Shown here piece by piece: positions 1 through 64,000 of a stretch of 64,000 nucleotides of DNA. Within the stretch, counting starts at the first letter, position 1, and every line of letters begins with the position of its first letter. Location of the stretch: positions 24,744-88,743 of the forward strand of contig JAVCCW010000028.1 in NCBI GenBank assembly GCA_030765235.1, given 5' to 3'. Origin of the DNA: Candidatus Gorgyraea atricola (GTDB lineage: Bacteria > Omnitrophota > Gorgyraeia > Gorgyraeales > Gorgyraeaceae). A model generated the notes under the pieces. That model worked only from the letters and a program-made list of their open reading frames with translations, was not told the DNA's origin and searched no databases. Both the position numbers and the translations under genes were made by a program.

Positions 1-392
1 ATTGTGGCAGTGGCGCAATAGGCATTGAGGCCTTTTCGCGAGGCGCAAAAAGCATTAGTTTTGTTGAGAACGATGCCAGGTGTATTGCTATATTAAAGAA
101 GAATATATCTTTATTGCAGTTATCTAAAATAAATATATATGCTAGGGACGCGCTAAGGTGGATTAAGGAGAATAAGGAGGCTTTTGACATTGTTTTTCTT
201 GACCCGCCTTACTATAAAGACATGGCCAAAAAGACCTTGATAGCGCTATCTGATTGTGATATACTGGCTCGCAATGCGCTAGTAATAATAGAGGCGTATA
301 AGAAGGATATCCTGCCTGAAGAGGCGGGAACTTTAAAGAAAATACGCACCTGTAAGTACGGCGACACAAAACTGGAGTTCTATAAGACATGA
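1..392 (+). CDS. rsmD: 16S rRNA (guanine966-N2)-methyltransferase RsmD; 5' end lies outside the window
   Basis: Frame-3 translation from nt 3 reads GSGAIGIEAFSRGAKSISFVENDARC...IVFLDPPY (class I MTase glycine motif plus DPPY substrate motif). Stop at 390-392. Classic rsmD-coaD adjacency, with an ATGA overlap to the next gene. Confidence 0.75.
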   Translation, partial: CGSGAIGIEAFSRGAKSISFVENDARCIAILKKNISLLQLSKINIYARDALRWIKENKEAFDIVFLDPPYYKDMAKKTLIALSDCDILARNALVIIEAYKKDILPEEAGTLKKIRTCKYGDTKLEFYKT

Positions 393-868
393 AGAAGATA
401 GTCGTGTATCCTGGCAGTTTTGACCCGATGACCTATGGCCACCTGGACATTATAAAAAGGGCACTGAAGATATCAGATAAGGTAGTGGTGGCAGTCGCGC
501 ATAACTCTGAGAAGATGCCGCTTTTTGATGTAGGCGAAAGGGTCGATCTTTTAAAGAGGGCAGTCAAGGGATTTAAGAGGGTAGAGGTGGATGACTTTGA
601 CGGGCTGATCGTAGACTATGTCAAAAAAAAGAAGGCATCGGTTGTGATCAGAGGACTTCGCATGATCTCGGATTTTGAATATGAATTCCAGATGGCGCTT
701 ACCAATAGAAAGCTTGCCAGTAATATCGAGACCATTTTTATGATGCCCTCAGAGTCTTATTCGTATTTATCAAGCAAATTAATCAAAGAGGCAGCAGCCC
801 TTGGAGCAAATCTAAAAGGTTTTGTCCCTCCCTTTATAGAAAAGGCAATCAAAGAGAAACTAGGATAG
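389..868 (+). CDS. coaD: phosphopantetheine adenylyltransferase
   Basis: 159 aa. MKKIVVYPGSFDPMTYGHLDII carries the T/HxGH nucleotidyltransferase motif. Size and context are typical. Confidence 0.9.
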   Translation: MKKIVVYPGSFDPMTYGHLDIIKRALKISDKVVVAVAHNSEKMPLFDVGERVDLLKRAVKGFKRVEVDDFDGLIVDYVKKKKASVVIRGLRMISDFEYEFQMALTNRKLASNIETIFMMPSESYSYLSSKLIKEAAALGANLKGFVPPFIEKAIKEKLG

Positions 869-1813
869 GTGTATATGGGCTTTGTAGAAAAGATATACAA
901 GCAAGCCAAAAGAGCAAAAAAACGCATACTCCTGCCTGAGGGCAAAGAGCCCCGCGTTTTAAAGGCAGTTGATTTTATATTGAAGCATGATATATGCGTA
1001 CCTGTTCTTATCGCAGGCCCGGATGATTATAAAAATTTAGATAAGTATGTATCGCTTTATTGCGAGATCCGGAAACATAAAAATGTAAAAGAGAGTGACG
1101 CGCGGAGATTGATTTTGGAAAATCCTGTTTTTTATTCCGCGCTCGCAGTACGCGCAGGAGACGCGGATGGTTTTGTGGCAGGCGCATCTACCACTACGCG
1201 CGACGTTGCAAGAGCGGCTATCCATTGCATAGGGCCTGCAGAGGGTACGAAAACTATATCGAGCTCAAGCATTGTTATCCTTTCTGATGAGACCCTTGGA
1301 TCTAACGGGGTCCTTGTATACGCGGACTCAGGTATCATACCTGACCCTACTGCTGAACAGTTATGCGATATCGCGATAGCGTCTGCTAAGATGGCGCAGG
1401 CGCTGCTGGATGATGAGCCAAGGGTGGCAATGCTTAGCTATTCCACAAAAGGAAGCGGTGGTTCTGGAAAGAGCATAGAAAAGGTCCGCCAGGCAACGAA
1501 ACTTGTGATGGAAAAGGAACCGGATATAGTTATAGACGGAGAAATACAGATCGATTGCGCTGTTGTATCTAGTGTGGCTAAAAGAAAAGACCCTGACGGT
1601 AAAATAAAAGGCAAGGCAAACGTCTTTATCTTCCCAAATCTGGATGCGGGGAATATAGCTTATAAATTAACAGAGCGGCTTGCAAAGGCCCATGTGATCG
1701 GGCCTTTACTGCAAGGTCTTAAGAAACCTGCTAGCGATCTGTCCAGGGGCTGCGATTCACAGGATATCGTTGACGCGGTAGCAGTAACCGCGTTGAGGGC
1801 ACAAGAAGTTTAA
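869..1813 (+). CDS. pta: phosphate acetyltransferase (short-form Pta/PTA_PTB family)
   Basis: 314 aa. Collinear with short Pta proteins (RVAMLSYSTKGSG, ANVFIFPNLDAGNIAYKL, DLSRGC). Start is GTG at 869 or ATG at 875. Confidence 0.8.
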   Translation: MYMGFVEKIYKQAKRAKKRILLPEGKEPRVLKAVDFILKHDICVPVLIAGPDDYKNLDKYVSLYCEIRKHKNVKESDARRLILENPVFYSALAVRAGDADGFVAGASTTTRDVARAAIHCIGPAEGTKTISSSSIVILSDETLGSNGVLVYADSGIIPDPTAEQLCDIAIASAKMAQALLDDEPRVAMLSYSTKGSGGSGKSIEKVRQATKLVMEKEPDIVIDGEIQIDCAVVSSVAKRKDPDGKIKGKANVFIFPNLDAGNIAYKLTERLAKAHVIGPLLQGLKKPASDLSRGCDSQDIVDAVAVTALRAQEV

Positions 1814-1905
1814 AGGCAAAGGTCTTTAAATAGAAAGGTAGGCTTTAGCCTGCCTTAATAGAAAAAGACCTTTGCTACATTATGTAGGTCACACTTTAGT
1901 GTGAC
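1813..1905. terminator. nested stem-loops in the pta-ackA intergenic region
   Basis: An outer inverted repeat aggcaaaggtcttt / aaagacctttgct encloses the hairpin aggtaggc-ttta-gcctgcct. A second hairpin, gtcacact-tt-agtgtgac, lies at 1888-1905. There is no clear U-tract, so this could be a terminator or an RNA-processing/regulatory structure. Confidence 0.4.
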
Positions 1906-1930
1906 AAAAGAGTGTGCCAAAAATTAAATT

Positions 1931-2959
1931 ATGAAAATTCTAGTATTAAATAGCGGAAGTTCATCCATAAAATATAAGCTCTTTGACATATCAAAGAATA
2001 AAGAAACGCTTTTAGATAAAGGCATGGCGGAGAGAGTTTCTGATCATAAGGAGGCGTTGAGTTTAATATTGAAAAAAATAGATTCAAAGATAGAGGCCTG
2101 TGGTCACAGGGTCGTGCATGGCGGGGATAGATTTAAAACAGCAGCACTGATCGATGAAACTGTAATGGAGACAATAGAACATTTTAGTGAATTAGCACCT
2201 CTTCATAATCCGCCAGCGCTTCTGACAATAAATGAGTCAAAGAAACTTCTTCCGGATGTGCCGCACGTAGCAGTGTTTGATACAGCCTTTTTTCAGACAA
2301 TGCCGGAATGCGCGTATCTATATGCTATACCGTATGCGCTTTACGAGAAACACAAGATCCGAAAATATGGTTTTCATGGCACATCTCATAAGTATGTAGC
2401 AGGTCAGGCCGCGAGGATCTTGAAAAAGTCCATTGATAAGCTAAAGATCATCACCTGTCATCTGGGGAATGGATGCAGTATAGCTGCTGTTAAAAGCGGC
2501 AAGGCCATTGATACAAGTATGGGATTTACGCCTTTGGAAGGCCTTATCATGGGGACGCGCTCAGGAGATATTGATCCGACAATAGTTTCTTATATTATGA
2601 AGAAACAGGGCGTGGATATTGATAGGGCGATTGAGATTTTGAACAAGGAGAGCGGGCTTTTAGGTATCTCGGGTATAAGCAATGACATGCGCGAGATAGT
2701 AAGAAAAAAAGACGATAAGAGGTCAGCCCTTGCGCTAAAGATGTTTGCGTACAGGATTAAAAAATACATCGGCGCTTATATAGCTTCAATGGGTGGAGTG
2801 GATGCAGTGGTCTTTACAGGTGGTATTGGCGAGAATCACCCAAACCTGGTGAAAGAAATATGCAAAGACGTTGTATCGCCAAAGGTCAGGATATTATCGA
2901 TTCCAACAGATGAGGAATTGATGATCGCGAGAGATACGTATGAAAATATATGTAGATAA
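1931..2959 (+). CDS. ackA: acetate kinase family (acetate/propionate kinase)
   Basis: MKILVLNSGSSSIKYKLFD N-terminus, RKYGFHGTSHKYV, VFTGGIGEN and PTDEELMIARD motifs. 342 aa is about 50 aa shorter than typical AckA. Confidence 0.75.
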   Translation: MKILVLNSGSSSIKYKLFDISKNKETLLDKGMAERVSDHKEALSLILKKIDSKIEACGHRVVHGGDRFKTAALIDETVMETIEHFSELAPLHNPPALLTINESKKLLPDVPHVAVFDTAFFQTMPECAYLYAIPYALYEKHKIRKYGFHGTSHKYVAGQAARILKKSIDKLKIITCHLGNGCSIAAVKSGKAIDTSMGFTPLEGLIMGTRSGDIDPTIVSYIMKKQGVDIDRAIEILNKESGLLGISGISNDMREIVRKKDDKRSALALKMFAYRIKKYIGAYIASMGGVDAVVFTGGIGENHPNLVKEICKDVVSPKVRILSIPTDEELMIARDTYENICR

Positions 2960-3410
2960 GATATTGCCAGAGGGATTAGATCTTGCAGAGAAAATAGACC
3001 CGGGTAAGATCTCGTCGGATCTGGCAAAGCAGGGCACGGCTTTTTTTGATTCAATAGATGTGAAGGCAAGGGTCACAAAGGCAGGGATGGAGGTCTTTGT
3101 CGATATTTCCCTGGAATCACCTGTTGAATATACGTGCAGTCGCTGTCTTGCTAAGATCAAGGATACTTTTAAGAAAAGTTTTAACACCAATTATGAAGTC
3201 CATCCAGGAGATATTCTGGAGATAGATGACGACATAAGACAGGAAATAATGCTGGATAGTCCGATAAAGATCGTTTGCAAACCTGATTGTAAAGGGCTAT
3301 GCCCGAATTGCGGTCAGAATTTCAATGTAGATGAATGTGAGTGCAAAACAGAAAACAGAAAACAGAAGACAGAAGACGGAAGACAGAAAAATCTGTTATC
3401 TGACCTCTGA
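2940..3410 (+). CDS. yceD: YceD/DUF177 family protein (large-subunit rRNA maturation factor)
   Basis: C-terminal Cys cluster CKPDCKGLCPNCGQNFNVDECEC. Lies immediately upstream of rpmF-plsX, as in most bacteria. The 3' end carries a 6x ACAGAAR heptamer repeat. Confidence 0.75.
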   Translation: MKIYVDKILPEGLDLAEKIDPGKISSDLAKQGTAFFDSIDVKARVTKAGMEVFVDISLESPVEYTCSRCLAKIKDTFKKSFNTNYEVHPGDILEIDDDIRQEIMLDSPIKIVCKPDCKGLCPNCGQNFNVDECECKTENRKQKTEDGRQKNLLSDL

Positions 3411-3427
3411 CTTCTGTCATCTGAACG
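3346..3427 (+). repeat. tandem heptamer (ACAGAAR) x6 followed by its inverted complement (tctgtt...tctgtcatctg) at the yceD 3' end and stop
   Basis: acagaaaacagaaaacagaagacagaagacggaagacagaaa, then atctgttatctgacctctgacttctgtcatctg. Read directly from the sequence. Confidence 0.7.
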
Positions 3428-3448
3428 ATTATACAAGGAGGTTGAGAA

Positions 3449-3649
3449 ATGGCTTTACCAAAACGAAGACATTCGAGTTCAAGGCAGGGTAAGCGCAGAG
3501 GCGCGCAGAAGATCCATGTGCCGAGCGTATCAGTATGTCCGGATTGCAAGGCGCCAAAGTTATCACACAGGGTATGTCCTGCCTGTGGCTTTTACAAAGG
3601 CAGACAAGTCGTGCAGATAAAGAAGAAAGAGAAAGAAGAGAAGAAGTAG
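3449..3649 (+). CDS. rpmF: 50S ribosomal protein L32
   Basis: MALPKRRHSSSRQGKRRG...CPDCKAPKLSHRVCPACGFYKGRQV is a zinc-ribbon L32. The Lys/Glu-rich tail is encoded by a purine repeat. Confidence 0.9.
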   Translation: MALPKRRHSSSRQGKRRGAQKIHVPSVSVCPDCKAPKLSHRVCPACGFYKGRQVVQIKKKEKEEKK

Positions 3650-3654
3650 TAGTG

Positions 3655-3765
3655 AGGGACAAGGGACATGGGACCCCATACGAGAATCAAAGATTTCGTA
3701 CGGGGCAGGCAAGAGACAAGGGGGTTTAGATACTCCTTGTCCCTTGTTGCTTGTCACTTGTCCCC
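3655..3765. repeat. palindromic mini-repeat, intergenic copy (GGGACAA heptamers + core hairpin + inverted CCTTGTC arm)
   Basis: gggacaagggacatgggaccccatacgagaatcaaagatttcgtacggggcaggcaagagacaaggg...ccttgtcccttgttgcttgtcacttgtcccc. The core ccccatacga...tcgtacgggg is an inverted repeat. Near-identical cores occur at 6091-6157 and 30067-30138. Confidence 0.8.
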
Positions 3766-3782
3766 AAAGATGAGGTTTTGTC

Positions 3783-4769
3783 ATGATAAAGATAGCTTTA
3801 GACGCAATGGGATCGGATAATGCGCCGGGTGTGGATATTGAGGGTGCTGTGCTGGCGGCCCGTGAATATGACCACCAGATAATCCTGGTGGGTCAAAAAG
3901 ACCTCATTGAAAAGGAACTTGAAAATCACGGATCTATTCCAAAAAATATCTCCATAGAGCATGCCCCAGAGGTCATAGGCATGCACGAGCAGCCCGTTCT
4001 TAGCGTCAGAAGAAAAAAACATTCCTCTATTGTGACCCTGGCGAATCTTGCAAAAGAAAAAAAGGTAGACGCTATTGTCAGCGCGGGCAATACAGGCGCA
4101 ATGGTGTGCGCTGCCACGCTTAAATGCAGGCTTCTTCCTGGAATAGAAAGGGCAGGCATAGGTATTGTCATGCCTACCTTAAGAGATACGGCCTTGATGA
4201 TAGATGTAGGAGCTAATATAGGCGCTAAGCCCAAGCATCTCCTGCAGTATGCGATAATGGGAAGCGCCTATTCAGAATGTATATTAAATAAAAAATCCCC
4301 AAAGGTAGGGCTTCTGAATATCGGAGAGGAAGAATCAAAAGGCACGGGTTTTTTGAAAGAGGCATATGGACTTTTAGAGCTCTCGGGCCTGAATTTTATA
4401 GGCAATATCGAGGGCAGGGATCTTTTTATGGGAGATTGCGATGTTATCGTGTGCGATGGCCTGGTCGGGAATGTGGCGCTCAAGGTTTCAGAGAGCACTG
4501 CGCACGCCCTTACAGAGATGCTTAAGCAATACCTGAACAGCAGTTTTATTACAAGGCTTTCTGCTGTACTGGGCAGAAGCGCCTTTCGTTTATATAAGAA
4601 AAAGATGGATTCTGCCGAGTATGGCGGCGCGCCGCTTTTGGGTATAAATGGGATCTCTATAATATGCCATGGTTCTTCGAGCGCCAAGGCGATCAAGAAC
4701 GCTATTCGGGTAGCAGGCGAAGAATTCAATAAGAATGTAAATCAACATATAGTTGAGAAGATTTCATAG
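3783..4769 (+). CDS. plsX: phosphate acyltransferase PlsX
   Basis: 328 aa. MIKIALDAMGSDNAP N-terminus. Sits in the canonical rpmF-plsX-fabH position. Confidence 0.85.
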   Translation: MIKIALDAMGSDNAPGVDIEGAVLAAREYDHQIILVGQKDLIEKELENHGSIPKNISIEHAPEVIGMHEQPVLSVRRKKHSSIVTLANLAKEKKVDAIVSAGNTGAMVCAATLKCRLLPGIERAGIGIVMPTLRDTALMIDVGANIGAKPKHLLQYAIMGSAYSECILNKKSPKVGLLNIGEEESKGTGFLKEAYGLLELSGLNFIGNIEGRDLFMGDCDVIVCDGLVGNVALKVSESTAHALTEMLKQYLNSSFITRLSAVLGRSAFRLYKKKMDSAEYGGAPLLGINGISIICHGSSSAKAIKNAIRVAGEEFNKNVNQHIVEKIS

Positions 4770-4781
4770 AGAGGAGATGCG

Positions 4782-5759
4782 ATGCAGGAAGCTGGGATAT
4801 TAGGGTTAGGCTGTTATCTACCTCCAAAGAAATTAACGAACAGTGATATCGAAAAAATGGTAGATACAACGAATGAGTGGATAATTACTCGAACAGGCAT
4901 TAAAGAAAGAAGGATCGCGCCTAAAGAAGTTGCTGCGAGTGATCTTGGCGTCGAGGCGTCCAAGGCTGCTATTGAAAATGCCGGATTAAAACCAGAGGAT
5001 ATTGATTTAATTATTACAGCTACAATAACCCCTGACATGGCATTTCCTGCTACGGCGTGCATTATACAGGATAAGATCGGCGCAAAAAATGCTGCTGCAT
5101 TTGACATAAACGCTGCATGTACTGGTTTTGTTTATGGTATAGTCCTGGCCAAACAGTTTATTAATACAGGTACATATAATAATGTTTTAGTAGTGGGTAC
5201 AGAAAAGCTGACGAGCATTGTTGACTGGACAGATAGATCGACCTGTGTATTATTTGGAGATGGCGCAGGCGCGTGTGTAGTGGGAAAGAGTAAAGAAAAG
5301 AGGATAGTTTCTAGCTTCCTGGGCGCAGACGGCTCAGGCGGTCATCTTTTAAGTATGCCTGCGGGCGGCTCAAGATTACCTGCTACAGAGGATACAGTTA
5401 AAAATAAGCTGCATTTTCTTAAGATGGAAGGAAATGAGGTATTCAAGATCGCAGTCAGGATAATGGTGCAGGCTGCTGACAAGGCGATCAAGAAAGTAGG
5501 ACTTAAGCCCAGTGATATAAATCTAGTTATCCCTCATCAGGCAAATATCAGGATACTTATGGCAGTTGCAAAGAGATTGGGCCTGCCTGAAGAAAAGATT
5601 TTTTTGAATATAGAGAAATACGGAAATATGTCAGCAGCCTCTACAGCAGTTGCGCTGGCAGAAGCAGGCCAGCAGGGTAAGTTAAAGAAGGGCGATAATG
5701 TGGTGCTGGTTGCGTTTGGCGGAGGACTTACTTACGGAGCAGCTGTTATAAAATGGTAA
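4782..5759 (+). CDS. fabH: 3-oxoacyl-ACP synthase III
   Basis: 325 aa. LGLGCYLPPKKLTNSDIEKMVDTTNEWIITRTGIKERR, AACTGF active-site Cys region, and a C-terminal GGGLTYGAA. Confidence 0.9.
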   Translation: MQEAGILGLGCYLPPKKLTNSDIEKMVDTTNEWIITRTGIKERRIAPKEVAASDLGVEASKAAIENAGLKPEDIDLIITATITPDMAFPATACIIQDKIGAKNAAAFDINAACTGFVYGIVLAKQFINTGTYNNVLVVGTEKLTSIVDWTDRSTCVLFGDGAGACVVGKSKEKRIVSSFLGADGSGGHLLSMPAGGSRLPATEDTVKNKLHFLKMEGNEVFKIAVRIMVQAADKAIKKVGLKPSDINLVIPHQANIRILMAVAKRLGLPEEKIFLNIEKYGNMSAASTAVALAEAGQQGKLKKGDNVVLVAFGGGLTYGAAVIKW

Positions 5760-5760
5760 T

Positions 5761-5848
5761 AAATCGCGGAACCAGCGCAGAAGCTAAAGTAGACAAATCT
5801 GTCAGTGACTGATTTGTCTACTTTAGACGCGGAACTTACGCAGAAGCG
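5761..5848. repeat. intergenic element with aatcgcggaac terminus: 16-bp perfect stem-loop flanked by about 22-nt direct repeats
   Basis: atcgcggaaccagcgcagaagc | ctaaagtagacaaatc-tgtcagtgactg-gatttgtctactttag | acgcggaacttacgcagaagcg. The left terminus is shared with the elements at 21103 and 62511. Confidence 0.7.
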
Positions 5849-5854
5849 AAAAAT

Positions 5855-6826
5855 ATGAAAAATGTAAGTTATATTTTTCCAGGGCAGAGCGCGCAGCATG
5901 TTGGCATGGGCAAGGATCTGTATGAAAATTGCCCTGAGGCAAAAGACGCGTTTGATGAGGCAGAAAAGATTTTACCAGAGGCAGGCATTAAGAAACTCTG
6001 CTTTGAGGGACCTCTTGAAGAACTAACTCAGACAGCGAATAGTCAGGTGTGTATTCTTGTGGCTAGTGTGGCGGCGTTGAAGGCATTAGTGACAAGTGAC
6101 AAGGGACCCCATACGAAAATCGGAGATTTCGTACGGGGCAGGCAAGGGACAAGGGTTGTTGCTTGCGCAGGGCTTAGTTTGGGAGAACTCACGTCGCTTG
6201 TGGCTGCAGGAAGTATTGAATTTGCTGATGCTGTGCGCCTCGTTAGACGGCGTGGCGAATTAATGGAAGAGTCGTCCAGGAAGAATCCAGGCAGCATGGC
6301 CTCTATAATCGGCCTGGCGCTCGAGGATCTAAAAAAAGTTTGTGCTGAGACAGGCGCTGAGATAGCAAATCTAAATTGCCCTGGCCAGATAGTCATATCC
6401 GGGAGAAAAGAATCTGTTGAAAAGGCAATGCCCCTTGCGTTAGAAAAAGGCGCTAAAAAGGCAATAGCCTTAAAAGTGAGCGGAGGATTTCATTCTTCTT
6501 TAATGAAGGAGGCAGCAGATCTTTTTAAAATAGAACTGGACAAGGTAAAATTTTCAGCGCCTCAGATAGGTGTTGTCAGTAATGTAACCGCGGATTATGA
6601 AAAAACGCCTGACGAGATCAAAGATAATCTCGTTAAACAGCTATTTAGTCCAGTGCGCTGGGAAGAATCTATAAAGAGAATTGCCTCCTCAGATGGGGGC
6701 GTTGATATATTTTTTGAAATCGGCCCAGGGAAAGTGCTAAAAGGATTATTGCGTAGAATAGATGGTAATCTAAAGGTCCATAACATAGAAAAAGTACAAG
6801 ATATAGAAAATATAAAAAAGATGTAG
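5855..6826 (+). CDS. fabD: malonyl-CoA:ACP transacylase (carries an in-frame repeat insertion at 6091-6157)
   Basis: 323 aa. FPGQSAQHVGMG and the nucleophile elbow AGLSLGELTSL. The ORF is uninterrupted through the repeat. Confidence 0.85.
   Translation: MKNVSYIFPGQSAQHVGMGKDLYENCPEAKDAFDEAEKILPEAGIKKLCFEGPLEELTQTANSQVCILVASVAALKALVTSDKGPHTKIGDFVRGRQGTRVVACAGLSLGELTSLVAAGSIEFADAVRLVRRRGELMEESSRKNPGSMASIIGLALEDLKKVCAETGAEIANLNCPGQIVISGRKESVEKAMPLALEKGAKKAIALKVSGGFHSSLMKEAADLFKIELDKVKFSAPQIGVVSNVTADYEKTPDEIKDNLVKQLFSPVRWEESIKRIASSDGGVDIFFEIGPGKVLKGLLRRIDGNLKVHNIEKVQDIENIKKM
6091..6157. repeat. palindromic mini-repeat copy inside the fabD coding sequence, in-frame
   Basis: gacaagtgacaagggaccccatacgaaaatcggagatttcgtacggggcaggcaagggacaaggg, translated SDKGPHTKIGDFVRGRQGTR within FabD. 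Confidence 0.8.
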
Positions 6827-6945
6827 GGGTGAGGATGAGTTGTGGGTCGAGTTGTGAGTTGTGAGGGTGAGTTTAAAAACCCACAACCCACCCACACAAC
6901 CCGACACACAACTCATAACACACCCCCATAACTCACAACAAGAGT
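6827..6945. repeat. about 115-nt imperfect palindrome (GT-rich arm / AC-rich arm) between fabD and fabF
   Basis: gagttgtgggtcgagttgtgagttgtgagggtgagttt aaaa acccacaacccacccacacaacccgacacacaactc. Confidence 0.6.
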
Positions 6946-6952
6946 CATTATC

Positions 6953-8191
6953 ATGAAACGTCGCGTAGTAATAACAGGTCTGGGCGTAATAGCGCCGAAT
7001 GGCGTGGGTAAGCGGGCGTACTGGGATGCCTTGAAGCAGGGGCGTTCTGGCATTCGCCGAATTACGCGTTTTGACCCGAGCCCTTTTCCCACACAGTTTG
7101 CTGGTGAGGCGGATTTTGACCCTGCCAAATTTATTTCCTTTAAACAGCTAAAGCGAATGGACAGGACTTCGCATCTTGCGGTTTCAGCAGCAAAGATGGC
7201 AGTAGAAGATGCAGGCCTTAATATTAAAGACGAAGATCCTGAGCGCATAGGTGTTGTCGTAGGCACTGCAATGGCTGGCCATGGCAGGATACTTGAACAG
7301 CATGATGTATTTATAAAAAAAGGGCCGATGAAAATAGATACATTTACTGCGATAGCGTCTTTTCCAGATGCGCCGTCGAGTCAGATTTCCATAGAGCTTG
7401 GCATTAATGGCCCGAGCTTTTCTATTGCCACTGCATGTTCTTCTGCCTCAGATGCGATCGGCTATGCCTTTAATGCGATCAGAAACAAAGATCTTGATAT
7501 AGTCATTATGGGAGGTGCTGATACTCCTATATTTCCACCTATACTTGGCGCATTTTGTGTCTTAAGGGCATTGTCAAAGAGAAACGATGCGCCTGAGAGG
7601 GCCTCAAGGCCGTTTGATAAGGAAAGGGATGGTTTTGTGCTTGGCGAAGGCGCAGGGATTTTAATACTGGAAGACCTGGAACATGCCTTAAAGCGCAATG
7701 CCCATGTCTATGGCGAGATCTCAGGTTTTGGCATGACATGCGATGCCTATCATATGACAAAACCAGAGCCTTCGGGAACTCAAGCAATAAGGGCATTGAA
7801 GCAGGCATTGCAGGACGCAAAGGTGAAACCAGCCGAGATACAATATATCAATGCGCACGGCACATCAACTCTACTGAATGACAAAAACGAAACGTTTATC
7901 ATAAAAGAGGTTTTTGGAAAATACGCGACTAAGCTTCCAATAAGTTCAATAAAATCCATGATAGGACATTTAATAGGCGCTGCTGGCAGCGTGGAATTAA
8001 TAGGCGCCTTGATGGCCATTGAAGAAGGTGTCATTCCGCCTACGATAAACTATGAAGCGCCTGATCCGGAATGTGATCTTGATTTTGTACCTAATAAGGC
8101 AAGAGAGGCAAAGGTAGACGTGCTCTTAAAGAATTCGTTTGGATTCGGAGGCAAAAACTCAGCGCTTGTGGTTAAGAGTTTTAAAGGATAA
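6953..8191 (+). CDS. fabF: 3-oxoacyl-ACP synthase II (KAS II family), copy 1
   Basis: 412 aa. MKRRVVITGLGVIAP, the ATACSS active-site Cys, and HxxH...GHLxGAAG C-terminal motifs. Confidence 0.85.
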   Translation: MKRRVVITGLGVIAPNGVGKRAYWDALKQGRSGIRRITRFDPSPFPTQFAGEADFDPAKFISFKQLKRMDRTSHLAVSAAKMAVEDAGLNIKDEDPERIGVVVGTAMAGHGRILEQHDVFIKKGPMKIDTFTAIASFPDAPSSQISIELGINGPSFSIATACSSASDAIGYAFNAIRNKDLDIVIMGGADTPIFPPILGAFCVLRALSKRNDAPERASRPFDKERDGFVLGEGAGILILEDLEHALKRNAHVYGEISGFGMTCDAYHMTKPEPSGTQAIRALKQALQDAKVKPAEIQYINAHGTSTLLNDKNETFIIKEVFGKYATKLPISSIKSMIGHLIGAAGSVELIGALMAIEEGVIPPTINYEAPDPECDLDFVPNKAREAKVDVLLKNSFGFGGKNSALVVKSFKG

Positions 8192-8206
8192 CGAAGCTTT
8201 TCTGTA

Positions 8207-8246
8207 GGCCAGGTTTAAACCTGGCCTACAGAAAAGCGGAGTTATC
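8207..8246. repeat. 40-nt perfect palindrome cttttctgtaggccaggttt|aaacctggcctacagaaaag (core shared with 24753-24778)
   Basis: Perfect 20-bp arms centred on GTTTAAAC. Lies immediately after the fabF stop. A second copy of the 26-nt core occurs after gspM. Confidence 0.75.
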
Positions 8247-8267
8247 CAATGGATAACGGAGGATATT

Positions 8268-9017
8268 ATGTGCGAGTTATCATTAGAAGGTAAAGTAGCA
8301 CTAGTAACAGGCGGCGCAAGAGGCATTGGCAAGGAGATCGCGCTCTCTTTTGCAAGGGAAGGCGCGAATATAGCCCTGTGTGATGTGAATCTTGAGGAAA
8401 CAGAGAAGACTGCTAAGGAAATCCGTGATTTAGGCAGGGATTGTCTTGCCTTGAAGACAGATGTCACCAGCCTAAAGGATGTGCAGGATATGATGGATAA
8501 AATTCTTGACAAACTTAGCAAATTAGATATACTTATAAACAACGCTGGCATAACAAAAGACGGCCTTGTCCTTAGGATGTCTGAACAGGACTGGGACAAA
8601 GTCATAGCAGTTAATCTAAAAGGCTGCTTTATCTGCACAAAAGTAGCGTCAAAGGTTATGCTGAAGCAGAGATTTGGCAAGATAGTTAATCTTGCTTCGA
8701 TCATTGGTATAATGGGTAACATTGGTCAGGCTAATTATGCAGCCTCCAAGGCAGGTATAATAGGGCTTACGAAGAGCGTGGCAAAAGAGCTGGCACCCCG
8801 CGGCGTATGTGTGAATGCAATAGCGCCCGGATTCATAAAGACAGAGATGACAGCCAAATTGCCAGAGGATATACAGAAGAAGATGCTTTCGTTTATACCG
8901 CTTGGACGTTTTGGAGAGCCAAAGGACGTAGCGAATCTCGCGCTGTTCCTTTCGAGCGAAAACTCTTCATATATAACTGGCCAGGTAATACAAATCGACG
9001 GCGGAATGTTGATGTAA
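8268..9017 (+). CDS. fabG: 3-oxoacyl-ACP reductase
   Basis: 249 aa [47 protein letters not shown]. Confidence 0.9.
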
Positions 9018-9034
9018 TAAAAGGAGGGCGGACA

Positions 9035-9274
9035 ATGGCAGTAGCAGAGAAAGTAAAATCAATAATAGCAGAGCAGTTAGGCGTGAAGCCGGAAGAGGTA
9101 GTTCCTGAGGCATCTTTTATCGATGATCTTGGCGCGGATTCTCTTGATACAGTAGAGCTGGTAATGGCGCTCGAAGAGGAATTTGGCACAGAGATCCCTG
9201 ATGAGGATGCTGAAAAGATCACTACTGTGGGCGACGCTGTTAAATACATAGAAGAGAAGTCAGCAAAGAAATAA
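9035..9274 (+). CDS. acpP: acyl carrier protein
   Basis: 79 aa from the ATG at 9035 with a [30 protein letters not shown] is the phosphopantetheine-attachment motif. The ORF track's upstream extension, which overlaps fabG, is rejected. Confidence 0.85.
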
Positions 9275-9300
9275 TATCTTTGCTTGGATCTGAGATGAAC

Positions 9301-9350
9301 GGGTTAGAAGAGTAAATCTGTATCTAATTCTCTTCTAACCCTTTACTTTT
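9301..9350 (+). terminator. rho-independent terminator after acpP
   Basis: gggttagaagag (12-bp perfect stem), a 17-nt loop, ctcttctaaccc, then a T-rich tttactttt. Confidence 0.6.
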
Positions 9351-9365
9351 AAGAGGATTTTAGAG

Positions 9366-10601
9366 ATGAAACGTAGAGTTGTCGTTACAGGATTAGGAAT
9401 AATCTCACCCGTAGGCAATAATAAGGAAGCATTCTGGACGTCTCTAGTGAATGGCAAGGGCGGTATTGGCCCGCTCACTTCCTATGATTGCAAGGATTAT
9501 ACTTCGCGTATAGCAGGTGAGGTCAAGAATTTCGTGCCAGCCCCATTTATCCCAAAGAAAGAATTGCGCCGCATGGAGAAGTTTGTCCAGTTTGCTGTAA
9601 CAGCAGCTAAAGAGGCGGTAGATGATTCAGGCCTTGATATACCAAATGAAGACCCGTTCAGAATAGGTGTTTTGGTGGGTTCAGGCATAGGCAGCTTAAG
9701 GATAATAGAGGAGCAGCATAAGGTGATTCTTGATAGGGGTCCTTCAAGAATAACTCCGTTTCTGATACCCATGCTTATTGTGAATATGGCGTCAGGCCAT
9801 ATATCAATAATGTTTAAGGTGAAGGGTCCGAACTCTTGCACAACGACTGCCTGCGCTGCAGGTACCCACGCGCTCGGCAGTGCATTTAAGATAATTCAGA
9901 GAGGCGATGCTGATGCGATGATCGCAGGCGGCACAGAGAGCTGTCTCACGGCTCTTGGCGTAGGAGGCTTTTGCGCATTAAAAGCGCTTTCCACTAGAAA
10001 CAATGAGCCAGAAAGGGCGAGCCGGCCTTTTGATAAAGAAAGAGACGGATTTGTAATAGCAGAAGGTTCTGGAATGGTTATCTTAGAAGAGTATGAGCAT
10101 GCAAAGAAAAGAAATGCCAAGATATACGCAGAGGTGATCGGTTTTGGAATGAGCGGAGACGGCTATCACATGACAGCGCCTGATCCTACAGCAGAGAGTC
10201 CAGCTGAATGTATGAGAAGCGCATTAAAGGATGCGGGGATAAAGCCAGAAGACGTCTCCTATATAAATGCGCATGGTACATCTACAAACCTCAATGATAA
10301 AGTAGAAACACTTGCTATAAAAAAGGTTTTTGGCGATTACGCGAAGAAAGTACCGATTTCCTCAACAAAATCCATGACAGGCCATCTACTAGGCGCGGCA
10401 GGGGGCGTTGAATTTATCGCATGCTGCCTTGCTATTAAAGATGGAATAATCCCACCCACCATTAACTACGAAAATCCAGACCCGGACTGCGACCTCGACT
10501 ATGTGCCAAACAAGGCGCGTAAGGCAAAGGTCGATATCTGCATATCCAATTCCCTAGGTTTCGGCGGTCATAACGCCACCATTTGCCTCAAAAAACTCTA
10601 A
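9366..10601 (+). CDS. fabF: 3-oxoacyl-ACP synthase II (KAS family), copy 2
   Basis: 411 aa. MKRRVVVTGLGIISP. A paralog of copy 1 over its full length, with the same active-site architecture. Confidence 0.85.
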   Translation: MKRRVVVTGLGIISPVGNNKEAFWTSLVNGKGGIGPLTSYDCKDYTSRIAGEVKNFVPAPFIPKKELRRMEKFVQFAVTAAKEAVDDSGLDIPNEDPFRIGVLVGSGIGSLRIIEEQHKVILDRGPSRITPFLIPMLIVNMASGHISIMFKVKGPNSCTTTACAAGTHALGSAFKIIQRGDADAMIAGGTESCLTALGVGGFCALKALSTRNNEPERASRPFDKERDGFVIAEGSGMVILEEYEHAKKRNAKIYAEVIGFGMSGDGYHMTAPDPTAESPAECMRSALKDAGIKPEDVSYINAHGTSTNLNDKVETLAIKKVFGDYAKKVPISSTKSMTGHLLGAAGGVEFIACCLAIKDGIIPPTINYENPDPDCDLDYVPNKARKAKVDICISNSLGFGGHNATICLKKL

Positions 10602-10634
10602 ATTGTACGGTTTTATACTGTTTTTATTGATTTG

Positions 10635-10663
10635 TTGACAATAGGTGGCAATTATAGTATAAT
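10635..10663 (+). promoter_or_regulatory. consensus sigma70-type promoter for the giant subtilase gene
   Basis: TTGACA (10635-10640), a 17-nt spacer, then TATAAT (10658-10663). An AAGGAG RBS lies 5 nt before the TTG start at 10702. Confidence 0.6.
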
Positions 10664-10701
10664 ATAATGAACCAAATATCTTTACAAAAAAAGGAGTTTT
10701 T

Positions 10702-13700
10702 TTGTTTACTTCCCGCAAAATTTTATTATCTTTTTCATTACTAGCAGTATTTGTTTTTCTCGCCTGTGCCAGCCCTTCTGTAGCATATAGCATTCCTACT
10801 GCTGAAATTTCTTCAATCGAGTTTGACAGTCCTACTAGACATCTTGTTGTTAATGGTTCTGCCTATGGTTCAGATTTCAAGAGCTATAAAATAGAATATG
10901 GCACAGGTGAGTCACCTACATATTGGACGAGTCTTAAGGTTTCAGAAGACGAGGTTCCAGACGGTGTTTTGGCAACAGGCACAGTATTCTGTATCAAAGA
11001 AGGATATTATACAGTCAAGCTCACTGTAGAAGATACTAATGGAGATATTGCAGAAGATAGAGATAGATTTTATTACTCACCTTATTTTATTTTAAAGTGG
11101 AGTAAAAACAGTTGGTCTGTTTCAATGTTTTCTTTAATGATAGGTCTATTGACTGTAACTGACGATGAGGGCGAGACAGCTACAGCTCCACTGAAAATTC
11201 TTGTCAATGCTGTAGATGAGGATGAAGATGAGGAGGAAGACGAAGATAAAGATGATGTTAAGGGTGAGAAAAAGCCAATAAAAGATCTGCAGTATGTCCC
11301 AGGTGAGTTTATAGTAAAGTTTAAGCCTGAGGCGATTCAAAAGGCTGCATCTATAGATTCAGCAAAGCCTCTCTTCAAAAAGAAAAAAGGTAAGATGCCT
11401 GATACTTATATTCTTAAGATAGATCCGTCAGAGGATGTATTGGCTGCATGTAGCAGGTATAAGGCAAGGGATGATGTTGTATATGCTGAGCCAAATTATA
11501 TTTACACCATAGATGGTGAGCCAGATCCTATGCTCTCACAGCAGTGGTCTCATAAAAAGACACAGGCAGATCTTGGCTGGGATATTGAAACAGGCAACAA
11601 GGATATTGTAATAGCTATTATAGATACAGGTGTAGAGTATACTCACCCAGACCTAGCAGAAAACATCTGGACAAATGAAGGCGAAATCCCTAATAACGGA
11701 GAAGATGATGATAGGAATGGGTATGTAGATGATTACTATGGCTATGATTTTGCTAACCTTAATAATGACCCTAAAGATGAGAATAACCATGGCACGCACT
11801 GTGCAGGTATTGCGGGTGCAGTAGGGAATAATGGCATAGGCGTGGCAGGCGTGTGTCATTCTTGCTCAATAATGTCTTTAAGGGTAAGCTTAAAGCCCCC
11901 TAATGGCAATGTAGTGCGCACTATTTCACAAAGTGATCTTTTAGCGGAAGCACTTAAATATGCTGCTGATAATGGCGCTCGTATTATCTCTATAAGTCTC
12001 AGAGGAGCCAACTCTCAGACAGTAAAAGACGCGATAACATATGCCTATCAAAAGGGATGTGTGATTGTAGCAGGCGCAGGCAACGGAAATTCCAGTAATA
12101 AATGTTATCCTGCGGCATTTGACAATGTAATCGCAGTAGCTGCTACTAATTTTAAAGATCAAAAAACAGAGATTTCAAACTATGGCAGCTGGATAGATGT
12201 TGCAGCCCCAGGCGAGAATATTTTATCAACTGTTCGTTCAGGTTATGGATCTTCTTCAGGTACCTCAATGGCTGCTCCATACGTAGCAGGTCTAGCAGGA
12301 CTTATACTTTCAAAAGATAGTTCACTTAGCAATAGTGAAGTTAAAAAGGTGATAGTAAGTAGCGTAGATGGCTGTGATTCTGATAAATATATAGGTACAG
12401 GCAGGGTCAATGTCTATGAGGCATTAAAGGATGAAGATGTCCCTTGCACAACAGAGATAACCTCGCCAGAGCATGATGATATAATAATTGAAGATGTGGA
12501 AGTTATAGGTACTGCTACAGGGGATTACACGCTTTATTATGGAAAGGGCACATATCCCTCCAGGTGGGAAGAATTTGACTTAGGCGAGAGTACCACAGAG
12601 GATGTTTTAGGTACATGGAATATATCAAATTTAACTGAAGGGACATATTCAATTAGACTAGCAGTTGAGGATGATGGCTCAGTAGTATGCGAGGATAAGG
12701 TGGTTGTAGAGGTAAGGGTAAGGGTGAATGATCGCGTGATTTACGTTGATAATTCTGCTAGCGGTGCAAATGATGGTACGTCCTGGCAGGATGCATATAC
12801 AACGATTAGCGCTGCCTTTGATGACTTATACTATGAATCAGGCGTTACTATAAAGGTAGCACAGGGTAGCAGTGCTTATGAAGAGGATTTCACCAATATC
12901 ACTAATGGGACAGATTCAGGAGTAAAGGATAATCATAATTCCTTAGTAGCAAAAGATGAGCATGCCCCAATAATAGCTTCTACTTTTACACTCAAGGATG
13001 TCAAATACTTTAAGATAAAAGGATTCAAATTTATCAACGCAGGCCTTGATATTATAGACGCTTCAAATATAAAGGTGGTAAACAATACAATAGACTCCAA
13101 TAGAGATTTTGGTATCTATTTACTGGATAGTGCTAATAATACTGTAAAGAATACCATTGTTATAAATGGTGAGGACGCAGGTATATGCGCAGAAGGGATC
13201 TCCTCAGTCTCGTCTTCGTATAATAATCTCTGGAATAATGGTGTGAATTACAAAGGCTGTTCAAAAGGTGAAGGAGATATCTCTAGCGACCCATTATTCG
13301 TAGATCTTGCATCAGGTGATTATCATCTCAGGTCTGATTCTCTATGTATAGATGCAGGGGATCCTAACGATCCGCTTGATAGTGCGGGTTCGCGAGTGGA
13401 TATAGGATGTTATACAGGGTATACACATCCAAGGGATCTCAAGAAACCTGTACTAGATGATGCGCAGCCTAAAGGCGCAACTGGCCTTGAGGTATATGAA
13501 GGTCAGGAGGTATTATTTAAGGTATATTCTTTTGATCCTAAAGGAAGGGCTATTACTTATTCGCTTCCCTATTCTTCAGATCCTGGCTTTATAGAAAATT
13601 CACAAGAAGAGCCAAAGAGTGGTATTTACACATGGCAGACAGATTATAATGATGCTGATGATGGCGGCGAGTACTATGTAACCATTAGGGCTACTGCAGA

Positions 13701-16700
13701 TGATGGCCGTTATGCAGAGGATATATTCAAGATAGTCGTAAATAATTTTGATCCAGAGAGGGAGCGCGTAATTTATGTTGATAATTCTGCTACTGGTGCA
13801 AATGATGGCACCTCATGGGAAAATGCATATACAACGATCACTGCAGCATTGAATGACTTGCACTATGAATCAGGTGTTACTATAAAAATTGCCAAAGGTA
13901 ATGGAGCTTATAAGGAGGATTTCAGCAGTGCCATAGATGATTCAGATTCTGGCACATATGAACAGCCAAATTATTTAGTAGCTAAACAAGGAGGCATGCC
14001 AACAATCGTTTCTTTAGTTGATGGCTTTAGCATTGATAATGCTAGATACATTACTATAGATGGATTGGGATTTATGGCTATTCCAGGTCATACAGGTTTG
14101 CCTGAAGTTGTAAGCATTAATGATTCTTCCAGGATTATATTTAAAAATAATGCAGTCGAGGCATTTGCAATAGATCTTAATGGTCTGGTTCTGGAGAATT
14201 GTTCAGATATAAGAGTAGAAGATAATAAGATGCTTGCGCTAGAAACCTCAATTTTGGCAAAAGATATTAAGAATAGCTTTATCAAGAGTAATCGTATAGA
14301 TTGCAGCAAGATTGGAATTTCTCTTGAGGGAGGTCTTGGTAATTCAGTCAATTATAACTTAGTTGTAAACAGTAGTAATGAAGGCATATCTATATCTTAT
14401 GGCGGCTTTTGTTCTATAGTAAATAACACCATAGACTCTTCAAGCTCTCCTTCTAGCCGTGATGGGATTATAGCCCGCGGCACGCTTAAGACCATTGTAA
14501 AAAATAACATAATAACCAATAATCAAGGAGCGGGAATAAGATTAGACGATGGCGCATCAATTAGATCTTCATATAACAATGTCTGGAATAATGGTGCGGA
14601 CTATAAGGGTTGTTCGCCAGGTACGGGAGCCATCTCTAGTGATCCATTGTTTGTTAATGTTTCGTCAAGGGATTATCATCTTCAGCCTAATTCTCCGTGT
14701 ATAGATGCAGGAGATCCTAATGACCCTCTTGATAGTGAACTTTCCAGAATAGATATAGGGTGTCACACAGGATATAGAGCTACAATAGTAAACCATGATC
14801 CTCAAGTCACAATAACTTCAATTTCTCCAAACCCAGCTTTGGTAGGCCAGCCTGTTAAGTTTAAGGCAGCAATAAGCGACCCTGATGGAGCTGGCGACTT
14901 GTTATACGACACATGGGACTATGGGAATGGTATAACTTCAATGTCGCAAGGAGGTTGTTCAGGAATCGGGGCAATGACCTATTTAAAGTCCGGGGATTAC
15001 ACAGTGACAGTCAAGGTGTATGATAAATCTGGTGGTACAGCAGAAGCCACAGATACTATAACTGTAAATACACCTCCTACGCGGCCGCCTGAGATTGAAT
15101 CCATACCTGATCAGGAGATGAGCGAGGGTGAAGAGCTTACAGTTAACATTAATACACTAGATATTCCTGACTACGAATTGTATGCTATGCATGTTGAAAA
15201 ACTGCCAGAATTTGCAGATGATATTATTTTAGATTATCATAATGGACCTAGGATAGTTACTGCTATTGTATTCAGGCCTGGCTTTGAGGACAGCGGCATA
15301 TACCCTGACATAACAGTAGTCTTGTCTATGGGAAAGTATCGCATAGAGGAGAAGTTTACATTAAAGGTACAAAACACTAACCGTAAGCCCAGAGTCACAA
15401 TAACCTCTATCTCTCCAAATCCAGCCTTGGTAGGCGAACTTGTTGAGTTTACAGCCCAGATAAGCGATCCAGACGGAGATAGTGACTTACTATGCGACGC
15501 ATGGGATTATGGAAATGACATAGCTTCAATGACGCAAGGGGGATGTAATGGGTCCGGAAGAATGACCTATTTAAAATCAGGAGACTACACAGTAACAGTG
15601 ACTGTGCGTGATAAATCTGGTGCTGCAGCAACAGATTCAGCAGTAGTTACTGTAAATAAAAGGCCTGACCGAGAACCCTCTAAGCCCATCCTCAAGAACG
15701 ATATAGCTAGTCTAACTGTAAATGAAGGAGAGAAGATGCAATTTAGACTCGCTTCAGCTGACCCGGACGGAGACAAAATAACCTACATAAAGGTAGAAGG
15801 ACCAGGCTCAATAGATGGCCTTACAGGTGTATTCACCTGGCAGACCGTCTATGCTGACAGCGGTACATACCCTCTAAGAGTGAAGGCCACATCCACCAGC
15901 CTGGAATCAGCGGAGGCAGAGTTTACTCTCACTGTCGAAAATACTAACCGTCCACCTGCTGCTGAAATCACTTTTGTTTCTGCAAGGAAGATTACTGTAG
16001 GAGAATCTGTTAACTTCGAGGCTAAGATCTATGATCCTGATGGTGACTCTGATATAAGCTATGTTATATGGAGATTCGGAGATGGTAAATCTTCAACAGG
16101 AGGCCTAAGTCAAAAAGACATTGCACATCGCTTTGATAAGCCAGGCAGTTATGAGGTAACTGTAGAAGTAGTTGATAAACAAGGTGTATCTGTAAAGGCC
16201 GGCGGTGTTACCATAACGGTAGAGGAACGGCTGCCCATAATTGGCGACGTGGATTCTGATGGTAAGGTACTGATGTATGATGCTTCTTTGGTTGCTCAGT
16301 ATGTTGAGGGTCTGATCAATTTTAACCCTACACAGATATACGCTGCTGATGTAACTCGCAATGGCCAGGTAACACACCTGGATGCTAATTTTATTGCAAT
16401 GTATGTAGTGGGAAAGATAGCTAAATTACCCGTAGAAAACCATGCCCCTATCTTTGCACAAATAGGCAATAAGACCGTCTTAAAAGGCTCTACCCTTAAC
16501 TTCACCATCGAAGCAACTGACCCTGATGGAAATAATCTCACTTACTCACTCAAGAATCCGCCAGATGGTGCAGCCTTAAAGGGTAATACCTTCTCATGGA
16601 CACCTGCTAGTACCCAGAAAGTCACCTTTGAAGTCACTGACGGTGAACTCTCTAGCTCGAAGACCATCATCATAACTGTACAAGATAAAAAACAGCCTCC

Positions 16701-16713
16701 TGCAATTGACTAA
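10702..16713 (+). CDS. giant secreted multidomain subtilisin-like (S8) serine protease with beta-helix, PKD/Ig-like and dockerin modules (2003 aa)
   Basis: TTG start with RBS. The signal peptide MFTSRKILLSFSLLAVFVFLACAS may be a lipobox. An acidic DEDEDEEEDEDKDD linker follows. An I9-like propeptide precedes the S8 catalytic triad (IAIIDTGV, NHGTHCAG, GTSMAAPYVAG). Two roughly 340-aa right-handed beta-helix modules are present (VIYVDNSA[ST]GANDGTSW...NNT repeats...DPLFV..DYHL..CIDAGDPNDPLDS). Three PKD-like domains carry DPDGD motifs. The dockerin repeats are GDVDSDGKV...DVTRNGQV. Ig-like domains lie at the C-terminus. Confidence 0.8.
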   Translation: MFTSRKILLSFSLLAVFVFLACASPSVAYSIPTAEISSIEFDSPTRHLVVNGSAYGSDFKSYKIEYGTGESPTYWTSLKVSEDEVPDGVLATGTVFCIKEGYYTVKLTVEDTNGDIAEDRDRFYYSPYFILKWSKNSWSVSMFSLMIGLLTVTDDEGETATAPLKILVNAVDEDEDEEEDEDKDDVKGEKKPIKDLQYVPGEFIVKFKPEAIQKAASIDSAKPLFKKKKGKMPDTYILKIDPSEDVLAACSRYKARDDVVYAEPNYIYTIDGEPDPMLSQQWSHKKTQADLGWDIETGNKDIVIAIIDTGVEYTHPDLAENIWTNEGEIPNNGEDDDRNGYVDDYYGYDFANLNNDPKDENNHGTHCAGIAGAVGNNGIGVAGVCHSCSIMSLRVSLKPPNGNVVRTISQSDLLAEALKYAADNGARIISISLRGANSQTVKDAITYAYQKGCVIVAGAGNGNSSNKCYPAAFDNVIAVAATNFKDQKTEISNYGSWIDVAAPGENILSTVRSGYGSSSGTSMAAPYVAGLAGLILSKDSSLSNSEVKKVIVSSVDGCDSDKYIGTGRVNVYEALKDEDVPCTTEITSPEHDDIIIEDVEVIGTATGDYTLYYGKGTYPSRWEEFDLGESTTEDVLGTWNISNLTEGTYSIRLAVEDDGSVVCEDKVVVEVRVRVNDRVIYVDNSASGANDGTSWQDAYTTISAAFDDLYYESGVTIKVAQGSSAYEEDFTNITNGTDSGVKDNHNSLVAKDEHAPIIASTFTLKDVKYFKIKGFKFINAGLDIIDASNIKVVNNTIDSNRDFGIYLLDSANNTVKNTIVINGEDAGICAEGISSVSSSYNNLWNNGVNYKGCSKGEGDISSDPLFVDLASGDYHLRSDSLCIDAGDPNDPLDSAGSRVDIGCYTGYTHPRDLKKPVLDDAQPKGATGLEVYEGQEVLFKVYSFDPKGRAITYSLPYSSDPGFIENSQEEPKSGIYTWQTDYNDADDGGEYYVTIRATADDGRYAEDIFKIVVNNFDPERERVIYVDNSATGANDGTSWENAYTTITAALNDLHYESGVTIKIAKGNGAYKEDFSSAIDDSDSGTYEQPNYLVAKQGGMPTIVSLVDGFSIDNARYITIDGLGFMAIPGHTGLPEVVSINDSSRIIFKNNAVEAFAIDLNGLVLENCSDIRVEDNKMLALETSILAKDIKNSFIKSNRIDCSKIGISLEGGLGNSVNYNLVVNSSNEGISISYGGFCSIVNNTIDSSSSPSSRDGIIARGTLKTIVKNNIITNNQGAGIRLDDGASIRSSYNNVWNNGADYKGCSPGTGAISSDPLFVNVSSRDYHLQPNSPCIDAGDPNDPLDSELSRIDIGCHTGYRATIVNHDPQVTITSISPNPALVGQPVKFKAAISDPDGAGDLLYDTWDYGNGITSMSQGGCSGIGAMTYLKSGDYTVTVKVYDKSGGTAEATDTITVNTPPTRPPEIESIPDQEMSEGEELTVNINTLDIPDYELYAMHVEKLPEFADDIILDYHNGPRIVTAIVFRPGFEDSGIYPDITVVLSMGKYRIEEKFTLKVQNTNRKPRVTITSISPNPALVGELVEFTAQISDPDGDSDLLCDAWDYGNDIASMTQGGCNGSGRMTYLKSGDYTVTVTVRDKSGAAATDSAVVTVNKRPDREPSKPILKNDIASLTVNEGEKMQFRLASADPDGDKITYIKVEGPGSIDGLTGVFTWQTVYADSGTYPLRVKATSTSLESAEAEFTLTVENTNRPPAAEITFVSARKITVGESVNFEAKIYDPDGDSDISYVIWRFGDGKSSTGGLSQKDIAHRFDKPGSYEVTVEVVDKQGVSVKAGGVTITVEERLPIIGDVDSDGKVLMYDASLVAQYVEGLINFNPTQIYAADVTRNGQVTHLDANFIAMYVVGKIAKLPVENHAPIFAQIGNKTVLKGSTLNFTIEATDPDGNNLTYSLKNPPDGAALKGNTFSWTPASTQKVTFEVTDGELSSSKTIIITVQDKKQPPAID
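12736..14775 (+). repeat. internal tandem duplication of an about 1-kb beta-helix module within the giant gene
   Basis: gtgatttacgttgataattctgctagcggtgcaaatgatggtacg at 12736 matches gtaatttatgttgataattctgctactggtgcaaatgatggcacc at 13768. Both modules end with ...CIDAGDPNDPLDS..R[IV]DIGC[YH]TGY. Confidence 0.75.
14803..15658 (+). repeat. two roughly 80%-identical PKD-domain repeats (14803-15070 and 15391-15658) within the giant gene
   Basis: [QR]VTITSISPNPALVG...ISDPDG..DLL[YC]D.WDYGN.I.SM[ST]QGGC.G.G.MTYLKSGDYTVTV.V.DKSG repeated. Confidence 0.75.
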
Positions 16714-16939
16714 TTAGCCTTTCGTGAATCAAACCTCAACTAAGATTAGCACACCTTCGTTACAATCCACCTTTTGTATTGATAGTGCAAAAATACCTTG
16801 ATTTTTTTAACATCTTTGGTGTAAACTTAGATTATAATGCGGATAGAATTAAATCTTGTTGACAACTTTTGTTTTATGCTGTGCGCTAAAGTTGTAAACT
16901 AGTCATGTTCGACTATTTTAAACATATACTTAAAATAGC

Positions 16940-16968
16940 TTGACTATTTTAAAGGCATAGTGTATATT
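16940..16968 (+). promoter_or_regulatory. candidate promoter for the AAA/DUF4143 ATPase gene
   Basis: TTGACT (16940-16945), a 17-nt spacer, then TATATT (16963-16968). This implies a very short leader before the ATG at 16980. Confidence 0.35.
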
Positions 16969-16979
16969 TATATTAGATC

Positions 16980-18194
16980 ATGATAGATAGAATATTGTAT
17001 AATATAGCGTTCTCAGACGAATGGGGCAGGCAGATGAGGTTTATAACCGGGCCTCGTCAATCAGGTAAGACTACCCTTGCGAAGTTGAAATTAGAACAAG
17101 AGAACACCAAAGGGTTGTATTATCTATGGGATCTTAGGTCGATCAGAAATAGATATAAAGACAATGAACTTTTTTTTACGCAGGATGCAGCATCATCAGC
17201 GCATAAATTATGGATATGCTTTGATGAAATCCATAAGATGCCCAAGTGGAAAAATATTTTAAAGGGCATATATGATTCCTCTTTTGATAATTATAATTTT
17301 ATCGTTACTGGATCAGCGAAGTTTGATATAAAAAGACGCGCGGGAGACAGCCTATCAGGAAGATATTTCACCTTCCATCTTTTTCCTTTATGTCTTTGTG
17401 AGCTGATCGGCGCCAAATCTTTCTTGATCCCGTCCTCTTCCAACGCGTCGGATTTTATTAAACAGAAAATAGAACGTAATATCAAGGCCCATGACCAATT
17501 AAATTCCTTAATAGAATATAGCGGTTTTCCCGAACCTTTTACAAGGCAGTCTAAAAAATTTCAGGCTAAATGGTCACAGGATTATTTAGACACGGTTATT
17601 AAAGAAGACATAGGAGCGCTTACAAGAATAATAGACAGGGAATATTTATATGATCTATATAAATTACTGCCAGAGATGGCCGGCAGCCCCATATCTGAGT
17701 CATCCTTAGCCTCTCATTTGGAAGTAAGTCCGCCGACTATAAAGAATTATCTTAAAAGGTTAGAAGATTTTTATTTAGCTTTTAGAATATACCCTTACTC
17801 GAAAAATATAAAGCGCTCCTTACTAAGGGCATCAAAGTGCTATCTTTACGATTGGTCGCGCGTTAAAGAACCTGGAAATAGATTTGAAAATTATGTAGCG
17901 GTTGAGTTAAAGACGCAGATTACTTTATGGAATGATGCCCTGGGCGGGGATTATCGGCTTTTTTATATTAGAAATAAAGATAAAAAAGAAATAGATTTTT
18001 TAATAACGGTACAAGACAAACCATGGCTTTTAATCGAAGCTAAATCTTCCGATAGCCCTGTTTCAAGGCATTGTTTTGACATTCAAAGGATGCTGGGCAA
18101 TATTCCTTTGGTGCAGCTTTGCATGGAAAAGGATGTTTGTTTGCTGGAGAAGAAGAATGTATATAGAATATCCGCAGATCGTTTTTTAAGTTGA
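16980..18194 (+). CDS. AAA+ ATPase with C-terminal DUF4143-like domain
   Basis: 404 aa. Walker A GPRQSGKTT and Walker B ICFDEIH. The architecture matches the widespread AAA_14/DUF4143 ATP-binding proteins. Preceded by a 266-nt AT-rich intergenic region. Confidence 0.7.
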   Translation: MIDRILYNIAFSDEWGRQMRFITGPRQSGKTTLAKLKLEQENTKGLYYLWDLRSIRNRYKDNELFFTQDAASSAHKLWICFDEIHKMPKWKNILKGIYDSSFDNYNFIVTGSAKFDIKRRAGDSLSGRYFTFHLFPLCLCELIGAKSFLIPSSSNASDFIKQKIERNIKAHDQLNSLIEYSGFPEPFTRQSKKFQAKWSQDYLDTVIKEDIGALTRIIDREYLYDLYKLLPEMAGSPISESSLASHLEVSPPTIKNYLKRLEDFYLAFRIYPYSKNIKRSLLRASKCYLYDWSRVKEPGNRFENYVAVELKTQITLWNDALGGDYRLFYIRNKDKKEIDFLITVQDKPWLLIEAKSSDSPVSRHCFDIQRMLGNIPLVQLCMEKDVCLLEKKNVYRISADRFLS

Positions 18195-18215
18195 GATCCT
18201 GCATGCACACACAAG

Positions 18216-19916
18216 ATGCTGATTAAAAAAACTATACTCTTAGGTGAAAGGCTTATCCAGAAAGGCCTGATTTCTCGTCGGGAACTAGATAAGGGTTTGA
18301 AGGAGCACGAGAAAACAGGCCTTTTTCTTGGGACTACTCTGGTAAGGCTTGGTTTTATCAGTGAAGAAGAACTGTATCCTATTCTTGCCGAGCAGTTGAA
18401 GATGGAGTATGTTAAGATAAAAGAACTTACTATTGATTCCGTGATTTTTGAAAAAGTCCCTGCCAGATATGCCTGCCATTACAGGCTCATGCCAGTAAAA
18501 TTTGATAAAGACATTTTGAGTGTTGCGGTCTCAGATCCTCTGGATATTAGGTCACTGGATGACCTGAGACTTCTTCTGGGTTGTGATGTGATCGGGTTAT
18601 TGGCAACTGAGTCAGACATAACCGAGGCCATCAGGAAATATTATGGCATTGGCGCAGAGACCATAGAAGAGATAGTGGATACGGGCGATATGGCCAAAGA
18701 TATAGAGCTGTCAGCAAAGACAACAGAGGATATAGAGGATCTTGCAGAGGACGCGTCGATTATAAAATTTGTAAATCAGGTCCTGGTGCAGGCAGTTAAA
18801 GACAGGGTCACGGATATTCATATTGAGCCGTATGAGGATGAGCTTAAGGTACGATACAGGGTGGATGGTGTTTTGTACGATATCCCAATCCCGCAGAATA
18901 TAAAATATTTTCAGGCTGCTATTGTTTCCAGGATAAAAATTATGGCGAGCCTGGATATTGCTGAGCGCAGGCTCCCGCAGGATGGGAGGATAAAGATCAA
19001 GGTAGGAGGGGAAGAACTGGATCTAAGGATATCCATACTTCCCACGCAGTTTGGAGAAAGCGTTGATATCAGGCTTTTAAGCGGCACAATGCTGTATAGC
19101 CTGAAGAATCTTGGACTTTCTTCTTCTGATCAAAAGATCATGGAAGTCCTTATCAAAAAGCCGCACGGGATCATATTTGTAACAGGACCTACAGGCAGCG
19201 GAAAGACTACTACGCTTTACGCGTGTTTATCCAAGATAAACAACAAAGACAAAAAGATCATTACCATAGAAGACCCCATAGAATATCAATTAAAGGGCGT
19301 GACGCAGATCCAGATCCACCCTCGCATTGGGCTTAGTTTCGCAGCAGGTCTGCGCTCAATGCTTCGTCATGACCCAGATATCATGATGGTGGGCGAGGTA
19401 AGGGATTTTGAAACAGCAGAGATAACTATTCGCGTTGCATTGACAGGGCATCTCGTGTTCAGTACTTTGCATACAAATGATGCTGCAGGAGGCATGGCGC
19501 GTTTGTTGGATATGGGTGTGGAGCCATATCTTGCTGCGAGTTCTGTTGAATGTTTTGCTGCGCAGCGCCTTGTAAGGCTGATCTGTCCGAAGTGTAAGAT
19601 TGAGAAAAGACCTGATAAAAAGGTCTTGAAGGAATTTGGAATAAAAGAGAAAAATATAAGTAAGGTAATTATTTTTGAGGGAAAAGGATGTGAGTCATGC
19701 AAGTTTACAGGCTACAGGGGCCGCACAGGCATATATGAGTTTTTACTTATGCATGAAGAGATCCGAGAACTAGTTCTTCACCGCTCATCAGCTGACCAGA
19801 TAAAGAAAAAGGCATTGGAGTTAGGCATGCACACGCTCCGCATGGATGGATGGGAAAAAGTGAAAAAGGGCCTGACAACGATAGACGAGGTGATCAGGGT
19901 TACAAAGGAAGACTAA
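18216..19916 (+). CDS. gspE: type II secretion/type IV pilus assembly ATPase (GspE/PilB family)
   Basis: 566 aa. N-terminal T2SSE_N domain with two MshEN-like motifs (LGERLIQKGLISRRELDKGL and LGTTLVRLGFISEEELYPILAEQL). Walker A VTGPTGSGKTTTLYA, and a C-terminal tetracysteine CPKC...CESC. Confidence 0.85.
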   Translation: MLIKKTILLGERLIQKGLISRRELDKGLKEHEKTGLFLGTTLVRLGFISEEELYPILAEQLKMEYVKIKELTIDSVIFEKVPARYACHYRLMPVKFDKDILSVAVSDPLDIRSLDDLRLLLGCDVIGLLATESDITEAIRKYYGIGAETIEEIVDTGDMAKDIELSAKTTEDIEDLAEDASIIKFVNQVLVQAVKDRVTDIHIEPYEDELKVRYRVDGVLYDIPIPQNIKYFQAAIVSRIKIMASLDIAERRLPQDGRIKIKVGGEELDLRISILPTQFGESVDIRLLSGTMLYSLKNLGLSSSDQKIMEVLIKKPHGIIFVTGPTGSGKTTTLYACLSKINNKDKKIITIEDPIEYQLKGVTQIQIHPRIGLSFAAGLRSMLRHDPDIMMVGEVRDFETAEITIRVALTGHLVFSTLHTNDAAGGMARLLDMGVEPYLAASSVECFAAQRLVRLICPKCKIEKRPDKKVLKEFGIKEKNISKVIIFEGKGCESCKFTGYRGRTGIYEFLLMHEEIRELVLHRSSADQIKKKALELGMHTLRMDGWEKVKKGLTTIDEVIRVTKED

Positions 19917-21101
19917 ATGCCTAAATTTATTTACAAAGCGAAAAAAGGGCCGAAAGAGATTATAGAGGGAAAGATCGAGGCTGAATCAGAGGCCCAGGCT
20001 GTAAAGCAGCTCATGCAGCAGGGCTATTATCCTATATGGGTTAAAGAGACCTCGACCTTAGCCTCACAAAAAAGAAGACCTGTAAAAACAAAGGACCTTG
20101 CGATTTTTACAAGGCAGCTCTCAGAGCTCTTGGATTCAGGCCTGGCCCTGTACGAGGCATTAAATATAATTGAAAATCAAATAGAGCTGCCGGGGTTAAA
20201 AGAGATCATAAGAGGTATTAGGGAAAAGGTAAGGGATGGCAATACCTTTTCTGAATCTTTGAAAGACTACCCAGGTGTTTTTTCAGAATTATATGTAAAT
20301 CTGGTTCGCTCAGGTGAGGCAGGGAGCATGCTTAGGGACGTGCTCAATAATATCGCGGATTTTCTGGAAAAAGAAGAGGATGTAAAGTCCAGGGTATTGG
20401 CTGCACTGGCATATCCAATGCTGATGCTGATCGTAGGTGCTGGTACAATATTTATTCTAACAGGATTTGTTATTCCAAAATTGGCCAATATGTTTATTGA
20501 GATGGGCGAGGTCTTACCTCTTCCCACAAGGATGCTTATTGGATTTAGTGATTTTATAAGGAGTTACTGGATATTATTAGCCATTTTTATAGGTGGCGCG
20601 ATATTTTTTGTTGCAAGGAGTAAATCCAAGGGGGCTATAGACAGGTTCAAATTAAAATTGCCTATTATTGGAGCGCTAGTAAGGGATAGTGAGCTTGCTA
20701 GATTCTCACGCACGCTTTCAATGCTTCTTAAAAATGGCGTGGCGATTCTTTCTGCATTAAAGATTACCTCTGATGTAATCGAAAATGAGGTTGTAAAAGC
20801 CGAGGCGCTTAGGATCTATAATGATGTTAGAGAAGGTTCATCGCTTGCAGCTGCGATAAAAAAGAATACCAGCTTTCCCCAGTTTATCGTAAATATGGCA
20901 ACGATAGGAGAAGAGGGTGGGATGCTGGATAAGACCTTACTTAAGGCTGCAAAGAGTTACGAGCTCGAGAGCGACAGAAAGATCAAGATACTCTCATCTC
21001 TTTTAGAGCCAGCTATAATATTGATCATGGGTGTGGTAGTAGGTTTTATCGTAATATCAATGCTTTTGCCAGTATTTCAGATATCGTTGACTGCACATTG
21101 A
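19917..21101 (+). CDS. gspF: type II secretion inner-membrane platform protein (GspF/PilC family)
   Basis: 394 aa. Duplicated T2SSF domains and three TM segments. The start codon abuts the gspE stop. Confidence 0.85.
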   Translation: MPKFIYKAKKGPKEIIEGKIEAESEAQAVKQLMQQGYYPIWVKETSTLASQKRRPVKTKDLAIFTRQLSELLDSGLALYEALNIIENQIELPGLKEIIRGIREKVRDGNTFSESLKDYPGVFSELYVNLVRSGEAGSMLRDVLNNIADFLEKEEDVKSRVLAALAYPMLMLIVGAGTIFILTGFVIPKLANMFIEMGEVLPLPTRMLIGFSDFIRSYWILLAIFIGGAIFFVARSKSKGAIDRFKLKLPIIGALVRDSELARFSRTLSMLLKNGVAILSALKITSDVIENEVVKAEALRIYNDVREGSSLAAAIKKNTSFPQFIVNMATIGEEGGMLDKTLLKAAKSYELESDRKIKILSSLLEPAIILIMGVVVGFIVISMLLPVFQISLTAH

Positions 21102-21102
21102 C

Positions 21103-21134
21103 AAATCGCGGAACTTCCGCGTAGTTCAGCGATT
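21103..21134. repeat. minimal copy of the aatcgcggaac...gttcagcgatt palindromic element, directly after the gspF stop
   Basis: aaatcgcggaacttccgcgtagttcagcgatt. The termini are shared with the element at 62511-62628, and the left terminus with 5761-5848. Confidence 0.65.
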
Positions 21135-21150
21135 ACTATAGGAGGTAATT

Positions 21151-21549
21151 ATGAGTAGTCAAAAAGGTTTTACATTGATAGAACTGATGCTTGTCGTAAT
21201 AATCATAGGGGTGCTTGCGTCATTAGTAGTGCCCAGGCTTGTGGGCCGTTCAGAAGAGGCAAGGATTGCCGCTGCAAAGGCAGATATAAATGCCAATATT
21301 TCAGTGGCGCTTGATCTATATGAGCTGGACAATGGAAAATACCCGTCTGACCTGAATGCCTTAAAGGCAAAATCAGGCTCGGACGCAAACTGGAAAGGCC
21401 CATATCTTAAAAGAAGCGTAAAAGATCCATGGGGAAATTCTTATGTATACAGAAGCCCAGGGGATCATGACACTGATTACGATCTTTATTCTTATGGCCC
21501 TGACGCTGCAGAGGGCGGAGGCGATGATATTACGAACTGGGAAGAATAA
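21151..21549 (+). CDS. gspG: type II secretion major pseudopilin GspG
   Basis: 132 aa. Prepilin leader MSSQKG|FTLIELMLVVIIIGVLASLVVPRL. The GspG-specific motif DPWGNSYVY is present. Confidence 0.85.
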   Translation: MSSQKGFTLIELMLVVIIIGVLASLVVPRLVGRSEEARIAAAKADINANISVALDLYELDNGKYPSDLNALKAKSGSDANWKGPYLKRSVKDPWGNSYVYRSPGDHDTDYDLYSYGPDAAEGGGDDITNWEE

Positions 21550-21784
21550 AAAAGGGATTTTATTGCTGGAAGTATTAGTCAGCACTACGATTCTTTCAGT
21601 TTGTTTTATATTTATAATAAGTTCTTTTACGAGATCTATAAGGGCGATAGACCTCTCAGGGGATTATTTCAGGCTAGGCCTGGTTCTTGAGCAGGAATTA
21701 TACGAGGCCCTTGATTGCGAATTAAAACAAGGTCTTCCGGATTTTGACAAAATTTATGAAGAAAAAAGGGTTTACCCTGATTGA
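21524..21784 (+). CDS. minor pseudopilin (GspH/GspI-like)
   Basis: Start chosen at MILRTGKNKKG|ILLLEVLVSTTIL, a prepilin-like leader plus hydrophobic helix. Overlaps the gspG 3' end by 26 nt. The ORF track's upstream extension is rejected. Confidence 0.5.
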   Translation: MILRTGKNKKGILLLEVLVSTTILSVCFIFIISSFTRSIRAIDLSGDYFRLGLVLEQELYEALDCELKQGLPDFDKIYEEKRVYPD

Positions 21785-22325
21785 GCTTATAATTAGTGTA
21801 ACAATATTTAGCATAGTAATCGTTTCAGTTTATGGCGTGTTTTATATGGGTTTAAAGACATGGAGGCGCGCTCAAGGAGAAAAATCCCTGCAAGAGATAC
21901 GCATGGCATTTTTAAAGATGGAAAAGGAACTGAAAAATACATTCTTCTTTTCTGACACCAAATTTAAAGGCACGTCAAAAGACATGTCTTTTCCTTTAGT
22001 TGTCTCAGATAAAGTTTATACAATTACCTATAGCGTGAACGAAAATGAAGATAGCGGACTAAGTCAAATTCTGAGAACAAAAGACGAAGAAGAAAAAGAG
22101 ATATCGCCTCCAATGAAGTCTATTAAATTTCAATATGCTGCTATGGCCGAAGATATCGAATGGAAGGATAATTGGAATGAAGATGACCTTCCTTCTGGCA
22201 TAAGGATTTCTTTAGAGGATGAGGAGACTTGCCCCGTGCCTTTTGCAGATAGAGCAAAAAGCAAAAGGCATGGGGTTTACAGCAAGACCATTTTTCTTAA
22301 ACAGCCGGATTTTAAGATACAATGA
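21756..22325 (+). CDS. minor pseudopilin (GspJ-like)
   Basis: MKKKG|FTLIELIISVTIFSIVIVSVYGVF prepilin N-terminus. An in-frame TTG at 21744 is an alternative start. About 190 aa, consistent with GspJ. Confidence 0.55.
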   Translation: MKKKGFTLIELIISVTIFSIVIVSVYGVFYMGLKTWRRAQGEKSLQEIRMAFLKMEKELKNTFFFSDTKFKGTSKDMSFPLVVSDKVYTITYSVNENEDSGLSQILRTKDEEEKEISPPMKSIKFQYAAMAEDIEWKDNWNEDDLPSGIRISLEDEETCPVPFADRAKSKRHGVYSKTIFLKQPDFKIQ

Positions 22326-23110
22326 AGAAAAAAGGAAGCATCTTGATATTTACATTGTGGGTGTTAATTATTTTAGCCATCCTTAGTGTGATTATTTCTC
22401 GTCGGGCATCTACTGATGTAAGGCTGGCAAAATACGAGGCTGATAGCATAAAAGGCACTTATTTTGCAAAGGCAGGTGTCATGAAGATGCTTGTAGAACT
22501 TACTAAAGATAAAAATGGGTACGACAGCTTAGATGAGGACTGGAATAGAGGTAAGGATAATCCAAAGGAATTGACATTGAAAAATGATACAGTACTCTAT
22601 GGCGCATCTGATGAAGCAGCCAGATTAAATCTGAATCATTGCACAATAGATAACCTTAAGAACCTGGGACTTGAAGATGATATTGCTAATAATATATTAA
22701 AGTATAGGACGGATCATAATAAGGACTTTGAGTTTATGGAAGAGTTGTTTCTGGTAGAGGCTATGACGCGAGAGGTGTATAATACAATTAAGGATCTAGT
22801 TACGATTTATAGAGGAGATGAGGTCAAGGTAAACATAAATACTGCATCTTCAGATGTACTGATGGCAGTTGTGGGCGATCCAGTTTTAGTACAGGCGATA
22901 GTAGATTATAGAAATAACGATGATATGTTTACAAATACTAGTGATATCAGCATGATACAAGGATTGGATCCAGCTATGTTTAACTGGGAGTCTAATATCT
23001 TTCGCATATGGGCAGAGGCTGTTCTGGCAGATGATACTGATGCAACAAAAACTGCTGAAGCTATAGTCGATAGGACATCAGGAAAGATCTATCATTGGAG
23101 GGAAGATTGA
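22322..23110 (+). CDS. gspK: GspK-like minor pseudopilin
   Basis: 262 aa. MKKKGSILIFTLWVLIILAILSV N-terminal TM helix without the processing Gly/Phe, as in GspK. Gene order is G-H/I-J-K. Confidence 0.6.
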   Translation: MKKKGSILIFTLWVLIILAILSVIISRRASTDVRLAKYEADSIKGTYFAKAGVMKMLVELTKDKNGYDSLDEDWNRGKDNPKELTLKNDTVLYGASDEAARLNLNHCTIDNLKNLGLEDDIANNILKYRTDHNKDFEFMEELFLVEAMTREVYNTIKDLVTIYRGDEVKVNINTASSDVLMAVVGDPVLVQAIVDYRNNDDMFTNTSDISMIQGLDPAMFNWESNIFRIWAEAVLADDTDATKTAEAIVDRTSGKIYHWRED

Positions 23111-24225
23111 TAATCATACCGCGGCATCAAGTCTTTGTTAAGTTCGTGGACGTACCATCTCTAGACGAATCTGAGATAGCGAAGATGGCAGAATTTCAGA
23201 TCGTGAAGGAGATCCCGCATCCAAAAGAAGATTTGATAATCAGCTATAGAAATCTTGACTCCCATAGAGAAGGTTTCTCATCACTCATGCTAACAGTTGT
23301 TACCAGAGATGTGATAGAGGAAAAGATTGACGAGGCTGCTCATGTAGATAGCATAAGACTATATAGTGAGCTATTATATCTATTCCTGTTAAAAGAGAAT
23401 GTGGTAAGCCAGGATAAGGTAAGTCTTATTATTCATGTTAGAGAAGAAGACTCAGAGATAATGATAATAGATCGCTCACGGCTGATATTTTCCAGAGGTT
23501 TTAAGGATAGGCACGCATTTTTAGGTGAGATAGAGCGTTCAATTTTAGCCTATAAAAGAGAAAAGGCAAATCCTGAGATAGAAGATATAATTATAGTACG
23601 CCATTCAGGTGTGAATATCGACGATAAAATAGAAAAGATAAAGGCACAGTTTACGATTCCTGTAAGGTTTCATGAATATAGCCAGGATTTGAGTCTGCTT
23701 GATCTGGGGCCTCAGATCGACCTTATGCCAAAGGAGATCAGTCATAAAAGACGTGGTTTAGTAAAGAGGCGCGAGTCCATAGTTACATATTCTCTTGTAG
23801 GAGTGGTTATTGTATTATTTTCTATTTTACTTTATTCAAAGATTCACCAGAAAAATAAAATTATAGGCGCGATTTCTACAAAGGTAGAAGAAGTGGACGC
23901 AAGGATAGAAGGTTTGGACGAGATCCTTAAAAAGACCGAGGCTGTAAAGGATCATTTAGAAAAGGGTAGTTTTATTATAAAGGTTTTAGAGGATTTTTAT
24001 CTAACAGTCCCCCAAGATATATCAATTTCAGGCTTAGATTATGATGGAAAGGATAATATTTTCTATAAAGGCAATTCAAAGGCCATGGCTACTCTCCTAA
24101 ATTACGTAAAAAGACTGGAGAATTCCAAGTATTTCAGCAAGGTGGAAGTTAAATATGCTACAAAGAAAAAGGTAAAGGGAGAAGAGATAGTAGATTTTAA
24201 TCTAAGGTGTCAATTAAAGCCATGA
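23095..24225 (+). CDS. GspL-like (cytoplasmic actin-like domain + TM + periplasmic domain) assembly protein
   Basis: 376 aa. A single central TM helix (VTYSLVGVVIVLFSILLYSKI) separates an about 240-aa N-terminal domain from an about 115-aa C-terminal domain, the GspL/PilM-PilN topology. The TTG start is uncertain. Confidence 0.5.
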   Translation: MEGRLIIIPRHQVFVKFVDVPSLDESEIAKMAEFQIVKEIPHPKEDLIISYRNLDSHREGFSSLMLTVVTRDVIEEKIDEAAHVDSIRLYSELLYLFLLKENVVSQDKVSLIIHVREEDSEIMIIDRSRLIFSRGFKDRHAFLGEIERSILAYKREKANPEIEDIIIVRHSGVNIDDKIEKIKAQFTIPVRFHEYSQDLSLLDLGPQIDLMPKEISHKRRGLVKRRESIVTYSLVGVVIVLFSILLYSKIHQKNKIIGAISTKVEEVDARIEGLDEILKKTEAVKDHLEKGSFIIKVLEDFYLTVPQDISISGLDYDGKDNIFYKGNSKAMATLLNYVKRLENSKYFSKVEVKYATKKKVKGEEIVDFNLRCQLKP

Positions 24226-24722
24226 ATATTTCCAAGCGAGAAAAATATATATCTATTATTGCTACTGGAGTTGTCGTATTGGCGCTGGCGTATAATTTTT
24301 TAATAGATCCACTTTTCAAAAAATGGCATAATTTTAATAATGATATAATAAAAAATGAAATTGCCTTAAAGAAAGGCTTGAAATTGCTGGAGAATAGAAA
24401 TGATATTATCAAAGAGTATAATAGCTATGCATCCACTACCAGGACGCTTTCAAGGATTTTGAGTTACATAGAAAAACATGCCATTTCAACAGGTGTAAAA
24501 ACAGCCAATATAAAGCCAAGGCCAGTTGTTGAAAAAGGCTATTATAAGGAATATGTCATTGAGCTGCAGGTAGAAGGCACATTTTCCGCTATCAACAAGT
24601 TCGCATCTAAGATCATAGAACCCCCTTTGCTAATCACCATAAAAAAATTCGACCTAAGAACCCCCACAGACACTCCATCCACCCTAAAAGGTACCCTAAT
24701 TCTCTCCAAACCCCTAATTTAA
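24222..24722 (+). CDS. GspM/PilO-like bitopic membrane protein
   Basis: ATGA overlap with the gspL-like stop. N-terminal TM helix ISIIATGVVVLALAYNFLI, then a periplasmic domain. Assigned from its position after gspL. Confidence 0.45.
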   Translation: MNISKREKYISIIATGVVVLALAYNFLIDPLFKKWHNFNNDIIKNEIALKKGLKLLENRNDIIKEYNSYASTTRTLSRILSYIEKHAISTGVKTANIKPRPVVEKGYYKEYVIELQVEGTFSAINKFASKIIEPPLLITIKKFDLRTPTDTPSTLKGTLILSKPLI

Positions 24723-24778
24723 CTTTACACTTAACCAAGGCTTAAGTGTAAAGTAGGCCAGGTTTAAACCTGGCCTAC
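24722..24778. repeat. two adjacent perfect palindromes after gspM: actttacacttaa-ccaaggc-ttaagtgtaaagt and gtaggccaggtttaaacctggcctac
   Basis: The second is the 26-nt core of the 8207-8246 palindrome. Confidence 0.75.
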
Positions 24779-24798
24779 AGAGAAGTTAGGAGTTGACC

Positions 24799-24872
24799 TT
24801 GACAATAAGGAAATCGTGGGGCATACTTACTCTCTATATGGAGAGTGAACTCTCACTCTCTACTTGGAGAGC
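24799..24872 (+). promoter_or_regulatory. candidate promoter (TTGACA-17-CATACT) plus two tandem CTCTC-N6-GAGAG inverted-repeat boxes upstream of the MerR-like gene
   Basis: ttgaca at 24799-24804. Box 1 is tctctatatggagag, and box 2 is tctctacttggagag, 10 nt further. Both precede the ATG at 24874. Confidence 0.4.
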
Positions 24873-24873
24873 T

Positions 24874-25110
24874 ATGAATAAGATATATTTGATTAAAGAT
24901 CTGGCAAGGCTAAGTGGACACACAGTGCACACTGTGAAGTATTACCTTAATATAGGTGTCATAAAGGAGATTGGCAGGAGTCCAGAGACTAACTTTAGAT
25001 ACTTTGATGATGTAGTGCTTGAGAGATTGAAAAAGGTGAGGGATTTGCGCAGACAGAATAAAGGCCTTGCAGAGATAAAGGAGTTACTCGGGTCAGATGT
25101 CGTATTATAA
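24874..25110 (+). CDS. small MerR-family HTH transcriptional regulator embedded in the T2SS locus
   Basis: 78 aa. IKDLARLSGHTVHTVKYYLNIGVI...FRYFDDVVLERLKKVRDLRRQNKGLAEIKELL has the MerR HTH and coiled-coil pattern. There is no effector domain. Confidence 0.6.
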   Translation: MNKIYLIKDLARLSGHTVHTVKYYLNIGVIKEIGRSPETNFRYFDDVVLERLKKVRDLRRQNKGLAEIKELLGSDVVL

Positions 25111-25924
25111 TATTCTCAATCTCAATAAAGAGCCATTTTCAACAAGTCCAGATCCTTATTTTTTATATCCATCCACGTCTCATCAGCAGGCACTGCAGAG
25201 GCTTGAGATCGCGATCAGGCTTAAGAGAGGGCTGAGCGTGATTTTAGGAGACGTGGGGATCGGGAAGACCACGCTTGCCCGCGCGCTTGTCCAGAATCTA
25301 AATCAGGATCACACTATAGTTACTCACATGATCTTTGATCCTACCTATGATTCAGAGTTTCAGTTTGTTGTTTACCTGGCAAAACTTTTTGGCATAAGAC
25401 CAAATTTTCGTTCAGCCCTTGATTATAAAGAGGCCATAGAGAGGTTTTTATTTAAAAAATGCGTGGATGAGGAAAATATTGTCGTGCTTATTATTGACGA
25501 GGCTCAGAAATTGAGCGCATCCAGCCTGGAGATATTGCGCACGCTCCTGAACTACGAAACTAATGAATACAAACTTCTCCAGCTCGTGATTATAGGTCAA
25601 ACAGAGCTTCTGCCTAAATTAAAAAGGATAAGAAATTTTTCAGACAGGGTTTCGCTGAAGTATATGATCAACCCGTTTGATATAAATGAGACCAGGGCCA
25701 TGATACAGTTTAGACTGAAGCAGGCTGGTTATAATTCAGGAAAAGGTCTTTTTAGTAATAATGCAATGGATATGATCTACCAGTATACACAGGGCTATCC
25801 GCGGCAGATAGCAAATATCTGTCATCTCGCATTAGAAGAATTTTTAATGCAAGAGAGGTCCGTGGTGGATACTGATTTAATAGACGAGGTAATAGAACGC
25901 GATAGAAAGGTGGATCTGGATTAA
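25097..25924 (+). CDS. gspA: GspA/ExeA-like AAA ATPase (secretin-assembly factor), cytoplasmic ATPase part only
   Basis: 275 aa. ...QQALQRLEIAIRLKRGLSVILGDVGIGKTTLARAL carries Walker A, and VLIIDEAQ is Walker B. The ExeA family signature is present. Confidence 0.7.
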   Translation: MSYYNILNLNKEPFSTSPDPYFLYPSTSHQQALQRLEIAIRLKRGLSVILGDVGIGKTTLARALVQNLNQDHTIVTHMIFDPTYDSEFQFVVYLAKLFGIRPNFRSALDYKEAIERFLFKKCVDEENIVVLIIDEAQKLSASSLEILRTLLNYETNEYKLLQLVIIGQTELLPKLKRIRNFSDRVSLKYMINPFDINETRAMIQFRLKQAGYNSGKGLFSNNAMDMIYQYTQGYPRQIANICHLALEEFLMQERSVVDTDLIDEVIERDRKVDLD

Positions 25925-26409
25925 TGGCTGGTATGACTTCAGAAGGGAAACTTCTTAATCTCATAAAAGATGCGCAGAAAAAACGTAAGCTCAGGAAGGA
26001 TTTAAAGGTGTTTACGAAAATAAACATTGTCTTGATCGTTCTTATATTGGTTATACTTATTGTGTTTTTAGTGGATTTTCTCACCCCTGACCAAGAGAGG
26101 TCTAAGCTCATGGTAGAGCTGCCAAAGGAAGATGGAGCAGTTTTGCCTCTAGTAGAGGACGTGGATATAGAGGAAGAGATAGTGATTGAAGAAAAATCTC
26201 TTGCCTCAAAAGAGGAATTAGTAAAGGACTTGGCTGTGCTGGGCATCATCACAGGTGATAGCGACCAGGTTATAATAGAAGACAAGAGTGCAGGAAAGAC
26301 CTTTTTTCTTTACAAAGACGATAGTTTCGGAGATTTTAAGATTATCGAAATAAAAGATAATGGCGTGACCTTAGATTATAAAGGTGAAAAAATAGAATTG
26401 AATATGTAA
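25924..26409 (+). CDS. bitopic membrane protein, GspB/GspC-like partner of GspA
   Basis: 161 aa. Basic cytoplasmic N-terminus, then a TM helix (INIVLIVLILVILIVFLV), an acidic periplasmic linker and a small beta-rich C-domain. TAATG overlap with gspA. Homology is not firmly established. Confidence 0.4.
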   Translation: MAGMTSEGKLLNLIKDAQKKRKLRKDLKVFTKINIVLIVLILVILIVFLVDFLTPDQERSKLMVELPKEDGAVLPLVEDVDIEEEIVIEEKSLASKEELVKDLAVLGIITGDSDQVIIEDKSAGKTFFLYKDDSFGDFKIIEIKDNGVTLDYKGEKIELNM

Positions 26410-26424
26410 AAGGGGAGGTTTCCG

Positions 26425-28386
26425 ATGATAAAAAGAGTTATTGTATCTATAGTTATATTTTCGATATCTATTTTTTCTGCAGTGCCGATGGTCTTGCCGC
26501 AGTATGAAGATCCAGAATTAATATCGCTGGATCTTAAAGGTATGGAGATACGCGATGTTCTTAAGATCCTTTCGCAGAAGAGTGGGCTTAACATGGTAGC
26601 TGATAAGGATGTGAAAGGAACAGTATCGGTTTACGTGAAGGATGTGGATGTAATGGATGCCCTGGATATAGTAGTTTCCACAAATGACCTTGCTTATGAA
26701 GAGAAAGGCAGCCTTATCAGGGTCATGACTGCCAGGAAATACGAAAAGATGAATGGCGCCAGGTTTAAAGACAGGACCAAGACAGAAATAGTTAAGCTTA
26801 ATTATGCCAAGGCCTCCACTGTCGCAGTGACCTTGACAAAGATGAAAACAAAGCTAGGCAAGGTCATTGCGGATGATGCCTCGAACACATTAGTCTTAAT
26901 AGACAATTCTAAAAACATTGAAAGAATGAAGCAGGCTATTTTAGAAATAGATATCCTGCTGGTTACTGAGATTTTCTCTCTTGATTATGCAAAGGCAGAT
27001 TCCATAAAAGAGAAGTTAGAAAAGATGCTTTCCAAGGATATGGGGACTATACGATTTGATGAAAGGACAAACAAGGTAGTGGTTAAAGACACCCAGGAAA
27101 AGATCAATGAGATAAAGAAGGTGGTAGAGGCATTTGATGAGAAGACGCGAGAAGTGCTCATAGATGCAAAGATAATACAGGTGACACTCTCGGATAAACA
27201 TAGCTATGGAATAGATTGGGATAGCATTGCTACGCTGGGAAACATAACAATAGAGGCGACTACACATCTTACTACCAGCTTGGCAGGCACTACTCCGAAT
27301 GTATTGACTATAGCCAAGAAAGGTGGCACTCATTTAAATGTGTTAAGACTTCTTGAGACATTTGGCAAGACTAATGTCCTGTCGCGCCCGAGAATTACTG
27401 TTGCTGACAGGGAAGAGGCAAAAATCCTGGTTGGCGCCAAAGAGGTGTATGTGACGAGTGAAGTGACAACCACATCAGGAGGTACGTATCATACGACAGA
27501 TAATGTCCAGTTCGTTGATGTTGGTGTGACATTAGGCGTGACACCTGAGATAAATAGCGACGGTTATGTTAGAATGAAGATAAAGCCAGAAGTGTCTAAC
27601 ACTGATGCTACAAAGACAGTCATGCTGACAAATCCCGATGGATCAACCAGGACAGTTGTCCCTTATGTTACTACGTCAGAGGCAGAGACAACAGTGCTGA
27701 TCAAAGACAATACCACACTTATATTGGGTGGCCTGATGAAGGACACAGTTACAGAATATAATGACAAAGTGCCTATTCTTGGAGACATTCCTATTTTGGG
27801 GAAACTGTTTTCCACAAAAGGAAAGAGCAAAGAAAAAACAGAACTCGTAATATTTATCACACCTCATATCATAGACCCTGGTAAATCAACAAAAGAAGCA
27901 GAGTTTTATGCTAAAGAGTGGAAAAAGAAGACAGAAGACGCGAAGATAGGGAAATCAGAAAAGCCAGTTAAGAAAGAGAAAAAATCTGCCAAAGTTAAAG
28001 CAAAACGAAAACCAGAACCTAAGAAGAAAAAAGAATGGACACCTGTTTTTAGCAACAAAAAACCTGAAAAGGAAAAGGTGGTAAAACAGGAAAAGAAGGA
28101 AGTGGTTAAAACACCCTATGAGTCATACTACCTTGCTATAAGAAAAGAGATAATTGGTGCAGCCCAGAGGCAGGATATGGAAGGGTTTACAGGAGATGTT
28201 GAACTGCAATTCACGCTGGACAGAGATGGCTTTTTAACAAAAGGCCCTATTGTCCTGAATAAGCCTGATTTGAAACTTGTGCGAGCAGCTGTAAATTGCG
28301 TAAAGCTTACTTCGCCATTTTTTCCTTTTCCAAAGAGCTTAGACAAGGAAGAGGCAGAATTTTATATAATAGTACGGTATGAATGA
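26425..28386 (+). CDS. gspD: T2SS secretin GspD with C-terminal Lys-rich linker and TonB-C-like domain
   Basis: 653 aa. Signal peptide, N0/N1 domains, and the secretin signature VPILGDIPILGKLFSTKGKSKEKTELVIFITPHII. Then a KKEKKSAKVKAKRKPEPKKKKEW low-complexity linker and a YESYYLAIRKEIIGAAQRQDMEGFTGDVELQFTLDRDGFL... domain resembling TonB_C. Confidence 0.85.
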   Translation: MIKRVIVSIVIFSISIFSAVPMVLPQYEDPELISLDLKGMEIRDVLKILSQKSGLNMVADKDVKGTVSVYVKDVDVMDALDIVVSTNDLAYEEKGSLIRVMTARKYEKMNGARFKDRTKTEIVKLNYAKASTVAVTLTKMKTKLGKVIADDASNTLVLIDNSKNIERMKQAILEIDILLVTEIFSLDYAKADSIKEKLEKMLSKDMGTIRFDERTNKVVVKDTQEKINEIKKVVEAFDEKTREVLIDAKIIQVTLSDKHSYGIDWDSIATLGNITIEATTHLTTSLAGTTPNVLTIAKKGGTHLNVLRLLETFGKTNVLSRPRITVADREEAKILVGAKEVYVTSEVTTTSGGTYHTTDNVQFVDVGVTLGVTPEINSDGYVRMKIKPEVSNTDATKTVMLTNPDGSTRTVVPYVTTSEAETTVLIKDNTTLILGGLMKDTVTEYNDKVPILGDIPILGKLFSTKGKSKEKTELVIFITPHIIDPGKSTKEAEFYAKEWKKKTEDAKIGKSEKPVKKEKKSAKVKAKRKPEPKKKKEWTPVFSNKKPEKEKVVKQEKKEVVKTPYESYYLAIRKEIIGAAQRQDMEGFTGDVELQFTLDRDGFLTKGPIVLNKPDLKLVRAAVNCVKLTSPFFPFPKSLDKEEAEFYIIVRYE

Positions 28387-28394
28387 GATTATCC

Positions 28395-28422
28395 TTGACG
28401 CATAGGAAATAATATATAGAAT
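28395..28422 (+). promoter_or_regulatory. candidate promoter for the acd-etfBA operon
   Basis: TTGACG (28395-28400), a 16-nt spacer, then TAGAAT (28417-28422). An AGGAGG RBS precedes the ATG at 28455. Confidence 0.4.
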
Positions 28423-28454
28423 ATAAGAAATATGTCTAAAATAAGGAGGAGATA

Positions 28455-29606
28455 ATGGATTATTTGTTGACTGAAGAACAGATAATGATTCGCGATTTGG
28501 CAAGGCAGATAGCCAAAGAAAAGATCAAACCTGTTGCGGCAAAGTATGACGAAGAGGGCATATTCCCGTGGGATATCGTGAAGATCCTGGCGGATAGCGA
28601 TCTCTGCGGCATATACATCGAGGAAAAATACGGCGGCATAGGAGGCGGTTCCATGGAGCTCGTGCTCGCGACAGAGGAGCTGTCCAAGGCATGCGGCGGT
28701 ATTTCACTTGCGCTGGCAGCTACGGCGCTCGGGACATACCCTATTATTTTGTTTGGCACAGACGCTCAGAAGGAAAAATATCTTCCTGATATCGCTAAGG
28801 GCAAGAAGCTCGCTGCATTTGCTCTTACAGAGGCAGGCGCTGGGAGTGACGCAGCAGCAGTCGCGACCACTGCGGAGAAAAAAGGCGATCATTATATATT
28901 GAATGGCACAAAACAATGGATTACAAATGGCGGCGAGGCCGAGGTCTATACTGTAGTTGCCTCAGTTGACAGAAGAAAAGGCGCGCGCGGCGCAGCGACA
29001 TTTATTGTTGAAAAGGGTACGCCGGGTTTTGAATTTGGAAAAAAAGAAGATAAGATGGGTATACGCGCGTCTGCTACAAGAGAGCTTGTTTTTACAGATT
29101 GTAAGATCCCCAAAGAGAATCTGCTTGGCAAAGAGGGCGGTGGATTTATCGTTGCGATGAAGACATTCGATCAGTCCAGGCCAGGCGTGGCAGCACAGGC
29201 ACTTGGCATTGCGCAGGGAGCATTGGATCTTACTGTTGAATATGTAAAAGGGAGAAAGCAATTTGGTAAATCAGTATCTTCTTTTCAGGGCGTGCAGTTT
29301 ATGCTCGCTGACATAGCGACACAGATAGAGGCAGCCAGGGCATTGATATACGCGACAGCAAGGATGCTGGATAGCGGAGCCAAGAAGGTTGCCAAGGATT
29401 CCGCGATAGCAAAGCTCTTTGCCTCAGACATGGCCATGAAGGTCACGGTTGACTGCGTGCAGCTATTCGGCGGCTACGGATATATGCGCGATTACCCGAT
29501 AGAAAAATACATGCGCGACGCAAAGATCACGCAGATATACGAGGGTACAAACCAGATACAGCGCAGCGTCATCGCATTAAATCTACTAAAGGAGCGCACC
29601 ACCTAA
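28455..29606 (+). CDS. acyl-CoA dehydrogenase (short-chain/butyryl-CoA dehydrogenase family)
   Basis: 383 aa. LTEEQIMIRDLARQIAKEKIKP, FALTEAGAGSDAAA, and a C-terminal YEGTNQIQR. Confidence 0.85.
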   Translation: MDYLLTEEQIMIRDLARQIAKEKIKPVAAKYDEEGIFPWDIVKILADSDLCGIYIEEKYGGIGGGSMELVLATEELSKACGGISLALAATALGTYPIILFGTDAQKEKYLPDIAKGKKLAAFALTEAGAGSDAAAVATTAEKKGDHYILNGTKQWITNGGEAEVYTVVASVDRRKGARGAATFIVEKGTPGFEFGKKEDKMGIRASATRELVFTDCKIPKENLLGKEGGGFIVAMKTFDQSRPGVAAQALGIAQGALDLTVEYVKGRKQFGKSVSSFQGVQFMLADIATQIEAARALIYATARMLDSGAKKVAKDSAIAKLFASDMAMKVTVDCVQLFGGYGYMRDYPIEKYMRDAKITQIYEGTNQIQRSVIALNLLKERTT

Positions 29607-29610
29607 AGAT

Positions 29611-30462
29611 ATGAATATTATCGTCTGCATAAAACAGGTCCCGGATACAACAGATATTAGAATAGATCCTGAGACGAATACGCTTATCAGGAGCGGAGTG
29701 GCAAGTATTATAAATCCATTCGATATGTACGCGATTGAAGAAGGGATCCGTCTTAAGGAGAAGTTTGGCGGTAAAGTCACGATTCTGACAATGGGACCGC
29801 CGCAGGCAGAAGATGCGTTGCGCGAGGCGATCTCGCTTGGCGCAGATGAGGCGATCCTTGTTTCAGATCGCGCATTTGCGGGGAGCGACACTTGGGCAAC
29901 GAGTTACACCCTATCAAAGGCGATCCATAAGATAGGCGACTGCGATCTTATAATCTGCGGAAAGCAGGCAATCGACGGTGATACTGCTCAGGTCGGGCCT
30001 GGCATTTCAGCGCACCTCGATATACCACAGGTCGCGTATGTTAAAAAGATAGAAGAGGTAAATTTAGGGACAAGGGACCCCATACGAGAATCAAAGATTT
30101 CGTACGGGGCAGGCAAGGGACAAGGGACAAGTAGTGGCTATATGCGTACCGAGAGGATGACAGAGGAAGGCTATGAGATCATTGAATCGCCTCTGCCGTG
30201 CCTGATTACTGTTGTAAAAGAGATAAATGAGCCAAGGCTCCCTTCTTTAAAGGGGAAGATGAAGGCCAAAAAGATTGAAATAAAAAAGTGGGGCGCAAAA
30301 GATCTCGATGTGGATCCTGATCTGATCGGACTCAATGGCTCACCAACAAAGGTGGTAAGGATATTCACGCCGCCCCCCAGAGAAAAAGGTCAGATGCTAG
30401 AAGGAGACGCAAAAGAGGTAAGCGAGAAATTAGTCGAGTTGTTAAAGAAGGATATTTTATAA
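29611..30462 (+). CDS. etfB: electron transfer flavoprotein beta subunit (carries an in-frame repeat insertion at 30067-30138)
   Basis: 283 aa. MNIIVCIKQVPDT, and AILVSDRAFAGSDTWATSYTLSKAI. The ORF is uninterrupted through the repeat. Confidence 0.85.
   Translation: MNIIVCIKQVPDTTDIRIDPETNTLIRSGVASIINPFDMYAIEEGIRLKEKFGGKVTILTMGPPQAEDALREAISLGADEAILVSDRAFAGSDTWATSYTLSKAIHKIGDCDLIICGKQAIDGDTAQVGPGISAHLDIPQVAYVKKIEEVNLGTRDPIRESKISYGAGKGQGTSSGYMRTERMTEEGYEIIESPLPCLITVVKEINEPRLPSLKGKMKAKKIEIKKWGAKDLDVDPDLIGLNGSPTKVVRIFTPPPREKGQMLEGDAKEVSEKLVELLKKDIL
30067..30138. repeat. palindromic mini-repeat copy inside the etfB coding sequence, in-frame (different frame from the fabD copy)
   Basis: gggacaagggaccccatacgagaatcaaagatttcgtacggggcaggcaagggacaagggacaagtag, translated RDPIRESKISYGAGKGQGTSS. 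Confidence 0.8.
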
Positions 30463-30463
30463 A

Positions 30464-31672
30464 ATGTCTATCAGGGTTATCAATGAAAAATGTACGGGTT
30501 GTAAGCTTTGCATAAAGGCGTGTCCTTTTGCAGCAATTGAAGTGAAGGATAAAAAGGCTGTAATAGATCTGGACAAATGCAATCTGTGCGGTGCGTGCAT
30601 AGAATCATGCAAGTTTGACGCGATCGTACTTACCAAGATAAGCCCATCAGATATAGATTTTCCAAAAAAGATAGAACAGCATAAAAACGTGTGGGTGTTT
30701 TGTGAACAGAAGAATAGCGTTATCCAGAGCGTGGCATACGAGCTTTTAGGAAAAGGCCGGGAGCTTGCTGACGCGCTTGGCGTAGAGCTTTGCGGGGTTT
30801 TGCTGGGCGAGGCCATGAAAGAACAGGCGCAGGACATTATTCACAGGGGAGCTAATAAGGTGTATCTTGTAGATTCGCCAAAACTCAAACATTACCAGAG
30901 TGAGCCCTACTCAAAGACGCTTATCAAATTAATAAAGGAATACAAGCCAGAGATAGTGCTTTGCGGTGCGACCTCCATAGGCCGTTCATTGATATCGCGC
31001 GTGGCAATAGGGATCCATGCAGGACTTACTGCAGATTGTACAGGACTGGATATAGATAAAAAAGAAAAATTGCTTTTACAGACAAGGCCTGCGTTTGGCG
31101 GTAATATTATGGCCACGATCATCTGCCCGAATCACAGGCCTCAGATGGCGACTGTGCGGCATAAGGTGATGAAGGAGGCTGAGCCTGATAATCGACATAA
31201 AGGAAAGATCATAGAAAATAGTTATGACGATGATACCTATTTTTCACGTACAAAACTGCTAGATGTGGTGGAGGAAATAGAAGAGACCGTAAACCTCACA
31301 GAGGCAGACATCATTGTCTCAGGTGGCAGGGGCCTGCAGAAGCCAGAGAATTTCAGTATCATAGAGGATCTGGCCAAGGTCCTGGGCGGCGCAGTTGGTG
31401 CTTCCCGCGCGTCAGTAGACGCAGGATGGAAAAGTTACTCGCATCAGGTGGGACAGACAGGAAAGACTGTGTGTCCAAAGATCTATATTGCATGTGGCAT
31501 CTCAGGCCAGATACAGCATCTTGTAGGCATGCAATCGTCAGATGTAATAGTGGCGATAAACAAAGATCCACACGCGCCTATTTTCAGCGTAGCTACTTAC
31601 AGCATAGTAGGCGATTTATTTGAGGTCGTGCCAGAGCTGACAAAGAAGTTTAAAGAAGTTTTAAAGAAATAA
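30464..31672 (+). CDS. etfA: electron transfer flavoprotein alpha subunit with N-terminal 2x[4Fe-4S] ferredoxin domain
   Basis: 402 aa. CTGCKLCIKACP and CNLCGACIESC cysteine motifs sit in the first about 60 aa. An EtfA FAD-binding domain follows, ending SDVIVAINKDPHAPIF. Confidence 0.85.
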   Translation: MSIRVINEKCTGCKLCIKACPFAAIEVKDKKAVIDLDKCNLCGACIESCKFDAIVLTKISPSDIDFPKKIEQHKNVWVFCEQKNSVIQSVAYELLGKGRELADALGVELCGVLLGEAMKEQAQDIIHRGANKVYLVDSPKLKHYQSEPYSKTLIKLIKEYKPEIVLCGATSIGRSLISRVAIGIHAGLTADCTGLDIDKKEKLLLQTRPAFGGNIMATIICPNHRPQMATVRHKVMKEAEPDNRHKGKIIENSYDDDTYFSRTKLLDVVEEIEETVNLTEADIIVSGGRGLQKPENFSIIEDLAKVLGGAVGASRASVDAGWKSYSHQVGQTGKTVCPKIYIACGISGQIQHLVGMQSSDVIVAINKDPHAPIFSVATYSIVGDLFEVVPELTKKFKEVLKK

Positions 31673-31687
31673 TATCTACGTTTGTGT

Positions 31688-31750
31688 AAAGTGTCAGGTG
31701 TCAAGTGTCAGGGGCGTTCCTTGACACTTGACACTTTGAACCTGACACCA
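31688..31750. repeat. imperfect palindrome built from GTGTCAR units in the smc 5' leader
   Basis: aaagtgtcaggtgtcaagtgtcagg ggcgttcc ttgacacttgacactttgaacctgacac. Confidence 0.6.
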
Positions 31751-31774
31751 GCAAAGGAATATAAGGAAGCAAGT

Positions 31775-34700
31775 ATGTATTTCAAACGATTAGAATTATT
31801 TGGTTTTAAATCATTTGCCGAAAGGACAAAGCTGGACTTTGAGCCGGGCATAACCGCTATCGTGGGGCCAAATGGCTGCGGCAAATCAAATATTGCCGAT
31901 TCTATAAAGTGGGTGCTTGGTGAGCAGTCTGCGAAGATGCTGCGCGGCGGCAAAATGGAAGATGTGATCTTCAATGGCACTGACGGCAGAGAGCCAGTCA
32001 ATTACGCTGAGGTCTCGCTCACCCTCTCCAATCAGGACCGTATACTCCCTATCGAATATGACGAAGTCACTGTTGCGCGCCGGCTCTACCGCTCAGGCGA
32101 AAGCGAATATCTGATCAACAAAACCACCGTAAGACTTAAAGACGTGAGTGAGCTTTTCATGGGCACTGGCATTGGCACAAGCGCCTACTCGCTTATTGAA
32201 CAGGGGAAAATAGATCAGGTCTTAAGTTCGAGACCAGAAGACAGGCGCGAGGTCTTTGAGGAGGCAAGCGGCATCACAAAATATAAATCAAAGAGAAAAG
32301 AAGCTATGCGGCGGCTCGACGGCACAGAACAGAATCTCGTTAGGATCAATGATATTATCATAGAGGTCAAGCGCCAGATAAATTCTATAGAGAGACAGGC
32401 CAGAAAGGCAGAGCGTTATAAGGAAAGATACGAAGAACTAAAGGCCCTGGAATTGAAACTGACAAGGATAGAGTTGGAGTTATTAAACCAAAAAATAAAA
32501 GAATCCAGCACGAATCTGGAAGGCCTTAAGACAAGAGAATCAGAGCTAAATTCAGGATTGCAAAAAATGATAGGCGAGCTTTCAGAATTGAATACCCAGC
32601 GTTCTGAGATCGAGTCAAAGAGGATGGATTTTAAGTCCACCATCATAGAGACTGATTCTGAAGTGTCTAAGTCAAAAGATAAACTTTCCATGAACAGGGA
32701 AAGGATAGAGGAACTAAAGAAAAGGCGCATCGATCTCGAGAGCGAGATAGAAAAAAGCGCGGATAGTATAAAATCCCAGCGAAAAGAAGTAGAGGGCTTA
32801 AGAGAAAAGGTCTCGACGCTACAGACTGAGGACATGGAACGTTCCTCCGCTCTTTCAGTCAAGGAAAAGAGGCTCGACGAGACCTCAAAGACTATTTCTG
32901 AAAACGAGACGACCATTTCCACATCCAAGGCAAACCTGATAGACCTTGCCTCAAAGGAGTCTAAATTAAGAAATCAATCCGCAAAGATCTCTACGACCCT
33001 CGCATCAGATGACGCGAGACTCAAGAGACTCACAGTAGAAAAAGATACTATTTTGGAAGAAAAAAATAGTCTGGATGTAAAGCTGAGCGATGTGTTGAAA
33101 GAGGTCGAGCAGGTAGAAACAGAAGTCCTATCCTTGAAGGACGAAAAAGAAAGTGTTTCTCAAAAAGTATCCGCTTTGACTAGCCGCATAGAAAGCCTGA
33201 CAAGTCAATCAACGCAGATCCATCAGACTCTTGCCACTAATAAATCCAGGTTCGATGTCCTGAATGAGGCAAAGGCAAAGTATGAGGGTTTTTCTTCAGG
33301 CGTAAAGGCCATAATGGGCAAAGGCGTTTTTAAGAAAAAGCCAATAGAAGGCGTGCAAGACGCCCTTGCGAACCTCTTTAGTGTAAATAAAGGATACGAG
33401 ATCGCCATAGAGTCAGCACTCGGAGAAAACCTGGAGTCTATTCTCGTCGATGATCTTGAATCTGCGGAAAAGGCAATAGAGTTTCTGAAAGAGAATTCAC
33501 TCGGCAAGGCATTATTCGCGCACCCAGATTCTTTCCGGGCGATGCAAAGTGAGACCTCGCTTAGCGACAGCCGTATACTAGGCAGGGCAATAGACTTCGC
33601 GCGCATAAATAATAAGTGCAGAAACATCTTAGAGTATCTTTTGAAAGATACCTTTATTGTAAAAGACTTGAAAGATGCGGCCAGCATTCTAAAAGAGAAC
33701 CCGGATCTAAAAGAATCCACATTTGTTACGCTGCTTGGCGAAAAGATCGGCAGGGGATTTGTCTCTGGTGGAGATATCAGAGATGCGGGCCTTACGCTTA
33801 TAAATAGAGAAGAGAACATAAAGGAGCTTTTTGAGATAATAGCTGCGTCAGAGGCCAGATTTAAAATAATAGAAGAGGAAAAATTAACCGGCGAACAGGA
33901 AAAAGAAGAGTTAGAAAAAAGATCAGAAGTCGTCACCTCGAGCCTTAATGAAAAAGAGATCATGCTTGCCAATGCCAGGACCAGGCGCAGCAATATAGAG
34001 GAGAACATGAAAGGGGTGGCGGATGAGATCTCACTTGTCTCTCTTGAAGTAGACGAGGTGACTTCCGAGGCAGAGAGATTAAAAGAAGAAGAGCTTAGTG
34101 TTGTAAAGGCCCTGAAGCAGTCAGAAAACGATACGCATCTAAACCAGGAAAGGATCAAGAGAAGCGAGATCCTCATAAGTGATTATGCAAAGGAAAAAGA
34201 ACAGCTTATCATAGAGGTGGCAGAGCAGAGGACTGAATTAGGTTCTCTCGAGAGCAAAAAAGAAGGCCTTTCAAATACATTGAATCTCCTGGATAGCTCC
34301 TTAAAGGATGTAGAGAATAGCCGCCAGGCCCGTAAGGCAGAGATAGAGGATTCTATTAAAAAGGTAAAGGAATTAAGTGATGGACTCATGACCCTTGAAA
34401 AAAATATAGAGTCTTTATCTGAGAAAAGTGGCGAAAAAGGCGTGGAGCTGGAGGGCGTAGAGAGTGTTTATTCAGCGGTAATGCAAAAAATAAAAGAGCA
34501 AGAAGTCATCTTTAAGCAATCAGAAAAAGAGATAAACAGTCTTCGTTCGAATGTACATGAGATAGACCTTAAAAGGGCTGAGACAAATTATGGACTCGAG
34601 AATCTGACCCAGCGAATAAAGGATGTGTATAAGCTGGACCTGAATGAGGTCGAGATAGTCGAGAACTGGCAGGATATAGAAAGGGATGCGCTTCGTTCTG

Positions 34701-35356
34701 AGGTCGAGGAAAAGCGTGAAAAGCTGGATTCTATGGGCACAGTGAATCTGGTGGCCATCGAAGAACACACAGAACTCCAGGATAGATTCGCGTTTTTAAC
34801 ACACCAGCGGGATGATTTACTAAAGGCAAAGGACACGCTCTTAAAGGCCATAGCCAAGATAAACAAGATCACAAAAGAGCTTTTTATGGAGACATTTAAG
34901 AGTATACAGGTCGAGTTCAGGAATTTCTTTAAGATGCTGTTCGGCGGCGGCGACGGCGAGCTGATACTTCTGGATGAAAATAATGTGCTTGAGTCTGGCA
35001 TCGAGATAGTGGCAAGACCTCCAGGAAAAAGGCTTCAGAATGTGTCGCTGCTTTCAGGGGGAGAAAAGGCCCTCACCGCGATCTCACTCATCTTTGCCAT
35101 ATTCAAGGTAAAGCCCAGCCCGTTCTGCGTGCTGGATGAGATAGACGCGCCCCTTGACGAGTCAAACGTTGACAGGTTTTCAAGAAGCCTTGATATGTTT
35201 ACAAACACCTCACAGTTCATCGTAATAACCCACAACAAAAAGACCATTGATAAGGCCGACGTGATGTATGGCATCACCATGCAGCAGTCAGGCGTCTCTA
35301 AAGTTGTCTCAGTGAAATTTTCTGACTCTAGGAAACAAGAGGCAGCGACTAAATAA
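31775..35356 (+). CDS. smc: chromosome partition protein SMC
   Basis: Start chosen at MYFKRLELFGFKSFAERTKLDF with Walker A GPNGCGKSN. Long coiled coils, a hinge, and a C-terminal LSGGEKALTAISLIFAIF...VLDEIDAPLD ABC signature and D-loop. The ORF track's upstream extension covers the palindrome. Confidence 0.85.
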   Translation: MYFKRLELFGFKSFAERTKLDFEPGITAIVGPNGCGKSNIADSIKWVLGEQSAKMLRGGKMEDVIFNGTDGREPVNYAEVSLTLSNQDRILPIEYDEVTVARRLYRSGESEYLINKTTVRLKDVSELFMGTGIGTSAYSLIEQGKIDQVLSSRPEDRREVFEEASGITKYKSKRKEAMRRLDGTEQNLVRINDIIIEVKRQINSIERQARKAERYKERYEELKALELKLTRIELELLNQKIKESSTNLEGLKTRESELNSGLQKMIGELSELNTQRSEIESKRMDFKSTIIETDSEVSKSKDKLSMNRERIEELKKRRIDLESEIEKSADSIKSQRKEVEGLREKVSTLQTEDMERSSALSVKEKRLDETSKTISENETTISTSKANLIDLASKESKLRNQSAKISTTLASDDARLKRLTVEKDTILEEKNSLDVKLSDVLKEVEQVETEVLSLKDEKESVSQKVSALTSRIESLTSQSTQIHQTLATNKSRFDVLNEAKAKYEGFSSGVKAIMGKGVFKKKPIEGVQDALANLFSVNKGYEIAIESALGENLESILVDDLESAEKAIEFLKENSLGKALFAHPDSFRAMQSETSLSDSRILGRAIDFARINNKCRNILEYLLKDTFIVKDLKDAASILKENPDLKESTFVTLLGEKIGRGFVSGGDIRDAGLTLINREENIKELFEIIAASEARFKIIEEEKLTGEQEKEELEKRSEVVTSSLNEKEIMLANARTRRSNIEENMKGVADEISLVSLEVDEVTSEAERLKEEELSVVKALKQSENDTHLNQERIKRSEILISDYAKEKEQLIIEVAEQRTELGSLESKKEGLSNTLNLLDSSLKDVENSRQARKAEIEDSIKKVKELSDGLMTLEKNIESLSEKSGEKGVELEGVESVYSAVMQKIKEQEVIFKQSEKEINSLRSNVHEIDLKRAETNYGLENLTQRIKDVYKLDLNEVEIVENWQDIERDALRSEVEEKREKLDSMGTVNLVAIEEHTELQDRFAFLTHQRDDLLKAKDTLLKAIAKINKITKELFMETFKSIQVEFRNFFKMLFGGGDGELILLDENNVLESGIEIVARPPGKRLQNVSLLSGGEKALTAISLIFAIFKVKPSPFCVLDEIDAPLDESNVDRFSRSLDMFTNTSQFIVITHNKKTIDKADVMYGITMQQSGVSKVVSVKFSDSRKQEAATK

Positions 35357-35530
35357 TAAATCCCAAATCCAAATACTACCAAATCCCAAATAAATCCAAT
35401 CCTTTGACTACGCTCAGGATTGGCCCTGAGCAAAGTCGAAGGGCCAAAATCCCAAATCCAAAACCATGTTTGGGATTTGGAAATTGGGATTTATTTGGTA
35501 GTATTGGTATTTATTGGGATTTGGGATTTT
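35357..35530. repeat. about 170-nt composite palindrome of AAATCCCAAATCC units between the convergent smc and GGDEF genes (probable bidirectional terminator)
   Basis: aaatcccaaatccaaatactaccaaatcccaaataaatcc ... ggatttatttggtagtattggtatttattgggatttgggattt, with internal hairpins ggccctgagcaaagtcgaagggcc and ccaaatccaaaaccatgtttgggatttgg. Confidence 0.65.
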
Positions 35531-35531
35531 A

Positions 35532-36653
35532 CTACGTACACACCTTGTTCTTCCCCGTGCGTTTTGCTTTGTAGAGTGCCTTGTCAGCCAGGGAAATAAG
35601 TTGCTCTTTTTCTTTTGCATCCTCAGGGAAGGATGCAGCGCCTATGCTGATGGTTATGCCTTTCAGGTCCTTGCTTTCCTTGACAGTTTTCCTCAGGCGT
35701 TCAGCCAGGACAAGCGCTTCTTGTTTATTTGTTCCAGGAAGGAGCATTACAAATTCTTCGCCTCCATAGCGGGCAACGATATCTATCCTTTTCGATGTCT
35801 TCTTGAATATATCAGAGATAGTTCTTAGTATTGCGTCGCCAGCCTGGTGCCCATGTGTATCATTAAATTTTTTAAAATCATCTATGTCGATCATAAGAAT
35901 GGTGAATGACTGTTTTCTAGACGAGGAATACTTGATCTCCTCTCCCAGCAGATATTGAAAGTAACCGTGGTTCCACAGCCTTGTCAAAGAATCAGAATTA
36001 GAGAGAACCAGCGCCCTTTCGTAGAGCCTGGAGTTTTGTATTGCCAGGCCTGCCTGGTTGGCAAATGTCGTAAGCATGCGCACGTCGTTGCTGGTTATAG
36101 GTTTTTTATTAAAGAAATTATCTGTAACTATGACGCCTATTACCTTATCCCTGGCCTTTAGGGGCACTGTTACGAATTCTTCCAGATTTAGGACCTTGGC
36201 ATATTCTGATTTTACTTTTTTCTTTATCTCAAAGGTCTTACCTTTAATAACTGTTAATGCTATGACGCCTGATTTTTCAGTTATAGGGATCTTTAGGGCC
36301 TTCACGGTTTTATTCAATTTGGACTTTTTCAGGTGTTCGAACTGGCTGCGCGTCTCTATGAGCTCGTCGAATCCTAATTGATGCTTTTCTATATGCGTCC
36401 ACACCGCGCTCGCATCCTCCTGGCTGTCAGGTCCTATACCCATTTTTCCCTCGAGCTGCGCCTCTTTTTCATTCACCAGAAATAACATGGCCCTGTTAAA
36501 ACTCAGGCCTACATGAGAAGTCACAGCTGTGAGGATTATATAGAGCATCTCTTCGAGATTGAGCGTTGTGTGCATGGCATTGCCTATCTCGTAAAGCCTC
36601 TCCAACTCTGCCTGCGCTTTCATGTACTTTTCCTTAAAGTCCTTTTTCATCAT
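35532..36653 (-). CDS. GAF-domain diguanylate cyclase (GGDEF)
   Basis: 373 aa. An N-terminal GAF-like region, then the GGDEF domain with the active-site RYGGEEFVMLLPG. The only confident minus-strand gene. Confidence 0.8.
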   Translation of the reverse strand: MMKKDFKEKYMKAQAELERLYEIGNAMHTTLNLEEMLYIILTAVTSHVGLSFNRAMLFLVNEKEAQLEGKMGIGPDSQEDASAVWTHIEKHQLGFDELIETRSQFEHLKKSKLNKTVKALKIPITEKSGVIALTVIKGKTFEIKKKVKSEYAKVLNLEEFVTVPLKARDKVIGVIVTDNFFNKKPITSNDVRMLTTFANQAGLAIQNSRLYERALVLSNSDSLTRLWNHGYFQYLLGEEIKYSSSRKQSFTILMIDIDDFKKFNDTHGHQAGDAILRTISDIFKKTSKRIDIVARYGGEEFVMLLPGTNKQEALVLAERLRKTVKESKDLKGITISIGAASFPEDAKEKEQLISLADKALYKAKRTGKNKVCT

Positions 36654-36710
36654 AGTAAAGTAGTATAGCAGATAAGCCTTACGCTTTCAATAGGGAATGA
36701 AAAATTGGTC

Positions 36711-36739
36711 TTTACAAGGCCTGGGATATCTGGTTAAAT
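36711..36739 (+). promoter_or_regulatory. candidate promoter for the glycan-locus first gene
   Basis: TTTACA (36711-36716), a 17-nt spacer, then TTAAAT (36734-36739). A purine-rich RBS precedes the ATG at 36768. Confidence 0.35.
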
Positions 36740-36767
36740 ATAGGCATATTTATAGAGAGGAGAGGCT

Positions 36768-37895
36768 ATGTTTTCGCTTAGAAAAGTTATAAAAAGACAC
36801 AAAGGCTGGGTTATATTTTTTGGCATTGCCCTGACATTGGTGGCTATAAATAAGGGGATAAAGTATTATGATAGATATAAGTACAATATCCGCGCCACAA
36901 ATGACGTCCCCTTGTATGCGCTTCGCCGCGCGTCGATCAGCCCTGAGCAGATGACCGAATATAGCGCTTGCGGCGAACTCGAGCTATATCCGTATATAAT
37001 GTTTAAGGGCCCTTCCAATGTAAAAAATAAAACAGTAAGCACAAACTCTTTTGGGTTCAGGGGCGGAGAGATCGGCCCAAAGCTCCCAGACACATACAGG
37101 ATAATCCTTGTTGGCGCCTCAACTGTTTTTGGAGGTCATGTTACCTCTGATGAAAAGACATTTGCCGCCCAGCTTGAAAGACAATTAAATTTAAAATCCG
37201 CAGAATTGGACACCTCATTCGAGGTTATCAATGCCTCTTTCCCAGCCTTTAATTCAATGCAGGAACTTATATTAATACAATGGAGGCTTTTAGAGCACTC
37301 TCCGAATATGATAATTATCTGCGATGGTTTTAATGACGCCATGACTTATCTGACGCGCGACAACAGGCCTGGATTTCCTTATCTATTCAAAAAGATAGAA
37401 AAGATCACCTCCACCAGTGCCTTGGTCAAGAATAGGCTGCGGCATATCCGTATATTCAGAAAGATAATGGAGATGATGGAGAAACGTGAGACTCAGAGGC
37501 AGACGACCTTTGATCCAGAGGTCGTGGAGTTTTACAGAAATAATTTAGACGTCATGTGCCATTTGCTGAACAGTTATAATATTAAGCCATTTGTTGTGTT
37601 TCAGCCAGTCTTAGATTATAAAGATCCATTGTCTAAGTTGGAGAGAGATTATTTAGAAGACGAGACCTCGATGAACCGTAAAATATTCGTGGAGCTTTGC
37701 AATGGCTTAGAGGTTGCTGCCAGCGAGGTAGCCAGGCAGAATAACGCGATCTATCTTGATTCGCGCAATGTCTTTGACGGCGTAAACGATACACTGTTTA
37801 CAGATGATTGCCATTTTAATGACAGGGGTCATAAAATAGTAGCTGATAATTTGTATAAGCGTATATATGATTATCTCCTTGGGGCAGGGTTATGA
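36768..37895 (+). CDS. membrane-anchored SGNH/GDSL-family hydrolase (probable glycan O-acyl esterase/transferase)
   Basis: 375 aa. N-terminal TM helix. The catalytic-type pattern is ILVGASTVFG...ICDGFND...TDDCHFNDRGHK (the DxxH of SGNH hydrolases). Confidence 0.5.
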   Translation: MFSLRKVIKRHKGWVIFFGIALTLVAINKGIKYYDRYKYNIRATNDVPLYALRRASISPEQMTEYSACGELELYPYIMFKGPSNVKNKTVSTNSFGFRGGEIGPKLPDTYRIILVGASTVFGGHVTSDEKTFAAQLERQLNLKSAELDTSFEVINASFPAFNSMQELILIQWRLLEHSPNMIIICDGFNDAMTYLTRDNRPGFPYLFKKIEKITSTSALVKNRLRHIRIFRKIMEMMEKRETQRQTTFDPEVVEFYRNNLDVMCHLLNSYNIKPFVVFQPVLDYKDPLSKLERDYLEDETSMNRKIFVELCNGLEVAASEVARQNNAIYLDSRNVFDGVNDTLFTDDCHFNDRGHKIVADNLYKRIYDYLLGAGL

Positions 37896-38299
37896 GAGAA
37901 CGCATAGAATATAACGGAGAACTTCTGGCAATAATAATCAAAGAGGATTATATGCCGGCCAAAACAGAGTTTATTACGCCGGATACATTCAAACAGCAAG
38001 TGGGTTTTGTTGTCTATGATAAAGATAATGAGATACAGCCTCACATTCATCGCGAGATGCCGCGTAGTCTCAAGGGTACATCAGAGGTCTTGATTCTCAA
38101 AAAGGGGCATGTTCGCGTTGATTTTTATTCTCAGAAAAAGCAATATACAGAGAGTCGTGAGCTTATGCCAGGAGATGTGCTTATCTTGGTTTCAGGCGGT
38201 CATGGCTTTCACTTCCACGAATACAGTGTTTTTTTAGAGGTAAAACAAGGCCCTTATATCGGACCCCAGGAAAAAGAAAGATTCTCGAGGCCAGCATGA
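37892..38299 (+). CDS. cupin-fold protein (WxcM/FdtA-like sugar 3,4-ketoisomerase-like)
   Basis: 135 aa. Cupin His motifs PHIHREM...GHGFHFHE. Adjacent to the DegT aminotransferase, as for FdtA-FdtB pairs. Confidence 0.45.
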   Translation: MRERIEYNGELLAIIIKEDYMPAKTEFITPDTFKQQVGFVVYDKDNEIQPHIHREMPRSLKGTSEVLILKKGHVRVDFYSQKKQYTESRELMPGDVLILVSGGHGFHFHEYSVFLEVKQGPYIGPQEKERFSRPA

Positions 38300-39447
38300 T
38301 CCCTGTAAACGAGCCCTTAATGTCTGGTAACGAACTCAAGTATGTTTCGGATTGCATAAAGACAAACTGGATCTCATCTGCAGGCAGCTACCTTGAGCGT
38401 TTTGAAACAGCATGGGCAAAATACTGCGGTCAGAAATACGGAGTCGCAGTCTGTAACGGCACTGTGGCTCTGGAGCTCGCAGTCGAAGTCTGTAATTTCC
38501 CAAAAGGGAGTGAGATAATCCTTCCCAGCTTTACCATTATTTCGTGTGCTCAGGCCATAACAAAGAATGACTGTGTACCTGTTTTAGTAGACTGCGACCC
38601 AGAGGCTTACTGCATGGATGTCAGCCAGATAGAAAAAAAGATTACCAAGCGCACTGTAGCGATTATGCCAGTGCATATCTATGGCCATCCCTGTGACATG
38701 GATCCCATAATGGACATTGCTAAAAAGCATGATCTTGTTGTCATAGAAGATGCAGCTGAGGTCCACGGCGCAGAATACCAGAGTGTCAAAGATAATACCT
38801 GGCATAAATGTGGCAGCTTTGGCCATCTTTCATGTTTTTCCTTTTACGCCAATAAACTAGTCACTACTGGCGAAGGCGGCATGGTCATTACATCCGACGA
38901 TAAACTCGCAGAGAGGCTACAGAGACACAGAAACCTCTGCTTTTTAAAATCACCGCGATTCCTGCACCATCATATAGGAAATAATTTTAGGATGACAAAT
39001 ATACAGGCAGCGCTTGGCCTTGCGCAGCTCGAGAATATAGATAAGACGATTAAAAGAAAAAGAGAAATGGCGAAAAAATACTCTGATCTCTTAAATGACC
39101 TACCTCTAAAGCTCCCAACAGAACATAAATGGGCCAGGGGAGTAGTATGGATGTATGGAGTCGTGTTGCAGGAAGAAAAAGGCCAGGGAAATTTGAGCGT
39201 ACAAGACTATATGAAGTGGCCTAATTATAAGATCATGAAAAAATTAGCTAAGCTCGAGATTCAAACGCGGCCATTTTTCATAGGAATGCACGAACAACCG
39301 ATCTTTCAGAGCTTAGAATATTTTAAAAATGAGTCTTATCCTGTAACAGAGGGAATTGCAAGGACAGGATTTTATCTCCCGAGTGGCCAGGTAATAAAAG
39401 ACGCGCAGATAAAAGAAGTGGCTCGCGCCCTGAAAGGGTTATTTTAA
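38296..39447 (+). CDS. DegT/DnrJ/EryC1/StrS-family PLP-dependent sugar aminotransferase (ArnB-like)
   Basis: 383 aa. NGTVALELAV, a catalytic-Lys region FSFYANKLVTTGEGGMV, and SGQVIKDAQIKEVARAL. Confidence 0.8.
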   Translation: MIPVNEPLMSGNELKYVSDCIKTNWISSAGSYLERFETAWAKYCGQKYGVAVCNGTVALELAVEVCNFPKGSEIILPSFTIISCAQAITKNDCVPVLVDCDPEAYCMDVSQIEKKITKRTVAIMPVHIYGHPCDMDPIMDIAKKHDLVVIEDAAEVHGAEYQSVKDNTWHKCGSFGHLSCFSFYANKLVTTGEGGMVITSDDKLAERLQRHRNLCFLKSPRFLHHHIGNNFRMTNIQAALGLAQLENIDKTIKRKREMAKKYSDLLNDLPLKLPTEHKWARGVVWMYGVVLQEEKGQGNLSVQDYMKWPNYKIMKKLAKLEIQTRPFFIGMHEQPIFQSLEYFKNESYPVTEGIARTGFYLPSGQVIKDAQIKEVARALKGLF

Positions 39448-40193
39448 TGAAAAATCGCTTATCAGTAATATTGCCCACTTACAATGAGGCAGAAAACATA
39501 AAACCCCTGATAGATGCCATAAGAGATGCGCTGGAAGAGGTTTATGAGGTAATAGTCGTTGATGATAATTCTCCTGATGGTACGAGTGAAATCGTTGAGA
39601 AGATGATCAGGGGAGGGGGATACCAGTTTTTAAAATTAGAGAAGAGGACTAGCGACAGGGGTTTGACTAAGAGTATAGCCAGAGGCATAGAACTTGCCAC
39701 AGGTGATGTGGTAGGCTGGATGGACTGCGATTTTTCAATGCCCCCGAAATACCTGCCAGTACTTTTGTCACTTATTAATGCGGATTACGATATTGCAGTA
39801 GGTTCTCGCTTTCTTCTGGGCGGCAGATGGAAGGGAGAAAAGAAAAATCCGGAAGATACTTTTCTTGGAGTCATATTGAGCCGCATTATGAATTTATTTA
39901 TACAGGTCTGTCTTGATCATAGATTCAGGGATTATACCAGCGGTTTTGTCGTGGCGCGCAGAGAAATTTTTGAAAAGATCGAGCTGAGGGGGGACTACGG
40001 TGAGTATTTTATAGATTTTATCTATCGTGCCCTGAAGTCAAATTATCATGTGGTCGAGGTCCCGTATGTATGGCGCCCCAGAAAAGCAGGTTGCTCTAAA
40101 ACAGGGATCAATCTAGCTGATTATTGCAGGCGCGGCTGGAAATATATTATTACTACGTTGAGGTTGCTGTTCTCATGCCGAAAGTCTTATTAA
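39447..40193 (+). CDS. GT2 polyprenol-phosphate sugar transferase (DPM1/ArnC-like)
   Basis: 248 aa. LSVILPTYNEAENI...VIVVDDNSPDGT and a DxD-type WMDCD. Confidence 0.75.
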   Translation: MKNRLSVILPTYNEAENIKPLIDAIRDALEEVYEVIVVDDNSPDGTSEIVEKMIRGGGYQFLKLEKRTSDRGLTKSIARGIELATGDVVGWMDCDFSMPPKYLPVLLSLINADYDIAVGSRFLLGGRWKGEKKNPEDTFLGVILSRIMNLFIQVCLDHRFRDYTSGFVVARREIFEKIELRGDYGEYFIDFIYRALKSNYHVVEVPYVWRPRKAGCSKTGINLADYCRRGWKYIITTLRLLFSCRKSY

Positions 40194-41596
40194 TAAATCC
40201 GCCTTTTGAGCAGGAAGAAGAGTCTGTTGGGCGGTCCAGGAGTATCAAGAAGGTACTTAATATAGTGCCGCCTCTTGGTATTGCGTACATTGCCGCGATC
40301 CTGGAAGAGATGGACATAGAGACAAAGATAATAGACTGTGCCATAGGTATTTCATTCGATGATCTTTACAAGAGAATACTTGAGGAATCCCCAGACGTAA
40401 TCGGTATCACTTCTACTACACCCGCCTTTGTAAAGGCCAAAAAGTTAGCTTCTTTTATTCGCGAACAATTCCCTTTAACAAAGATCCTGATAGGCGGCGC
40501 CCAGCTAACAGCACTTCCCTGCGAAACCATGGAGACCGGGCTTTTTGATATAGGGGTGATCGGCGAGGGGGAATTAACAGCCAAAGAGTTGTTTAAAAAT
40601 TATAGAAACAAAAGATTCGAGGCCCTTGATCAGATACGAGGCATTATCTATAAAGACCAAACAGGTATACATCAGAATCCAGATCAGGATTTTATCAATG
40701 ATCTTGATTTGATCCCTATGCCTGCAAGACATCTATTGCCTCATCCTAAATTTTACCGGCCGACACCTGCATCGTGTCGTCGTGTGCCATACGTCGTTAT
40801 CATGACGAGCCGCGGCTGCCCATCGCAGTGCACCTTTTGTGACAGAAAGATCTTTGGTATGCGATGCAGGATGCGAAGCGGACCTAATATTTTCCAGGAG
40901 ATAGAAGAGGTTATTGCGAAGTATGACGTGAAAGAAATCAGATTTTTTGACGATACATTTACTTTGAATAAAAAAAGGGTTTATGAGATCTGTGATGAGT
41001 TTGAAAAGAGAAGGCTTAAGCTGTCGTGGACGTGTCTGACAAAAGTAGCTTGTGTGGATGGGCCGCTTCTAAAGCGTATGAAAAAGGCCGGGTGCTGGCA
41101 GGTGTTGTATGGTTTTGAATCAGGCGATGACCGCATGCTCAAGCTTCTTAAAAAAGGAAATACTGTTGAGATGAATAAGAAGGCAGCACGCCTTACAAAA
41201 GAGGCAGGACTGGAGGTGCGCGGAGATTTTATTGTAGGTACGCCTGGCGAAACATGGGAGAGCCTTGAAAGGACCGTGCGATTCGCGATCGATATGGATT
41301 TGGACTACGCGCATTTTAATAAATTCACACCTTTTCCAGGGACGGAGCTTTATAGGAAACTTACAGACGAAGGCCATGTGTTTGATTTTTCAAAGAGTAC
41401 AATACTGGACCACAAACAGGTTCATTACAATAATCCTGACATGGACACAACTGAATTCTCAAGGTTTTTAGACAGGGCCAGTAAGCGTTTTTATCTCAGG
41501 CCCAGATATATCTTGAAAAGACTATTTTCAATAAGGACCCTGCACCAGTTAAAAGGGCAGATAGATGGATTTTTTGCGATATTTGAGTTGCAATAA
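40175..41596 (+). CDS. B12-binding-domain radical SAM protein (class B)
   Basis: 474 aa from the ATG at 40175. An N-terminal cobalamin-binding-like Rossmann region (PPLGIAYIAAILEE), then a radical SAM domain with the CPSQCTFCD CxxxCxxC motif. Confidence 0.75.
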   Translation: MPKVLLINPPFEQEEESVGRSRSIKKVLNIVPPLGIAYIAAILEEMDIETKIIDCAIGISFDDLYKRILEESPDVIGITSTTPAFVKAKKLASFIREQFPLTKILIGGAQLTALPCETMETGLFDIGVIGEGELTAKELFKNYRNKRFEALDQIRGIIYKDQTGIHQNPDQDFINDLDLIPMPARHLLPHPKFYRPTPASCRRVPYVVIMTSRGCPSQCTFCDRKIFGMRCRMRSGPNIFQEIEEVIAKYDVKEIRFFDDTFTLNKKRVYEICDEFEKRRLKLSWTCLTKVACVDGPLLKRMKKAGCWQVLYGFESGDDRMLKLLKKGNTVEMNKKAARLTKEAGLEVRGDFIVGTPGETWESLERTVRFAIDMDLDYAHFNKFTPFPGTELYRKLTDEGHVFDFSKSTILDHKQVHYNNPDMDTTEFSRFLDRASKRFYLRPRYILKRLFSIRTLHQLKGQIDGFFAIFELQ

Positions 41597-41645
41597 AATA
41601 TAGAGGCCGAGTCACCACTTTTGTGGTATAATAAATAACCTTAAT

Positions 41646-42725
41646 ATGACAAAAAGGATACTGATAATAAATCCATTCGGAATAGGGGATGTTTTGTTTT
41701 CAACCCCTTTGATCGCTACTATTAAAGAAAAATACTCTGGGTGCTATATAGGGTATATATGTAATATAAGGACAGAGGAGATACTGGCTGCAAATCCCGG
41801 GATAGACGAAGTTTTTATATTTGAGAGAGATGAATATAGAGAGCTCTGGAAGAAGTCAAAACTGGAATGTCTTAAGAAGCTTTGCGATTTCTGGAAAGAG
41901 ATAAAAAAAAGAAGATTCGATCTATTGTTTGACCTTTCCCTGGGCAGGGAATATGCGTTTTTATGCTGGTTGATAGGCATAAGAGAGCGCAGGGGTTTTA
42001 ATTATAAAGGCCGCGGGAGATTTTTGACGCATAAGATTCAGTTTGATGGGTTTAGTGGCAGGCCTGTCGCGGAATATTACTTGGATGCTATTAGGGACAA
42101 GGGACAAGGGACAAGGGACAAGGGGTTGATTTTAGCAACAACAGATAAGGATAAAGAATATATTGATGCCTTTTTGAAAAAGGCAGGGATTAAAGAACAG
42201 GATACGCTGGTCGGCATTGCGCCTGGAGGAGGCGCTTCTTATGGCAAAGAAAAATCCCATTACAAAAGATGGGGCTGTGAGAAGTTTGCTGTGCTTGCTG
42301 ACAGGATAGCATCGTGCGGGGCTAAGCCTATCTTACTGGGAGGACCTAAAGAAAAAGACTTGATCAGGGATGTTAAACTAAAAATGCAAGGCAAGCCCCT
42401 CATGGGGCCAGACGCAAAAATAAGAGAGATGGCTTGTTTGATCAAAAGATGTAACGTACTTGTGTGTAACGACGGGGGACTCTTACATATAGCCGTGAGT
42501 CAGGATACGCCTACAGTTTCCATTTTCGGACCCACTGATGAAAAGGTCTATGGCCCGTATCCGGCATCTAAAAAACATATTGTTGTAACAAACAATGCGG
42601 ATTGCAGGCCTTGCTACAGGCGTTTCAGGCTGCCAGAATGTACTGACAGGAAGTGCATGGAAGACCTTTCTGTAGACTCTGTTTTTAACGCGCTTTCAAA
42701 ATTTATCCAAGAGGTAGGGACATGA
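41646..42725 (+). CDS. GT9-family glycosyltransferase (LPS heptosyltransferase-like); contains GGGACAA x4 repeat
   Basis: 359 aa. [24 protein letters not shown]-terminus, and LGGPKEKDL...[16 protein letters not shown]-terminal GT-B motifs. Confidence 0.75.
42094..42125 (+). repeat. tandem heptanucleotide GGGACAA x4 (+GGGG) inside the GT9 ORF
   Basis: gggacaagggacaagggacaagggacaagggg, translated [11 protein letters not shown]. The same heptamer flanks the palindromic mini-repeats. Confidence 0.8.
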
Positions 42726-43828
42726 AAGTCGATATATTGAGCCTGAAAAAACAGCATGAAGGCATAAAGGATGAGATAAAAAAATCCATGGAAAGAGTCA
42801 TAAGTTCAGGAGGATTCATTCTTGGAGAAGATGTGAAGCTTTTTGAACAGGAATTCGCGGATTATTGTGGCGTAGCGCATGGCGTAGGCGTAAATTCCGG
42901 CACAGACGCGCTGTTTCTCGCCTCTCTTGCCTGTGGAATAGGAAAGGGCGACGAGGTAATCACGATACCTTATACTTACATTGCTACGATTCTTGCCATA
43001 TCTATGACAGGCGCAAGGCCAGTGTTTGTCGATATAGACGAAAAGACCTATAACATCGATGTTTCAAAAATAGAAAAGGCAATTACCAAAAAGACAAAGG
43101 CTATTCTGCCAGTGCATCTTTACGGCCATCCTGTGGATATGGACCCTTTGATGGGGATAGCGGAAAAGCACGGTCTTAAAGTCATTGAGGACTGTGCCCA
43201 GGCTCACGGCGCGCTTTATAAAAATAAGAAAATAGGCAGTTTCGGAGATGCGGCGTGTTTTTCATTTTACCCTACCAAAAACCTCGGTGCATTTGGCGAC
43301 GCTGGCATGGTCATAACAGATTCTAAGGAGACAAGAGAAAAGCTCCTGCTCCTGCGTGATTGTGGAAGAAAGGGTAGGTATGAACATATCTTAAAAGGTT
43401 TTAATTCAAGGCTCGATACCCTGCAGGCAGCGATACTCAGAGTTAAATTAAGGCATCTGGACAAATACAACGAGAACAGAAGGAAAAACGCGAGTCTCTA
43501 TACAAAGTTATTCAAAGAAAACAAACTAGATATAGGATGTCCTTTTGAGGCTGATTACGCAAAACACGTATACCACCTCTATCCTGCAGGGGTAAAGGAT
43601 AGAGAAAGCGTGAAGGATAGGCTCGTGGAAAAAGGCGTGCGCACGCTTATACATTACTCGATACCAATACACCTGCAAGAGGCCTATAAAGACCTTGGCT
43701 ATAAAAAGGGTGACTTTCCGATTTCAGAAAAGTACTGCGAAAAGATCCTGAGCCTTCCTATGTATCCTGAATTATCAGAAGGGGAGATCAGGTTTGTTGT
43801 AGAGTCGCTCAAGGAGATCTTGTTATGA
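42722..43828 (+). CDS. DegT/DnrJ/EryC1/StrS-family sugar aminotransferase, second copy
   Basis: 368 aa. [27 protein letters not shown], and [18 protein letters not shown]. Confidence 0.8.
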
Positions 43829-44478
43829 GAAAGATAAGAGAAAAGATAAAAAAGAACTATAGCCAGATGAAGCGCAGATTGACCTGGATATTGTATAGGA
43901 AAAAGAGAATCCTTGCCATGGATTGCAGAGAATTGATAGAGAAGAAGAGGAAAGACGGCCCGATAAAATTACATCTTTGCTGCGGAGGCAATAAGTACCA
44001 GGGCTATATCAATGTGGACATTGTCCCGCTGGAAGGCACAGACGCCCTGATGAATATCCCCCAGGACCTGTTTTTAGTGTCGCCAAACTCAGCTTCAGAG
44101 ATACTGATAGAAAGTGGTTTTGAGCATTTTTACAGATACCAGCAGGATGATTTTTTAAAGGAGTGTTACAGGATCCTTGTGGATAAAGGCAGGCTTGCGA
44201 TGAAAAACATACCTGATTTTGACTTGATTGCGGACGCGTACCTGGGCAAAAAGCAGGGAAACATCAGTCCTATATTTGATCTCTACGAGGTCTATAGGCT
44301 TACGCATGGGGCGCCAGAGCCCAGAAACTCACCGCATCAATTACATAAAGACATCTTTACTAAAGGATCTGTCAGGGAATTGTTAGAGCGAAATAAATTT
44401 AAGATACAAGAGATGCGTGACACTATATTCCGCGGAGAAAACACTGCTGCGAGCTTCGATGTAGTCGCAGTTAAATAA
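43825..44478 (+). CDS. putative class I SAM-dependent methyltransferase-like protein
   Basis: 217 aa. [20 protein letters not shown] resembles a methyltransferase motif I (xLxLGCG..GWINID). Weak. Confidence 0.4.
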
Positions 44479-44491
44479 CAAGGTTTAAATT

Positions 44492-44830
44492 ATGGATAAA
44501 AAATATATACTTGTCTGTGAAAAGGGGTGGCGCAAGATAAGAGAGTTATCGCTGGATCTGGCAGAAAAAGGCATCTCTTCCACTGTTTTAATAAGGGGGT
44601 TGGTCAGACCAGATGTAGAGAGGATGATAACAGCACATAAAGAGATAAGTAACGTATTTGTCCCGGAGAAGCTTTTCACATTAATCCTTTTCATGCGCAT
44701 GGCCACCAGCTTAATTTTGTGTCCACGAAGGAGATTGTTAATAGCCCTTAGCAAAGAAAAGACCTATAAGAGATTAGAGATACTTAAGAAAATTTTTCGC
44801 AGGATCGAATTGGCAAAGGTTTTTGATTAG
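44492..44830 (+). CDS. hypothetical protein
   Basis: 112-aa ORF with no recognisable motifs. It competes with an antisense 89-aa ORF. Kept only because of its co-orientation and tight spacing. Confidence 0.25.
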   Translation: MDKKYILVCEKGWRKIRELSLDLAEKGISSTVLIRGLVRPDVERMITAHKEISNVFVPEKLFTLILFMRMATSLILCPRRRLLIALSKEKTYKRLEILKKIFRRIELAKVFD

Positions 44831-44832
44831 AC

Positions 44833-45687
44833 ATGAAAATAGCTATTATATTTGGCAAGGAACGTCTGGATACAGTAGGCATATATTTTGAACGAGCGTT
44901 AAAGGCCCTGGGCCACGAGGTCAGGCATTTTTGGCCTAAAGATATAGAAAATATCAGGCCTGAATATGATTTTTATTTTCGAGTGGATGACGGGCACTAT
45001 GATCATTGTATCCCTGAGAGGCTTAAGCCAAGGGTCTATTTTGCCTCGGATACGCATTTAAAAAATCCGTTCAAAAAAATAAAAAAACACATATTGAGAG
45101 AAGCGTACGAACTGGTATTTTGTCCTATGCTGAAGGAAGTAGAGATATTAAAAAAGGTCTCTCCTGTAGAAATAATCTGGATGAATTTCGCATGCGATCC
45201 TGAGGTGCATAAGAGGTTGGATATAGAGAGAAATTACGATATAGGTTTTGTGGGAAACGACGGCGGGGTGCCCAGAAAGTTCTATCTTCAGGAGCTAAGA
45301 GAACGGTATCCGAAAAGTTTCATAGACCGAGCTGATTATTCACAGATGAGCCAGATCTACAGCTCTTCAAAGATAGGCTTTAACTTTGCTATTCGCGGAG
45401 AATCCCTTACTATGAGGAGCTATGAGATAATGGCCTGCAAGGCAATGCTTCTTATGCAGAGATTAAGGGACAATAGCGCTGAAAAGGCCGGTTTTATCGA
45501 CGGGAAACATCTTGTGTTTTTTGACAAGCCAGAGGATCTGTTCAAACTTATCGAGCATTATCTGAAAAACAAGAAAGAAAGGGAAGAGATAGCGGAAAAC
45601 GGCTATCGTCTCACACTCGAGAGACATACTTACACTCATAGGATCAACGAGATGCTCGATATAATTAAAGATAGGTTTAAGATATGA
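44833..45687 (+). CDS. CgeB-like glycosyltransferase-family protein (GT1-like C-terminal domain)
   Basis: 284 aa. The C-terminal ...MACKAMLLMQR...GKHLVFFDKPEDLFKLIEHYLKNKKEREEIAENGYRLTLERHTYTHRI resembles the CgeB/Glyco_trans_1_2 family. Confidence 0.45.
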   Translation: MKIAIIFGKERLDTVGIYFERALKALGHEVRHFWPKDIENIRPEYDFYFRVDDGHYDHCIPERLKPRVYFASDTHLKNPFKKIKKHILREAYELVFCPMLKEVEILKKVSPVEIIWMNFACDPEVHKRLDIERNYDIGFVGNDGGVPRKFYLQELRERYPKSFIDRADYSQMSQIYSSSKIGFNFAIRGESLTMRSYEIMACKAMLLMQRLRDNSAEKAGFIDGKHLVFFDKPEDLFKLIEHYLKNKKEREEIAENGYRLTLERHTYTHRINEMLDIIKDRFKI

Positions 45688-47189
45688 GACAGAAAGCAAA
45701 AAAGGATATTGTATTAATAATATTTTGTCTTTTGGCAGGGGTAATATTATTTACCAATCTGGGGAACATCTATCTCTGGCAGGATGAGGCAACAACCGCA
45801 GTTTTAGCTAAAAACACACTTGAGTTTGGGATCCCCAGGACCTTTGACGGGACTAATCTTATTACGACTATTTACTCTGACCCTTGCAAATATAGTGGAT
45901 GGAAATACGCCCCGTGGTTTCAATTTTATCTTGCGGCATTATCCTTTTACTTGTTTGGAGTCAGTACTTTTGCTGCGAGACTCCCTTTCGCTGTGTTTGG
46001 TATGGGTAGCTTGATATTGTGTTATTTACTCGCGCAGAGGCTTTTCCAGAATAGGCTCCTCTCCAGGCTATCGACCGCATTTATGCTTTTTTCCGCGCCA
46101 TTCTTTTTATATATGCGTCAGTGCAGATGGTATGGTCTTTCAGTATTTTTTACACTCTGGATTTTGATCTCGTATTTGGACATGATAAAGAAGAAGCGAT
46201 TTTCTGCATGGGGATTTGTCCTGGCAAGCAGCCTTCTCTTTCACTCAAATTATGCAATCTTTTTCCCTGTCTTGGGAGCCATGTGTTTTCACTATCTTGT
46301 GTTTCACAAAAAAGATATTGAATTAAAGAGGATATTAGGCTATCTCTCTATTATTGCTATACTCACTGTACCTTTTTTCCTCTATTCTGTAAACATGGAG
46401 TGTAGCGGGCAGATGACGTTTCTGCGTACAAAAGGTCATTTAGAATTCTATGTCCGCGTCTTAAATAAATACCTATTTCCTCTTGTATTTTTGTTTTTGA
46501 GTCTAGCTGTATTTTCCTTTTTCAAGAAAAAGGTCTTTCCTGTACTGGATAAGGCGCTGGATAGATCTCGACTCTGGTTTTTTCCGCTCGTATTTATTTT
46601 TACTATCTGTTTTCTGCTTTTAGCAGAGGAAAGACAGCTGAGGTATCTTATTCATCTTTTACCTTTATCCTGTATCCTTATGAGTTTTTTAATGATCGGG
46701 TGGCTAAAGCTGAATATTATAGTCGCTGGTCTAGTATTTGTTGTCGCATGTTTTACAAATTCATTTCACACAGGCAGCCCTTTTGCAAAGAAACTATGGA
46801 TACCCATAGTGGATATCGCTTATGAGTTGACCCATGATTATGACGGGCCAGTAGAAGGAATAATAAAGTTTTTAAATAAGAATGCGAGGCCAGGAGATAC
46901 AGTTAAATTGATCATGGGTGATTGCGCGGTTATGTTTTATACAGATTTCAAGGTAGACAATGAAGATTTTACGCAGGAATCATTCCCTGAGTGGATTATA
47001 GTGAGAAATGACTGGGTCTCGTTCAAGAGTTTAAGTGCCAGGTATCGTAGACAAATAGAATCGCAATATCAAAGAATTGAATTAAATTATCCTGATATAA
47101 TGTGGGAAAACCGGCCAGACCCTGGTTATCATAAATTCAAGACAGTAACTGACTGGCCTACTAAAGTGACGGTGTATAAGAAAAGATGA
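45684..47189 (+). CDS. ArnT/PMT-like (GT83/GT39) polytopic membrane glycosyltransferase
   Basis: 501 aa with about 11 TM helices. An N-terminal loop carries WQDEATTAVLAKN (the D-E motif of the first periplasmic loop of PMT_2 transferases). Confidence 0.6.
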   Translation: MRQKAKKDIVLIIFCLLAGVILFTNLGNIYLWQDEATTAVLAKNTLEFGIPRTFDGTNLITTIYSDPCKYSGWKYAPWFQFYLAALSFYLFGVSTFAARLPFAVFGMGSLILCYLLAQRLFQNRLLSRLSTAFMLFSAPFFLYMRQCRWYGLSVFFTLWILISYLDMIKKKRFSAWGFVLASSLLFHSNYAIFFPVLGAMCFHYLVFHKKDIELKRILGYLSIIAILTVPFFLYSVNMECSGQMTFLRTKGHLEFYVRVLNKYLFPLVFLFLSLAVFSFFKKKVFPVLDKALDRSRLWFFPLVFIFTICFLLLAEERQLRYLIHLLPLSCILMSFLMIGWLKLNIIVAGLVFVVACFTNSFHTGSPFAKKLWIPIVDIAYELTHDYDGPVEGIIKFLNKNARPGDTVKLIMGDCAVMFYTDFKVDNEDFTQESFPEWIIVRNDWVSFKSLSARYRRQIESQYQRIELNYPDIMWENRPDPGYHKFKTVTDWPTKVTVYKKR

Positions 47190-48208
47190 AGTGCGATATA
47201 ATTATTCCAGTTTGGAATCAACTCGAGTTTACCAAAAAATGCATAGAGAGTGTTTTTAGAAATACGAATTATGCGTTTCGTTTAGTTGTTATTGATAATG
47301 GAAGCGCTAAGGCTACGAGGGCCTATCTGGATGAATTGGCACGCGATAAAAAAACAGGCGTTACTGTACTTAGAAATAATGAGAATCTGGGATTCATTAA
47401 GGCCACCAACCAAGGGATAAGAGAGTCAGACGCACCTTATGTCTGCCTTTTAAATAATGATACAGAGGTCACAAAAGGCTGGCTTAAAGAAATGGTCAAT
47501 GTAGCTGAGAAGAAAAAGGATATAGGTATAGTTAATGCTAACAGTAATACCCTGGGCTGCAAGGCCAAGTTTGGCCAGTCTGTAGAATCGCTTGCAGAGG
47601 AACTGAGGTCTCACTCTGGAGAGTATAGCATGCTGGCCCAGGCTACAGGGTTTTGCATGTTGATCAAGCGAGAGATCATTGATAAGGTGGGCATTTTTGA
47701 CGAGACCTACGGAATGGGAAATTTCGAAGACGCTGACTTTAGTAAAAGGGCGCAGAGATCAGGTTATTCCTGTGTATGCGCCAGGGCATCCTACGTATAT
47801 CACAGAGAACGACGCTCATTCGTAAGATTTAGGAAGTTTGATCAGGATTTTGATCGTAATCGGGAAATATTTTACTCTAAATGGGGCAGACAAGAGAGGA
47901 TCCTTTATGTGCTTAGTCACAGTGATTCTGCATACAGGAAAGAAATAGGCAGGAGATCTCTTAAATTGGCCCGCGATGGCAATATTGTCTGGATTTTTTC
48001 AAAAGGATGTCCTGGGCAGGATATCGAAAGGCATTCCAATATTTATAGTTATAGCCTGCCAAAGAGGTTTTTTGGTATGATCAGTTTATGGAGGATACTG
48101 AAGCGCAAAAAAAAGTTTGACAAGATATACGTAGATGACGAGAATTATGGGAAGCGCTTAGGGGGTTTTAAATTTTTTCATAAAGCAGAGGTGATTCGTG
48201 GATGCTAA
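47186..48208 (+). CDS. GT2-family glycosyltransferase
   Basis: 340 aa. IIIPVWNQLEFTKKCIESV...VVIDNGSAKAT, and the DxD-region LLNNDTEV. Confidence 0.7.
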   Translation: MKCDIIIPVWNQLEFTKKCIESVFRNTNYAFRLVVIDNGSAKATRAYLDELARDKKTGVTVLRNNENLGFIKATNQGIRESDAPYVCLLNNDTEVTKGWLKEMVNVAEKKKDIGIVNANSNTLGCKAKFGQSVESLAEELRSHSGEYSMLAQATGFCMLIKREIIDKVGIFDETYGMGNFEDADFSKRAQRSGYSCVCARASYVYHRERRSFVRFRKFDQDFDRNREIFYSKWGRQERILYVLSHSDSAYRKEIGRRSLKLARDGNIVWIFSKGCPGQDIERHSNIYSYSLPKRFFGMISLWRILKRKKKFDKIYVDDENYGKRLGGFKFFHKAEVIRGC

Positions 48209-48974
48209 AATTCCTTTATCCGCAGTAATTATTACCAGAAACGAAGAGACCAATATTAAAGAGTGCCTTGAGTCAGTCAGATGGGCGGACGAGATCGTCG
48301 TGGTCGACGACGACAGTACTGACAGGACAGTGGAAATCGCCCAGGGTTATACAGATAGGATTTTTCACAGGAAAATGGATATTGAGGGCAGGCACAGGAA
48401 CTGGGCCTATAGCCAGGCGCGTAATACCTGGGTCTTGAGTCTGGATGCTGATGAGAGGGTGACTCCTGAACTGAGAAAAGAAATACAGGAAACCATATCC
48501 AATGCCGGAAACTTCGAAGGCTTTATTATCCCGCGCAGAAATTATATCGGGAATTACTGGGTCAAATACGGCGGATGGTATCCAAGCGGCCAGTTGAAGA
48601 TGTTTAGAAAAGATAAATTTTACTGGGAAGAGGCCGAGGTCCACCCCCGAGCGTTCTTGGGGACTCCTGCGGGAAGGTTAAAGAATGACATAATCCATTA
48701 TTCGTACAAGAACTTCGAGGATTTTGTCAATAAGATGAACAAGCAGACTACGCTGGAGGCGGCTAAATGGGTCAGGGATAAAAGGGGAATGAGTCTTGGC
48801 AGGGCCCTTCGCCGCACATGCGACCGTTTCCTGCGCACATTCTTTCGCAAAAAGGCGTACAAAGACGGGTTGATTGGTTTTATGGTATCGATCTTTGCCG
48901 GGCTTTATCAGATATTGAGTTATGCTAAATACTATGAACTGAAATTCGCACATAAGTTACGCGATTGCCGATGA
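48198..48974 (+). CDS. GT2-family glycosyltransferase (LPS-core KdtX/WaaE-like)
   Basis: 258 aa. GTG start. LSAVIITRNEETNIKECLESVRWADEIVVVDDDSTDRT, and LSLDADE. A paralog of 54386-55438. Confidence 0.7.
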   Translation: MDAKIPLSAVIITRNEETNIKECLESVRWADEIVVVDDDSTDRTVEIAQGYTDRIFHRKMDIEGRHRNWAYSQARNTWVLSLDADERVTPELRKEIQETISNAGNFEGFIIPRRNYIGNYWVKYGGWYPSGQLKMFRKDKFYWEEAEVHPRAFLGTPAGRLKNDIIHYSYKNFEDFVNKMNKQTTLEAAKWVRDKRGMSLGRALRRTCDRFLRTFFRKKAYKDGLIGFMVSIFAGLYQILSYAKYYELKFAHKLRDCR

Positions 48975-50005
48975 AAAAGGATTTATTGGAAATTTTAAAC
49001 TGTCCAAGCTGCACAAGTACTTTATTTTCATTGCAACAGTGTAAAGTCGATCAGATAGAGGTTAGATCCGGTAGTATAGTTTGTCAGAGTTGTGGGGCTT
49101 CTTACGGGATCGAGAGCGGTATAGTAAATTTTATCAAGGACCCCTCGCAGGGAGTGAAGCAGGAAAGAGAGGCAATGGATGCGGAGGAGTATATTACTGA
49201 CGATAAGGGCAAAAGATATAAGATTAATGAAGAGACAATAGAAAGATTTAAAGATAAATTTCTTTCTATGCCAGAAGGTGATGGCTCACATTTTTTTAGA
49301 AATAGAGGCAGTTTTCAAGCTATTGCAAATATATCTTCCAGAGTCTATTCTACCCTTGATGGTTTGAAGCTCACAGGCAAGGAACACATACTTGAAATAG
49401 GGGCGTGTTTTTCCTATGCCTCTTTTAAGTTCGCCAAAAAAGGGTGTCGTGTCGTGGCTATAGACATAAGCAATTATCTCAAGGTTGCGGATCTTTTTGT
49501 TAAAGAAGCATATTTTGACAGGATGTTTTGCGACATGCATAAGACACCATTTGGAGACGAAACATTTGATATTATATTTGGTTCGGCAGTCCTTCATCAC
49601 AGTAAGGAGTTGTCCCTGGTTTTCAAAGAGATGCGCCGTATTTTAAAACCAGACGGGCGCCTAGTATTGATCAACGAAGTAGCAAGAGGTCTTTTTGAAA
49701 AGGTGCACCCTATATTTGAAAAAATGCAGAAACAAGGCTACGGAGATACTTCTTATACTTTAACAGAATGGCAAAAGGCAGCATACAAAGGCGGCTTTAA
49801 GAATGTGAGGATTGATTTTTTATCGCTTGCAGACGATTATATAACAAGGCACAAGAATAAGGATTTGCAGGATCAGGATAGTGTTAAGCTTAGACTTGCA
49901 AAGTTTTTTAAAACGCATATAATACTAGAAAAATGCCTGTCTTTTCTTTTGATTCCGCCGAGGCTTTTTTTTAGGCCAAAAAGCTGGAAGATTACATGTT
50001 ATTAG
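48971..50005 (+). CDS. class I SAM methyltransferase with N-terminal Trm112-like zinc ribbon
   Basis: ATGA overlap. LEILNCPSCTS...CQSCGASYGIESGIVNF, then ILEIGACFSYASFKFAKKGCRVVAIDIS, DIIFGSAVLHH and LKPDGRLVL. Confidence 0.6.
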   Translation: MKKDLLEILNCPSCTSTLFSLQQCKVDQIEVRSGSIVCQSCGASYGIESGIVNFIKDPSQGVKQEREAMDAEEYITDDKGKRYKINEETIERFKDKFLSMPEGDGSHFFRNRGSFQAIANISSRVYSTLDGLKLTGKEHILEIGACFSYASFKFAKKGCRVVAIDISNYLKVADLFVKEAYFDRMFCDMHKTPFGDETFDIIFGSAVLHHSKELSLVFKEMRRILKPDGRLVLINEVARGLFEKVHPIFEKMQKQGYGDTSYTLTEWQKAAYKGGFKNVRIDFLSLADDYITRHKNKDLQDQDSVKLRLAKFFKTHIILEKCLSFLLIPPRLFFRPKSWKITCY

Positions 50006-50015
50006 GAGGTAAGAT

Positions 50016-50609
50016 ATGGGAATGCGATTAGCAGATAAAGTTCAGTCAATTTTTTATATTAATAGATTAAAGAAGCTTGACAAGGTCAAGGGATATCTTG
50101 GTTTAAACGAGGGTTTTCTGCTATTTAAGATCGCGAGATCGCTCAGGGAAAATTCGGTGATCGTGGAGATAGGTAGTTTTAAAGGAAAGTCCACTTGTTT
50201 TATAGCAGAAGGCATAGGTGACAAAAAAATGCAGTTTTTTTGTATCGATCCCTGGAGGGACGACCTGATGCAGGAAAAAGGAGATGCGATATTTAACGAA
50301 TTCCTGCAAAATACAAAAGAATATAAGGACAGGTTCAGTGTATTGCGGGGATTTTCCCATGAAGTGATCATGGAGTGGCCCGTACACAGAAAGATAGATT
50401 TTCTGTGGGTCGACGGAGATCATTCTTACGAAGGAGTTAAGGAGGATATTCTTAATTGGATGCCTCTGGTTAAAAAGAACAGTTTTATTTGTTTTCATGA
50501 CTATAGGGACGCGCCTGGAGTTAAAAAAGCAGTGGATGAATTGGCGAGAGACAATAAGATCAAATTTATTAAGAGAGTAGGATGTACCTATGTTTCAAAA
50601 TTACTTTAG
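50016..50609 (+). CDS. class I SAM-dependent O-methyltransferase-like protein (TylF/CmcI-type fold)
   Basis: 197 aa. IVEIGSFKGKST...FLWVDGDHSYEGVKEDILNW...FHDY. AGGAGG RBS. Confidence 0.6.
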   Translation: MGMRLADKVQSIFYINRLKKLDKVKGYLGLNEGFLLFKIARSLRENSVIVEIGSFKGKSTCFIAEGIGDKKMQFFCIDPWRDDLMQEKGDAIFNEFLQNTKEYKDRFSVLRGFSHEVIMEWPVHRKIDFLWVDGDHSYEGVKEDILNWMPLVKKNSFICFHDYRDAPGVKKAVDELARDNKIKFIKRVGCTYVSKLL

Positions 50610-51705
50610 AGGCATAAAGAAGAAAGATAGAAAAAAAAGGATCCTTTTTGCGGGGATCTCTCCTACTAATTTTGTTCAGTTTGCGCCAATCTATGAAGTT
50701 CTTAAACAAGATTCCAGAATTGAGGTTTTTTTATCAGGGATGTCTCATGGTAAAGATCGGCCGCAGGATATCTACAGGTATTTTGACGTGGACAAAAAAT
50801 TTATAATAAAAGAAAAAGTGGCAAAGCGCTTTTATTTCGATATATACGTAAGTCCTGATTTCCATTTAGTAGGTAAAAGACACGGTGTAAGCGTGCAGAT
50901 GTTCCATGGTAACTCATTCAGAAATTTTTCCATAAACGAAGAGGCAAAGAATTTTGATCACCTTTTCCTGATGGGCTCATATATGAAGCGCAAATTTTTA
51001 GAATTGGGAATTTTTAAAGAGGGAGAAAGTAGGTTTGAAGAAATAGGGATGCCTCAGACAGATGCTCTTTTGAACAATACAGATACGGGATTGCGTGAAA
51101 AACTTAATTTGAATAAAAAGTTTGCTACCGTACTCTATGCCCCGGTCTGGGCCCATATGGAAAGTTTCCTGGAAGATGTACGGAGAACCTTACAGGAGTT
51201 GACCTCGCTTGAGGTAAATCTACTCGTGAAGATGCACCATGGTTTTTATTCTAAGGAATTAAATAAGATTAAATGGCAAGAATATCTAGATGAGCTTTTA
51301 AAGAAAAATATAAATATGCACTTGATAAAAGATTTTGATATTGTGCCGTATATGCGCATTAGTGATTTACTTGTAAGCGATGCAAGCGGAGTCGTGCATC
51401 AATTTTCCATATTAGATAGGCCGATCGTATGTATAAAGATAGACATCGATGAATTCAGAAAAGGTTATCCAAACCTTGATCAGGCGGCGTATGCGAATCG
51501 TGCAGTCGTAGAGGTCTCTACAGGAGAATCCCTGAAGGAAGCTGTACTGAAAGAGCTTGCTGATCCCGGTAGGTTAAGCCGACAAAGATTGGCTATGGCC
51601 AAGGAGTATTTTTATAATATTGGTTTTTCTACTAAATATGCTATCTCAAGACTTTATCGTTTTCTTAATAAGGAGCCTTTACAATACAGAGAGAAGGAGA
51701 TATGA
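50590..51705 (+). CDS. CDP-glycerol glycerophosphotransferase-family protein (TagB/TagF-like)
   Basis: 371 aa. VLYAPVWAH matches the YAPTWR region, and HLIKDFDIVPYMRISDLLVSDASGVVHQFSILDRPIVCIKID matches the C-terminal catalytic region of Glyphos_transf. Confidence 0.6.
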   Translation: MFQNYFRGIKKKDRKKRILFAGISPTNFVQFAPIYEVLKQDSRIEVFLSGMSHGKDRPQDIYRYFDVDKKFIIKEKVAKRFYFDIYVSPDFHLVGKRHGVSVQMFHGNSFRNFSINEEAKNFDHLFLMGSYMKRKFLELGIFKEGESRFEEIGMPQTDALLNNTDTGLREKLNLNKKFATVLYAPVWAHMESFLEDVRRTLQELTSLEVNLLVKMHHGFYSKELNKIKWQEYLDELLKKNINMHLIKDFDIVPYMRISDLLVSDASGVVHQFSILDRPIVCIKIDIDEFRKGYPNLDQAAYANRAVVEVSTGESLKEAVLKELADPGRLSRQRLAMAKEYFYNIGFSTKYAISRLYRFLNKEPLQYREKEI

Positions 51706-52454
51706 AAGCCATTATTATTGCTGCTGGGATAGGGTCACGTTTAAACCCTTTAACCAGCAACAAACCTAAATGTATGTTAGAAATAAACGACAGGACCTTA
51801 TTGCAGCATCAGATTGAGGCGCTGAGGGGTGCTGGGATAGATAGAATAGTTTTAATTAAAGGATATAAGAAAGAGATGATAAATTATCCTGATTTAGTTT
51901 ATTACATCAATGACGATTACAAGAACAATAACATCCTCCACTCTTTATTTTATGCTGAAAAAGAAATGAATAATGCATTTATAGCAGCTTATTCAGATAT
52001 TTTTTACACTAAAGATATAGTGGAAAGGTTGCTTGAGAGCAAAGAGGATATATCGATAGTAGTGGATATAGATTGGAAAGGTTATTATGAAGGCAGGACA
52101 GACCATCCTATCAGTGAGGCGGAAAATGTTATCTTTGACGCGGATAATAATGTAGTCAAGATCGGCAAGATCCTGCCGGATGAAGATGCTGTCCATGGTG
52201 AATTTATCGGCATGATGAAATGTTCAAAAAAAGGTGCGCTTATTTTTAGGAAATATTTTAATAGGTTAAAAGAGATTTACAAAGGAAGGCCGTTCCAGAG
52301 GGCCGGCGTATTTGAAAAGTCATATCTGACAGATATATTTCAGGACATGGCTGATTGCGGCGTGAAGATCAACTGTGTGATTATAGAAAAGGGCTGGGCT
52401 GAGATAGATACGGTCCAGGATTATAAGCGTATATTAAAGGATAAGGAGACGTAA
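51702..52454 (+). CDS. LicC-like nucleotidyltransferase (CTP:phospho-alcohol cytidylyltransferase family)
   Basis: 250 aa. MKAIIIAAGIGSRLNPLTSNKPKCMLEIN is the G-x-G-x-R NTP-transferase motif. Collinear with LicC/sugar-phosphate nucleotidyltransferases. The substrate is inferred from neighbours only. Confidence 0.65.
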   Translation: MKAIIIAAGIGSRLNPLTSNKPKCMLEINDRTLLQHQIEALRGAGIDRIVLIKGYKKEMINYPDLVYYINDDYKNNNILHSLFYAEKEMNNAFIAAYSDIFYTKDIVERLLESKEDISIVVDIDWKGYYEGRTDHPISEAENVIFDADNNVVKIGKILPDEDAVHGEFIGMMKCSKKGALIFRKYFNRLKEIYKGRPFQRAGVFEKSYLTDIFQDMADCGVKINCVIIEKGWAEIDTVQDYKRILKDKET

Positions 52455-53101
52455 TGAAGTTGGTCAAGTTTTGGTTATTATTTACAGCAGCATTTTTTTG
52501 CTGCGCTTCACTTGTGCATGCAAGTGATGATACTGAGTACTGGAGCATGCATACCTTTAGCGCAAAGATAAACGAAAGGGTAAAATTGAATCTGCTCGAG
52601 GAATTTCGTATGAAAAGTGACATGGGTAATTTCTATACCTATGTCCAGTATGTCGGCGCAAGTTATAAGGTAAGCGACTATTTTGATGTGGCAGGATGGT
52701 ATAAGCTGGTTTCATCAAAGGCAAATCAGAATTGGACCGAGACTCACCGGTATGACATAGACGGGACATTAAAGATAGACCTGGATGGCTTTAAACTCTC
52801 TAATAGGTCAAGGTTTGAGCGGAATACAAATGCCTCATCATGGCTATATAGAGACAGGATAAAGGTGACAAAGAAGGTAAAACTATTCGACAGAGATTAC
52901 ACACCTTTTCTTTCCAATGAATTCTTTTTGGATATAGAGCCCAATGATGGCTATCACGAAAACAGAGCCAGCGGAGGCATTAGCACAGATTTTATATGGG
53001 GCACAAAACTGACTCTATATTATATGTCACTCGCCAAAAAGAGCAGTGGAGAGTGGAATAGCGCGAATGTAATCGGGACTACTGTAGGGGTTAGTTTTTA
53101 A
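52454..53101 (+). CDS. secreted putative outer-membrane beta-barrel protein (DUF2490-like)
   Basis: 215 aa. Signal peptide MKLVKFWLLFTAAFFCCASLVHA. Alternating hydrophobic/aromatic beta-strand pattern, and a C-terminal aromatic ...VGVSF. Confidence 0.4.
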   Translation: MKLVKFWLLFTAAFFCCASLVHASDDTEYWSMHTFSAKINERVKLNLLEEFRMKSDMGNFYTYVQYVGASYKVSDYFDVAGWYKLVSSKANQNWTETHRYDIDGTLKIDLDGFKLSNRSRFERNTNASSWLYRDRIKVTKKVKLFDRDYTPFLSNEFFLDIEPNDGYHENRASGGISTDFIWGTKLTLYYMSLAKKSSGEWNSANVIGTTVGVSF

Positions 53102-53127
53102 AATTTCTAGAAAAGGAGATTTAAAAA

Positions 53128-54333
53128 GTGAAGAACAATAAGGCAATATTTTGGAACATCTGGACATCTTATGCCACATATTATTTTGGCAAGGTAAATT
53201 TGAGCATAGTAGTGCCGGCGTTATTGGCGACATATAAGAATCTGGATTTATATACTGTTGGTTTAGTTTCGAGTGGTTTTTTCTTTGCGTATGCGCTTGG
53301 TCAATTTTTGCATGGTCAGATTTCAGAGCGGCACAATCCTTTTGTTTATATCGCAATAGGGTTAATTGGTTCTGCCATAATGAACCTGATCCTTGGTTTT
53401 TCCGGAGGTTTTTTTATAATGTTATTTCTTGGAGAGGTCCTTGACGGATTTTTTCAATCAATGGGTTGGTCATCCTGTGTAAGGGCGAATGCCTTGATCC
53501 AAAAGGATAAAGACAGAGAAAGATCCTCTACGATACTAGGGACTTCCTACCAAGTAGGTAATTCAGTGGCATGGCTTATATCTTCTTTTGCTGTCGGCAC
53601 ATGGGGCTGGCAGGCAGGTTTCTGGGTTGCGAGCGGTTTTTTATTCGCTAGGGGGATATTATTGCTATTGACAAAACCAAAGATGGAGATTGCGCCTCCT
53701 CAGAAAGTCAAGGTCCAGATAAAGAATACTTTATCTTTTCCGATCGTGCTGAGTGGCATATCACTTTGTTTATTAAATATGGTGAGATATGGTGTTATTA
53801 CGTGGATACCGTTATATTTCTTTAAGACAGGGAATTTTACAGTGGAGCAGATGGGAAAGGTCGGTCTGAAAGTATTTTTGATTCCTATAGCAGGTGTTCT
53901 GGGCACATTGATATATAATAAGCTCAAGATCAACAGGGATATCCTTACTATTATATGTCTGATAATGCTGGCGATCAGCTTTTTTGTGTTACCCTTTACT
54001 ACAGGTTTGTTGGCGACGTTTGTATTATTGATCGGTAGTTTCTTTCTGTACGGCCCCCATGTTTTTTTAGTAACAACATTTCCGACCCGTTTTGTGGATA
54101 AACAGGTAGTTGCAGCCTCCACAGGATTTATAGATGGAATGGGCTATATCGGAACGGTATTAATAGGCATAATTGTCCCATTTTTGGTTACATCAGCCGC
54201 AGGTAAATGGGAGAATGTATTTATATTCTGGGGGATCCTTTCGATTATGGTGGCTGTCGTTGTTGCTATTGTCTATATTAGGAGTTTTAGAGATAAGACG
54301 ATAGATTTCTTAGCGCTTAAGAATAACAGGTGA
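53128..54333 (+). CDS. MFS transporter, organophosphate:Pi antiporter family (GlpT/UhpT-like)
   Basis: 401 aa. GTG start with AAGGAG RBS. GFFQSMGWSSCVRANALIQKDKDRERSSTILGTSYQVGNSVAWL aligns with the GlpT [25 protein letters not shown] region. 12 TM helices. Confidence 0.7.
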   Translation: MKNNKAIFWNIWTSYATYYFGKVNLSIVVPALLATYKNLDLYTVGLVSSGFFFAYALGQFLHGQISERHNPFVYIAIGLIGSAIMNLILGFSGGFFIMLFLGEVLDGFFQSMGWSSCVRANALIQKDKDRERSSTILGTSYQVGNSVAWLISSFAVGTWGWQAGFWVASGFLFARGILLLLTKPKMEIAPPQKVKVQIKNTLSFPIVLSGISLCLLNMVRYGVITWIPLYFFKTGNFTVEQMGKVGLKVFLIPIAGVLGTLIYNKLKINRDILTIICLIMLAISFFVLPFTTGLLATFVLLIGSFFLYGPHVFLVTTFPTRFVDKQVVAASTGFIDGMGYIGTVLIGIIVPFLVTSAAGKWENVFIFWGILSIMVAVVVAIVYIRSFRDKTIDFLALKNNR

Positions 54334-54385
54334 GAGCCAATGAGTACGAAGACGATTTATCCTTAAAAAATAAAGGGATTCAGGG

Positions 54386-55438
54386 ATGGCGACAGTCTCA
54401 ATAGGAATAATCTGTCAGGACAATGAAAATATTATTCGGGATTGTCTGGAAAGCGCCAAATGGGCTGATGAGATAGTCGTGGTAGATGCCTTCAGCAAGG
54501 ATAGGACCGTGGAAATCGTCAGAGAATACACGAATAAGATATACCAGCATAAAGTAGACAGGCACCTGAATGAACAATGGAACAGGGCTATAGGTTATGC
54601 GACCTGCGATTGGTTCTTTCATCTTTCGACAGACCAGCGATTTACGCCTCAGTTGCGGGACGAGATCAGGAGAGTAGTTCAAAAAAAAGAACGATATGCG
54701 GCTTATTACGTGCCTCTGGAAAATTATTTTCTTGGTAAATGGATACAGTACTGCGGTTGGTCCCCTGATTACAATATAATGTTTCACAAAAGAGACAAGG
54801 GGGTCTGCTCAGATAAAGAAGGCGGCCTTTTAATGGTAGACGGCGAGATAGGGTATCTTAAGAGCAGGTTGATCCATTATTCTCACACAGGGATCTCCAG
54901 TACTATAAGCAAGGAAAACATGCTTTCCACCAGGGAAGCCGAATACTTTTTAGAGACAAAGACGTCTTTTAGAAGAAGGTTTATACTGACTAAGGCACTT
55001 CGGAACTTCAGAAAGACCTATTGGAAACAAGAGGGTTATAAAGACGGGATGTACGGGTTGGTTTTTTGTTTGATTTTTTCTTTTAATAAATTTTTGATTT
55101 ACGCGAAATACTGGAATATGCTTCAAAGACAGAAGAGAAATTCCTGTGTATGTGAAGATATCAGTCTGCTTGTAGAAAGAGAGAATCATGATACATCTTT
55201 ACTAGCAGAAAGATTATTAAAAGAACGCGGGATAACGGGTGAAAAAGAAATGAGATATCAAATGACTGTTGTTCCGTTAAGGCTTTTCTTGAAGACTTAT
55301 ATTGGGAAGACGGAATTCCGCCAGGGTGTCCGTGGCCTCACTCATTGCATCTTTAATGCGTATATTCATGCGATAAAATGGTCTAAGTATTGGGAATTAA
55401 GTTGTGTAAAAAAGATAAAACCGCAGAATAATACATAA
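54386..55438 (+). CDS. GT2-family glycosyltransferase with C-terminal extension (paralog of 48198-48974)
   Basis: 350 aa. VSIGIICQDNENIIRDCLESAKWADEIVVVDAFSKDRT. Confidence 0.65.
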   Translation: MATVSIGIICQDNENIIRDCLESAKWADEIVVVDAFSKDRTVEIVREYTNKIYQHKVDRHLNEQWNRAIGYATCDWFFHLSTDQRFTPQLRDEIRRVVQKKERYAAYYVPLENYFLGKWIQYCGWSPDYNIMFHKRDKGVCSDKEGGLLMVDGEIGYLKSRLIHYSHTGISSTISKENMLSTREAEYFLETKTSFRRRFILTKALRNFRKTYWKQEGYKDGMYGLVFCLIFSFNKFLIYAKYWNMLQRQKRNSCVCEDISLLVERENHDTSLLAERLLKERGITGEKEMRYQMTVVPLRLFLKTYIGKTEFRQGVRGLTHCIFNAYIHAIKWSKYWELSCVKKIKPQNNT

Positions 55439-55452
55439 GGACACTTTTTATT

Positions 55453-56577
55453 ATGGCAAAAAAAATTCTATTTGTTTTTGGCACGCGCCCGGAGGTCATT
55501 AAGATGGCGCCTGTTATCGAGCTTGCGAGAGAGTCAGGGGTTGGGCTGGACCCCGTTGTTTGTGTTACAGGCCAGCATCGACATCTTTTGGATCAGGCAT
55601 TGACTGAATTTGATATCAAGCCAGATATCGACCTTGATCTGATGAGGACTGATCAGAGTTTAGATGGTATCGTATCCGGGGTTTTGCGCGGCATGCAAGA
55701 GGTCTATCATAAGGTCTGTCCTGAGGTTGTCTTAGTGCAGGGAGATACCTCTACGGTGTTTGCTGCAACCCTCGCCTGTTATTATAACGGCATAGATGTC
55801 GGACACATCGAGGCAGGGTTACGCTCCGGAGACAACCAGAATCCTTTTCCTGAGGAGGTAAACAGGCGGTTTGTCTCACTTATCGCGAAATATAATTTTT
55901 GCCCGACCCAGGATGCGAAGAAAAATTTATTAAAAGAGGCTGTGCGTCCTGAAAAGATATTTGTTACAGGCAATACAATAGTCGATGCGCTTGAGAGGAC
56001 CTTAAATATAATTGGTTCAAGACAGATGTCTATTAATGGAGTTGACCGGGAATTCCTGCAAAAGCCATTTGCCCTTATTACAGGACACAGAAGGGAAAAT
56101 TTTGATGGGGGCATGAAGGATATCTGCGAGGCCATCAAGTCTCTGGCAAAAAAACACAGCGCCTTTCACTGGCTGTGGTCAATGCATCTGAATCCAAATG
56201 CCAGGGATGTTGTTTTTAAAATCCTCGATGGTTTAGAAAACGTCAGATTAATAGAGCCTCCTCCGTATAGAGAGTTTGTATACCTGATGAACCGCTCTAG
56301 ATTTATTATCTCAGACTCTGGAGGCGTGCAGGAAGAGGCCCCGTCATTGGGAAAGACTGTGCTTGTAACCAGGGTGTGCACAGAGCGGCCAGAGGCCATT
56401 AAATCCGGCACGTCTATTTTAGTGGGCACAGACCCAGCCAGGATAACAAAAGAAGTAGATAGACTGCTGAAGGATAGAGGGCCTGCAAAGAAAACAAAAA
56501 ATCCTTTTGGCGACGGCCTGGCTGGGACAAGGATCATAGACATTATTACTAAAGGAAGCTATAAGGAATTTCGCTAA
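55453..56577 (+). CDS. wecB: UDP-N-acetylglucosamine 2-epimerase (non-hydrolysing)
   Basis: 374 aa. KILFVFGTRPEVIKMAPVI...VTGQHRHLLDQ...HIEAGLRS...GNTIVDAL...SDSGGVQEEAPSLGK. Confidence 0.85.
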   Translation: MAKKILFVFGTRPEVIKMAPVIELARESGVGLDPVVCVTGQHRHLLDQALTEFDIKPDIDLDLMRTDQSLDGIVSGVLRGMQEVYHKVCPEVVLVQGDTSTVFAATLACYYNGIDVGHIEAGLRSGDNQNPFPEEVNRRFVSLIAKYNFCPTQDAKKNLLKEAVRPEKIFVTGNTIVDALERTLNIIGSRQMSINGVDREFLQKPFALITGHRRENFDGGMKDICEAIKSLAKKHSAFHWLWSMHLNPNARDVVFKILDGLENVRLIEPPPYREFVYLMNRSRFIISDSGGVQEEAPSLGKTVLVTRVCTERPEAIKSGTSILVGTDPARITKEVDRLLKDRGPAKKTKNPFGDGLAGTRIIDIITKGSYKEFR

Positions 56578-57462
56578 ATGAAAACTAAATACGAGACAGT
56601 TTCGCAGTGTAATCTCTGCGAAAGCATTAAAAACAGGGTCGTTGATGAAAGGGGCCACATAGTGCAGTGTGAAAACTGCGGCCTGAGGTTTGTGAATTTG
56701 CGCCTGACCCAGGATGCCATCTCCACGGATTATGATCACAGCTATGTAAATATCCCTGGCTGGGGCAAGGTGGATGCAGAGGCGCAACTGATGTACAAAA
56801 GAAGAGCGGATTTTTTAAACAGGTTTATCCAGAGAGGCAGGATCCTGGACGTGGCTGCGGGTCTGGGAGAATTTTTATCACATGTTAAAAAGACAGGCAG
56901 GTGGGAGTGTCTTGGCACAGAGACATCGCGATACGCGATCGAGTTTATAAAAAAGGAATTTGGTATCGAACTTTCTTTCGGGCAGCTTGAAGGCTTGAGG
57001 TATCCGGATGGTTTTTTTGATGCGGTCTGTTTCTGGCATGCGCTGGAGCATATGCCGGACCCATCGATCGTAATAAAAGAGGCCTGGCGCATTTTAAAGG
57101 ATAATGGTTTTTTGTTCATTGCCGTGCCCAATGATTCATGGCTTGGCAGGAGGCATTTTTTTAAAAATGCGCTCAGAAAGGTCGTCAACCACATGCCATT
57201 AAAAAGAAAATTGAAAATAAAAAAGATGTATCCTGAGATTGACGAAGAAGGCAACAAACACCTTTTTTATTTTACGCCGCGGACCCTGACGAGATTACTG
57301 AAAAAATATGGTTTCAAGGTCAGGGCGCGTTCAGTGGATTATGATTACGGGAAGCCAGATCCTAAATTGGAAAGAAGATACAGATTTGATGTGCTATTTT
57401 GCCGTTTTACAGGGCTTAATATTTCTAACGCCATTTTAATCGCAGCGCAGAAGAAAAGTTAG
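56578..57462 (+). CDS. class I SAM methyltransferase with N-terminal zinc ribbon
   Basis: 294 aa. CNLCES...CENCG, then ILDVAAGLGEF...FDAVCFWHALEHMPDP. Confidence 0.6.
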   Translation: MKTKYETVSQCNLCESIKNRVVDERGHIVQCENCGLRFVNLRLTQDAISTDYDHSYVNIPGWGKVDAEAQLMYKRRADFLNRFIQRGRILDVAAGLGEFLSHVKKTGRWECLGTETSRYAIEFIKKEFGIELSFGQLEGLRYPDGFFDAVCFWHALEHMPDPSIVIKEAWRILKDNGFLFIAVPNDSWLGRRHFFKNALRKVVNHMPLKRKLKIKKMYPEIDEEGNKHLFYFTPRTLTRLLKKYGFKVRARSVDYDYGKPDPKLERRYRFDVLFCRFTGLNISNAILIAAQKKS

Positions 57463-57479
57463 GGAAGATATAAGGAGGA

Positions 57480-58523
57480 ATGATGAAGGTATTAGTGACA
57501 GGTGGGGCAGGGTTAGTCGGATCGCATACAGCAGAGTATTATTCAAAGAAGGGTGATGAGGTGATCGTACTGGATAATCTGATGCGCTCTAATCTATTCG
57601 GATACAATAAGGAGAGCGTGGAGTTTAACTGGAACTATCTGAGCCAGCTCGAAAACGTAAAGAGGATAAAAGGGGACATAAGAGAAGAAAAGGACGTGAT
57701 GAAGGCGCTGGGTGACGGCGTGGATGCAGTGATACATACTGCGGGCCAGCCAGGCGTGCCGCTTTCCATGAAGATCCCGAGAGAAGACTTTAGTATAAAC
57801 GCCTATGGCACGCTTAATGTCCTTGAATGTCTCAGGCAGGTCTCGCCAAAGGCTGCGTTTGTGTATTGCTCCACAAATAAGATCTACGGAGAGAATGTGG
57901 ACAGCATTACACTGGAAGAAGAAGAGACAAGATATAGGTATAAAACTAAAAAAGGTGTTCCTGAGACACTGTCTGTGGACCTGACTGGCCATACGCCTTA
58001 TGGCGCTTCGAAATATACAGGCGATATCTATACGCAGGAATACGGACATATCTACGGCATGAAGACAGCAGTGTTTCGCATGTCATGTATCTATGGCACA
58101 AGGCAGTTTGGTTTTGAGGATCAGGGCTGGGTAGCATGGTTTGTCATAGCGAATCTGACAGGCCAGCCCATCATTGTCTACGGCGACGGAAAACAGGTAA
58201 GGGACTTACTGTACGTGGATGATCTAGTAGAGGCCTATGACAAGTTCATACACGGCGAGGCAATGCATGACGTGTTTAATATTGGCGGCGGGCCAAGGAA
58301 CACTACCTCGCTCCTGGAGTTTATAGCATTGATAGAAAAGAAAACAGGCATCAAGTTCAGGAAAATAGATCACAAGGAGTGGCGGCCAAGTGACCAGAAG
58401 GTATACATCTCTGACATCGGCAAGGTCTCAAAGTCACTCACCTGGAAACCAAAGCATACACCCGAGAAAGGCCTGGAAAAACTGATCGAATGGGTTGGCA
58501 GTAACACAAAATACTTTATTTAA
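57480..58523 (+). CDS. NAD-dependent nucleotide-sugar epimerase/dehydratase (extended SDR)
   Basis: 347 aa. MKVLVTGGAGLVGSH, the catalytic YGASKYTGD, and NIGGGPRNTTSL. Confidence 0.8.
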   Translation: MMKVLVTGGAGLVGSHTAEYYSKKGDEVIVLDNLMRSNLFGYNKESVEFNWNYLSQLENVKRIKGDIREEKDVMKALGDGVDAVIHTAGQPGVPLSMKIPREDFSINAYGTLNVLECLRQVSPKAAFVYCSTNKIYGENVDSITLEEEETRYRYKTKKGVPETLSVDLTGHTPYGASKYTGDIYTQEYGHIYGMKTAVFRMSCIYGTRQFGFEDQGWVAWFVIANLTGQPIIVYGDGKQVRDLLYVDDLVEAYDKFIHGEAMHDVFNIGGGPRNTTSLLEFIALIEKKTGIKFRKIDHKEWRPSDQKVYISDIGKVSKSLTWKPKHTPEKGLEKLIEWVGSNTKYFI

Positions 58524-58526
58524 TAA

Positions 58527-58656
58527 CACGGAGGTTGCGGAATGTTACGGAATGTTAGAGAAGGTTACGGAAGGTTACAAGAGGCGATGGATTTCAGCGC
58601 TTTTAGTGTAACATTCCGCAACCTTCCGAAACATTCCGCAACCTTATGTAACATCC
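58527..58656. repeat. about 130-nt imperfect palindrome built from GGTTGCGGAATGTT/ACGGAA units between the epimerase and gmhB
   Basis: ggaggttgcggaatgttacggaatgttagagaaggttacggaaggttaca ... tgtaacattccgcaaccttccgaaacattccgcaaccttatgtaacat. Confidence 0.6.
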
Positions 58657-58672
58657 AAGGATATTCCATATC

Positions 58673-59227
58673 ATGATTAAAGCTATATTTCTAGATAGGG
58701 ATGGTGTCATAAATAGGGATCCTGGCGGTGGCGATTATATAAAGTCATGGAAGGAGTTTGAGTTCTGGCCAGGCTCTATCGAGGCCATAAAAAAACTAAA
58801 TGAAAAAGGCTATGAGATCTTTGTGATATCCAACCAGGCAGGAGTAGGCAGGGGGATCTATTCGCAGGCTTCGCTTGATGAGATCACAAAAAATATGCTG
58901 AGCGAGATTGAAAAACAGGGAGGCAGAATAAAGTCTGTCAATTATTGCACGCATAAGCCGGATGCTGGCTGCGAATGCAGAAAGCCAAAGACCGGTACGA
59001 TAAAGAAAGCTACGAAAGGACTTGATATAGATTTTAAAAATACATATTTTATAGGCGACTCGCACCCTGATGTGGGCGCTGGGAAAGGCATGGGGTGCAA
59101 GACCATACTTTTATTGACAGGGAAAGAGAATTTAGACGATGTCAAGAATTGGGTGCTTAAGCCTGATCTCATAAAGAGAGATTTAAAGGAGGCAGTTGAA
59201 TGGATATTAAAGCAAGAGCGAGGATAA
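58673..59227 (+). CDS. gmhB: D-glycero-beta-D-manno-heptose-1,7-bisphosphate 7-phosphatase
   Basis: 184 aa HAD-IIIA. IFLDRDGVIN, and the zinc-binding CTHKPDAGCECRKPKTG typical of GmhB. Confidence 0.8.
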   Translation: MIKAIFLDRDGVINRDPGGGDYIKSWKEFEFWPGSIEAIKKLNEKGYEIFVISNQAGVGRGIYSQASLDEITKNMLSEIEKQGGRIKSVNYCTHKPDAGCECRKPKTGTIKKATKGLDIDFKNTYFIGDSHPDVGAGKGMGCKTILLLTGKENLDDVKNWVLKPDLIKRDLKEAVEWILKQERG

Positions 59228-59367
59228 TAGGAGAGCTTTTTAAGTTTTTGTGGGAGAGAAAATTATGGTGGATGATCCCGATAGTGATGGTGCTTTTGCT
59301 ATTTGGGCTTTTGATATTTTTCACACAATCATCAGCTGTAGCCCCGTTTATTTATACACTATTTTGA
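59200..59367 (+). CDS. small single-TM membrane protein (55 aa) below the ORF-track size cutoff; from memory it resembles the DUF5989-type small proteins ending FIYTLF
   Basis: The ATG at 59200 gives MDIKARARIIGELFKFLWERKLWWMIPIVMVLLLFGLLIFFTQSSAVAPFIYTLF: an amphipathic, basic N-terminus, then a W-W-x-I-P-I motif and one hydrophobic helix. Overlaps the gmhB 3' end by 28 nt. The stop lies 1 nt before the next ATG. Confidence 0.4.
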   Translation: MDIKARARIIGELFKFLWERKLWWMIPIVMVLLLFGLLIFFTQSSAVAPFIYTLF

Positions 59368-59368
59368 T

Positions 59369-60490
59369 ATGAAAATATTAGTTGCGCACGCATATGCGGG
59401 AATTGGACACAAGAAGGCAGCAGAGGCAATAGGAAAGGCCTTGCTGGATTCTGGAGCCCATGTCGAGGTCGTAGATACGCTGGACTATACGAATGCATTT
59501 TTCAAGTTTTCGTACCCCAGGGTTTATCTATTTCTTATAAACAGGGCGCCCTTTTTATGGGGGTGCCTGTATTATTTCTTTGATCTCAGATCAGTGGATT
59601 TCTTTTGTGCTCCGGTAAGAAGATTTTTTCATGATCTTCAGGCAGCCAGATTCAAGAGGTTTGTTATTGAAAAAAAACCAGATGTTATAGTCTGCACACA
59701 TTTTCTTCCCGCGGAAGTAGTTTCTGCGTTAAAGAAAAAAAATCTTTTTAACGGCAGGCTTGTAACAGTCATTACGGATTTTTTGCCTCATTCTTTTTGG
59801 TTGGCTAGACGATCAGATTATTTTATAGGCGCGCTAGAAAAGACAAAAAAAGGACTCGTAAGGCGCGGGATAGAGGAGGCCCGTATAAAGATCTTCGGTA
59901 TCCCCACTGACCCTGTATTTAGTATTTCAAAAGGCCGCAAGACCCTGATAGAAAAACTGGGCCTGAAAGAAAATTGTTTTAATCTCCTTATTATGGGCGG
60001 CGGATTTGGAACAGGCCCGGTAAAAGAAATAGTCAATGCTATTTCTGAGCTGGAATCAGGGATAAAGAATGGTTTACAGATAATAATCATATGCGGAAAA
60101 AATAAGGCCTTGCTTGAAGATTTAAATAAGATAGGAACGAGTTCAGGGATTAAGTTGAGCGCCTTTGGCTATATGAATAATGTTGATGAGTTCATGGAGG
60201 CGAGTGATTTGATAATAACAAAGTCAGGCGGACTAACTGTCTCAGAGTCGCTTTCAAAGAAATTACCCATGATTATAATACAGCCAATACCTGGTCAGGA
60301 GACAGGAAACTGTAAAGTCCTTGAGGGCTATGGCGTGGCAGTGCGCGCAAATACAGTAGGTCAGATCGTGGATCATGTAAAGTGTTTCGTAGCTGCTCCT
60401 GAGAAGATAATCGACATGAAGGCCAGGATAAATCTATTGGCATATCCTGATGCTGCAAAGGATATAGCGGATCTGGTGGTGAAAATATGA
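59369..60490 (+). CDS. GT28-family glycosyltransferase (MGDG synthase/UgtP-like diacylglycerol glycosyltransferase)
   Basis: 373 aa. MKILVAHAYAGIGHKKAAEAI and VITDFLPHSFW align with UgtP (ANYGNGHVQVA, MTDFCLHKIWV) regions. C-terminal GT-B motifs. Confidence 0.7.
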   Translation: MKILVAHAYAGIGHKKAAEAIGKALLDSGAHVEVVDTLDYTNAFFKFSYPRVYLFLINRAPFLWGCLYYFFDLRSVDFFCAPVRRFFHDLQAARFKRFVIEKKPDVIVCTHFLPAEVVSALKKKNLFNGRLVTVITDFLPHSFWLARRSDYFIGALEKTKKGLVRRGIEEARIKIFGIPTDPVFSISKGRKTLIEKLGLKENCFNLLIMGGGFGTGPVKEIVNAISELESGIKNGLQIIIICGKNKALLEDLNKIGTSSGIKLSAFGYMNNVDEFMEASDLIITKSGGLTVSESLSKKLPMIIIQPIPGQETGNCKVLEGYGVAVRANTVGQIVDHVKCFVAAPEKIIDMKARINLLAYPDAAKDIADLVVKI

Positions 60491-61191
60491 AAATAGATCT
60501 AGTGAAAAAATTACCAAGAAAGGTTTCAATGCTTGTTGAGACCTTGGGGAAGATCGCTGATGAAGAAGGGGTGCGCGTTTATATGGTTGGCGGCCCTGTA
60601 CGGGATCTATTGCTCAACGTATCGAATTACGACCTGGATTTTGTCGTAGAGACAGATGCCATAAAATTCAGCGAGGTCTTGAATAAGACCTTGAAGGGCG
60701 CACTGACTGTCCATAAGGCCTTTGGTACAGCTACCGTCGCGCGTAAAGATCTCAGGATAGACATAGTGACTGCGAGAAGAGAATCCTATGAACATCCTGC
60801 TGCCTATCCTGATGTAGAGCCAGCTACGATAAAAGAGGATCTATTCAGAAGAGATTTTACTATAAACGCCATGGCTATAATTATCAATAAGAGGAATTTC
60901 GGAGAGCTGGCTGATCTTTATGGCGGCTTGGGAGATCTAAAAAAAGGTATTGTAAGGGTTATGCACGATAAAAGTTTTATGGATGACCCTACGCGCATAT
61001 TCAGGGCTGTCAGATTTTCTACCAGATTAAATTTTAAGATAGAATCACATACAAAAGGCCTGATGAAAGAGGCAGTAGCAGCTGGTTTCTTAGGAGAAGT
61101 GAATCGTGGAAGGATCAAGAAAGAGATGGAATTGTTTCTAAAAGAAAAAAATGCGTTAAAATGCCTGGAGACATTTTCCAGATTGATTTAG
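60487..61191 (+). CDS. CCA-adding enzyme/poly(A) polymerase-family nucleotidyltransferase, head+neck domains only (234 aa)
   Basis: VRVYMVGGPVRDLLLNVSNYDLDFVV (GG.VRD, DxD), RRDFTINAMA, and RIFRAVRFSTRLNF. Collinear with the N-terminal half of class II CCA enzymes. Ends before the body/tail domains. Confidence 0.7.
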   Translation: MKIDLVKKLPRKVSMLVETLGKIADEEGVRVYMVGGPVRDLLLNVSNYDLDFVVETDAIKFSEVLNKTLKGALTVHKAFGTATVARKDLRIDIVTARRESYEHPAAYPDVEPATIKEDLFRRDFTINAMAIIINKRNFGELADLYGGLGDLKKGIVRVMHDKSFMDDPTRIFRAVRFSTRLNFKIESHTKGLMKEAVAAGFLGEVNRGRIKKEMELFLKEKNALKCLETFSRLI

Positions 61192-61203
61192 GGAGGGTAG
61201 GAT

Positions 61204-61557
61204 ATGGGTGTGAGGACGGACAGGGTGCGAAAGCAGTTAATGAAAGAGCTCTCTATGATATTGCAGGAGGAGCTAAAGGATCCGCGCATAGGCTTTGTCA
61301 CGATCACAAGGATCGATCTTACTGGCGACCTGAGATATGCAAAGATCTATTTTAGCGTGCTTGGTGATGAATCAAAAAAAGAAGCCAGTCTCGAGGGGAT
61401 CGAGAGTGCGGCAGGCTATATCCGCAGGCTTATCGGAGAAAAGTTAAAGCTAAAATACGTGCCAGAGCTTTCATTCAGACTCGATAAATCAGCTGAATAC
61501 AGCCTAGAACTTGAAAAAACATTTGAGAGGTTAAGAGATGAACGCAAAATCGATTAA
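61204..61557 (+). CDS. rbfA: ribosome-binding factor A
   Basis: 117 aa. RVRKQLMKELSMILQEELKDPRIGFVTITRIDLTGDLRYAKIYFSV. Confidence 0.85.
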   Translation: MGVRTDRVRKQLMKELSMILQEELKDPRIGFVTITRIDLTGDLRYAKIYFSVLGDESKKEASLEGIESAAGYIRRLIGEKLKLKYVPELSFRLDKSAEYSLELEKTFERLRDERKID

Positions 61558-62497
61558 AAAAATTATAACAAAATTTGACACATTTTTTATTTCAGCCCAC
61601 ATAAATCCTGAAGGCGATTCTGTGGGGAGCCAGATTGCCCTCGCGTCTTTATTGAAGAGGCTAGGGAAAAAGGTCATGATCGTAAACGAAAGCCCTGTAC
61701 CGCATATATTGCGATTCATGAATGGCGTAGATGGCATTTTAAAAGAATTACCTCGCAATGCTGATTTTCAAGCAGCAGTTATTCTGGATTGTCCGGACAT
61801 GAGCCGTCTTGGAAAGGTTGCAGAGTGTGTAACAAAGGACAAGGTAGTCATAAACATAGACCATCACATCTCAAACGAGAATTTTGGCCAGCATAACTGG
61901 GTGGATGCAAAGACATCGAGCGCGGGCGAGATGGTGTTTGAACTATTTAAAGAATTTAAATTAAAGATAGAATATGATGAGGCTGTAGCTATGTATGTGG
62001 CGATTATGACAGATACAGGTTCGTTTAAGTATACCAATACATCTTCAAAGACTCACAGGATAGTAGCGGAACTGATGGATACAGGCGTGGAGCCTTATGA
62101 TATATATAGCAGGATCTACGAGACGAGCAGTCTTCAGAATACGAGTTTATTAGGTTCTGCGCTTCAGACACTGAAGGTGTCAGAGGATGGAAAGATCGCG
62201 TGGCTCTGGGTTACAAAGGAGATGCTCAAGAATACAAAGGCGTCGCTGGAAGGCACAGAAGGCATAATAAATTTTGCGCGTTCCATAGATGGCGTAGAGA
62301 TCGCGGCATTTTTCAGAGAAACAGGCACAGAAAACAGGATAAAAGTAAGCTTCCGCTCCAAAGGCAAGGCAGATGTAAATAAGCTTGCTTCATTTTTCAA
62401 TGGCGGCGGTCACGCCACAGCAAGCGGATGTACTGTCTTTGGTAAGATGGAAGAAGTAGAGAAGAAGGTCTTAGACAAGGCACGTAGCTTGCTTTAG
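61538..62497 (+). CDS. nrnA: DHH-family phosphoesterase NrnA (oligoribonuclease / pAp phosphatase)
   Basis: 319 aa. AHINPEGDSVGS, ILDCPD, and INIDHHISN DHH motifs, plus a DHHA1 C-terminal domain GGGHATASG. Sits in the canonical rbfA-nrnA-truB position. Confidence 0.8.
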   Translation: MNAKSIKKIITKFDTFFISAHINPEGDSVGSQIALASLLKRLGKKVMIVNESPVPHILRFMNGVDGILKELPRNADFQAAVILDCPDMSRLGKVAECVTKDKVVINIDHHISNENFGQHNWVDAKTSSAGEMVFELFKEFKLKIEYDEAVAMYVAIMTDTGSFKYTNTSSKTHRIVAELMDTGVEPYDIYSRIYETSSLQNTSLLGSALQTLKVSEDGKIAWLWVTKEMLKNTKASLEGTEGIINFARSIDGVEIAAFFRETGTENRIKVSFRSKGKADVNKLASFFNGGGHATASGCTVFGKMEEVEKKVLDKARSLL

Positions 62498-62510
62498 TAC
62501 ATATGTGGAT

Positions 62511-62628
62511 AATCGCGGAACTCACTCGGAAGACGCAGAACTACGCTGAAACGAGGTTTTAATCTTCTGTGTAATTCCGCGTCCGTTCCGAGCAAAGCGA
62601 GGAACGGCTTCAGCGTATTTCAGCGATA
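62511..62628. repeat. expanded copy of the aatcgcggaac...ttcagcgat palindromic element in the nrnA-truB spacer
   Basis: aatcgcggaactcactcggaagacgcagaactacgctgaaacg...gtaattccgcg...ccgttccgagcaaagcgaggaacgg...cttcagcgtatttcagcgat. The termini match 21103-21134. Contains several internal hairpins. Confidence 0.65.
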
Positions 62629-62631
62629 TAT

Positions 62632-63282
62632 ATGGATGGTATCTTAGTCGTAGACAAACCCAAGGGTATGACGTCGCATGATGTGGTGGATGTTGTAAGG
62701 CGAAGATTTGGGATGAGGCGTGTTGGTCATGCAGGTACGCTTGATCCAATGGCTACGGGTGTGCTTGTGATGCTGGTAGGTCGCGCCACAAAGTTGGCAG
62801 GTACATTTTTAAGGGATGACAAGGAATATGTCGCCACACTTTTTTTTGGAAGATCTACAGATACGCAGGATAGCACTGGCAAGGTTATCGAAGAAAAAGA
62901 TGTAAATGGTTTGGACATTGATGCTGTAAAAAAGGCGCTGGAGAGTTTCAAAGGAAACATGGAGCAGATACCGCCAATGGTCTCTGCAAAAAAATATAAA
63001 GGCAAGAAATTATATCAGCTCGCGCGTAAAGGCAAGACCGTTCCGAGGAAACCCTGCCCCATAACGATACACGAGATAGAACTTGTGGAATTTAATATGC
63101 CTGAGGCTATTTTTCGCGTGAAGTGTTCAAAAGGCACATACGTAAGGACATTGTGCGAAGATATAGGCAGGTCATTAGGTTATCCTGCGCACATGTCAGC
63201 GCTTAAAAGGACCAGGTCAGGAAAATTTTCCTTGCAAGAGGCTTGCCCCCTGGACCATATCAATGAAAAAGACATCCAATAA
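62632..63282 (+). CDS. truB: tRNA pseudouridine(55) synthase
   Basis: 216 aa. ILVVDKPKGMTSHDVV...GHAGTLDPMATGVLVMLVGRATK carries the catalytic Asp motif. Confidence 0.85.
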   Translation: MDGILVVDKPKGMTSHDVVDVVRRRFGMRRVGHAGTLDPMATGVLVMLVGRATKLAGTFLRDDKEYVATLFFGRSTDTQDSTGKVIEEKDVNGLDIDAVKKALESFKGNMEQIPPMVSAKKYKGKKLYQLARKGKTVPRKPCPITIHEIELVEFNMPEAIFRVKCSKGTYVRTLCEDIGRSLGYPAHMSALKRTRSGKFSLQEACPLDHINEKDIQ

Positions 63283-64000
63283 AAAGTTACGAGGAGCGAA
63301 GCGACGAGCTAACTTTGTAGCTGCCATAGGCATCTTTGACGGTGTTCATCGTGGCCACCAGAAGATCTTAAAAAAGCTTACTAAAGAAGCATCTCGCAAC
63401 AACGCTAGCAGTCTTCTTATAACATTTGACCCGCACCCTCGCAATATCCTTAAATCAAAGATCCCGCTTTTGATCTCGTTAAAACACAGACTTACATTGA
63501 TAAAAGATTTTGGCGTAGATTCTCTTAGAGTTATAAGATTTACAGGAAAGCTCTCGCGACTTTCCGGAGAAGAGTTTATAACTAAAATTTTAATGCGCAG
63601 ATTTAAAATAGATATTCTTGTCGTGGGAGAAAATTTTAGATTTGGCTACAAGGGTAGAGGTACTGCTGGACTCTTAAAAAGATACGGCTTTAAGGTATTC
63701 GAGGTCAAGACCCTTAGATCAAAAGGCCATTCTGTTTCCAGCACAAGGATACGCCAGAAAATTGAAAAAGGAGACTTAAGGAATGCATCGCTTATGTTGG
63801 GCAGGCCTGTCACAGTCCTTGGTACTGTGGTAAGAGGCAGACGCGTTGGAAGAAGGCTTGGATTTCCAACGGCAAATATCGATCCGCATCACGAGGCGAT
63901 TCCGCCGAGCGGAGTTTATAGCGTAGATGCAAAGATCTCCAACAGGATCTACAAAGGTATTTTGAATATTGGCACCAGGCCCACATTTGGTTTACCCCGT
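63263..64000 (+). CDS. ribF: bifunctional riboflavin kinase/FAD synthetase, 3' end outside window
   Basis: Not in the ORF track because it has no stop in the window. The ATG at 63263 gives MKKTSNKKLRGAKRRANFVAAIGIFDGVHRGHQKILKKL...LITFDPHP. Later GRPVTVLGTVVRGRRVGRRLGFPTANID is the riboflavin-kinase motif. Overlaps the truB end by 20 nt. Confidence 0.8.
   Translation, partial: MKKTSNKKLRGAKRRANFVAAIGIFDGVHRGHQKILKKLTKEASRNNASSLLITFDPHPRNILKSKIPLLISLKHRLTLIKDFGVDSLRVIRFTGKLSRLSGEEFITKILMRRFKIDILVVGENFRFGYKGRGTAGLLKRYGFKVFEVKTLRSKGHSVSSTRIRQKIEKGDLRNASLMLGRPVTVLGTVVRGRRVGRRLGFPTANIDPHHEAIPPSGVYSVDAKISNRIYKGILNIGTRPTFGLPR

Follow-up and report, generated by a model that had tools for sequence, protein, structure and literature searches.

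A 36-nt hairpin within heptanucleotide arrays of etfB and fabD in an uncultured Omnitrophota bacterium: a probable mobile element tolerated in host proteins

The DNA analyzed here, referred to as the window, is a 64-kb stretch from the MAG of the uncultured Omnitrophota member Candidatus Gorgyraea atricola; its strand is uniformly G-skewed and 57 of its 58 genes are in the + orientation. Proteins 100% identical to its EtfB and FabD carry this organism name. A 32-nt core occurs three times in near-identical form, at 3674 (spacer between rpmF and plsX), 6107 (within fabD) and 30078 (within etfB), a number of matches (at most 3 mismatches) to be compared with none in 100 shuffles. About 75 kb in total of the loci of close relatives contained no hairpin copies, against three in the 64-kb window. 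Neither tRNA nor tmRNA genes were found in the window, and a search of its whole length produced no Rfam match at gathering thresholds. The features under discussion are the following, the caret marking the junction between hairpin and heptamers.

3655..3767, + strand: composite intergenic structure (direct heptamers 3655-3673, core, heptamers 3710-3724, inverted heptamers 3735-3767)
3674..3709, + strand: intergenic hairpin, 36 nt, between rpmF (3449..3649) and plsX (3783..4769)
5855..6826, + strand: fabD, host gene, 323 aa; insert in the loop that joins helix 60-80 to strand 99-106, immediately ahead of the GLSLGE nucleophile elbow
6088..6106, + strand: left heptamers in fabD, A GTGACAA GTGACAA GGGA^
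6107..6142, + strand: fabD hairpin, 36 nt (bulge A, loop GGA), codons 85-96, read PHTKIGDFVRGR; ortholog L009 has the same 4.6-unit array without the hairpin
6143..6155, + strand: right heptamers in fabD, ^CAA GGGACAA GGG
29611..30462, + strand: etfB, host gene, 283 aa, bifurcating-type Etf small subunit; insert in the turn that links strands 140-151 and 177-184
30067..30077, + strand: left part of the etfB array, GGGACAA GGGA^; hairpin-free array in ortholog L005 (4 units), one unit in ortholog L007
30078..30113, + strand: etfB hairpin, 36 nt, CCCCATACGAGAATCAAAGATTTCGTACGGGG+CAGG, EtfB codons 156-168, read (D)PIRESKISYGAG; missing at this exact position in the syntenic L005/L006/L007
30114..30131, + strand: right part of the etfB array, ^CAA GGGACAA GGGACAA G
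42093..42124, + strand: hairpin-free (GGGACAA)x4.6 array inside a GT9 glycosyltransferase ORF (41646..42725), the kind of array that the hairpin targets

The product of the ORF at 29611..30462 belongs to the EtfB family (Pfam PF01012, E = 4.5e-46), and its gene is flanked by those of an acyl-CoA dehydrogenase and of an EtfA whose N-terminus forms a 2x[4Fe-4S] domain. The original prediction of a mini-repeat lying in-frame inside etfB was confirmed at 30067-30131, where the composite repeat translates as ...NLGTRDPIRESKISYGAGKGQGTSSGYMRTERMTEEGYEII... within the protein. EtfB residues ~149-173 have no counterpart in the solved structures 6fah_B, 5ol2_B and 4kpu_B, and the base state of this turn in 120 Omnitrophota orthologs is KKIEDIK--DSFIRAERM, in proteins of 260-261 aa; syntenic orthologs with 89-91% identity carry no hairpin DNA. 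The FabD of the window, aligned with the solved E. coli enzyme, shows a 13-residue gap in the latter just before the GxSxG elbow, and the base state in 120 Omnitrophota orthologs is ALKT--SDEIVACAGLSLGE. The EtfB segment is thus an insertion, as had been proposed: the alignment to orthologs, named in advance as the test by which the segment might prove ancestral, had the opposite outcome, and so did that of FabD. Every invariant family residue is intact in both proteins.

Both inserts fall in surface loops that AlphaFold2, run with ortholog alignments, models with low confidence. The EtfB model has insert residues 152-176 at the tip of the beta-hairpin formed by strands 140-151 and 177-184, with pLDDT <50 over residues 156-173; the FabD model, whose mean pLDDT is 91, has insert residues 81-98 in a loop with pLDDT of 57-67. 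The EtfB insert, for which domain II had initially been suggested, is instead at a beta-hairpin tip of EtfB's own alpha/beta domain, domain III in standard ETF nomenclature. By predicted translation, the peptides spanning the inserts would include DPIRESKISYGAGK and GPHTKIGDFVR.

Empty and filled sites were compared using the DNA of the syntenic loci from the closest EtfB and FabD orthologs, which reads as follows.

etfB, L007 (89% protein identity to window): TTTA GGGACAA GTAGTGG
etfB, L005/L006 (91%): TTTA GGGACAA GGGACAC GGGACAA GGGACAA GTGGTGG
etfB, window: TTTA GGGACAA GGGA[36 nt]CAA GGGACAA GGGACAA GTAGTGG
fabD, L009 (83% protein identity to window): TTA (GGGACAA)x4 GGG
fabD, window: TTA GTGACAA GTGACAA GGGA[36 nt]CAA GGGACAA GGG

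Three states are found at etfB, namely one heptamer (L007), four (L005/L006) and four plus 36 nt (window), the first two differing by +21 nt; at fabD there are two, 4.6 heptamers (L009) and 4.6 plus 36 nt (window), in the same heptamer phase. Presence and absence of the hairpin at these two orthologous sites therefore differ by a clean 36 nt, the number of heptamers being equal with and without it, and the target is not duplicated. Had slippage taken place between the AAGGGAC repeats on either side, 43 nt rather than 36 would have been lost, which suggests a reaction specific to the element. The arrays are themselves widespread: EtfB and FabD orthologs of many Omnitrophota have inserts with a 7-residue periodicity at exactly these two loops, and ortholog DNA shows that genuine heptamer arrays underlie them, with (GAATCAC)x4 in L048 and, in L050, degenerate ACGAnnn units. 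Both loops are a general hotspot for heptamer arrays across the phylum.

The repeated unit, derived from 19 aligned copies, is 36 nt or 12 codons long and can be written as CCCCATACGA[G/A]AATC-[AAA/GGA/AGA/TTC]-GATTTCGTACGGGG-CA[G/T]G. An imperfect stem of 14 bp, interrupted by one A.C mismatch and one bulged purine, carries a loop of 3 nt and is followed by a 3' tail of 4 nt (CAGG or CATG), the stem-loop alone accounting for 32 nt and the tail for the rest. Differences between the 19 copies affect the bulge, the loop and the tail, and touch the stem by four singleton transitions only, a conservation that is partly due to construction since the patterns used to find the copies fix much of the stem. 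In two of these transitions the resulting wobble is on the + strand and in the other two it is on the - strand, a 2:2 distribution that implies neither covariation nor an RNA-strand signal. The stem base and the CAGG tail together have the look of a tag for recognition or cleavage. CAGG also comes next in 2 of the 3 occurrences of a second hairpin module of 20 nt, TCCCTCGACTTCGCTCGGGA, and the EtfB of L008 (77% identical) contains in the same loop a 27-nt hairpin, CCCCGTACCACAAGGGTACGGGGCAGG, again a multiple of three, whose termini and tail are common with those of the 36-nt unit.

In the Gorgyraea genome the 36-mer is always located inside GGGACAA/GTGACAA heptamers, one of which it splits at GGGA^CAA; the cut point GGGAC^AA is equally possible because a C is present on both sides (1-nt ambiguity). 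The junction always corresponds to heptamer GA^C, in the forms GGGA^CAA, GTGA^CAA, GAACGA^C and GCGA^CAG. (GGGACAA)4 fits the G3N4 quadruplex motif, as do published G4 heptamer repeats; a G-quadruplex as a requirement for targeting was rejected because GAACGAC, GCGACAA and GTGACAA arrays, which have no G-tracts, still host the hairpin.

When a genome collection was scanned with the core pattern, only four loci were retrieved, in three Omnitrophota MAGs and one MAG binned as Planctomycetia, none of them from the source genome; a single metagenome scan using a generalised signature yielded 20. The core is identical in L001, where it is embedded in GAACGAC heptamers. In L002 and L004, where the loop is TTC and the tail CATG, it is surrounded by other repeats, and the repeats around the core are unrelated in L002-L004 and L042. 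Nine further copies with GGGACAA flanks and identical junctions were detected on eight contigs of the JGI metagenome Ga0075122, one contig having a tandem pair separated by 7 nt, that is, by exactly one heptamer. Each of the nine is sense-oriented within a long ORF and seven are in recognisable housekeeping genes, the Pfam-confirmed hosts being LeuS (twice), PyrD (twice), Tgt, LigA, a HisH-type amidotransferase, a SPOR protein and an Fe-S protein. The tandem pair is read in two different frames of one PyrD protein, and the LigA copy occupies the HHH-BRCT linker. Additional hosts are RluD (L001) and a second FabD lineage (L010), in which the hairpin is found among GCGACAA heptamers at the same protein site. 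The same core occurs in different heptamer contexts in other genomes, and the further copies lie in more genes and in all three frames.

Several other matches were set aside. The metagenome matches L030, L032-L034, L036, L037, L039, L041, L046 and L047 (31-42 nt) have no internal stem, and their number is near a rough estimate of ~10 chance matches for the pattern. When viral contigs were scanned with the generalised signature, 16 of 17 matches proved to be one conserved phage coding region and not a hairpin; the scan also contained one hairpin, L018 (= L043), whose relation to the 36-nt element is uncertain. BLAST of a 37-mer against plasmids and phages gave chance-level matches only and no autonomous parent. 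An exact look-up of the window EtfB had no record as its outcome. An exhaustive HMMER search with the 30-aa EtfB segment retrieved one unrelated eukaryotic repeat protein from a set in which 50% clustering hides insert-bearing variants, and a word-indexed protein search with a synthetic three-frame query gave 0 matches, an uninformative result given that even P0001 was missed.

Hairpin and heptamers together span ~61-65 nt, and a mini-repeat of ~65 nt had been proposed as the unit. The repeat is real, but it is composite, and only the 36-nt hairpin is a clean indel in a pre-existing heptamer array. The whole composite (~1.6 heptamers, hairpin and ~2 heptamers, ~61-64 nt) could still be imagined as a MITE-like mobile unit that leaves hairpin-free arrays as excision footprints. 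The flanks are indeed very uniform among the Gorgyraea-type copies, the left one being AGGGACAAGGGA in 8 of 12 and the right one CAAGGGACAAGGG in most, and the inverted heptamer arms at the intergenic copy resemble terminal inverted repeats. Such a unit is nevertheless unlikely: the heptamer counts with and without the hairpin are equal at two loci, the L007 etfB site has a single GGGACAA as ordinary coding sequence, hairpin-free arrays of many heptamers occupy the same loops across Omnitrophota, and the identical core is present in GAACGAC, GCGACAA and non-heptamer repeats.

The etfB and fabD copies are read in mutually different frames, giving PIRESKISYGAG and HTKIGDFVRGR, respectively, in agreement with what had been claimed for them. 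The intergenic copy, presented at that time as read through in a third frame, would fall in the fabD frame (GTRDMGPHTRIKDFVRGRQ) on read-through from rpmF; the peptide GTPYENQRFRTGQARDKG came from a spurious out-of-frame ORF (3535..3729). Use of all three sense frames was verified through the metagenome copies, where the third frame appears in PyrD, RluD and the Fe-S protein, and the suggested census by frame, performed on the genome collection and one metagenome, resulted in 6 (DPIRESKISYGAG), 4 (PHTRIKDFVRGRQ) and 3 (TPYENQRFRTGQA) sense copies. These 13 sense copies reside in Pfam-verified genes and confirm a family tolerated in coding sequence in all three sense frames. The only antisense copy among the 14 embedded in ORFs is in a YfhO-like gene (13/14 sense, p = 0.002). 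No sense frame of the 36-mer contains a stop; among its antisense frames one does, with a single stop. The sense peptides are hydrophilic and free of Cys (GRAVY -1.2 to -2.1), whereas the antisense peptides are hydrophobic and contain Cys (+0.4 to +1.0), a difference that is sufficient to explain the sense-orientation bias.

An ordinary lineage-specific extension of the loops, selected for EtfB and FabD function and only secondarily similar in nucleotides, was considered since loop length varies in many Omnitrophota and the inserts are in frame within proteins that are otherwise fully conserved. However, unrelated genes share the same 36 nt (at most 2 differences), read in three frames, an intergenic spacer has it too, and the closest orthologs are without the hairpin. 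Nucleotide identity that is independent of frame cannot be produced by selection on protein, so this explanation is effectively refuted.

The hairpin might instead be removed from the RNA as a mini-intron-like intervening sequence, in which case the proteins would never contain the insert. Its fixed geometry would suit such a process, and a length that is a multiple of three would make removal and retention equally frame-neutral. Stop-free sense frames, hydrophilic coding and sense bias are, on the other hand, what selection on a translated sequence predicts, and the flanking heptamer arrays must be translated in any case. We know of no bacterial mRNA system for the removal of such hairpins, and this alternative is considered extremely unlikely.

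The remaining alternative concerns RNA function. At the intergenic copy the segment 3655-3767 is predicted to adopt a very stable three-way junction (-54 kcal/mol, z = -5.8) a short distance upstream of plsX; the corresponding rpmF-plsX spacer of L009 is unrelated to that of the window. Together with the strong sense bias and the high conservation of the hairpin between genomes, this would be compatible with a cis-acting RNA element (a binding, pause or processing site) that defines a post-transcriptional regulon of housekeeping genes. The intergenic copy gave only noise in Rfam at permissive thresholds (E > 0.06), which adds to the lack of an Rfam family for the window as a whole. The sense hairpin contains the A.C mismatch and the coding copies fold with modest, unexceptional stability on the sense strand (z = -1.75 and -0.33), the stem transitions offer no compensatory covariation, sister lineages have the same genes without the hairpin, and the sense bias is explained by peptide hydrophilicity. 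A regulatory RNA element is accordingly held to be very improbable.

The explanation that we consider probable, with good confidence, is a mobile hairpin that homes into heptamer arrays and is translated and tolerated in the host proteins. The element would be a very small, non-autonomous hairpin of 36 nt that integrates precisely into heptanucleotide arrays at a fixed phase and without target-site duplication. The arrays themselves would expand in frame-keeping steps (+21 nt) at protein surface loops, and the hairpin would persist in essential genes as a translated, disordered loop extension, thanks to a length divisible by three, sense frames free of stops and peptides that are hydrophilic whichever of the three sense frames is read. 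The best reading is thus a two-layer system, with heptamer arrays as landing pads and a CAGG-tagged hairpin of 36 nt inserted in them. The hairpin was presumably gained rather than precisely lost; mobilization would take place in trans and by a DNA-level mechanism, and the inserts are predicted to be translated into protein.

The reaction could correspond to single-strand 'peel-and-paste' by an HUH/Y1-type (IS200/IS605/RAYT-like) or similar site-specific enzyme. The absence of target duplication and the fixed target phase agree with IS200/IS605-type transposition, and all window copies have their top strand (the G-rich + strand) on the lagging-strand template, as this type of transposition would predict, a signal that is confounded with gene orientation since 57 of the 58 genes are on the + strand. 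No mobilising enzyme or transposase is evident in the 64-kb window or beside any copy; the intergenic copies L002, L003/L031 and L042 have transporters, a nucleotidyltransferase/HEPN pair and similar genes as neighbours and no linked transposase. In view of these results and of the plasmid and phage searches, recognition of the stem base and CAGG tail by an HUH/Y1-type or similar enzyme is proposed with low confidence, as a rather doubtful candidate mechanism.

Among known systems, the element resembles two groups of repeats in its behavior. To our knowledge, in-frame selfish palindromes in essential genes are textbook material for Rickettsia only, and 'very small' mobile modules are known from Nostocaceae only, the mechanism having gone unexplained for decades in both cases. 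Rickettsia palindromic elements (RPEs) are inserted in-frame in unrelated genes at sites compatible with protein fold (PMC10969869; Ogata et al., 2000, as summarised there and in PMC3733652), and they have ~100-150 bp with a CGTC tetranucleotide at one terminus (PMC3733652). The present element shares with them its palindromic, selfish character, its in-frame position in unrelated housekeeping genes, the fold-compatible extra peptide and the existence of intergenic copies. It differs in size (36 nt), in host (Omnitrophota, the RPEs being Rickettsia-restricted), in its nesting within heptamer arrays, in the use of all three frames and in the CAGG tail. The term RPE-like in the original prediction is appropriate for the behavior but not for family membership, as CGTC/GACG is present within 6 nt of the stem in 0 of 19 copies and the size is not that of an RPE; homology to RPE-1..10 is unlikely given the host phylum and the element size. 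By analogy, the element can be viewed as a much smaller, previously undescribed counterpart of the RPEs, belonging to a new phylum and having a distinctive target logic.

The small dispersed repeats SDR4-6 of Nostocaceae appear, by analogy, to be the nearest known system in logic. SDRs have a size of 21-27 nt, compared with 36 nt here and 27 nt for the L008 variant. They resemble the hairpin in being modules of tens of nucleotides whose mobility is deduced from precise presence and absence, with no target duplication and no known transposase. Described by Elhai et al. (2008), as summarised in PMC4390886, PMC5861425 and PMC3116915, they include SDR5, a module with a precise insertion point in HIP1, between nt 3 and 4 (PMC4390886), and no repeats resembling SDRs were found outside Nostocaceae (PMC5861425). 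A fixed position in a short iterated motif is common to both, HIP1 for SDR5 and GGGA^CAA for this element, which differs from the SDRs in phylum, target and its mainly intragenic location and, to judge from published descriptions, probably also in sequence.

REPs are hairpins of 20-40 nt with a GTAG tag that is cleaved by RAYT, and intragenic REPs exist (PMC3733652). Features of the REP/REPIN-RAYT system that are shared include an imperfect hairpin of 20-40 nt, a short conserved tag beside the stem, lack of target duplication and a strand or orientation bias. REPs are mainly extragenic and often in inverted pairs, whereas 11 of 12 Gorgyraea-type copies are intragenic and copies are single or in tandem direct arrangement; GTAG is found at the stem in 0 of 19 copies, the conserved tag being instead the 3' CAGG/CATG, and no RAYT was identified in the 64-kb window. 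MITEs, for their part, are IS-derived, have 50-500 bp and combine terminal inverted repeats with target-site duplication, while here there are 36 nt and no duplication, and no parent IS was found in plasmids or phages.

With regard to the arrays, heptamer repeats with a preference for ~4 units were reported in Xanthomonas and Nostoc (GGGNATC G4 repeats, mainly intergenic; PMC4692102), and TAACTGA repeats, also mainly intergenic, in Beggiatoaceae (PMC4679880). Bacterial heptanucleotide repeats, including the cyanobacterial STRR, are like those described here genome-specific, of 2-6 units with a ~4-unit preference, and present at many loci. Published arrays are under-represented in coding strands, in contrast to those of Omnitrophota, which occupy the coding strand of genes for conserved enzymes and act as hairpin landing pads. 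No published description of such elements in Omnitrophota was found in the limited literature searched.

A broader reading, possible rather than probable, is that the 36-nt core, the 27-nt relative of L008 and the 20-nt TCCCTCGACTTCGCTCGGGA with CAGG belong to an undescribed class of CAGG-tagged micro-hairpins in Omnitrophota and at least one Planctomycetia-binned MAG, which would be written into heptanucleotide arrays by trans-acting site-specific machinery, arrays and hairpins continually remodeling the surface loops of essential proteins. If true, nothing of this kind would have been described before outside Nostocaceae and Rickettsia, and the enzyme involved could be a new small-DNA integrase. 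The element provides a clean system for study, with a unit of 36 nt, exact empty and filled orthologous sites, a defined heptamer phase, a 3' tag common to more than one hairpin module and heptamers that differ between genomes. It also indicates that heptanucleotide arrays, usually thought to be intergenic, can seed the evolution of protein loops in uncultured bacteria with reduced genomes. In practical terms, the inserts inflate and confound alignments of Omnitrophota proteins as well as their HMM scores and structure models, and they cause short-read assemblies to fragment. As a separate observation, the window contains a GTAG-tagged palindrome at 8197-8236 and 24753-24785.

Heptamer arrays and palindromes that lack the 36-nt hairpin found in the rpmF-plsX spacer, fabD and etfB occur at several other places in the window, both inside genes and between them.

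Repeat features of the window other than the 36-nt hairpin copies (positions on the forward strand)
3345-3390 and 3398-3424: heptamer arrays, (AAAACAG)x6.6 and (ATCTGAC)x3.9, at the 3' end of the yceD ORF (2940..3410)
8197-8236 and 24753-24785: a perfect palindrome with a GTAG tag, GTAGGCCAGGTTTAAACCTGGCCTAC, present twice, each time just downstream of a gene
31684-31748: inverted GTGTCAA/GTGTCAG heptamer array forming a long palindrome, in the etfA-smc spacer
35348-35529 and 58528-58654: two intergenic palindromes of short tandem units in inverted orientation
42093-42124: hairpin-free (GGGACAA)x4.6 array, translated, within ORF 41646..42725, a GT9 (heptosyltransferase-like) gene

As the hairpin-free array in the GT9 gene shows, coding heptamer arrays can occur in this genome without that element. 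The C-terminal tail of YceD/DUF177 and the spacer before rpmF are made of the two arrays at 3345-3390 and 3398-3424. The intergenic palindromes at 35348-35529 and 58528-58654 are built from AAATCCC/CCAAAAT heptamers and from ACGGAAGGTT / AACATTCCGC decamers, and share the architecture of the heptamer arms that flank the intergenic hairpin copy. The orthologous etfA-smc spacer at L007, an Omnitrophota etfB locus, measures about 30 nt and is devoid of the GTGTCAA/GTGTCAG palindrome. For smc, the listed TTG start (31682) is a probable artefact, the true start lying near 31776 (MYFKRLELFGF).

The GTAGGCCAGGTTTAAACCTGGCCTAC palindrome with its GTAG tag corresponds to a classical REP-like element, which suggests that the genome may encode a RAYT-type transposase elsewhere; none of the 50 fetched loci contained this palindrome.

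Outside the window, the PyrD gene of a metagenome locus (L038, Ga0075122_10034775) carries two tandem copies of the 36-nt hairpin and, because these are spaced by exactly one heptamer (7 nt), the element is translated in two different frames within a single protein, as GTPCENQRFRTGQARDPIRESKISYGAGK. An intergenic copy with a TTC loop and identical flanks is present in L003, a MAG binned as Planctomycetia, and in L031, a JGI metagenome locus, so that either the hairpin has spread between phyla or the MAG is wrongly binned.

Each lineage seems to possess its own repertoire of small repeat and hairpin modules. A second small hairpin module, TCCCTCGACTTCGCTCGGGA, was detected three times, once in the metagenome locus L028, where it adjoins the 36-nt core within the HisH-like gene, and twice, about 1.5 kb apart, in L001, where one of the two sites adjoins the core within the RluD-like gene. 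Like the 36-mer it is nested in heptamers and translated (PSTSLGTG / ESRAKSRDE), and CAGG, the 3' tail of the 36-mer, directly follows it in two of the three occurrences. In a different Omnitrophota lineage, the EtfB ortholog P0066 contains a 27-nt hairpin, CCCCGTACCACAAGGGTACGGGGCAGG (L008, 1391-1417), that has the same termini and tail as the 36-mer and occupies the same EtfB loop; peptides related to this insert are also found in P0054 and P0065. Either this hotspot was hit independently, or the insertion is old and has since diverged. The sister organism has a short repeat of its own, ATCGCGGAACCAACGCGGAAG (L007, 8133-8155; L009, 7963-7985), located immediately 3' of the etfA and rpmF stop codons and followed in L009 by a GCCGGCCTTCGGCCGG hairpin.

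Concerning the host genes, the Etf encoded at 28455-31672 looks like the electron-bifurcating type: EtfB is most similar to CarD and to its counterparts in Clostridium and Acidaminococcus (E about 1e-70), EtfA bears an N-terminal 2x[4Fe-4S] ferredoxin domain as in CarE, and an acyl-CoA dehydrogenase gene adjoins the Etf genes. The nucleophile elbow of FabD (residues 106-111; 6170-6187) reads GLSLGE instead of the usual GHSLGE, and is essentially invariant among the aligned Omnitrophota FabD orthologs (119/120). The whole window lies on one replichore and shows extreme gene co-orientation: among the 58 ORFs that reach 90 aa or more, 57 are on the + strand, and the GC skew is positive throughout (0.10-0.22).

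Follow-up and report, generated by a model that had tools for sequence, protein, structure and literature searches.

A candidate lipid-carrier glycosylation pathway with a radical SAM step in an Omnitrophota envelope-glycan operon

The Arn pathway uses ArnB, ArnC and ArnT to put L-Ara4N on lipid A. Genes that recall these three lie together with a gene for a B12-binding radical SAM enzyme in the 64,000-nt stretch of DNA from Candidatus Gorgyraea atricola analysed here (the window), which raises the questions of whether they form one pathway, what the radical SAM enzyme adds to it and where the sugar would end up. As set out below, the gene set inside this Omnitrophota LPS operon seems to assemble an amino sugar of unusual kind on a lipid carrier in the membrane, for attachment outside the cell.

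The operon and its genes

The genes of interest lie on the + strand within an array (36768-60490) of about 25 envelope-glycan genes that all point the same way; the array is predicted to be an LPS-type envelope glycan operon. The ORF positions given in a preliminary description of the locus were all matched exactly. The array opens with two translationally coupled genes absent from that description, encoding a GDSL/SGNH-family protein with an N-terminal TM helix (36768-37895; Pfam Lipase_GDSL_2, E 1.4e-8) and, with a 4-nt overlap, a weakly WbuC-like cupin of 135 aa (37892-38299; NCBIfam TIGR04366, E 1e-8, 35 bits versus a cutoff of 42), for which Pfam and PDB gave no match. Orthologs of the cupin stand directly 5' of the DegT gene in Omnitrophota, Hydrothermarchaeota and Woesearchaeota loci, and the protein may isomerise or epimerise a keto sugar. 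A T2SS/T4P gene cluster is located 10 kb upstream.

The cupin gene and the three that follow it overlap by 1-19 nt each. The first of the three encodes DegT1, a PLP sugar aminotransferase of 383 aa (38296-39447; Pfam DegT_DnrJ_EryC1, E 3e-107), which keeps the PLP lysine (FSFYANK) and is closest to the perosamine-synthase/LegC type, with 311 bits to the NCBIfam LegC family and GDP-perosamine synthase 3bn1 as best PDB match (E 1e-79), followed by 7b0d, annotated as an inosose/inositol transaminase (E 1e-70). The next product, GT2a (39447-40193; 248 aa; Pfam Glycos_transf_2, E 4e-33), had been described as DPM1/ArnC-like, and homology to polyprenyl-phosphate glycosyltransferases is borne out by its best PDB match, P. 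furiosus Dol-P-Man synthase 5mlz (E 1.6e-30, residues 4-231), with ArnC structures next (about 1e-11). This putative lipid-carrier sugar synthase consists of the catalytic domain only, without a TM domain, and its DPM1-type DXD motif (MDCDFSMPP) is conserved in orthologs. The radical SAM enzyme (rSAM, 40175-41596; 473 aa) carries Pfam B12-binding (E 4e-20, 72 bits) and Radical_SAM (E 3e-25) domains, and its CxxxCxxC motif (C215/C219/C222) is invariant. Its ORF opens at 40124 or 40175, the ATG at 40175 being most likely the true start because the N-termini of orthologs match there.

Five genes and 4 kb separate rSAM from the ArnT-like transferase. They encode a GT9 heptosyltransferase-like protein of LPS inner-core type (41646-42725; Pfam Glyco_transf_9, E 7e-26; NCBIfam heptosyltransferase II, 126 bits versus a cutoff of 134.6), a second, PseC/PglE-like sugar aminotransferase, DegT2 (42722-43828; Pfam E 1e-124; NCBIfam PseC, 276 bits versus 423), a possible class I methyltransferase of 217 aa (43825-44478), a 112-aa protein without assigned function (44492-44830) and a CgeB-like Glyco_trans_1_2 glycosyltransferase (44833-45687; Pfam E 8.5e-27), whose gene overlaps the start of the transferase gene by 4 nt at its 3' end. 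The last two were likewise absent from the preliminary description; the 112-aa ORF, without a family match in Pfam or NCBIfam, is conserved beside the glycosyltransferase gene that follows it, with orthologs of 59-62% identity in loci L008 and L080. Several methyltransferases had been placed between GT2a and the transferase, but the 43825 product is the sole candidate there, with very weak matches (Pfam Methyltransf_11, E 0.12; PDB MmaA4, E 0.018), a 71%-identical ortholog following DegT2 in L008; clear methyltransferases do exist, downstream of the transferase (48965, 50016, 56578).

The transferase itself (45684-47189; 501 aa) is a polytopic, ArnT/PMT_2-like protein (Pfam PMT_2, E 1.3e-8, 35.6 bits versus a cutoff of 26.1) with a C-terminal soluble domain at about residues 375-501. 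The DE motif attributed to its N-terminal loop is real: D34 and E35 come just after TM1, in the first extracytoplasmic loop, and none of 30 aligned sequences departs from them. Its AF2 model (pLDDT 89, pTM 0.91) supports a confident assignment to the GT-C fold: ArnT 5f15 is the best Foldseek match (E 3.7e-8, TM 0.57), followed by ALG9, STT3, Pmt4, DPY19 and PglB, and the significant matches are all lipid-carrier-dependent GT-C enzymes. The preliminary description had held that classification as a protein O-mannosyltransferase unrelated to lipid carriers, together with a GT2 devoid of polyprenol-P transferase signatures, would speak against its scheme; this is ill-posed because protein O-mannosyltransferases too take their donor from a lipid carrier.

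Further downstream follow two more GT2s (47186, 48198) and a Trm112-fused class I methyltransferase (48965; the three spanning 47186-50005, Pfam), then a class I methyltransferase (56578) and an SDR resembling NDP-sugar 4,6-dehydratases (57480; together 56578-58523, Pfam), and the heptose-1,7-bisphosphate phosphatase GmhB (58673-59227; NCBIfam NF006506). The SDR (NCBIfam dTDP-glucose 4,6-dehydratase, 161 bits versus a cutoff of 365) would be a possible conventional origin for a 4-keto sugar. GmhB, at 183 bits versus a cutoff of 178, is a marker of LPS-core context, which WecB and GT9 also supply in the window; GmhB aside, all NCBIfam scores lie under the curated equivalog cutoffs. The operon also holds an NTP-transferase and many cytoplasmic glycosyltransferases (Pfam). 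As previously noted, there are no ArnA or ArnD homologs: a Pfam scan of 55 large ORFs of the window, which left out five ORFs of at least 150 aa in its left 21 kb, gave neither a formyltransferase domain of ArnA type nor a deacetylase domain of ArnD type.

A cassette conserved around the radical SAM gene

Orthologs of rSAM occur in bacteria and archaea with 41-94% identity, and the cassette data all come from genes of uncultured organisms. Within a 3-kb radius of the rSAM ortholog, counted in the 50 bacterial and archaeal loci whose flanking DNA was long enough, a DegT gene was found in 35-38 loci and a DPM1-like GT2 gene in 26-29, whereas other GT2s (3/50), GT9 (2/50) and SDR genes (1/50) were rare. 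On these counts the association of DegT, GT2 and rSAM is well beyond chance, and rSAM is the anchor of a conserved cassette in which gene order is shuffled among loci and closeness is kept. The comparative genomics that the preliminary description had suggested was carried out, and the set of aminotransferase, GT2 and rSAM recurs in more than 10 phyla, often with a GT-C gene adjoining. Many of the bacteria and archaea in which rSAM keeps these neighbours are anaerobes. No description of the cassette was found in curated families or the literature, in keeping with the earlier suggestion of an undescribed pathway.

The GT-C partner varies. Members of the 45684 family come within 3 kb of rSAM in only 7 of the 50 loci; they adjoin the cassette in L003, L006, L007, L010, L013 and L086, and full-length homologs stand beside rSAM in Desulfobacterota and directly 3' of it in L006, L007, L010 and L013. 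Elsewhere the neighbour is a PMT_2 protein (L015, L049, L078, L087, and a weaker, sub-threshold one in L030), or is GT87/PIG-U-like (L029), PTPS_related/PMT_2 (L048), STT3/AglB (L016) or YfhO-like (L022). Compact blocks with few other genes around are seen in L003, L086 and L087, the last a single co-directional block from Chloroflexi in the order PMT_2, GT2, DegT, rSAM and methyltransferase.

These data bear on the most serious alternative, in which a mixed LPS operon brings together neighbours that share no single pathway: DegT1, with the help of the SDR at 57480, would supply a cytoplasmic glycosyltransferase with an NDP-amino sugar, a plain hexose side branch would come from GT2a and the GT-C in the manner of Gtr systems, and rSAM would C-methylate some other residue. 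Consistent with this are the 4,6-dehydratase-like SDR, the NTP-transferase and the many cytoplasmic glycosyltransferases, the five genes that part the GT-C from the DegT1-GT2a-rSAM triad, and the likeness of GT2a to mannose-transferring DPMS. It is nevertheless unlikely, as DegT and the DPM1-like GT2 keep beside rSAM across phyla despite shuffled order and other glycan-cluster families do not, the compact blocks have little else around them, and of the 29 loci with both rSAM and DegT only 3 have an SDR gene within 5 kb.

Proposed pathway and its relatives

The reading preferred here, to which we assign a probability of roughly 0.55, is an Arn/Gtr-type three-component periplasmic glycosylation with a radical SAM tailoring step and LPS core or O-chain as predicted acceptor. 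The genes present, the families and folds assigned to them and their co-localisation across phyla are observed directly; from homology and gene linkage the steps would run as follows. DegT1 would make the amino sugar, the cupin possibly isomerising a keto intermediate, and rSAM would act as obligate partner of the aminotransferase. GT2a would then charge polyprenyl phosphate at the cytoplasmic face with a sugar presumed to be the DegT1 product; we know of no DegT enzyme with a lipid-linked sugar as substrate. A flippase would take the lipid-linked sugar across the membrane, where the GT-C would move it from the lipid carrier to an extracytoplasmic acceptor.

The Arn-like architecture of lipid-carrier sugar synthase and GT-C is supported, and the earlier three-step scheme of aminotransferase, GT2 and GT-C holds by homology and fold, although no protein here is orthologous to its Arn counterpart, with DegT1 reaching 180 bits where the ArnB cutoff is 631 and GT2a 55 bits where the ArnC cutoff is 529. 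Unlike Arn, the cassette has no equivalents of ArnA, ArnD or ArnE/F, its aminotransferase is of perosamine-synthase/LegC type, GT2a lacks the TM domain of ArnC, a B12 radical SAM enzyme is integral to it and it is also archaeal. GT2a has its closest solved homolog in P. furiosus DPMS, with a shared 'DxDLSxxP'-type metal motif, and human DPM1 is likewise a catalytic domain without TM helices; what sets GT2a apart is its genetic linkage with aminotransferase and radical SAM genes. The three-component systems (GtrA/B/V; CsbB/GtcA/YfhO; the pentofuranose system, PMC11127046) share the pairing of polyprenyl-phosphate sugar synthase and GT-C, as well as a GT-C partner that changes from lineage to lineage. 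In the pentofuranose system auxiliary epimerases tailor the lipid-linked donor, a precedent for such tailoring within three-component systems (PMC11127046). In contrast, no flippase gene of GtrA, SMR or MATE type was found in the window cluster, and the cassette has as its auxiliaries an aminotransferase together with a class B radical SAM enzyme, a combination for which no description was found in the literature on three-component systems.

As for the radical SAM chemistry, NCBIfam places rSAM nearest to HpnJ (hopanoid cyclitol ether; 230 bits, full length, cutoff 577.6) and BchE (anaerobic Mg-protoporphyrin cyclase; 209 bits, cutoff 481), with methylase families lower at no more than 148 bits. 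The full-length alignment and the architecture of about 470-500 aa are shared with HpnJ and BchE, but neither score comes to half of its cutoff, and a hopanoid or bacteriochlorophyll context is lacking. PDB matches comprise AprD4, OxsB, MgmA, TokK, TsrM and CysS; of these AprD4 is closest to the radical SAM domain in sequence (E 5e-34), and its structure matches over the full length (TM 0.73). AprD4 is the radical SAM 1,2-diol dehydratase of apramycin, with a keto-deoxy amino sugar as product, and to our knowledge none of HpnJ, BchE and AprD4 is a methylase. A lipid-linked amino sugar has been proposed as the HpnJ substrate (PMC13459092) and the BchE reaction yields a ketone (PMC13598231), while AprD4 does not bind cobalamin (PMC12931638), unlike rSAM with its canonical B12-binding domain. 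GenK, GenD1 and MoeK5 are class B sugar-methylating enzymes (PMC12931638); rSAM fits the NCBIfam methylase families less well than it fits HpnJ and BchE. The B12-radical-SAM identity given in the preliminary description stands as regards both domains, but the class B methyltransferase subfamily is not the nearest named one, and the GenK/GenD1-type C-methylation it had suggested is possible but not supported. We lean slightly towards rSAM forming the keto group that DegT1 aminates, by BchE-type oxidation or AprD4-type dehydration; that it could C-methylate the sugar ranks slightly below.

The acceptor

An acceptor in lipid A, as had been considered, is not supported, since archaeal cassettes adjoin AglB/STT3 and PMT_2 proteins; because archaea carry the cassette too, its conserved function is probably donor synthesis and not lipid A modification. 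In this bacterium LPS core or O-chain would be the most plausible acceptor, because GT9 and GmhB adjoin and O-antigen ligase (Wzy_C) genes lie near the cassette in relatives (L010, L012, L022). The same donor might instead go to protein, by PMT-like O-glycosylation of an S-layer, pilin or lipoprotein. The PMT_2 domain match, Pmt4 and STT3 among the structural matches, the AglB and PMT_2 neighbours in archaea, which lack LPS, and the T2SS/T4P cluster would suit such a target, which we consider improbable given that ArnT is the best structural match, that Pfam finds PMT_2 alone in the 45684 protein and neither MIR nor any further domain specific to PMTs, and that the operon is LPS-core-like and relatives have ligase genes nearby. 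Least probable is a lipid-linked aminocyclitol or other rearranged head group, formed by ring contraction of a lipid-linked hexosamine, as put forward for HpnJ and for Cds (calditol), and ending as a membrane lipid instead of a GT-C donor, which would accord with HpnJ as top named family, with the lipid-linked hexos(amin)e proposed as substrate of HpnJ and Cds (PMC13459092) and with the 7b0d match of DegT1, but sits poorly with the low HpnJ score, with the lack of hopanoid or tetraether genes among the window ORFs scanned with Pfam and with the recurrent GT-C neighbours, which imply a glycosyl donor that a cyclitol phosphate would not be.

A GDSL gene adjoins rSAM or GT2 in L002, L080 and L015, and an ortholog of the Trm112-methyltransferase (53% identity) comes after rSAM-GDSL in L002 and L080. 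The 56578 methyltransferase is the best match in the window to a methyltransferase of about 245 aa that adjoins the cassette in Desulfobacterota loci, and a similar one adjoins it in Chloroflexi too.

Gene content and the proposed glycosylation route

All large genes of the window lie on the + strand of what is a chromosomal segment, and the closest relatives point to Candidatus Omnitrophota as the host lineage: the top rSAM homologs are 94% identical, and those relatives that carry a name are Omnitrophota MAGs. Between 36768 and ~60490, roughly 25 genes form a single co-directional array whose junctions are mostly overlaps or gaps of ≤53 nt, the two largest gaps (~140–150 nt) being located near the 3′ end; a promoter and terminator scan of the window stayed at background level and was uninformative on operon boundaries. 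A GDSL protein gene (36768, +) and a WbuC-like cupin gene (37892, +) are translationally coupled upstream of the first DegT aminotransferase gene (DegT1, 38296–39447, +), followed by a GT2 glycosyltransferase (GT2a, 39447–40193, +), the B12-binding radical SAM protein (rSAM, from 40124 or 40175 to 41596, +), a GT9 (41646–42725, +), a second DegT (DegT2, 42722–43828, +) and the 501-aa PMT_2 protein (GT-C, 45684–47189, +). The Pfam families and coordinates of the two DegT, GT2a, rSAM, GT9 and GT-C ORFs agree with the preliminary description; of the several methyltransferases it placed between GT2a and GT-C, just one weak methyltransferase-like ORF is present there (43825), and the clear methyltransferases of the operon are encoded downstream of GT-C. 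WecB, GmhB and a 4,6-dehydratase-like SDR (57480, +) are encoded in the same operon.

The best-supported reading of this gene set is extracytoplasmic glycosylation of the three-component type with an amino-sugar donor, the formation of which involves a class B radical SAM enzyme. The DPM1-like GT2a would charge polyprenyl phosphate, and GT-C would pass the sugar on outside the membrane. A GT-C is encoded together with the GT2 in the window, as identified by structural model and fold search, and adjoins the cassette of cupin, DegT1, GT2a and rSAM genes in relatives. That auxiliary enzymes can tailor a lipid-linked donor is known from the pentofuranose three-component systems (PMC11127046). The window cluster yielded no gene for a dedicated flippase (GtrA, SMR or MATE), its only polytopic proteins being GT-C and a GlpT-like MFS transporter, and this is a real gap in the three-component reading. 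The acceptor in this window is most plausibly the LPS core or O-chain, since GT9 and GmhB are encoded in the operon and O-antigen ligase genes occur near the cassette in relatives. As the cassette is also found in archaea, its conserved role is probably synthesis of the donor and not lipid A modification.

Further genes of the window are of note in their own right. Inside the LPS-type operon, 50590–54333 (+) encodes a TagF-like CDP-glycerol glycerophosphotransferase, a cytidylyltransferase-like NTP transferase, a DUF2490 protein and the GlpT-like MFS transporter, a combination that hints at glycerol-phosphate decoration of the teichoic-acid kind in a diderm. At 59369–61191 (+), a glycosyltransferase resembling MGDG and diglucosyl-diacylglycerol synthases (197 bits against a cutoff of 500) is followed, after a 4-nt overlap, by the gene of a short protein (234 aa) that carries only a PolyA_pol head domain. 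Upstream of the operon, a 2003-aa ORF (10702–16713, +) combines an S8 subtilase having a fervidolysin-like prodomain with beta-helix/NosD, PKD, He_PIG and dockerin domains. The product is probably a very large protease, either secreted or displayed on the cell surface, and its gene sits directly upstream of a T2SS/T4P gene cluster. A secretin of T2SS/T4P type (26425–28386, +) bears a TonB_C domain at its C-terminus. The genes at 28455–31672 (+) encode an acyl-CoA dehydrogenase, ETF-beta and an ETF-alpha that starts with a ferredoxin domain of two [4Fe-4S] clusters; an electron-transfer complex of this kind, possibly a bifurcating one, would be expected in an anaerobe, and acyl-CoA dehydrogenase/ETF genes also precede the cassette in a close relative (locus L001).

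Glycosyltransferases, aminotransferase and the relation to Arn

In its manner of working, the proposed module resembles the Arn and Gtr systems. The Arn-like character suggested earlier stands for the architecture and falls for orthology: membership in the Arn pathway was rejected because the ortholog tests fail for both ArnB (DegT1 scores 180.5 bits against NCBIfam NF008658, cutoff 631) and ArnC (GT2a scores 55.5 bits against NF007986, cutoff 529) and because no counterpart of ArnA, ArnD or ArnE/F turned up in the scanned ORFs and the gene cluster. In line with the preliminary description, neither Formyl_trans (ArnA) nor Polysacc_deac (ArnD) was detected among the 55 large window ORFs scanned with Pfam, a set from which five ORFs of at least 150 aa were left out, and the cluster contains no small polytopic ORF of the ArnE/F flippase type. 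Unlike ArnB, DegT1 is perosamine-synthase/LegC-like; it retains the PLP lysine and is nearest to GDP-perosamine synthase (PDB, E 1e-79) and the LegC family, with ArnB structures matching far below at about 1e-35 to 1e-37. A literature search on PDB entries 7B0D and 7B0M returned nothing relevant.

GT2a differs from ArnC in being DPMS-like. Its best solved homolog in a PDB sequence search is the dolichyl-phosphate-mannose synthase of P. furiosus (5mlz, E 1.6e-30, residues 4–231), with cryo-EM structures of ArnC and then GtrB (5ekp) ranking next, and a DPM1-type DXD motif, MD[AC]D[FL]S[MH]PP, is present in GT2a and its orthologs. The protein is therefore not a GT2 without polyprenol-phosphate transferase signatures, an outcome the preliminary description had named as refuting, and from its sequence it is predicted to be a GT2 polyprenyl-phosphate glycosyltransferase. 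It comprises 248 aa and lacks an ArnC-like C-terminal TM domain, the sole hydrophobic stretch lying mid-sequence in close orthologs. Searches of NCBIfam and the literature found no curated model or paper for a system combining a radical SAM enzyme, a polyprenyl-phosphate glycosyltransferase and a DegT aminotransferase.

Searching the PDB with the GT-C sequence produced no match above noise, so that structure prediction was needed. The AlphaFold model, built with a 30-sequence alignment, is confident (pLDDT 89, pTM 0.91), and every structure that it matches significantly is a GT-C enzyme, the best being ArnT (E 3.7e-8, TM 0.57; sequence identity 12–14%), followed by ALG9, STT3/PglB/AglB, Pmt4, DPY19 and Emb/Aft. 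The N-terminal-loop DE motif recognised earlier corresponds to D34-E35 directly after TM1, which are invariant in the alignment. The hallmarks of a protein O-mannosyltransferase (GT39, PMT) are not seen: Pfam matches PMT_2 only, a domain also found in ArnT-like enzymes, and neither PMT (PF02366) nor MIR, and PMT structures align with the model over only about 270 columns. To our knowledge every GT-C enzyme, PMTs included, uses a lipid-carrier donor, and the idea that a PMT unrelated to lipid carriers would refute the module was consequently ill-posed.

Homologs of the window GT-C are encoded directly downstream of rSAM in several Omnitrophota loci (L006, L007, L010 and L013). In Desulfobacterota, full-length homologs stand beside rSAM in two tandem copies that share with the window protein an N-terminal LW(Q/N)DE and a C-terminal YELTH.Y.GP motif. 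The tandem paralogs of L003 (6420–9869) and L086 (4289–7878) measure 565–586 aa, are divergently transcribed from rSAM and carry no Pfam annotation on either copy; the view that the unannotated 565- and 568-aa proteins of L003 are unrelated membrane proteins was dropped, as both proved homologous to the window GT-C over their whole length.

The radical SAM enzyme and its possible reaction

By domain content and fold, rSAM is a canonical class B radical SAM enzyme. The HMM typing proposed in the preliminary description identifies an N-terminal B12-binding domain (PF02310, 72 bits) and a Radical_SAM domain (PF04055, 90 bits) with a CxxxCxxC core, in which C215, C219 and C222 are invariant. No curated NCBIfam family reaches its cutoff; the best models are HpnJ (TIGR03471, 230 bits against 577.6) and BchE (209 against 481), and methylase families score 148 bits or less. 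Assignment as HpnJ was rejected on the sub-cutoff score and the wrong context, there being no hopanoid genes (hpn, shc) among the scanned ORFs of the window. The diol dehydratase AprD4 is the best PDB sequence match. In the fold search the methylases TsrM, MgmA, TokK and CysS and the non-methylases OxsB and AprD4 matched equally (E about 1e-17 to 1e-24, the two groups not being separated), and fold therefore cannot assign the chemistry.

Two reactions are about equally likely, with a slight lean to the first. In this first and still tentative proposal, rSAM and not an NAD-dependent dehydratase or dehydrogenase forms the carbonyl that is aminated by DegT, possibly on the polyprenyl-phosphate-bound sugar. 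In its favour, of the 29 loci with both rSAM and DegT just 3 have an extended SDR within 5 kb, and the compact modules of L087 and L086 hold no other candidate keto-forming enzyme, both statements applying to a screen that did not cover Gfo/Idh/MocA-type sugar dehydrogenases. The product of AprD4, moreover, is a keto-deoxy sugar. Among the best-scoring families, BchE creates a ketone (PMC13598231) and HpnJ has been proposed to rearrange a lipid-linked hexosamine (PMC13459092). According to the second proposal rSAM C-methylates the sugar, the usual reaction of most class B enzymes. This would suit its canonical B12 domain, in which it differs from AprD4, an enzyme that binds no cobalamin (PMC12931638), as well as the conventional 4,6-dehydratase-like SDR of the window operon and the extra class B paralogs found in 16 of 50 loci, which resemble multi-methylation clusters. 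Ring contraction or formation of a cyclitol is less likely, because linkage to GT-C implies a glycosyl donor.

Should the carbonyl-forming reaction prove true, lipid-linked amino or deoxy-amino sugars would be made by a radical route that needs no oxygen, has spread horizontally among anaerobic bacteria and archaea and supplies diverse GT-C transferases. More generally, the rSAM reaction could disclose a new way of making amino or C-methyl sugars. Class B enzymes of ~470 aa resembling rSAM fall into 12,714 clusters at 50% identity (E below 1e-30); for function assignment, the genomic context of the rSAM orthogroup is unusually well defined, and solving its reaction would provide a function for one well-defined group within this very large uncharacterised family.

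The cassette across phyla

Lipid-carrier donors in periplasmic glycan modification are the basis of polymyxin resistance, serotype conversion and cell-wall decoration. In all such systems known to us, conventional nucleotide-sugar chemistry supplies the donor. In the present cassette, the enzymes that make the donor have a cobalamin-type radical SAM enzyme as an obligate genetic partner. The lineages carrying the cassette (Omnitrophota, the PVC group, Desulfobacterota, Chloroflexi, DPANN and other archaea) have seen almost no experimental glycobiology, and once the rSAM reaction is solved, a surface epitope could be predicted for many anaerobes not yet in culture.

Orthologs of rSAM measure about 472 aa, share 41–94% identity and all come from uncultured organisms, on the bacterial side Omnitrophota, Desulfobacterota, PVC/Planctomycetes, Elusimicrobia, Anaerolineae/Chloroflexi and Aminicenantes, on the archaeal side Nano-, Woese-, Bathy- and Altiarchaeota, Hydrothermarchaeota and Methanosarcinales. 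The ORFs of 85 loci were translated and each assigned to its best-matching window protein, and neighbours within 3 kb were counted in the 50 non-redundant loci having at least 3 kb on each side of rSAM. The co-occurrence envisaged in the preliminary description is borne out for DegT (35–38 of 50) and the small DPM1-like GT2 (26–29 of 50), other GT2 types (3/50), GT9 (2/50) and SDR (1/50) being rare, and the GT-C family varies: homologs of the window family are found in only 7 of the 50, and other families, namely PMT_2, PTPS_related, GT87/PIG-U-like, STT3/AglB and YfhO-like proteins, occur in cassette loci, many of them directly adjoining. Across phyla gene order and strand are shuffled yet proximity is kept, which argues for selection on linkage rather than shared ancestry of one arrangement. 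In the Chloroflexi locus L087, PMT_2, GT2, DegT, rSAM and a class I methyltransferase constitute one co-directional block, and the same five components surround rSAM in a complete Thermodesulfobacteriota chromosome. What looks like a DegT-rSAM fusion in L077 is spurious and stems from long ORFs that overlap in different frames.

The archaeal orthologs (L016, L029, L030, L039, L045, L049, L066, L076 and L085) are 41–58% identical to the window rSAM, unusually high for a comparison across domains, and their sequences suggest that the cassette moved by horizontal transfer among anaerobes. One or two additional class B paralogs, 25–34% identical to the window enzyme, adjoin the cassette in the 16 loci that carry them, for example in L006 (13625–16400), L007 (5087–7319), L011 (8417 and 13717) and L087 (14076–15593); the window has none. 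Also absent from the window is a conserved Cys-rich ORF of 100–111 aa (CxxCGxCC ... FPID), which directly follows the rSAM ortholog in about nine loci, among them L015 (11391–11726), L016 (10882–11217) and L018 (2521–2823).

What the first reader, a model, noticed from the sequence alone, without database searches (positions are those of the whole stretch)
50590..54333. Glycerol-phosphate (or phospho-alcohol) decoration cassette: TagF-like transferase + LicC-like cytidylyltransferase + secreted OM barrel + GlpT-like antiporter
Four consecutive genes together provide:
- import of an organophosphate (MFS GlpT/UhpT signature GFFQSMGW...)
- CTP activation (LicC-like NTP-transferase N-terminus)
- polymerisation or transfer (TagB/TagF-type Glyphos_transf motifs)

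A small outer-membrane protein is also present. In Gram-positives this chemistry makes teichoic acids. In a diderm it implies glycerol-phosphate-, ribitol-phosphate- or phosphocholine-type substitution of LPS or capsule using an imported precursor.
Basis: inference. Interest (0 to 1): 0.55.

Follow-up and report, generated by a model that had tools for sequence, protein, structure and literature searches.

The report
Imported head-group surface decoration cassette
Four adjacent genes in an Omnitrophota genome appear to import a small phosphorus compound, most likely a phosphonate rather than glycerol-phosphate, activate it with CTP and attach it to a surface glycan, and the same module recurs from SAR11 to methanogens.

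Summary
Four tightly packed + strand genes encode a TagF-like phosphotransferase (50590-51705), a LicC/PntC-type cytidylyltransferase (51702-52454), a secreted DUF2490 outer-membrane barrel (52454-53101) and a GlpT-like MFS transporter (53128-54333). They sit in a large glycan cluster of Candidatus Gorgyraea atricola (Omnitrophota).

The named substrate is probably wrong.
- Orthologues of the cytidylyltransferase are 50-86% identical across bacteria and archaea.
- They sit next to this MFS, next to a PhnD-type phosphonate ABC importer (about 46 loci, mostly SAR11), or inside PEP-mutase/Ppd/Fe-ADH/MpnS phosphonate operons.
- These contexts intermix in the enzyme's tree.
- At least 49 of 53 informative MFS orthologues lie beside a cytidylyltransferase, of either of two unrelated folds.
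- DUF2490 alternates with phosphate-selective porin O/P.

My best reading is salvage of an exogenous small phosphonate (HEP or methylphosphonate class) for glycan decoration. Glycerol-3-phosphate and phosphocholine remain rivals. All of this rests on gene context; nothing has been tested biochemically. It is a new variant of the Lic/Pnt head-group tailoring systems. Interest is moderate to high.

The parts
50590..51705 (+). TagF-like (Glyphos_transf) phosphotransferase, 371 aa. Predicted to transfer the CMP/CDP-activated head group to a glycan acceptor.
   Evidence: Pfam PF04464 4.4e-17, 62.5 bits, above the cutoff. PDB TagF 3l7m 1.6e-7. The family alignment has invariant H106 (QxFHG), K214, H216, D264 and S266. 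It is the only candidate CDP/CMP-X transferase in the window. It is a remote homologue of the GTB4 family that sits next to cytidylyltransferase orthologues in 26 loci (hhalign 99.75%, E 2.8e-27).
51702..52454 (+). LicC/PntC-type cytidylyltransferase ('NTPt'), 250 aa. Predicted reaction: CTP + phosphonate (or phospho-alcohol) gives the CMP/CDP conjugate + PPi.
   Evidence: It carries the GXGSRX8PK signature (G9-G11-S12-R13...P22-K23). PDB sequence matches: LicC 2e-23, PntC 1e-13. The AlphaFold model has pLDDT 92; top Foldseek hits are PntC 6pd2 4.8e-18, LicC 5.8e-17 and IPCT 4jd0. Orthologues are 50-86% identical in 80+ loci.
52454..53101 (+). DUF2490 outer-membrane beta-barrel, 215 aa, with a signal peptide. 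Inferred to be the outer-membrane channel for the imported compound.
   Evidence: Pfam PF10677 3.9e-23. The AlphaFold model has pLDDT 89.6, a signal helix at 2-18 and then 11-12 strands. Foldseek finds only 12-14-strand outer-membrane barrels at TM about 0.5. The subfamily is compact, 44 proteins, several on the same contigs as NTPt orthologues. Porin_O_P takes its place in orthologous cassettes.
53128..54333 (+). OPA-like MFS transporter, 401 aa, GTG start. Inferred inner-membrane importer, possibly a Pi antiporter, of the cytidylyltransferase substrate.
   Evidence: MFS_1 4.1e-35. The NCBIfam PgtP/UhpC/GlpT models match but below their cutoffs. GlpT 1pw4 4.5e-20, with K22 at GlpT R45 and invariant R220 at GlpT R269. 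Orthologues are 56-86% identical, including 73% in Methanocellales archaea. At least 49 of 53 informative loci have a cytidylyltransferase gene adjacent.
50016..50609 (+). Methyltransf_24 class I methyltransferase, 197 aa. It overlaps the TagF-like start by 20 bp and is a probable accessory tailoring enzyme.
   Evidence: Pfam PF13578 1.4e-25. The same gene directly precedes the TagF-like gene in L173 and L174.
36768..61191 (+). Surrounding co-directional glycan-biosynthesis array that probably builds the acceptor. It includes GT2 x4, GT9 heptosyltransferase-like, PMT_2/ArnT-like, DegT aminotransferases, a B12-radical SAM enzyme, UDP-GlcNAc 2-epimerase, an NAD-epimerase, a GmhB-like HAD phosphatase and an MGDG-synthase-like GT28.
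   Evidence: Pfam scans.

Best explanation
The four genes form an uptake-coupled head-group tailoring cassette. Proposed steps:
1. A small anionic organophosphorus compound crosses the outer membrane through the DUF2490 barrel.
2. The OPA-like MFS carries it across the inner membrane, probably in exchange for phosphate.
3. The LicC/PntC-type cytidylyltransferase converts it with CTP into a CMP- (or CDP-) conjugate.
4. The TagF-like enzyme transfers it, releasing CMP, onto a hydroxyl of the surface glycan built by the neighbouring glycosyltransferases.

The compound is most likely a small phosphonate of the 2-hydroxyethylphosphonate/methylphosphonate class. The cell takes it from the environment, because the 64-kb window encodes no route to make it.

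What is shown: the family assignments, the conserved synteny, and the near-obligate pairing of transporter with cytidylyltransferase. What is inferred: the direction of transport, the channel role of DUF2490, the identity of the substrate, and the acceptor.
For: Coupling of transport to activation
- The MFS lies directly downstream of the cytidylyltransferase in 15 genome loci, at 69-86% identity, including archaea.
- Searching from the MFS side, 53 metagenome loci had at least 800 bp upstream. Of these, 20 carry a LicC-like gene, 28 a TagD-fold gene and 1 both. Two of the remaining four carry a more divergent NTP-transferase.
- Two unrelated enzyme folds therefore alternate beside one transporter.

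Import
- About 46 of 84 loci have a PhnD/ABC/PhnE-type binding-protein importer in place of the MFS. The hits are Pfam Phosphonate-bd 5.7e-48 and NCBIfam TIGR01098 above its cutoff. The best PDB matches are phosphite/methylphosphonate binders 5jvb/5lq1 and PtxB.
- The outer-membrane partner is either DUF2490 or Porin_O_P.

Link to phosphonates
- A true PEP mutase (TIGR02320, 364 bits against a cutoff of 319), a true phosphonopyruvate decarboxylase (325 against 312) and a Phn-type Fe-ADH lie directly beside cytidylyltransferase orthologues.
- A methylphosphonate synthase homologue (PDB 6b9s, 6.6e-81) does too.
- Fourteen of 84 loci carry such genes.
- The MFS itself lies between PepM and Fe-ADH in L093, and after Ppd-PepM in L150.
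- The TagD-fold enzymes beside the MFS are 35-50% identical to the cytidylyltransferase domain fused to SAR11 PepM.
- In the cytidylyltransferase tree, MFS, ABC and PepM contexts intermix. The window's clade includes L003, which has a PepM context, at 68% identity.

Substrate character
- At the position of the amine-binding Glu104 of PntC the family has an invariant Tyr97. At the second acidic position it has an invariant Gln214 (PMC6697681).

Precedents
- AepP is a GlpT-related MFS that imports 2-aminoethylphosphonate (PMC8316502).
- CMP-phosphonates are the known activated donors (PMC6697681).

Transferase
- TagF-like or GTB4 genes lie next to the cytidylyltransferase in 28 of 84 loci.
- LicD-like or CDP-alcohol transferases take that role elsewhere.

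No PepM, Ppd, Fe-ADH, MpnS, TagD-like or LicD gene is present in the window.
Against: - Everything about function rests on gene context. No substrate has been tested.
- The window itself has no phosphonate gene, and only 64 kb of the genome was seen.
- The best characterised sequence relative of the cytidylyltransferase is the phosphocholine enzyme LicC.
- TagF-family enzymes characterised so far use CDP-glycerol or CDP-ribitol (established knowledge).
- The closest orthologues of the TagF-like gene (59-68% identity) in three sister Omnitrophota contigs are followed by a genuine sulfate adenylyltransferase, not by this module. The TagF-like gene may therefore not depend on the adjacent cytidylyltransferase.
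- About 20 cassettes pair a CDP-alcohol phosphotransferase with a SAM methyltransferase. That would suit an amine head group (AEP, phosphoethanolamine) better than HEP or methylphosphonate.
- The MFS has lost the GlpT K80/H165 equivalents and has an invariant Asp336, which could suit a zwitterion.
- The alignment behind Gln214 is low-confidence.
- In PepM-containing loci an importer seems redundant, so an export role is not excluded.
Confidence: 0.5

Rival explanations
1. The MFS imports sn-glycerol-3-phosphate (or another polyol phosphate such as ribitol-5-phosphate). The LicC-like enzyme makes CDP-glycerol. The TagF-like enzyme adds glycerol-phosphate units to LPS or capsule, giving a teichoic-acid-like decoration in a diderm.
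For: - The MFS's nearest characterised relatives are GlpT, UhpC and PgtP.
- Pfam assigns the transferase to the CDP-glycerol glycerophosphotransferase family.
- In 28 of 53 informative MFS loci the adjacent cytidylyltransferase has the TagD fold, PF01467.
- LicC-fold enzymes that make CDP-2-glycerol are known in pneumococcal capsule synthesis (own knowledge).
Against: - Glycerol-3-phosphate is an endogenous metabolite, so a dedicated outer-membrane channel and importer would be unnecessary.
- The MFS scores 82-109 bits against curated cutoffs of 408-748, and lacks the GlpT K80 and H165 equivalents.
- In orthologous cassettes the MFS is replaced by PhnD-type phosphonate ABC importers, not by Ugp/Glp systems.
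- The TagD-fold enzymes resemble the PepM-fused domain (E 1e-22 to 1e-47) more than the TagD model (1.7e-13, 51 bits against a cutoff of 165).
- Recurrent neighbours are PepM, Ppd, Fe-ADH and MpnS, not glycerol metabolism genes.
Confidence: 0.15
2. A Lic-like pathway for an amine head group. Phosphocholine, phosphoethanolamine or 2-aminoethylphosphonate is imported already phosphorylated, so no kinase is needed. It is converted to the CDP/CMP conjugate and transferred to glycan here, or to lipid in cassettes that carry a CDP-alcohol phosphotransferase.
For: - LicC is the best sequence match (2e-23), and NCBI names the protein a 'phosphocholine cytidylyltransferase family protein'.
- PntC (AEP) is the best fold match.
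- AepP is a precedent for an OPA-type AEP importer (PMC8316502).
- Many cassettes carry a CDP-alcohol phosphotransferase plus a class I methyltransferase, reminiscent of Kennedy-type lipid head-group pathways.
- The invariant Asp336 in the MFS could bind an amine.
Against: - The acidic residues that contact the amine in PntC (E104/E196) and LicC (D105/D192) align with invariant Tyr97 and Gln214 (PMC6697681).
- The window has no LicA, LicB or LicD.
- Where a biosynthetic route sits next to an orthologue, it has an Fe-ADH and often an MpnS/HppE-like oxygenase, which is the HEP branch. No AEP transaminase was recognised.
Confidence: 0.15
3. The genes are neighbours but not one pathway. The TagF-like enzyme uses a donor made elsewhere (for example CDP-glycerol). 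Separately, the cytidylyltransferase-barrel-MFS module serves another purpose, such as export or exchange of a phosphonate, or trapping of a scavenged phosphorus source.
For: - TagF-like orthologues in L087, L170 and L171 keep the flanking synteny but have sulfate adenylyltransferase plus a 181-aa gene in place of the module.
- The MFS also occurs inside PepM operons, where import seems redundant.
- OPA-family carriers are exchangers, so direction depends on gradients (established knowledge).
Against: - The TagF-like gene is the only possible CDP/CMP-X transferase in the window.
- The closest relatives L172-L174 keep TagF-like and the module together.
- TagF-like/GTB4, LicD-like or CDP-alcohol transferases accompany the cytidylyltransferase or the MFS in most loci.
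- The alternative transporters are binding-protein-dependent ABC systems, which only import.
- No catabolic phosphonate genes (C-P lyase, PhnWX, PhnA) appeared among the recurrent neighbour clusters of at least 3-4 loci that were annotated; rarer neighbours were not annotated and no catabolic-gene query was run.
Confidence: 0.1

Closest known systems
lic1 / Lic phosphocholine decoration pathway (LicB importer, LicA kinase, LicC cytidylyltransferase, LicD transferase) of Haemophilus influenzae and Streptococcus pneumoniae
   Same: The logic is the same: take a head group from the environment, activate it with CTP using a LicC-fold enzyme, and transfer it to a surface glycan. LicC is the best sequence match of the window enzyme.
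   Different: There is no kinase. The importer is an OPA-like MFS plus an outer-membrane barrel, not an EamA-type LicB. The transferase is TagF-like, not LicD. The residues aligned with LicC's amine-binding aspartates are Tyr97 and Gln214.
Pnt (phosphonyl tailoring) pathways: PepM-Ppd-(AEPT or Fe-ADH) plus PntC or Fom1-type cytidylyltransferase making CMP-AEP or CMP-HEP (Rice et al. 2019, PMC6697681; Li & Horsman 2022, PMC8942020)
   Same: PntC is the best fold match. Orthologues of the window cytidylyltransferase lie inside PepM/Ppd/Fe-ADH/MpnS operons. CMP-phosphonate would be the donor.
   Different: The window has no PepM pathway. Supply would come from import. The partner transferase is TagF-like, whereas that paper mentions LicD-like enzymes and glycosyltransferases. 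The paper's main text does not mention transporters.
AepP, the GlpT-related MFS importer of 2-aminoethylphosphonate in Pseudomonas putida BIRD-1 (Murphy et al. 2021, PMC8316502)
   Same: It is an OPA-family MFS, distantly related to GlpT, that retains the phosphate-binding basic residues and carries a phosphonate inward.
   Different: AepP is co-localised with catabolic genes (PhnWAY/PhnWX) and serves nutrition. The window MFS is co-localised with cytidylyltransferases and transferases, an anabolic use.
TagF/TagB CDP-glycerol glycerophosphotransferases, and TagF-like capsule polymerases of Gram-negative pathogens
   Same: Same Pfam family, above its cutoff. The motifs around two invariant histidines are conserved. 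The chemistry is the same: a hydroxyl attacks the distal phosphorus of a CMP-linked donor and CMP leaves.
   Different: The protein is a single domain of 371 aa with only 34 bits to TagF. The NCBIfam TarF model scores 34 against a cutoff of 550. The donor is probably not CDP-glycerol. There is no TagD/TagO/TagGH context in the window.
Campylobacter jejuni O-methyl phosphoramidate pathway (Cj1416 cytidylyltransferase, Cj1415 APS-kinase-like enzyme) (own knowledge)
   Same: A LicC-fold cytidylyltransferase activates an unusual phosphorus head group for capsule decoration. APS-kinase-like genes accompany orthologues in 14 loci plus L001 and L003, sometimes with sulfotransferase-like genes.
   Different: The window has no APS-kinase-like, glutamine kinase or amidohydrolase gene. 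The APS kinases may simply belong to sulfation modules, since a genuine sulfate adenylyltransferase occurs in sister loci.

Membership tests
Glyphos_transf (TagB/TagF, PF04464) | Profile match above the curated Pfam threshold | tested here: met
   62.5 bits against a gathering score of 22.1, residues 96-292. All 120 listed homologues carry PF04464.
Glyphos_transf (TagB/TagF, PF04464) | Two active-site histidines (TagF H444 and H584) | tested here: inconclusive
   H106 (QMFHG) and H216 (KMH) are invariant in 30 homologues and in the remote GTB4 family. However, phmmer did not place H216 opposite TagF H584. The correspondence rests on motif position only.
Glyphos_transf (TagB/TagF, PF04464) | Use of CDP-glycerol or CDP-ribitol as donor | not testable with these tools
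   This needs an enzyme assay. The equivalog model TarF scores 34 bits against a cutoff of 550.
LicC/PntC-type cytidylyltransferases | GXG(T/S)RX4-8PK nucleotide-binding signature | tested here: met
   AAGIGSRLNPLTSNKPK, with G9, G11, R13, P22 and K23 invariant. The signature is as given in PMC6697681.
LicC/PntC-type cytidylyltransferases | Closest in sequence and fold to LicC/PntC rather than to sugar-1-phosphate nucleotidyltransferases | tested here: met
   The profile against PDB gives LicC 2e-23 and PntC 1e-13, then ST0452 3.9e-13. Foldseek gives PntC 4.8e-18, LicC 5.8e-17 and IPCT 9.7e-16, with RmlA/GlmU-type at 1e-14 or weaker. The margin is small.
LicC/PntC-type cytidylyltransferases | Acidic pair contacting the substrate amine (PntC E104/E196; LicC D105/D192) | tested here: not met
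   The aligned positions are invariant Tyr97 (well-aligned region) and Gln214 (weakly aligned region) (residues from PMC6697681). This argues against AEP or phosphocholine as substrate. It does not argue against the fold family.
Organophosphate:Pi antiporter family (GlpT/UhpT/PgtP, TC 2.A.1.4) | Score above the curated family or subfamily thresholds | tested here: not met
   TIGR00881 108.9 against 407.75. UhpC 92.3 against 564. GlpT 82 against 633-748. It is OPA-like, not a curated member.
Organophosphate:Pi antiporter family (GlpT/UhpT/PgtP, TC 2.A.1.4) | Basic residues in TM1 and TM7 that bind phosphate (GlpT R45, R269) | tested here: met
   K22 (Arg in divergent members L024 and L065) and invariant R220 align with them.
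Organophosphate:Pi antiporter family (GlpT/UhpT/PgtP, TC 2.A.1.4) | GlpT K80 and H165 equivalents | tested here: not met
   Q59 and Y141/Q142 occupy the aligned positions and are invariant or nearly invariant (Q142) in the family.
DUF2490 putative porins (PF10677, TC 1.B.81) | Profile match, signal peptide, beta-barrel | tested here: met
   82.6 bits against 29.8. The model has pLDDT 89.6, a signal helix, then 11-12 strands and a C-terminal Phe. Foldseek hits are only outer-membrane barrels. A pore function has not been established for any member (PMC4827864).
lic1-type operon | Choline kinase LicA, EamA-type LicB and LicD transferase present | tested here: not met
   No LicD-like or EamA hit in the window by tblastn. 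No kinase gene lies in or next to the cassette.
Pnt phosphonate tailoring cluster | PEP mutase (with Ppd) in the same neighbourhood | tested here: not met
   No PepM, Ppd, Fe-ADH or MpnS anywhere in the 64-kb window. Orthologues of the cytidylyltransferase and of the MFS do lie in such clusters elsewhere. The rest of the genome was not available.
Wall teichoic acid pathway | TagD-type glycerol-3-phosphate cytidylyltransferase and export/priming genes alongside TagF | tested here: not met
   No TagD-fold gene in the window. The neighbouring genes are GT2/GT9/PMT_2-type glycan genes.

The most novel reading that the evidence does not exclude
A widespread, horizontally mobile module lets cells that cannot make phosphonates decorate their surface glycans or lipids with phosphonates scavenged from the environment. 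The module combines an outer-membrane channel (DUF2490 or porin O/P), an importer (this OPA-like MFS or a PhnD-type ABC system), a cytidylyltransferase of either of two folds, and a TagF-like, LicD-like or CDP-alcohol transferase. In SAR11 the importer version and the PepM-Ppd-FeADH-MpnS version occupy the same place next to the same HTH-fused cytidylyltransferase. If so, many pepM-negative cells could still produce the methyl- and hydroxyethyl-phosphonate esters found in marine dissolved organic matter. DUF2490 would gain its first function, as a phosphonate channel. TagF-like enzymes would gain a new donor class.
Probability: 0.35. Interest if true: 0.8.

Novelty: new variant of a known kind. 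Interest (0 to 1): 0.65.

Why it matters
Phosphonates make up roughly a quarter of marine dissolved organic phosphorus, and methylphosphonate esters are the proposed source of aerobic ocean methane (PMC8931226, PMC9381506). Production is currently attributed only to cells that carry pepM.

If this cassette salvages exogenous phosphonate for surface decoration, several things follow.
- Phosphonate uptake genes could no longer be read simply as nutrient-scavenging markers.
- pepM-negative lineages (many SAR11, Omnitrophota, some methanogens) would join the producers of phosphonate-bearing polymers.
- Three poorly understood families would get testable functions: DUF2490, this OPA-like MFS clade, and the short TagF-like/GTB4 enzymes.

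Even on the conservative reading, it is a clear case of two unrelated cytidylyltransferase folds being exchanged next to one transporter. It is also a transporter about 73% identical between bacteria and archaea.

Tried and rejected
- **Exact-sequence look-up of the TagF-like protein.** It found nothing on record. The source was identified through the cytidylyltransferase instead.
- **Promoter and terminator scan of 49500-55000.** It gave no more sites than shuffled sequence, so operon structure rests on spacing only.
- **Foldseek of the DUF2490 model.** No specific solved relative came up, only generic 12-14-strand barrels at TM about 0.5. No substrate clue.
- **A MeOPN-like idea.** The thought was that APS-kinase-like and sulfotransferase-like neighbours use a 3'-phospho-CMP-X donor. 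It could not be tested. It is weakened because sister loci carry a bona fide sulfate adenylyltransferase, so these may be ordinary sulfation genes. None of these genes is in the window.
- **Origin of the N-terminal HTH of fused cytidylyltransferases.** I tested whether it derives from the HTH of HppE/MpnS-like cupins. Only two weak BLAST hits appeared (E 5e-4 and 2e-3), so I dropped the idea.
- **Annotating the 181-aa gene after the sulfate adenylyltransferase.** No Pfam or NCBIfam hit. There is only a weak pyruvate-kinase fragment match.
- **Oxalate/formate or nitrate transporter, and sugar-1-phosphate nucleotidyltransferase.** Considered and rejected.

Full report
**What is there.** The window is entirely + strand coding, with a steady positive GC skew. 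A 100% identical protein in the public collection places it in Candidatus Gorgyraea atricola, phylum Omnitrophota.

- 50590-51705 encodes a 371-aa protein matching Pfam Glyphos_transf above threshold. Its best solved relative is TagF.
- 51702-52454 encodes a 250-aa nucleotidyltransferase with the GXGSRX8PK signature.
- 52454-53101 encodes a 215-aa DUF2490 protein with a signal peptide.
- 53128-54333 encodes a 401-aa MFS carrier. Its only solved relatives are GlpT and SLC37A2.

The genes overlap by 4 and 1 bp, or are 26 bp apart. The methyltransferase upstream overlaps the first gene by 20 bp. They lie in a 24-kb co-directional array of GT2, GT9, PMT_2, aminotransferase, epimerase and methyltransferase genes. 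A consensus scan found no more promoters or terminators than expected by chance.

**The individual proteins.**
- *Cytidylyltransferase.* A family profile matches LicC (2e-23) and then PntC (1e-13) in the PDB. An AlphaFold model (pLDDT 92) matches PntC, LicC and the Thermotoga inositol-phosphate cytidylyltransferase best. RmlA/GlmU-type enzymes follow narrowly.
- *MFS.* It matches the NCBIfam PgtP/UhpC/GlpT models only far below their cutoffs. It keeps a basic residue at GlpT R45 (K22) and the invariant R220 at GlpT R269. It has Gln and Tyr where GlpT has K80 and H165, and it has an invariant Asp336. It is OPA-like but a clade of its own. No oxalate/formate or nitrate transporter appears among its hits.
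- *DUF2490.* The model (pLDDT 89.6) is a signal helix followed by 11-12 strands ending in Phe. Foldseek returns only generic outer-membrane barrels. The family is listed as a putative porin of unknown function (PMC4827864). Invariant Arg/Asp/Glu residues alternate along its strands.
- *TagF-like protein.* Its family has invariant H106, K214, H216, D264 and S266.

**Conservation of the cassette.** Three contigs from close relatives (L172-L174) carry methyltransferase, TagF-like, cytidylyltransferase, DUF2490, a second methyltransferase and MFS, in that order. The window lacks only the second methyltransferase.

The components evolve at very different rates.
- The cytidylyltransferase has orthologues 50-86% identical in Omnitrophota, SAR11, Rhodospirillales, Planctomycetia, Aminicenantes, KSB1, CPR bacteria, Methanocellales and Nanoarchaeota.
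- The MFS is 69-86% identical in 12 of those loci, including 73% in archaea.
- The TagF-like gene falls to 37% identity outside a handful of Omnitrophota.

**What travels with the cytidylyltransferase.** I called and clustered ORFs within 6 kb of the gene in 84 loci.
- Forty-six loci have, directly downstream, a PhnD-type binding protein plus an ABC ATPase and a PhnE-type permease. The hits are Pfam Phosphonate-bd at 5.7e-48, and NCBIfam 'phosphate/phosphite/phosphonate' subfamily above its cutoff. The best solved relatives are the phosphite/methylphosphonate binders 5jvb/5lq1 and PtxB.
- Thirty-two of these 46 loci (of the 35 SAR11 loci in the set) are SAR11, where the enzyme carries an N-terminal HTH domain.
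- Fifteen loci have the MFS.
- The outer-membrane partner is DUF2490 in six loci and Porin_O_P in six.
- Fourteen loci carry phosphonate-biosynthesis genes next to the enzyme. These are a true PEP mutase, a true phosphonopyruvate decarboxylase, a Phn-type Fe-ADH, a methylphosphonate synthase homologue (6b9s, 6.6e-81), and a half-size HTH-cupin.
- In SAR11 locus L040 the order is TagF-like relative, PepM, Ppd, Fe-ADH, HTH-cytidylyltransferase, MpnS. In L076 the PepM genes and the ABC importer flank the same enzyme.
- In a neighbour-joining tree of the enzyme the MFS, ABC and PepM contexts intermix. The window's own clade contains an ABC locus (75% identity) and a PepM locus (68%).

**What travels with the MFS.** I searched metagenomes from the MFS side and clustered the neighbours.
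- Fifty-three loci had at least 800 bp upstream. Of these, 20 have a LicC-like cytidylyltransferase, 28 have a small TagD-fold cytidylyltransferase (PF01467) and one has both.
- Two of the remaining four have a more divergent NTP-transferase.
- Two unrelated enzyme folds that catalyse the same kind of reaction therefore alternate beside one transporter. This is strong evidence that the transporter supplies their substrate.
- The TagD-fold enzymes are 35-50% identical to the cytidylyltransferase domain fused to SAR11 PEP mutase. Their match to the TagD model is much weaker.
- In L093 and L150 the MFS itself sits among PepM, Ppd and Fe-ADH.
- The accompanying transferases are TagF-like, LicD-like or CDP-alcohol phosphotransferases. 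A class I methyltransferase and a Nudix hydrolase are frequent extras.

**The transferase.** The 26-locus GTB4 family next to the cytidylyltransferase has no Pfam Glyphos_transf hit of its own. It aligns with the window's TagF-like family at 99.75% probability over 342 columns, sharing the FH(G), APxW, (K/R)xH and (S/T)DxS motifs. With it, 28 of 84 loci pair the enzyme with a TagF-type protein. In the window the TagF-like gene is the only conceivable acceptor-side enzyme. No LicD, CDP-alcohol transferase, sulfotransferase-like or sulfatase-like gene was found.

**Interpretation.** The substrate is the open point.

Several observations point to a small phosphonate.
- The cytidylyltransferase, the alternative cytidylyltransferase fold and the MFS each have orthologues embedded in PEP-mutase operons.
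- The alternative importer is of the phosphonate/phosphite type.
- An OPA-type phosphonate importer (AepP) and CMP-phosphonate donors are established (PMC8316502, PMC6697681).

Where a pathway is encoded it is the Fe-ADH branch, often with MpnS or a related cupin. This suggests 2-hydroxyethylphosphonate or methylphosphonate, the two phosphonates reported as polysaccharide esters in marine organic matter (PMC8942020). Consistently, the residue aligned with the amine-binding Glu104 of PntC is an invariant Tyr. The window has no phosphonate biosynthesis gene, so here supply would come from uptake.

**Reasons for caution.**
- No biochemical data exist.
- LicC is the nearest characterised sequence.
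- Characterised TagF enzymes use CDP-polyols.
- The cassettes with a CDP-alcohol transferase and a methyltransferase would suit an amine head group.
- The closest TagF-like orthologues (59-68% identity) in three sister Omnitrophota contigs keep the flanking synteny. However, they are followed by a genuine sulfate adenylyltransferase and a conserved 181-aa protein, not by this module.
- That slot may be a hot spot for alternative 'activated anion' supply modules. Alternatively, the TagF-like enzyme may be independent of its downstream neighbour.

I put the phosphonate-salvage reading at about 0.5. Glycerol- or polyol-phosphate and amine head groups are at about 0.15 each. A non-functional adjacency or an export role is at about 0.1.

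**Novelty.** Lic and Pnt pathways are known, as are OPA-type phosphonate import and TagF-like enzymes in diderms. Four things appear new.
- The combination itself.
- The dedicated outer-membrane and inner-membrane uptake front end feeding an anabolic cytidylyltransferase without a kinase.
- The exchange of that front end with a PEP-mutase pathway at the same locus.
- The exchange of two cytidylyltransferase folds beside one transporter.

The main text of the key papers read here does not mention such a transporter link. I rate it a new variant of a known kind.

Noticed in passing
L087:6001-8760, L170:869-3632, L171:7001-9761 (sister Omnitrophota contigs): The closest orthologues of the window's TagF-like gene are each followed, overlapping or within 25 bp, by a bona fide sulfate adenylyltransferase and a conserved 181-aa protein of unknown family. 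Flanks are syntenic with the window. A TagF-like enzyme coupled to APS would be unusual.
   Followed up: partly
L040, L076 versus L031-L082 (SAR11 single-cell genomes): In SAR11 an HTH-fused copy of the cytidylyltransferase sits at one genomic position, between ilvD/manC and zur/znuCB. Its partner there is either a PhnD-ABC-PhnE importer, or PepM-Ppd-FeADH-MpnS, or both. This looks like a swap between biosynthesis and import.
   Followed up: partly
window 53101-53128; L172:3131-3877, L173:6178-6924: The closest relatives have a 248-aa class I methyltransferase between DUF2490 and the MFS. That methyltransferase recurs in about 20 cassettes. The window has only a 26-bp gap there.
   Followed up: partly
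L034:10853-12049, L058:10843-12045: The MFS is 71-73% and the cytidylyltransferase 61-63% identical between this bacterium and Methanocellales archaea. This implies recent inter-domain transfer of the pair. In the archaea it sits with a CDP-alcohol phosphotransferase.
   Followed up: partly
L055, L064, L078, L084, L085: A 240-aa HTH-plus-cupin protein directly follows the cytidylyltransferase in five loci, twice next to PepM. It is half the size of MpnS/HepD and has an HppE-like architecture. Its function is unknown.
   Followed up: partly
window 52454-53101: The DUF2490 subfamily has many invariant charged residues alternating along its strands (D101, D103, R118, R120, E122, R133, E156, E169, R171), presumably lining the lumen. 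[quoted passage not shown]
   Followed up: no
window 10702-16713: A 2003-aa secreted protein with subtilase, beta-helix, PKD, Ig-like and dockerin domains. It is one of the very long proteins typical of Omnitrophota.
   Followed up: no
window 18216-28386: Type II secretion / type IV pilus genes are present: a GspE-like ATPase, a GspF-like platform protein and a secretin.
   Followed up: no
window 1-64000: Every long ORF but one (35532-36653) is on the + strand, and GC skew is positive in all 32 bins. This is consistent with one replichore's leading strand.
   Followed up: no
L001:6753-11213, L003, L008, L053: In some Omnitrophota loci the cytidylyltransferase is flanked by a sulfotransferase-like protein (about 400-440 aa) and an APS-kinase-like protein instead of a TagF-like gene. 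This recalls the Campylobacter Cj1415/Cj1416 pair.
   Followed up: partly
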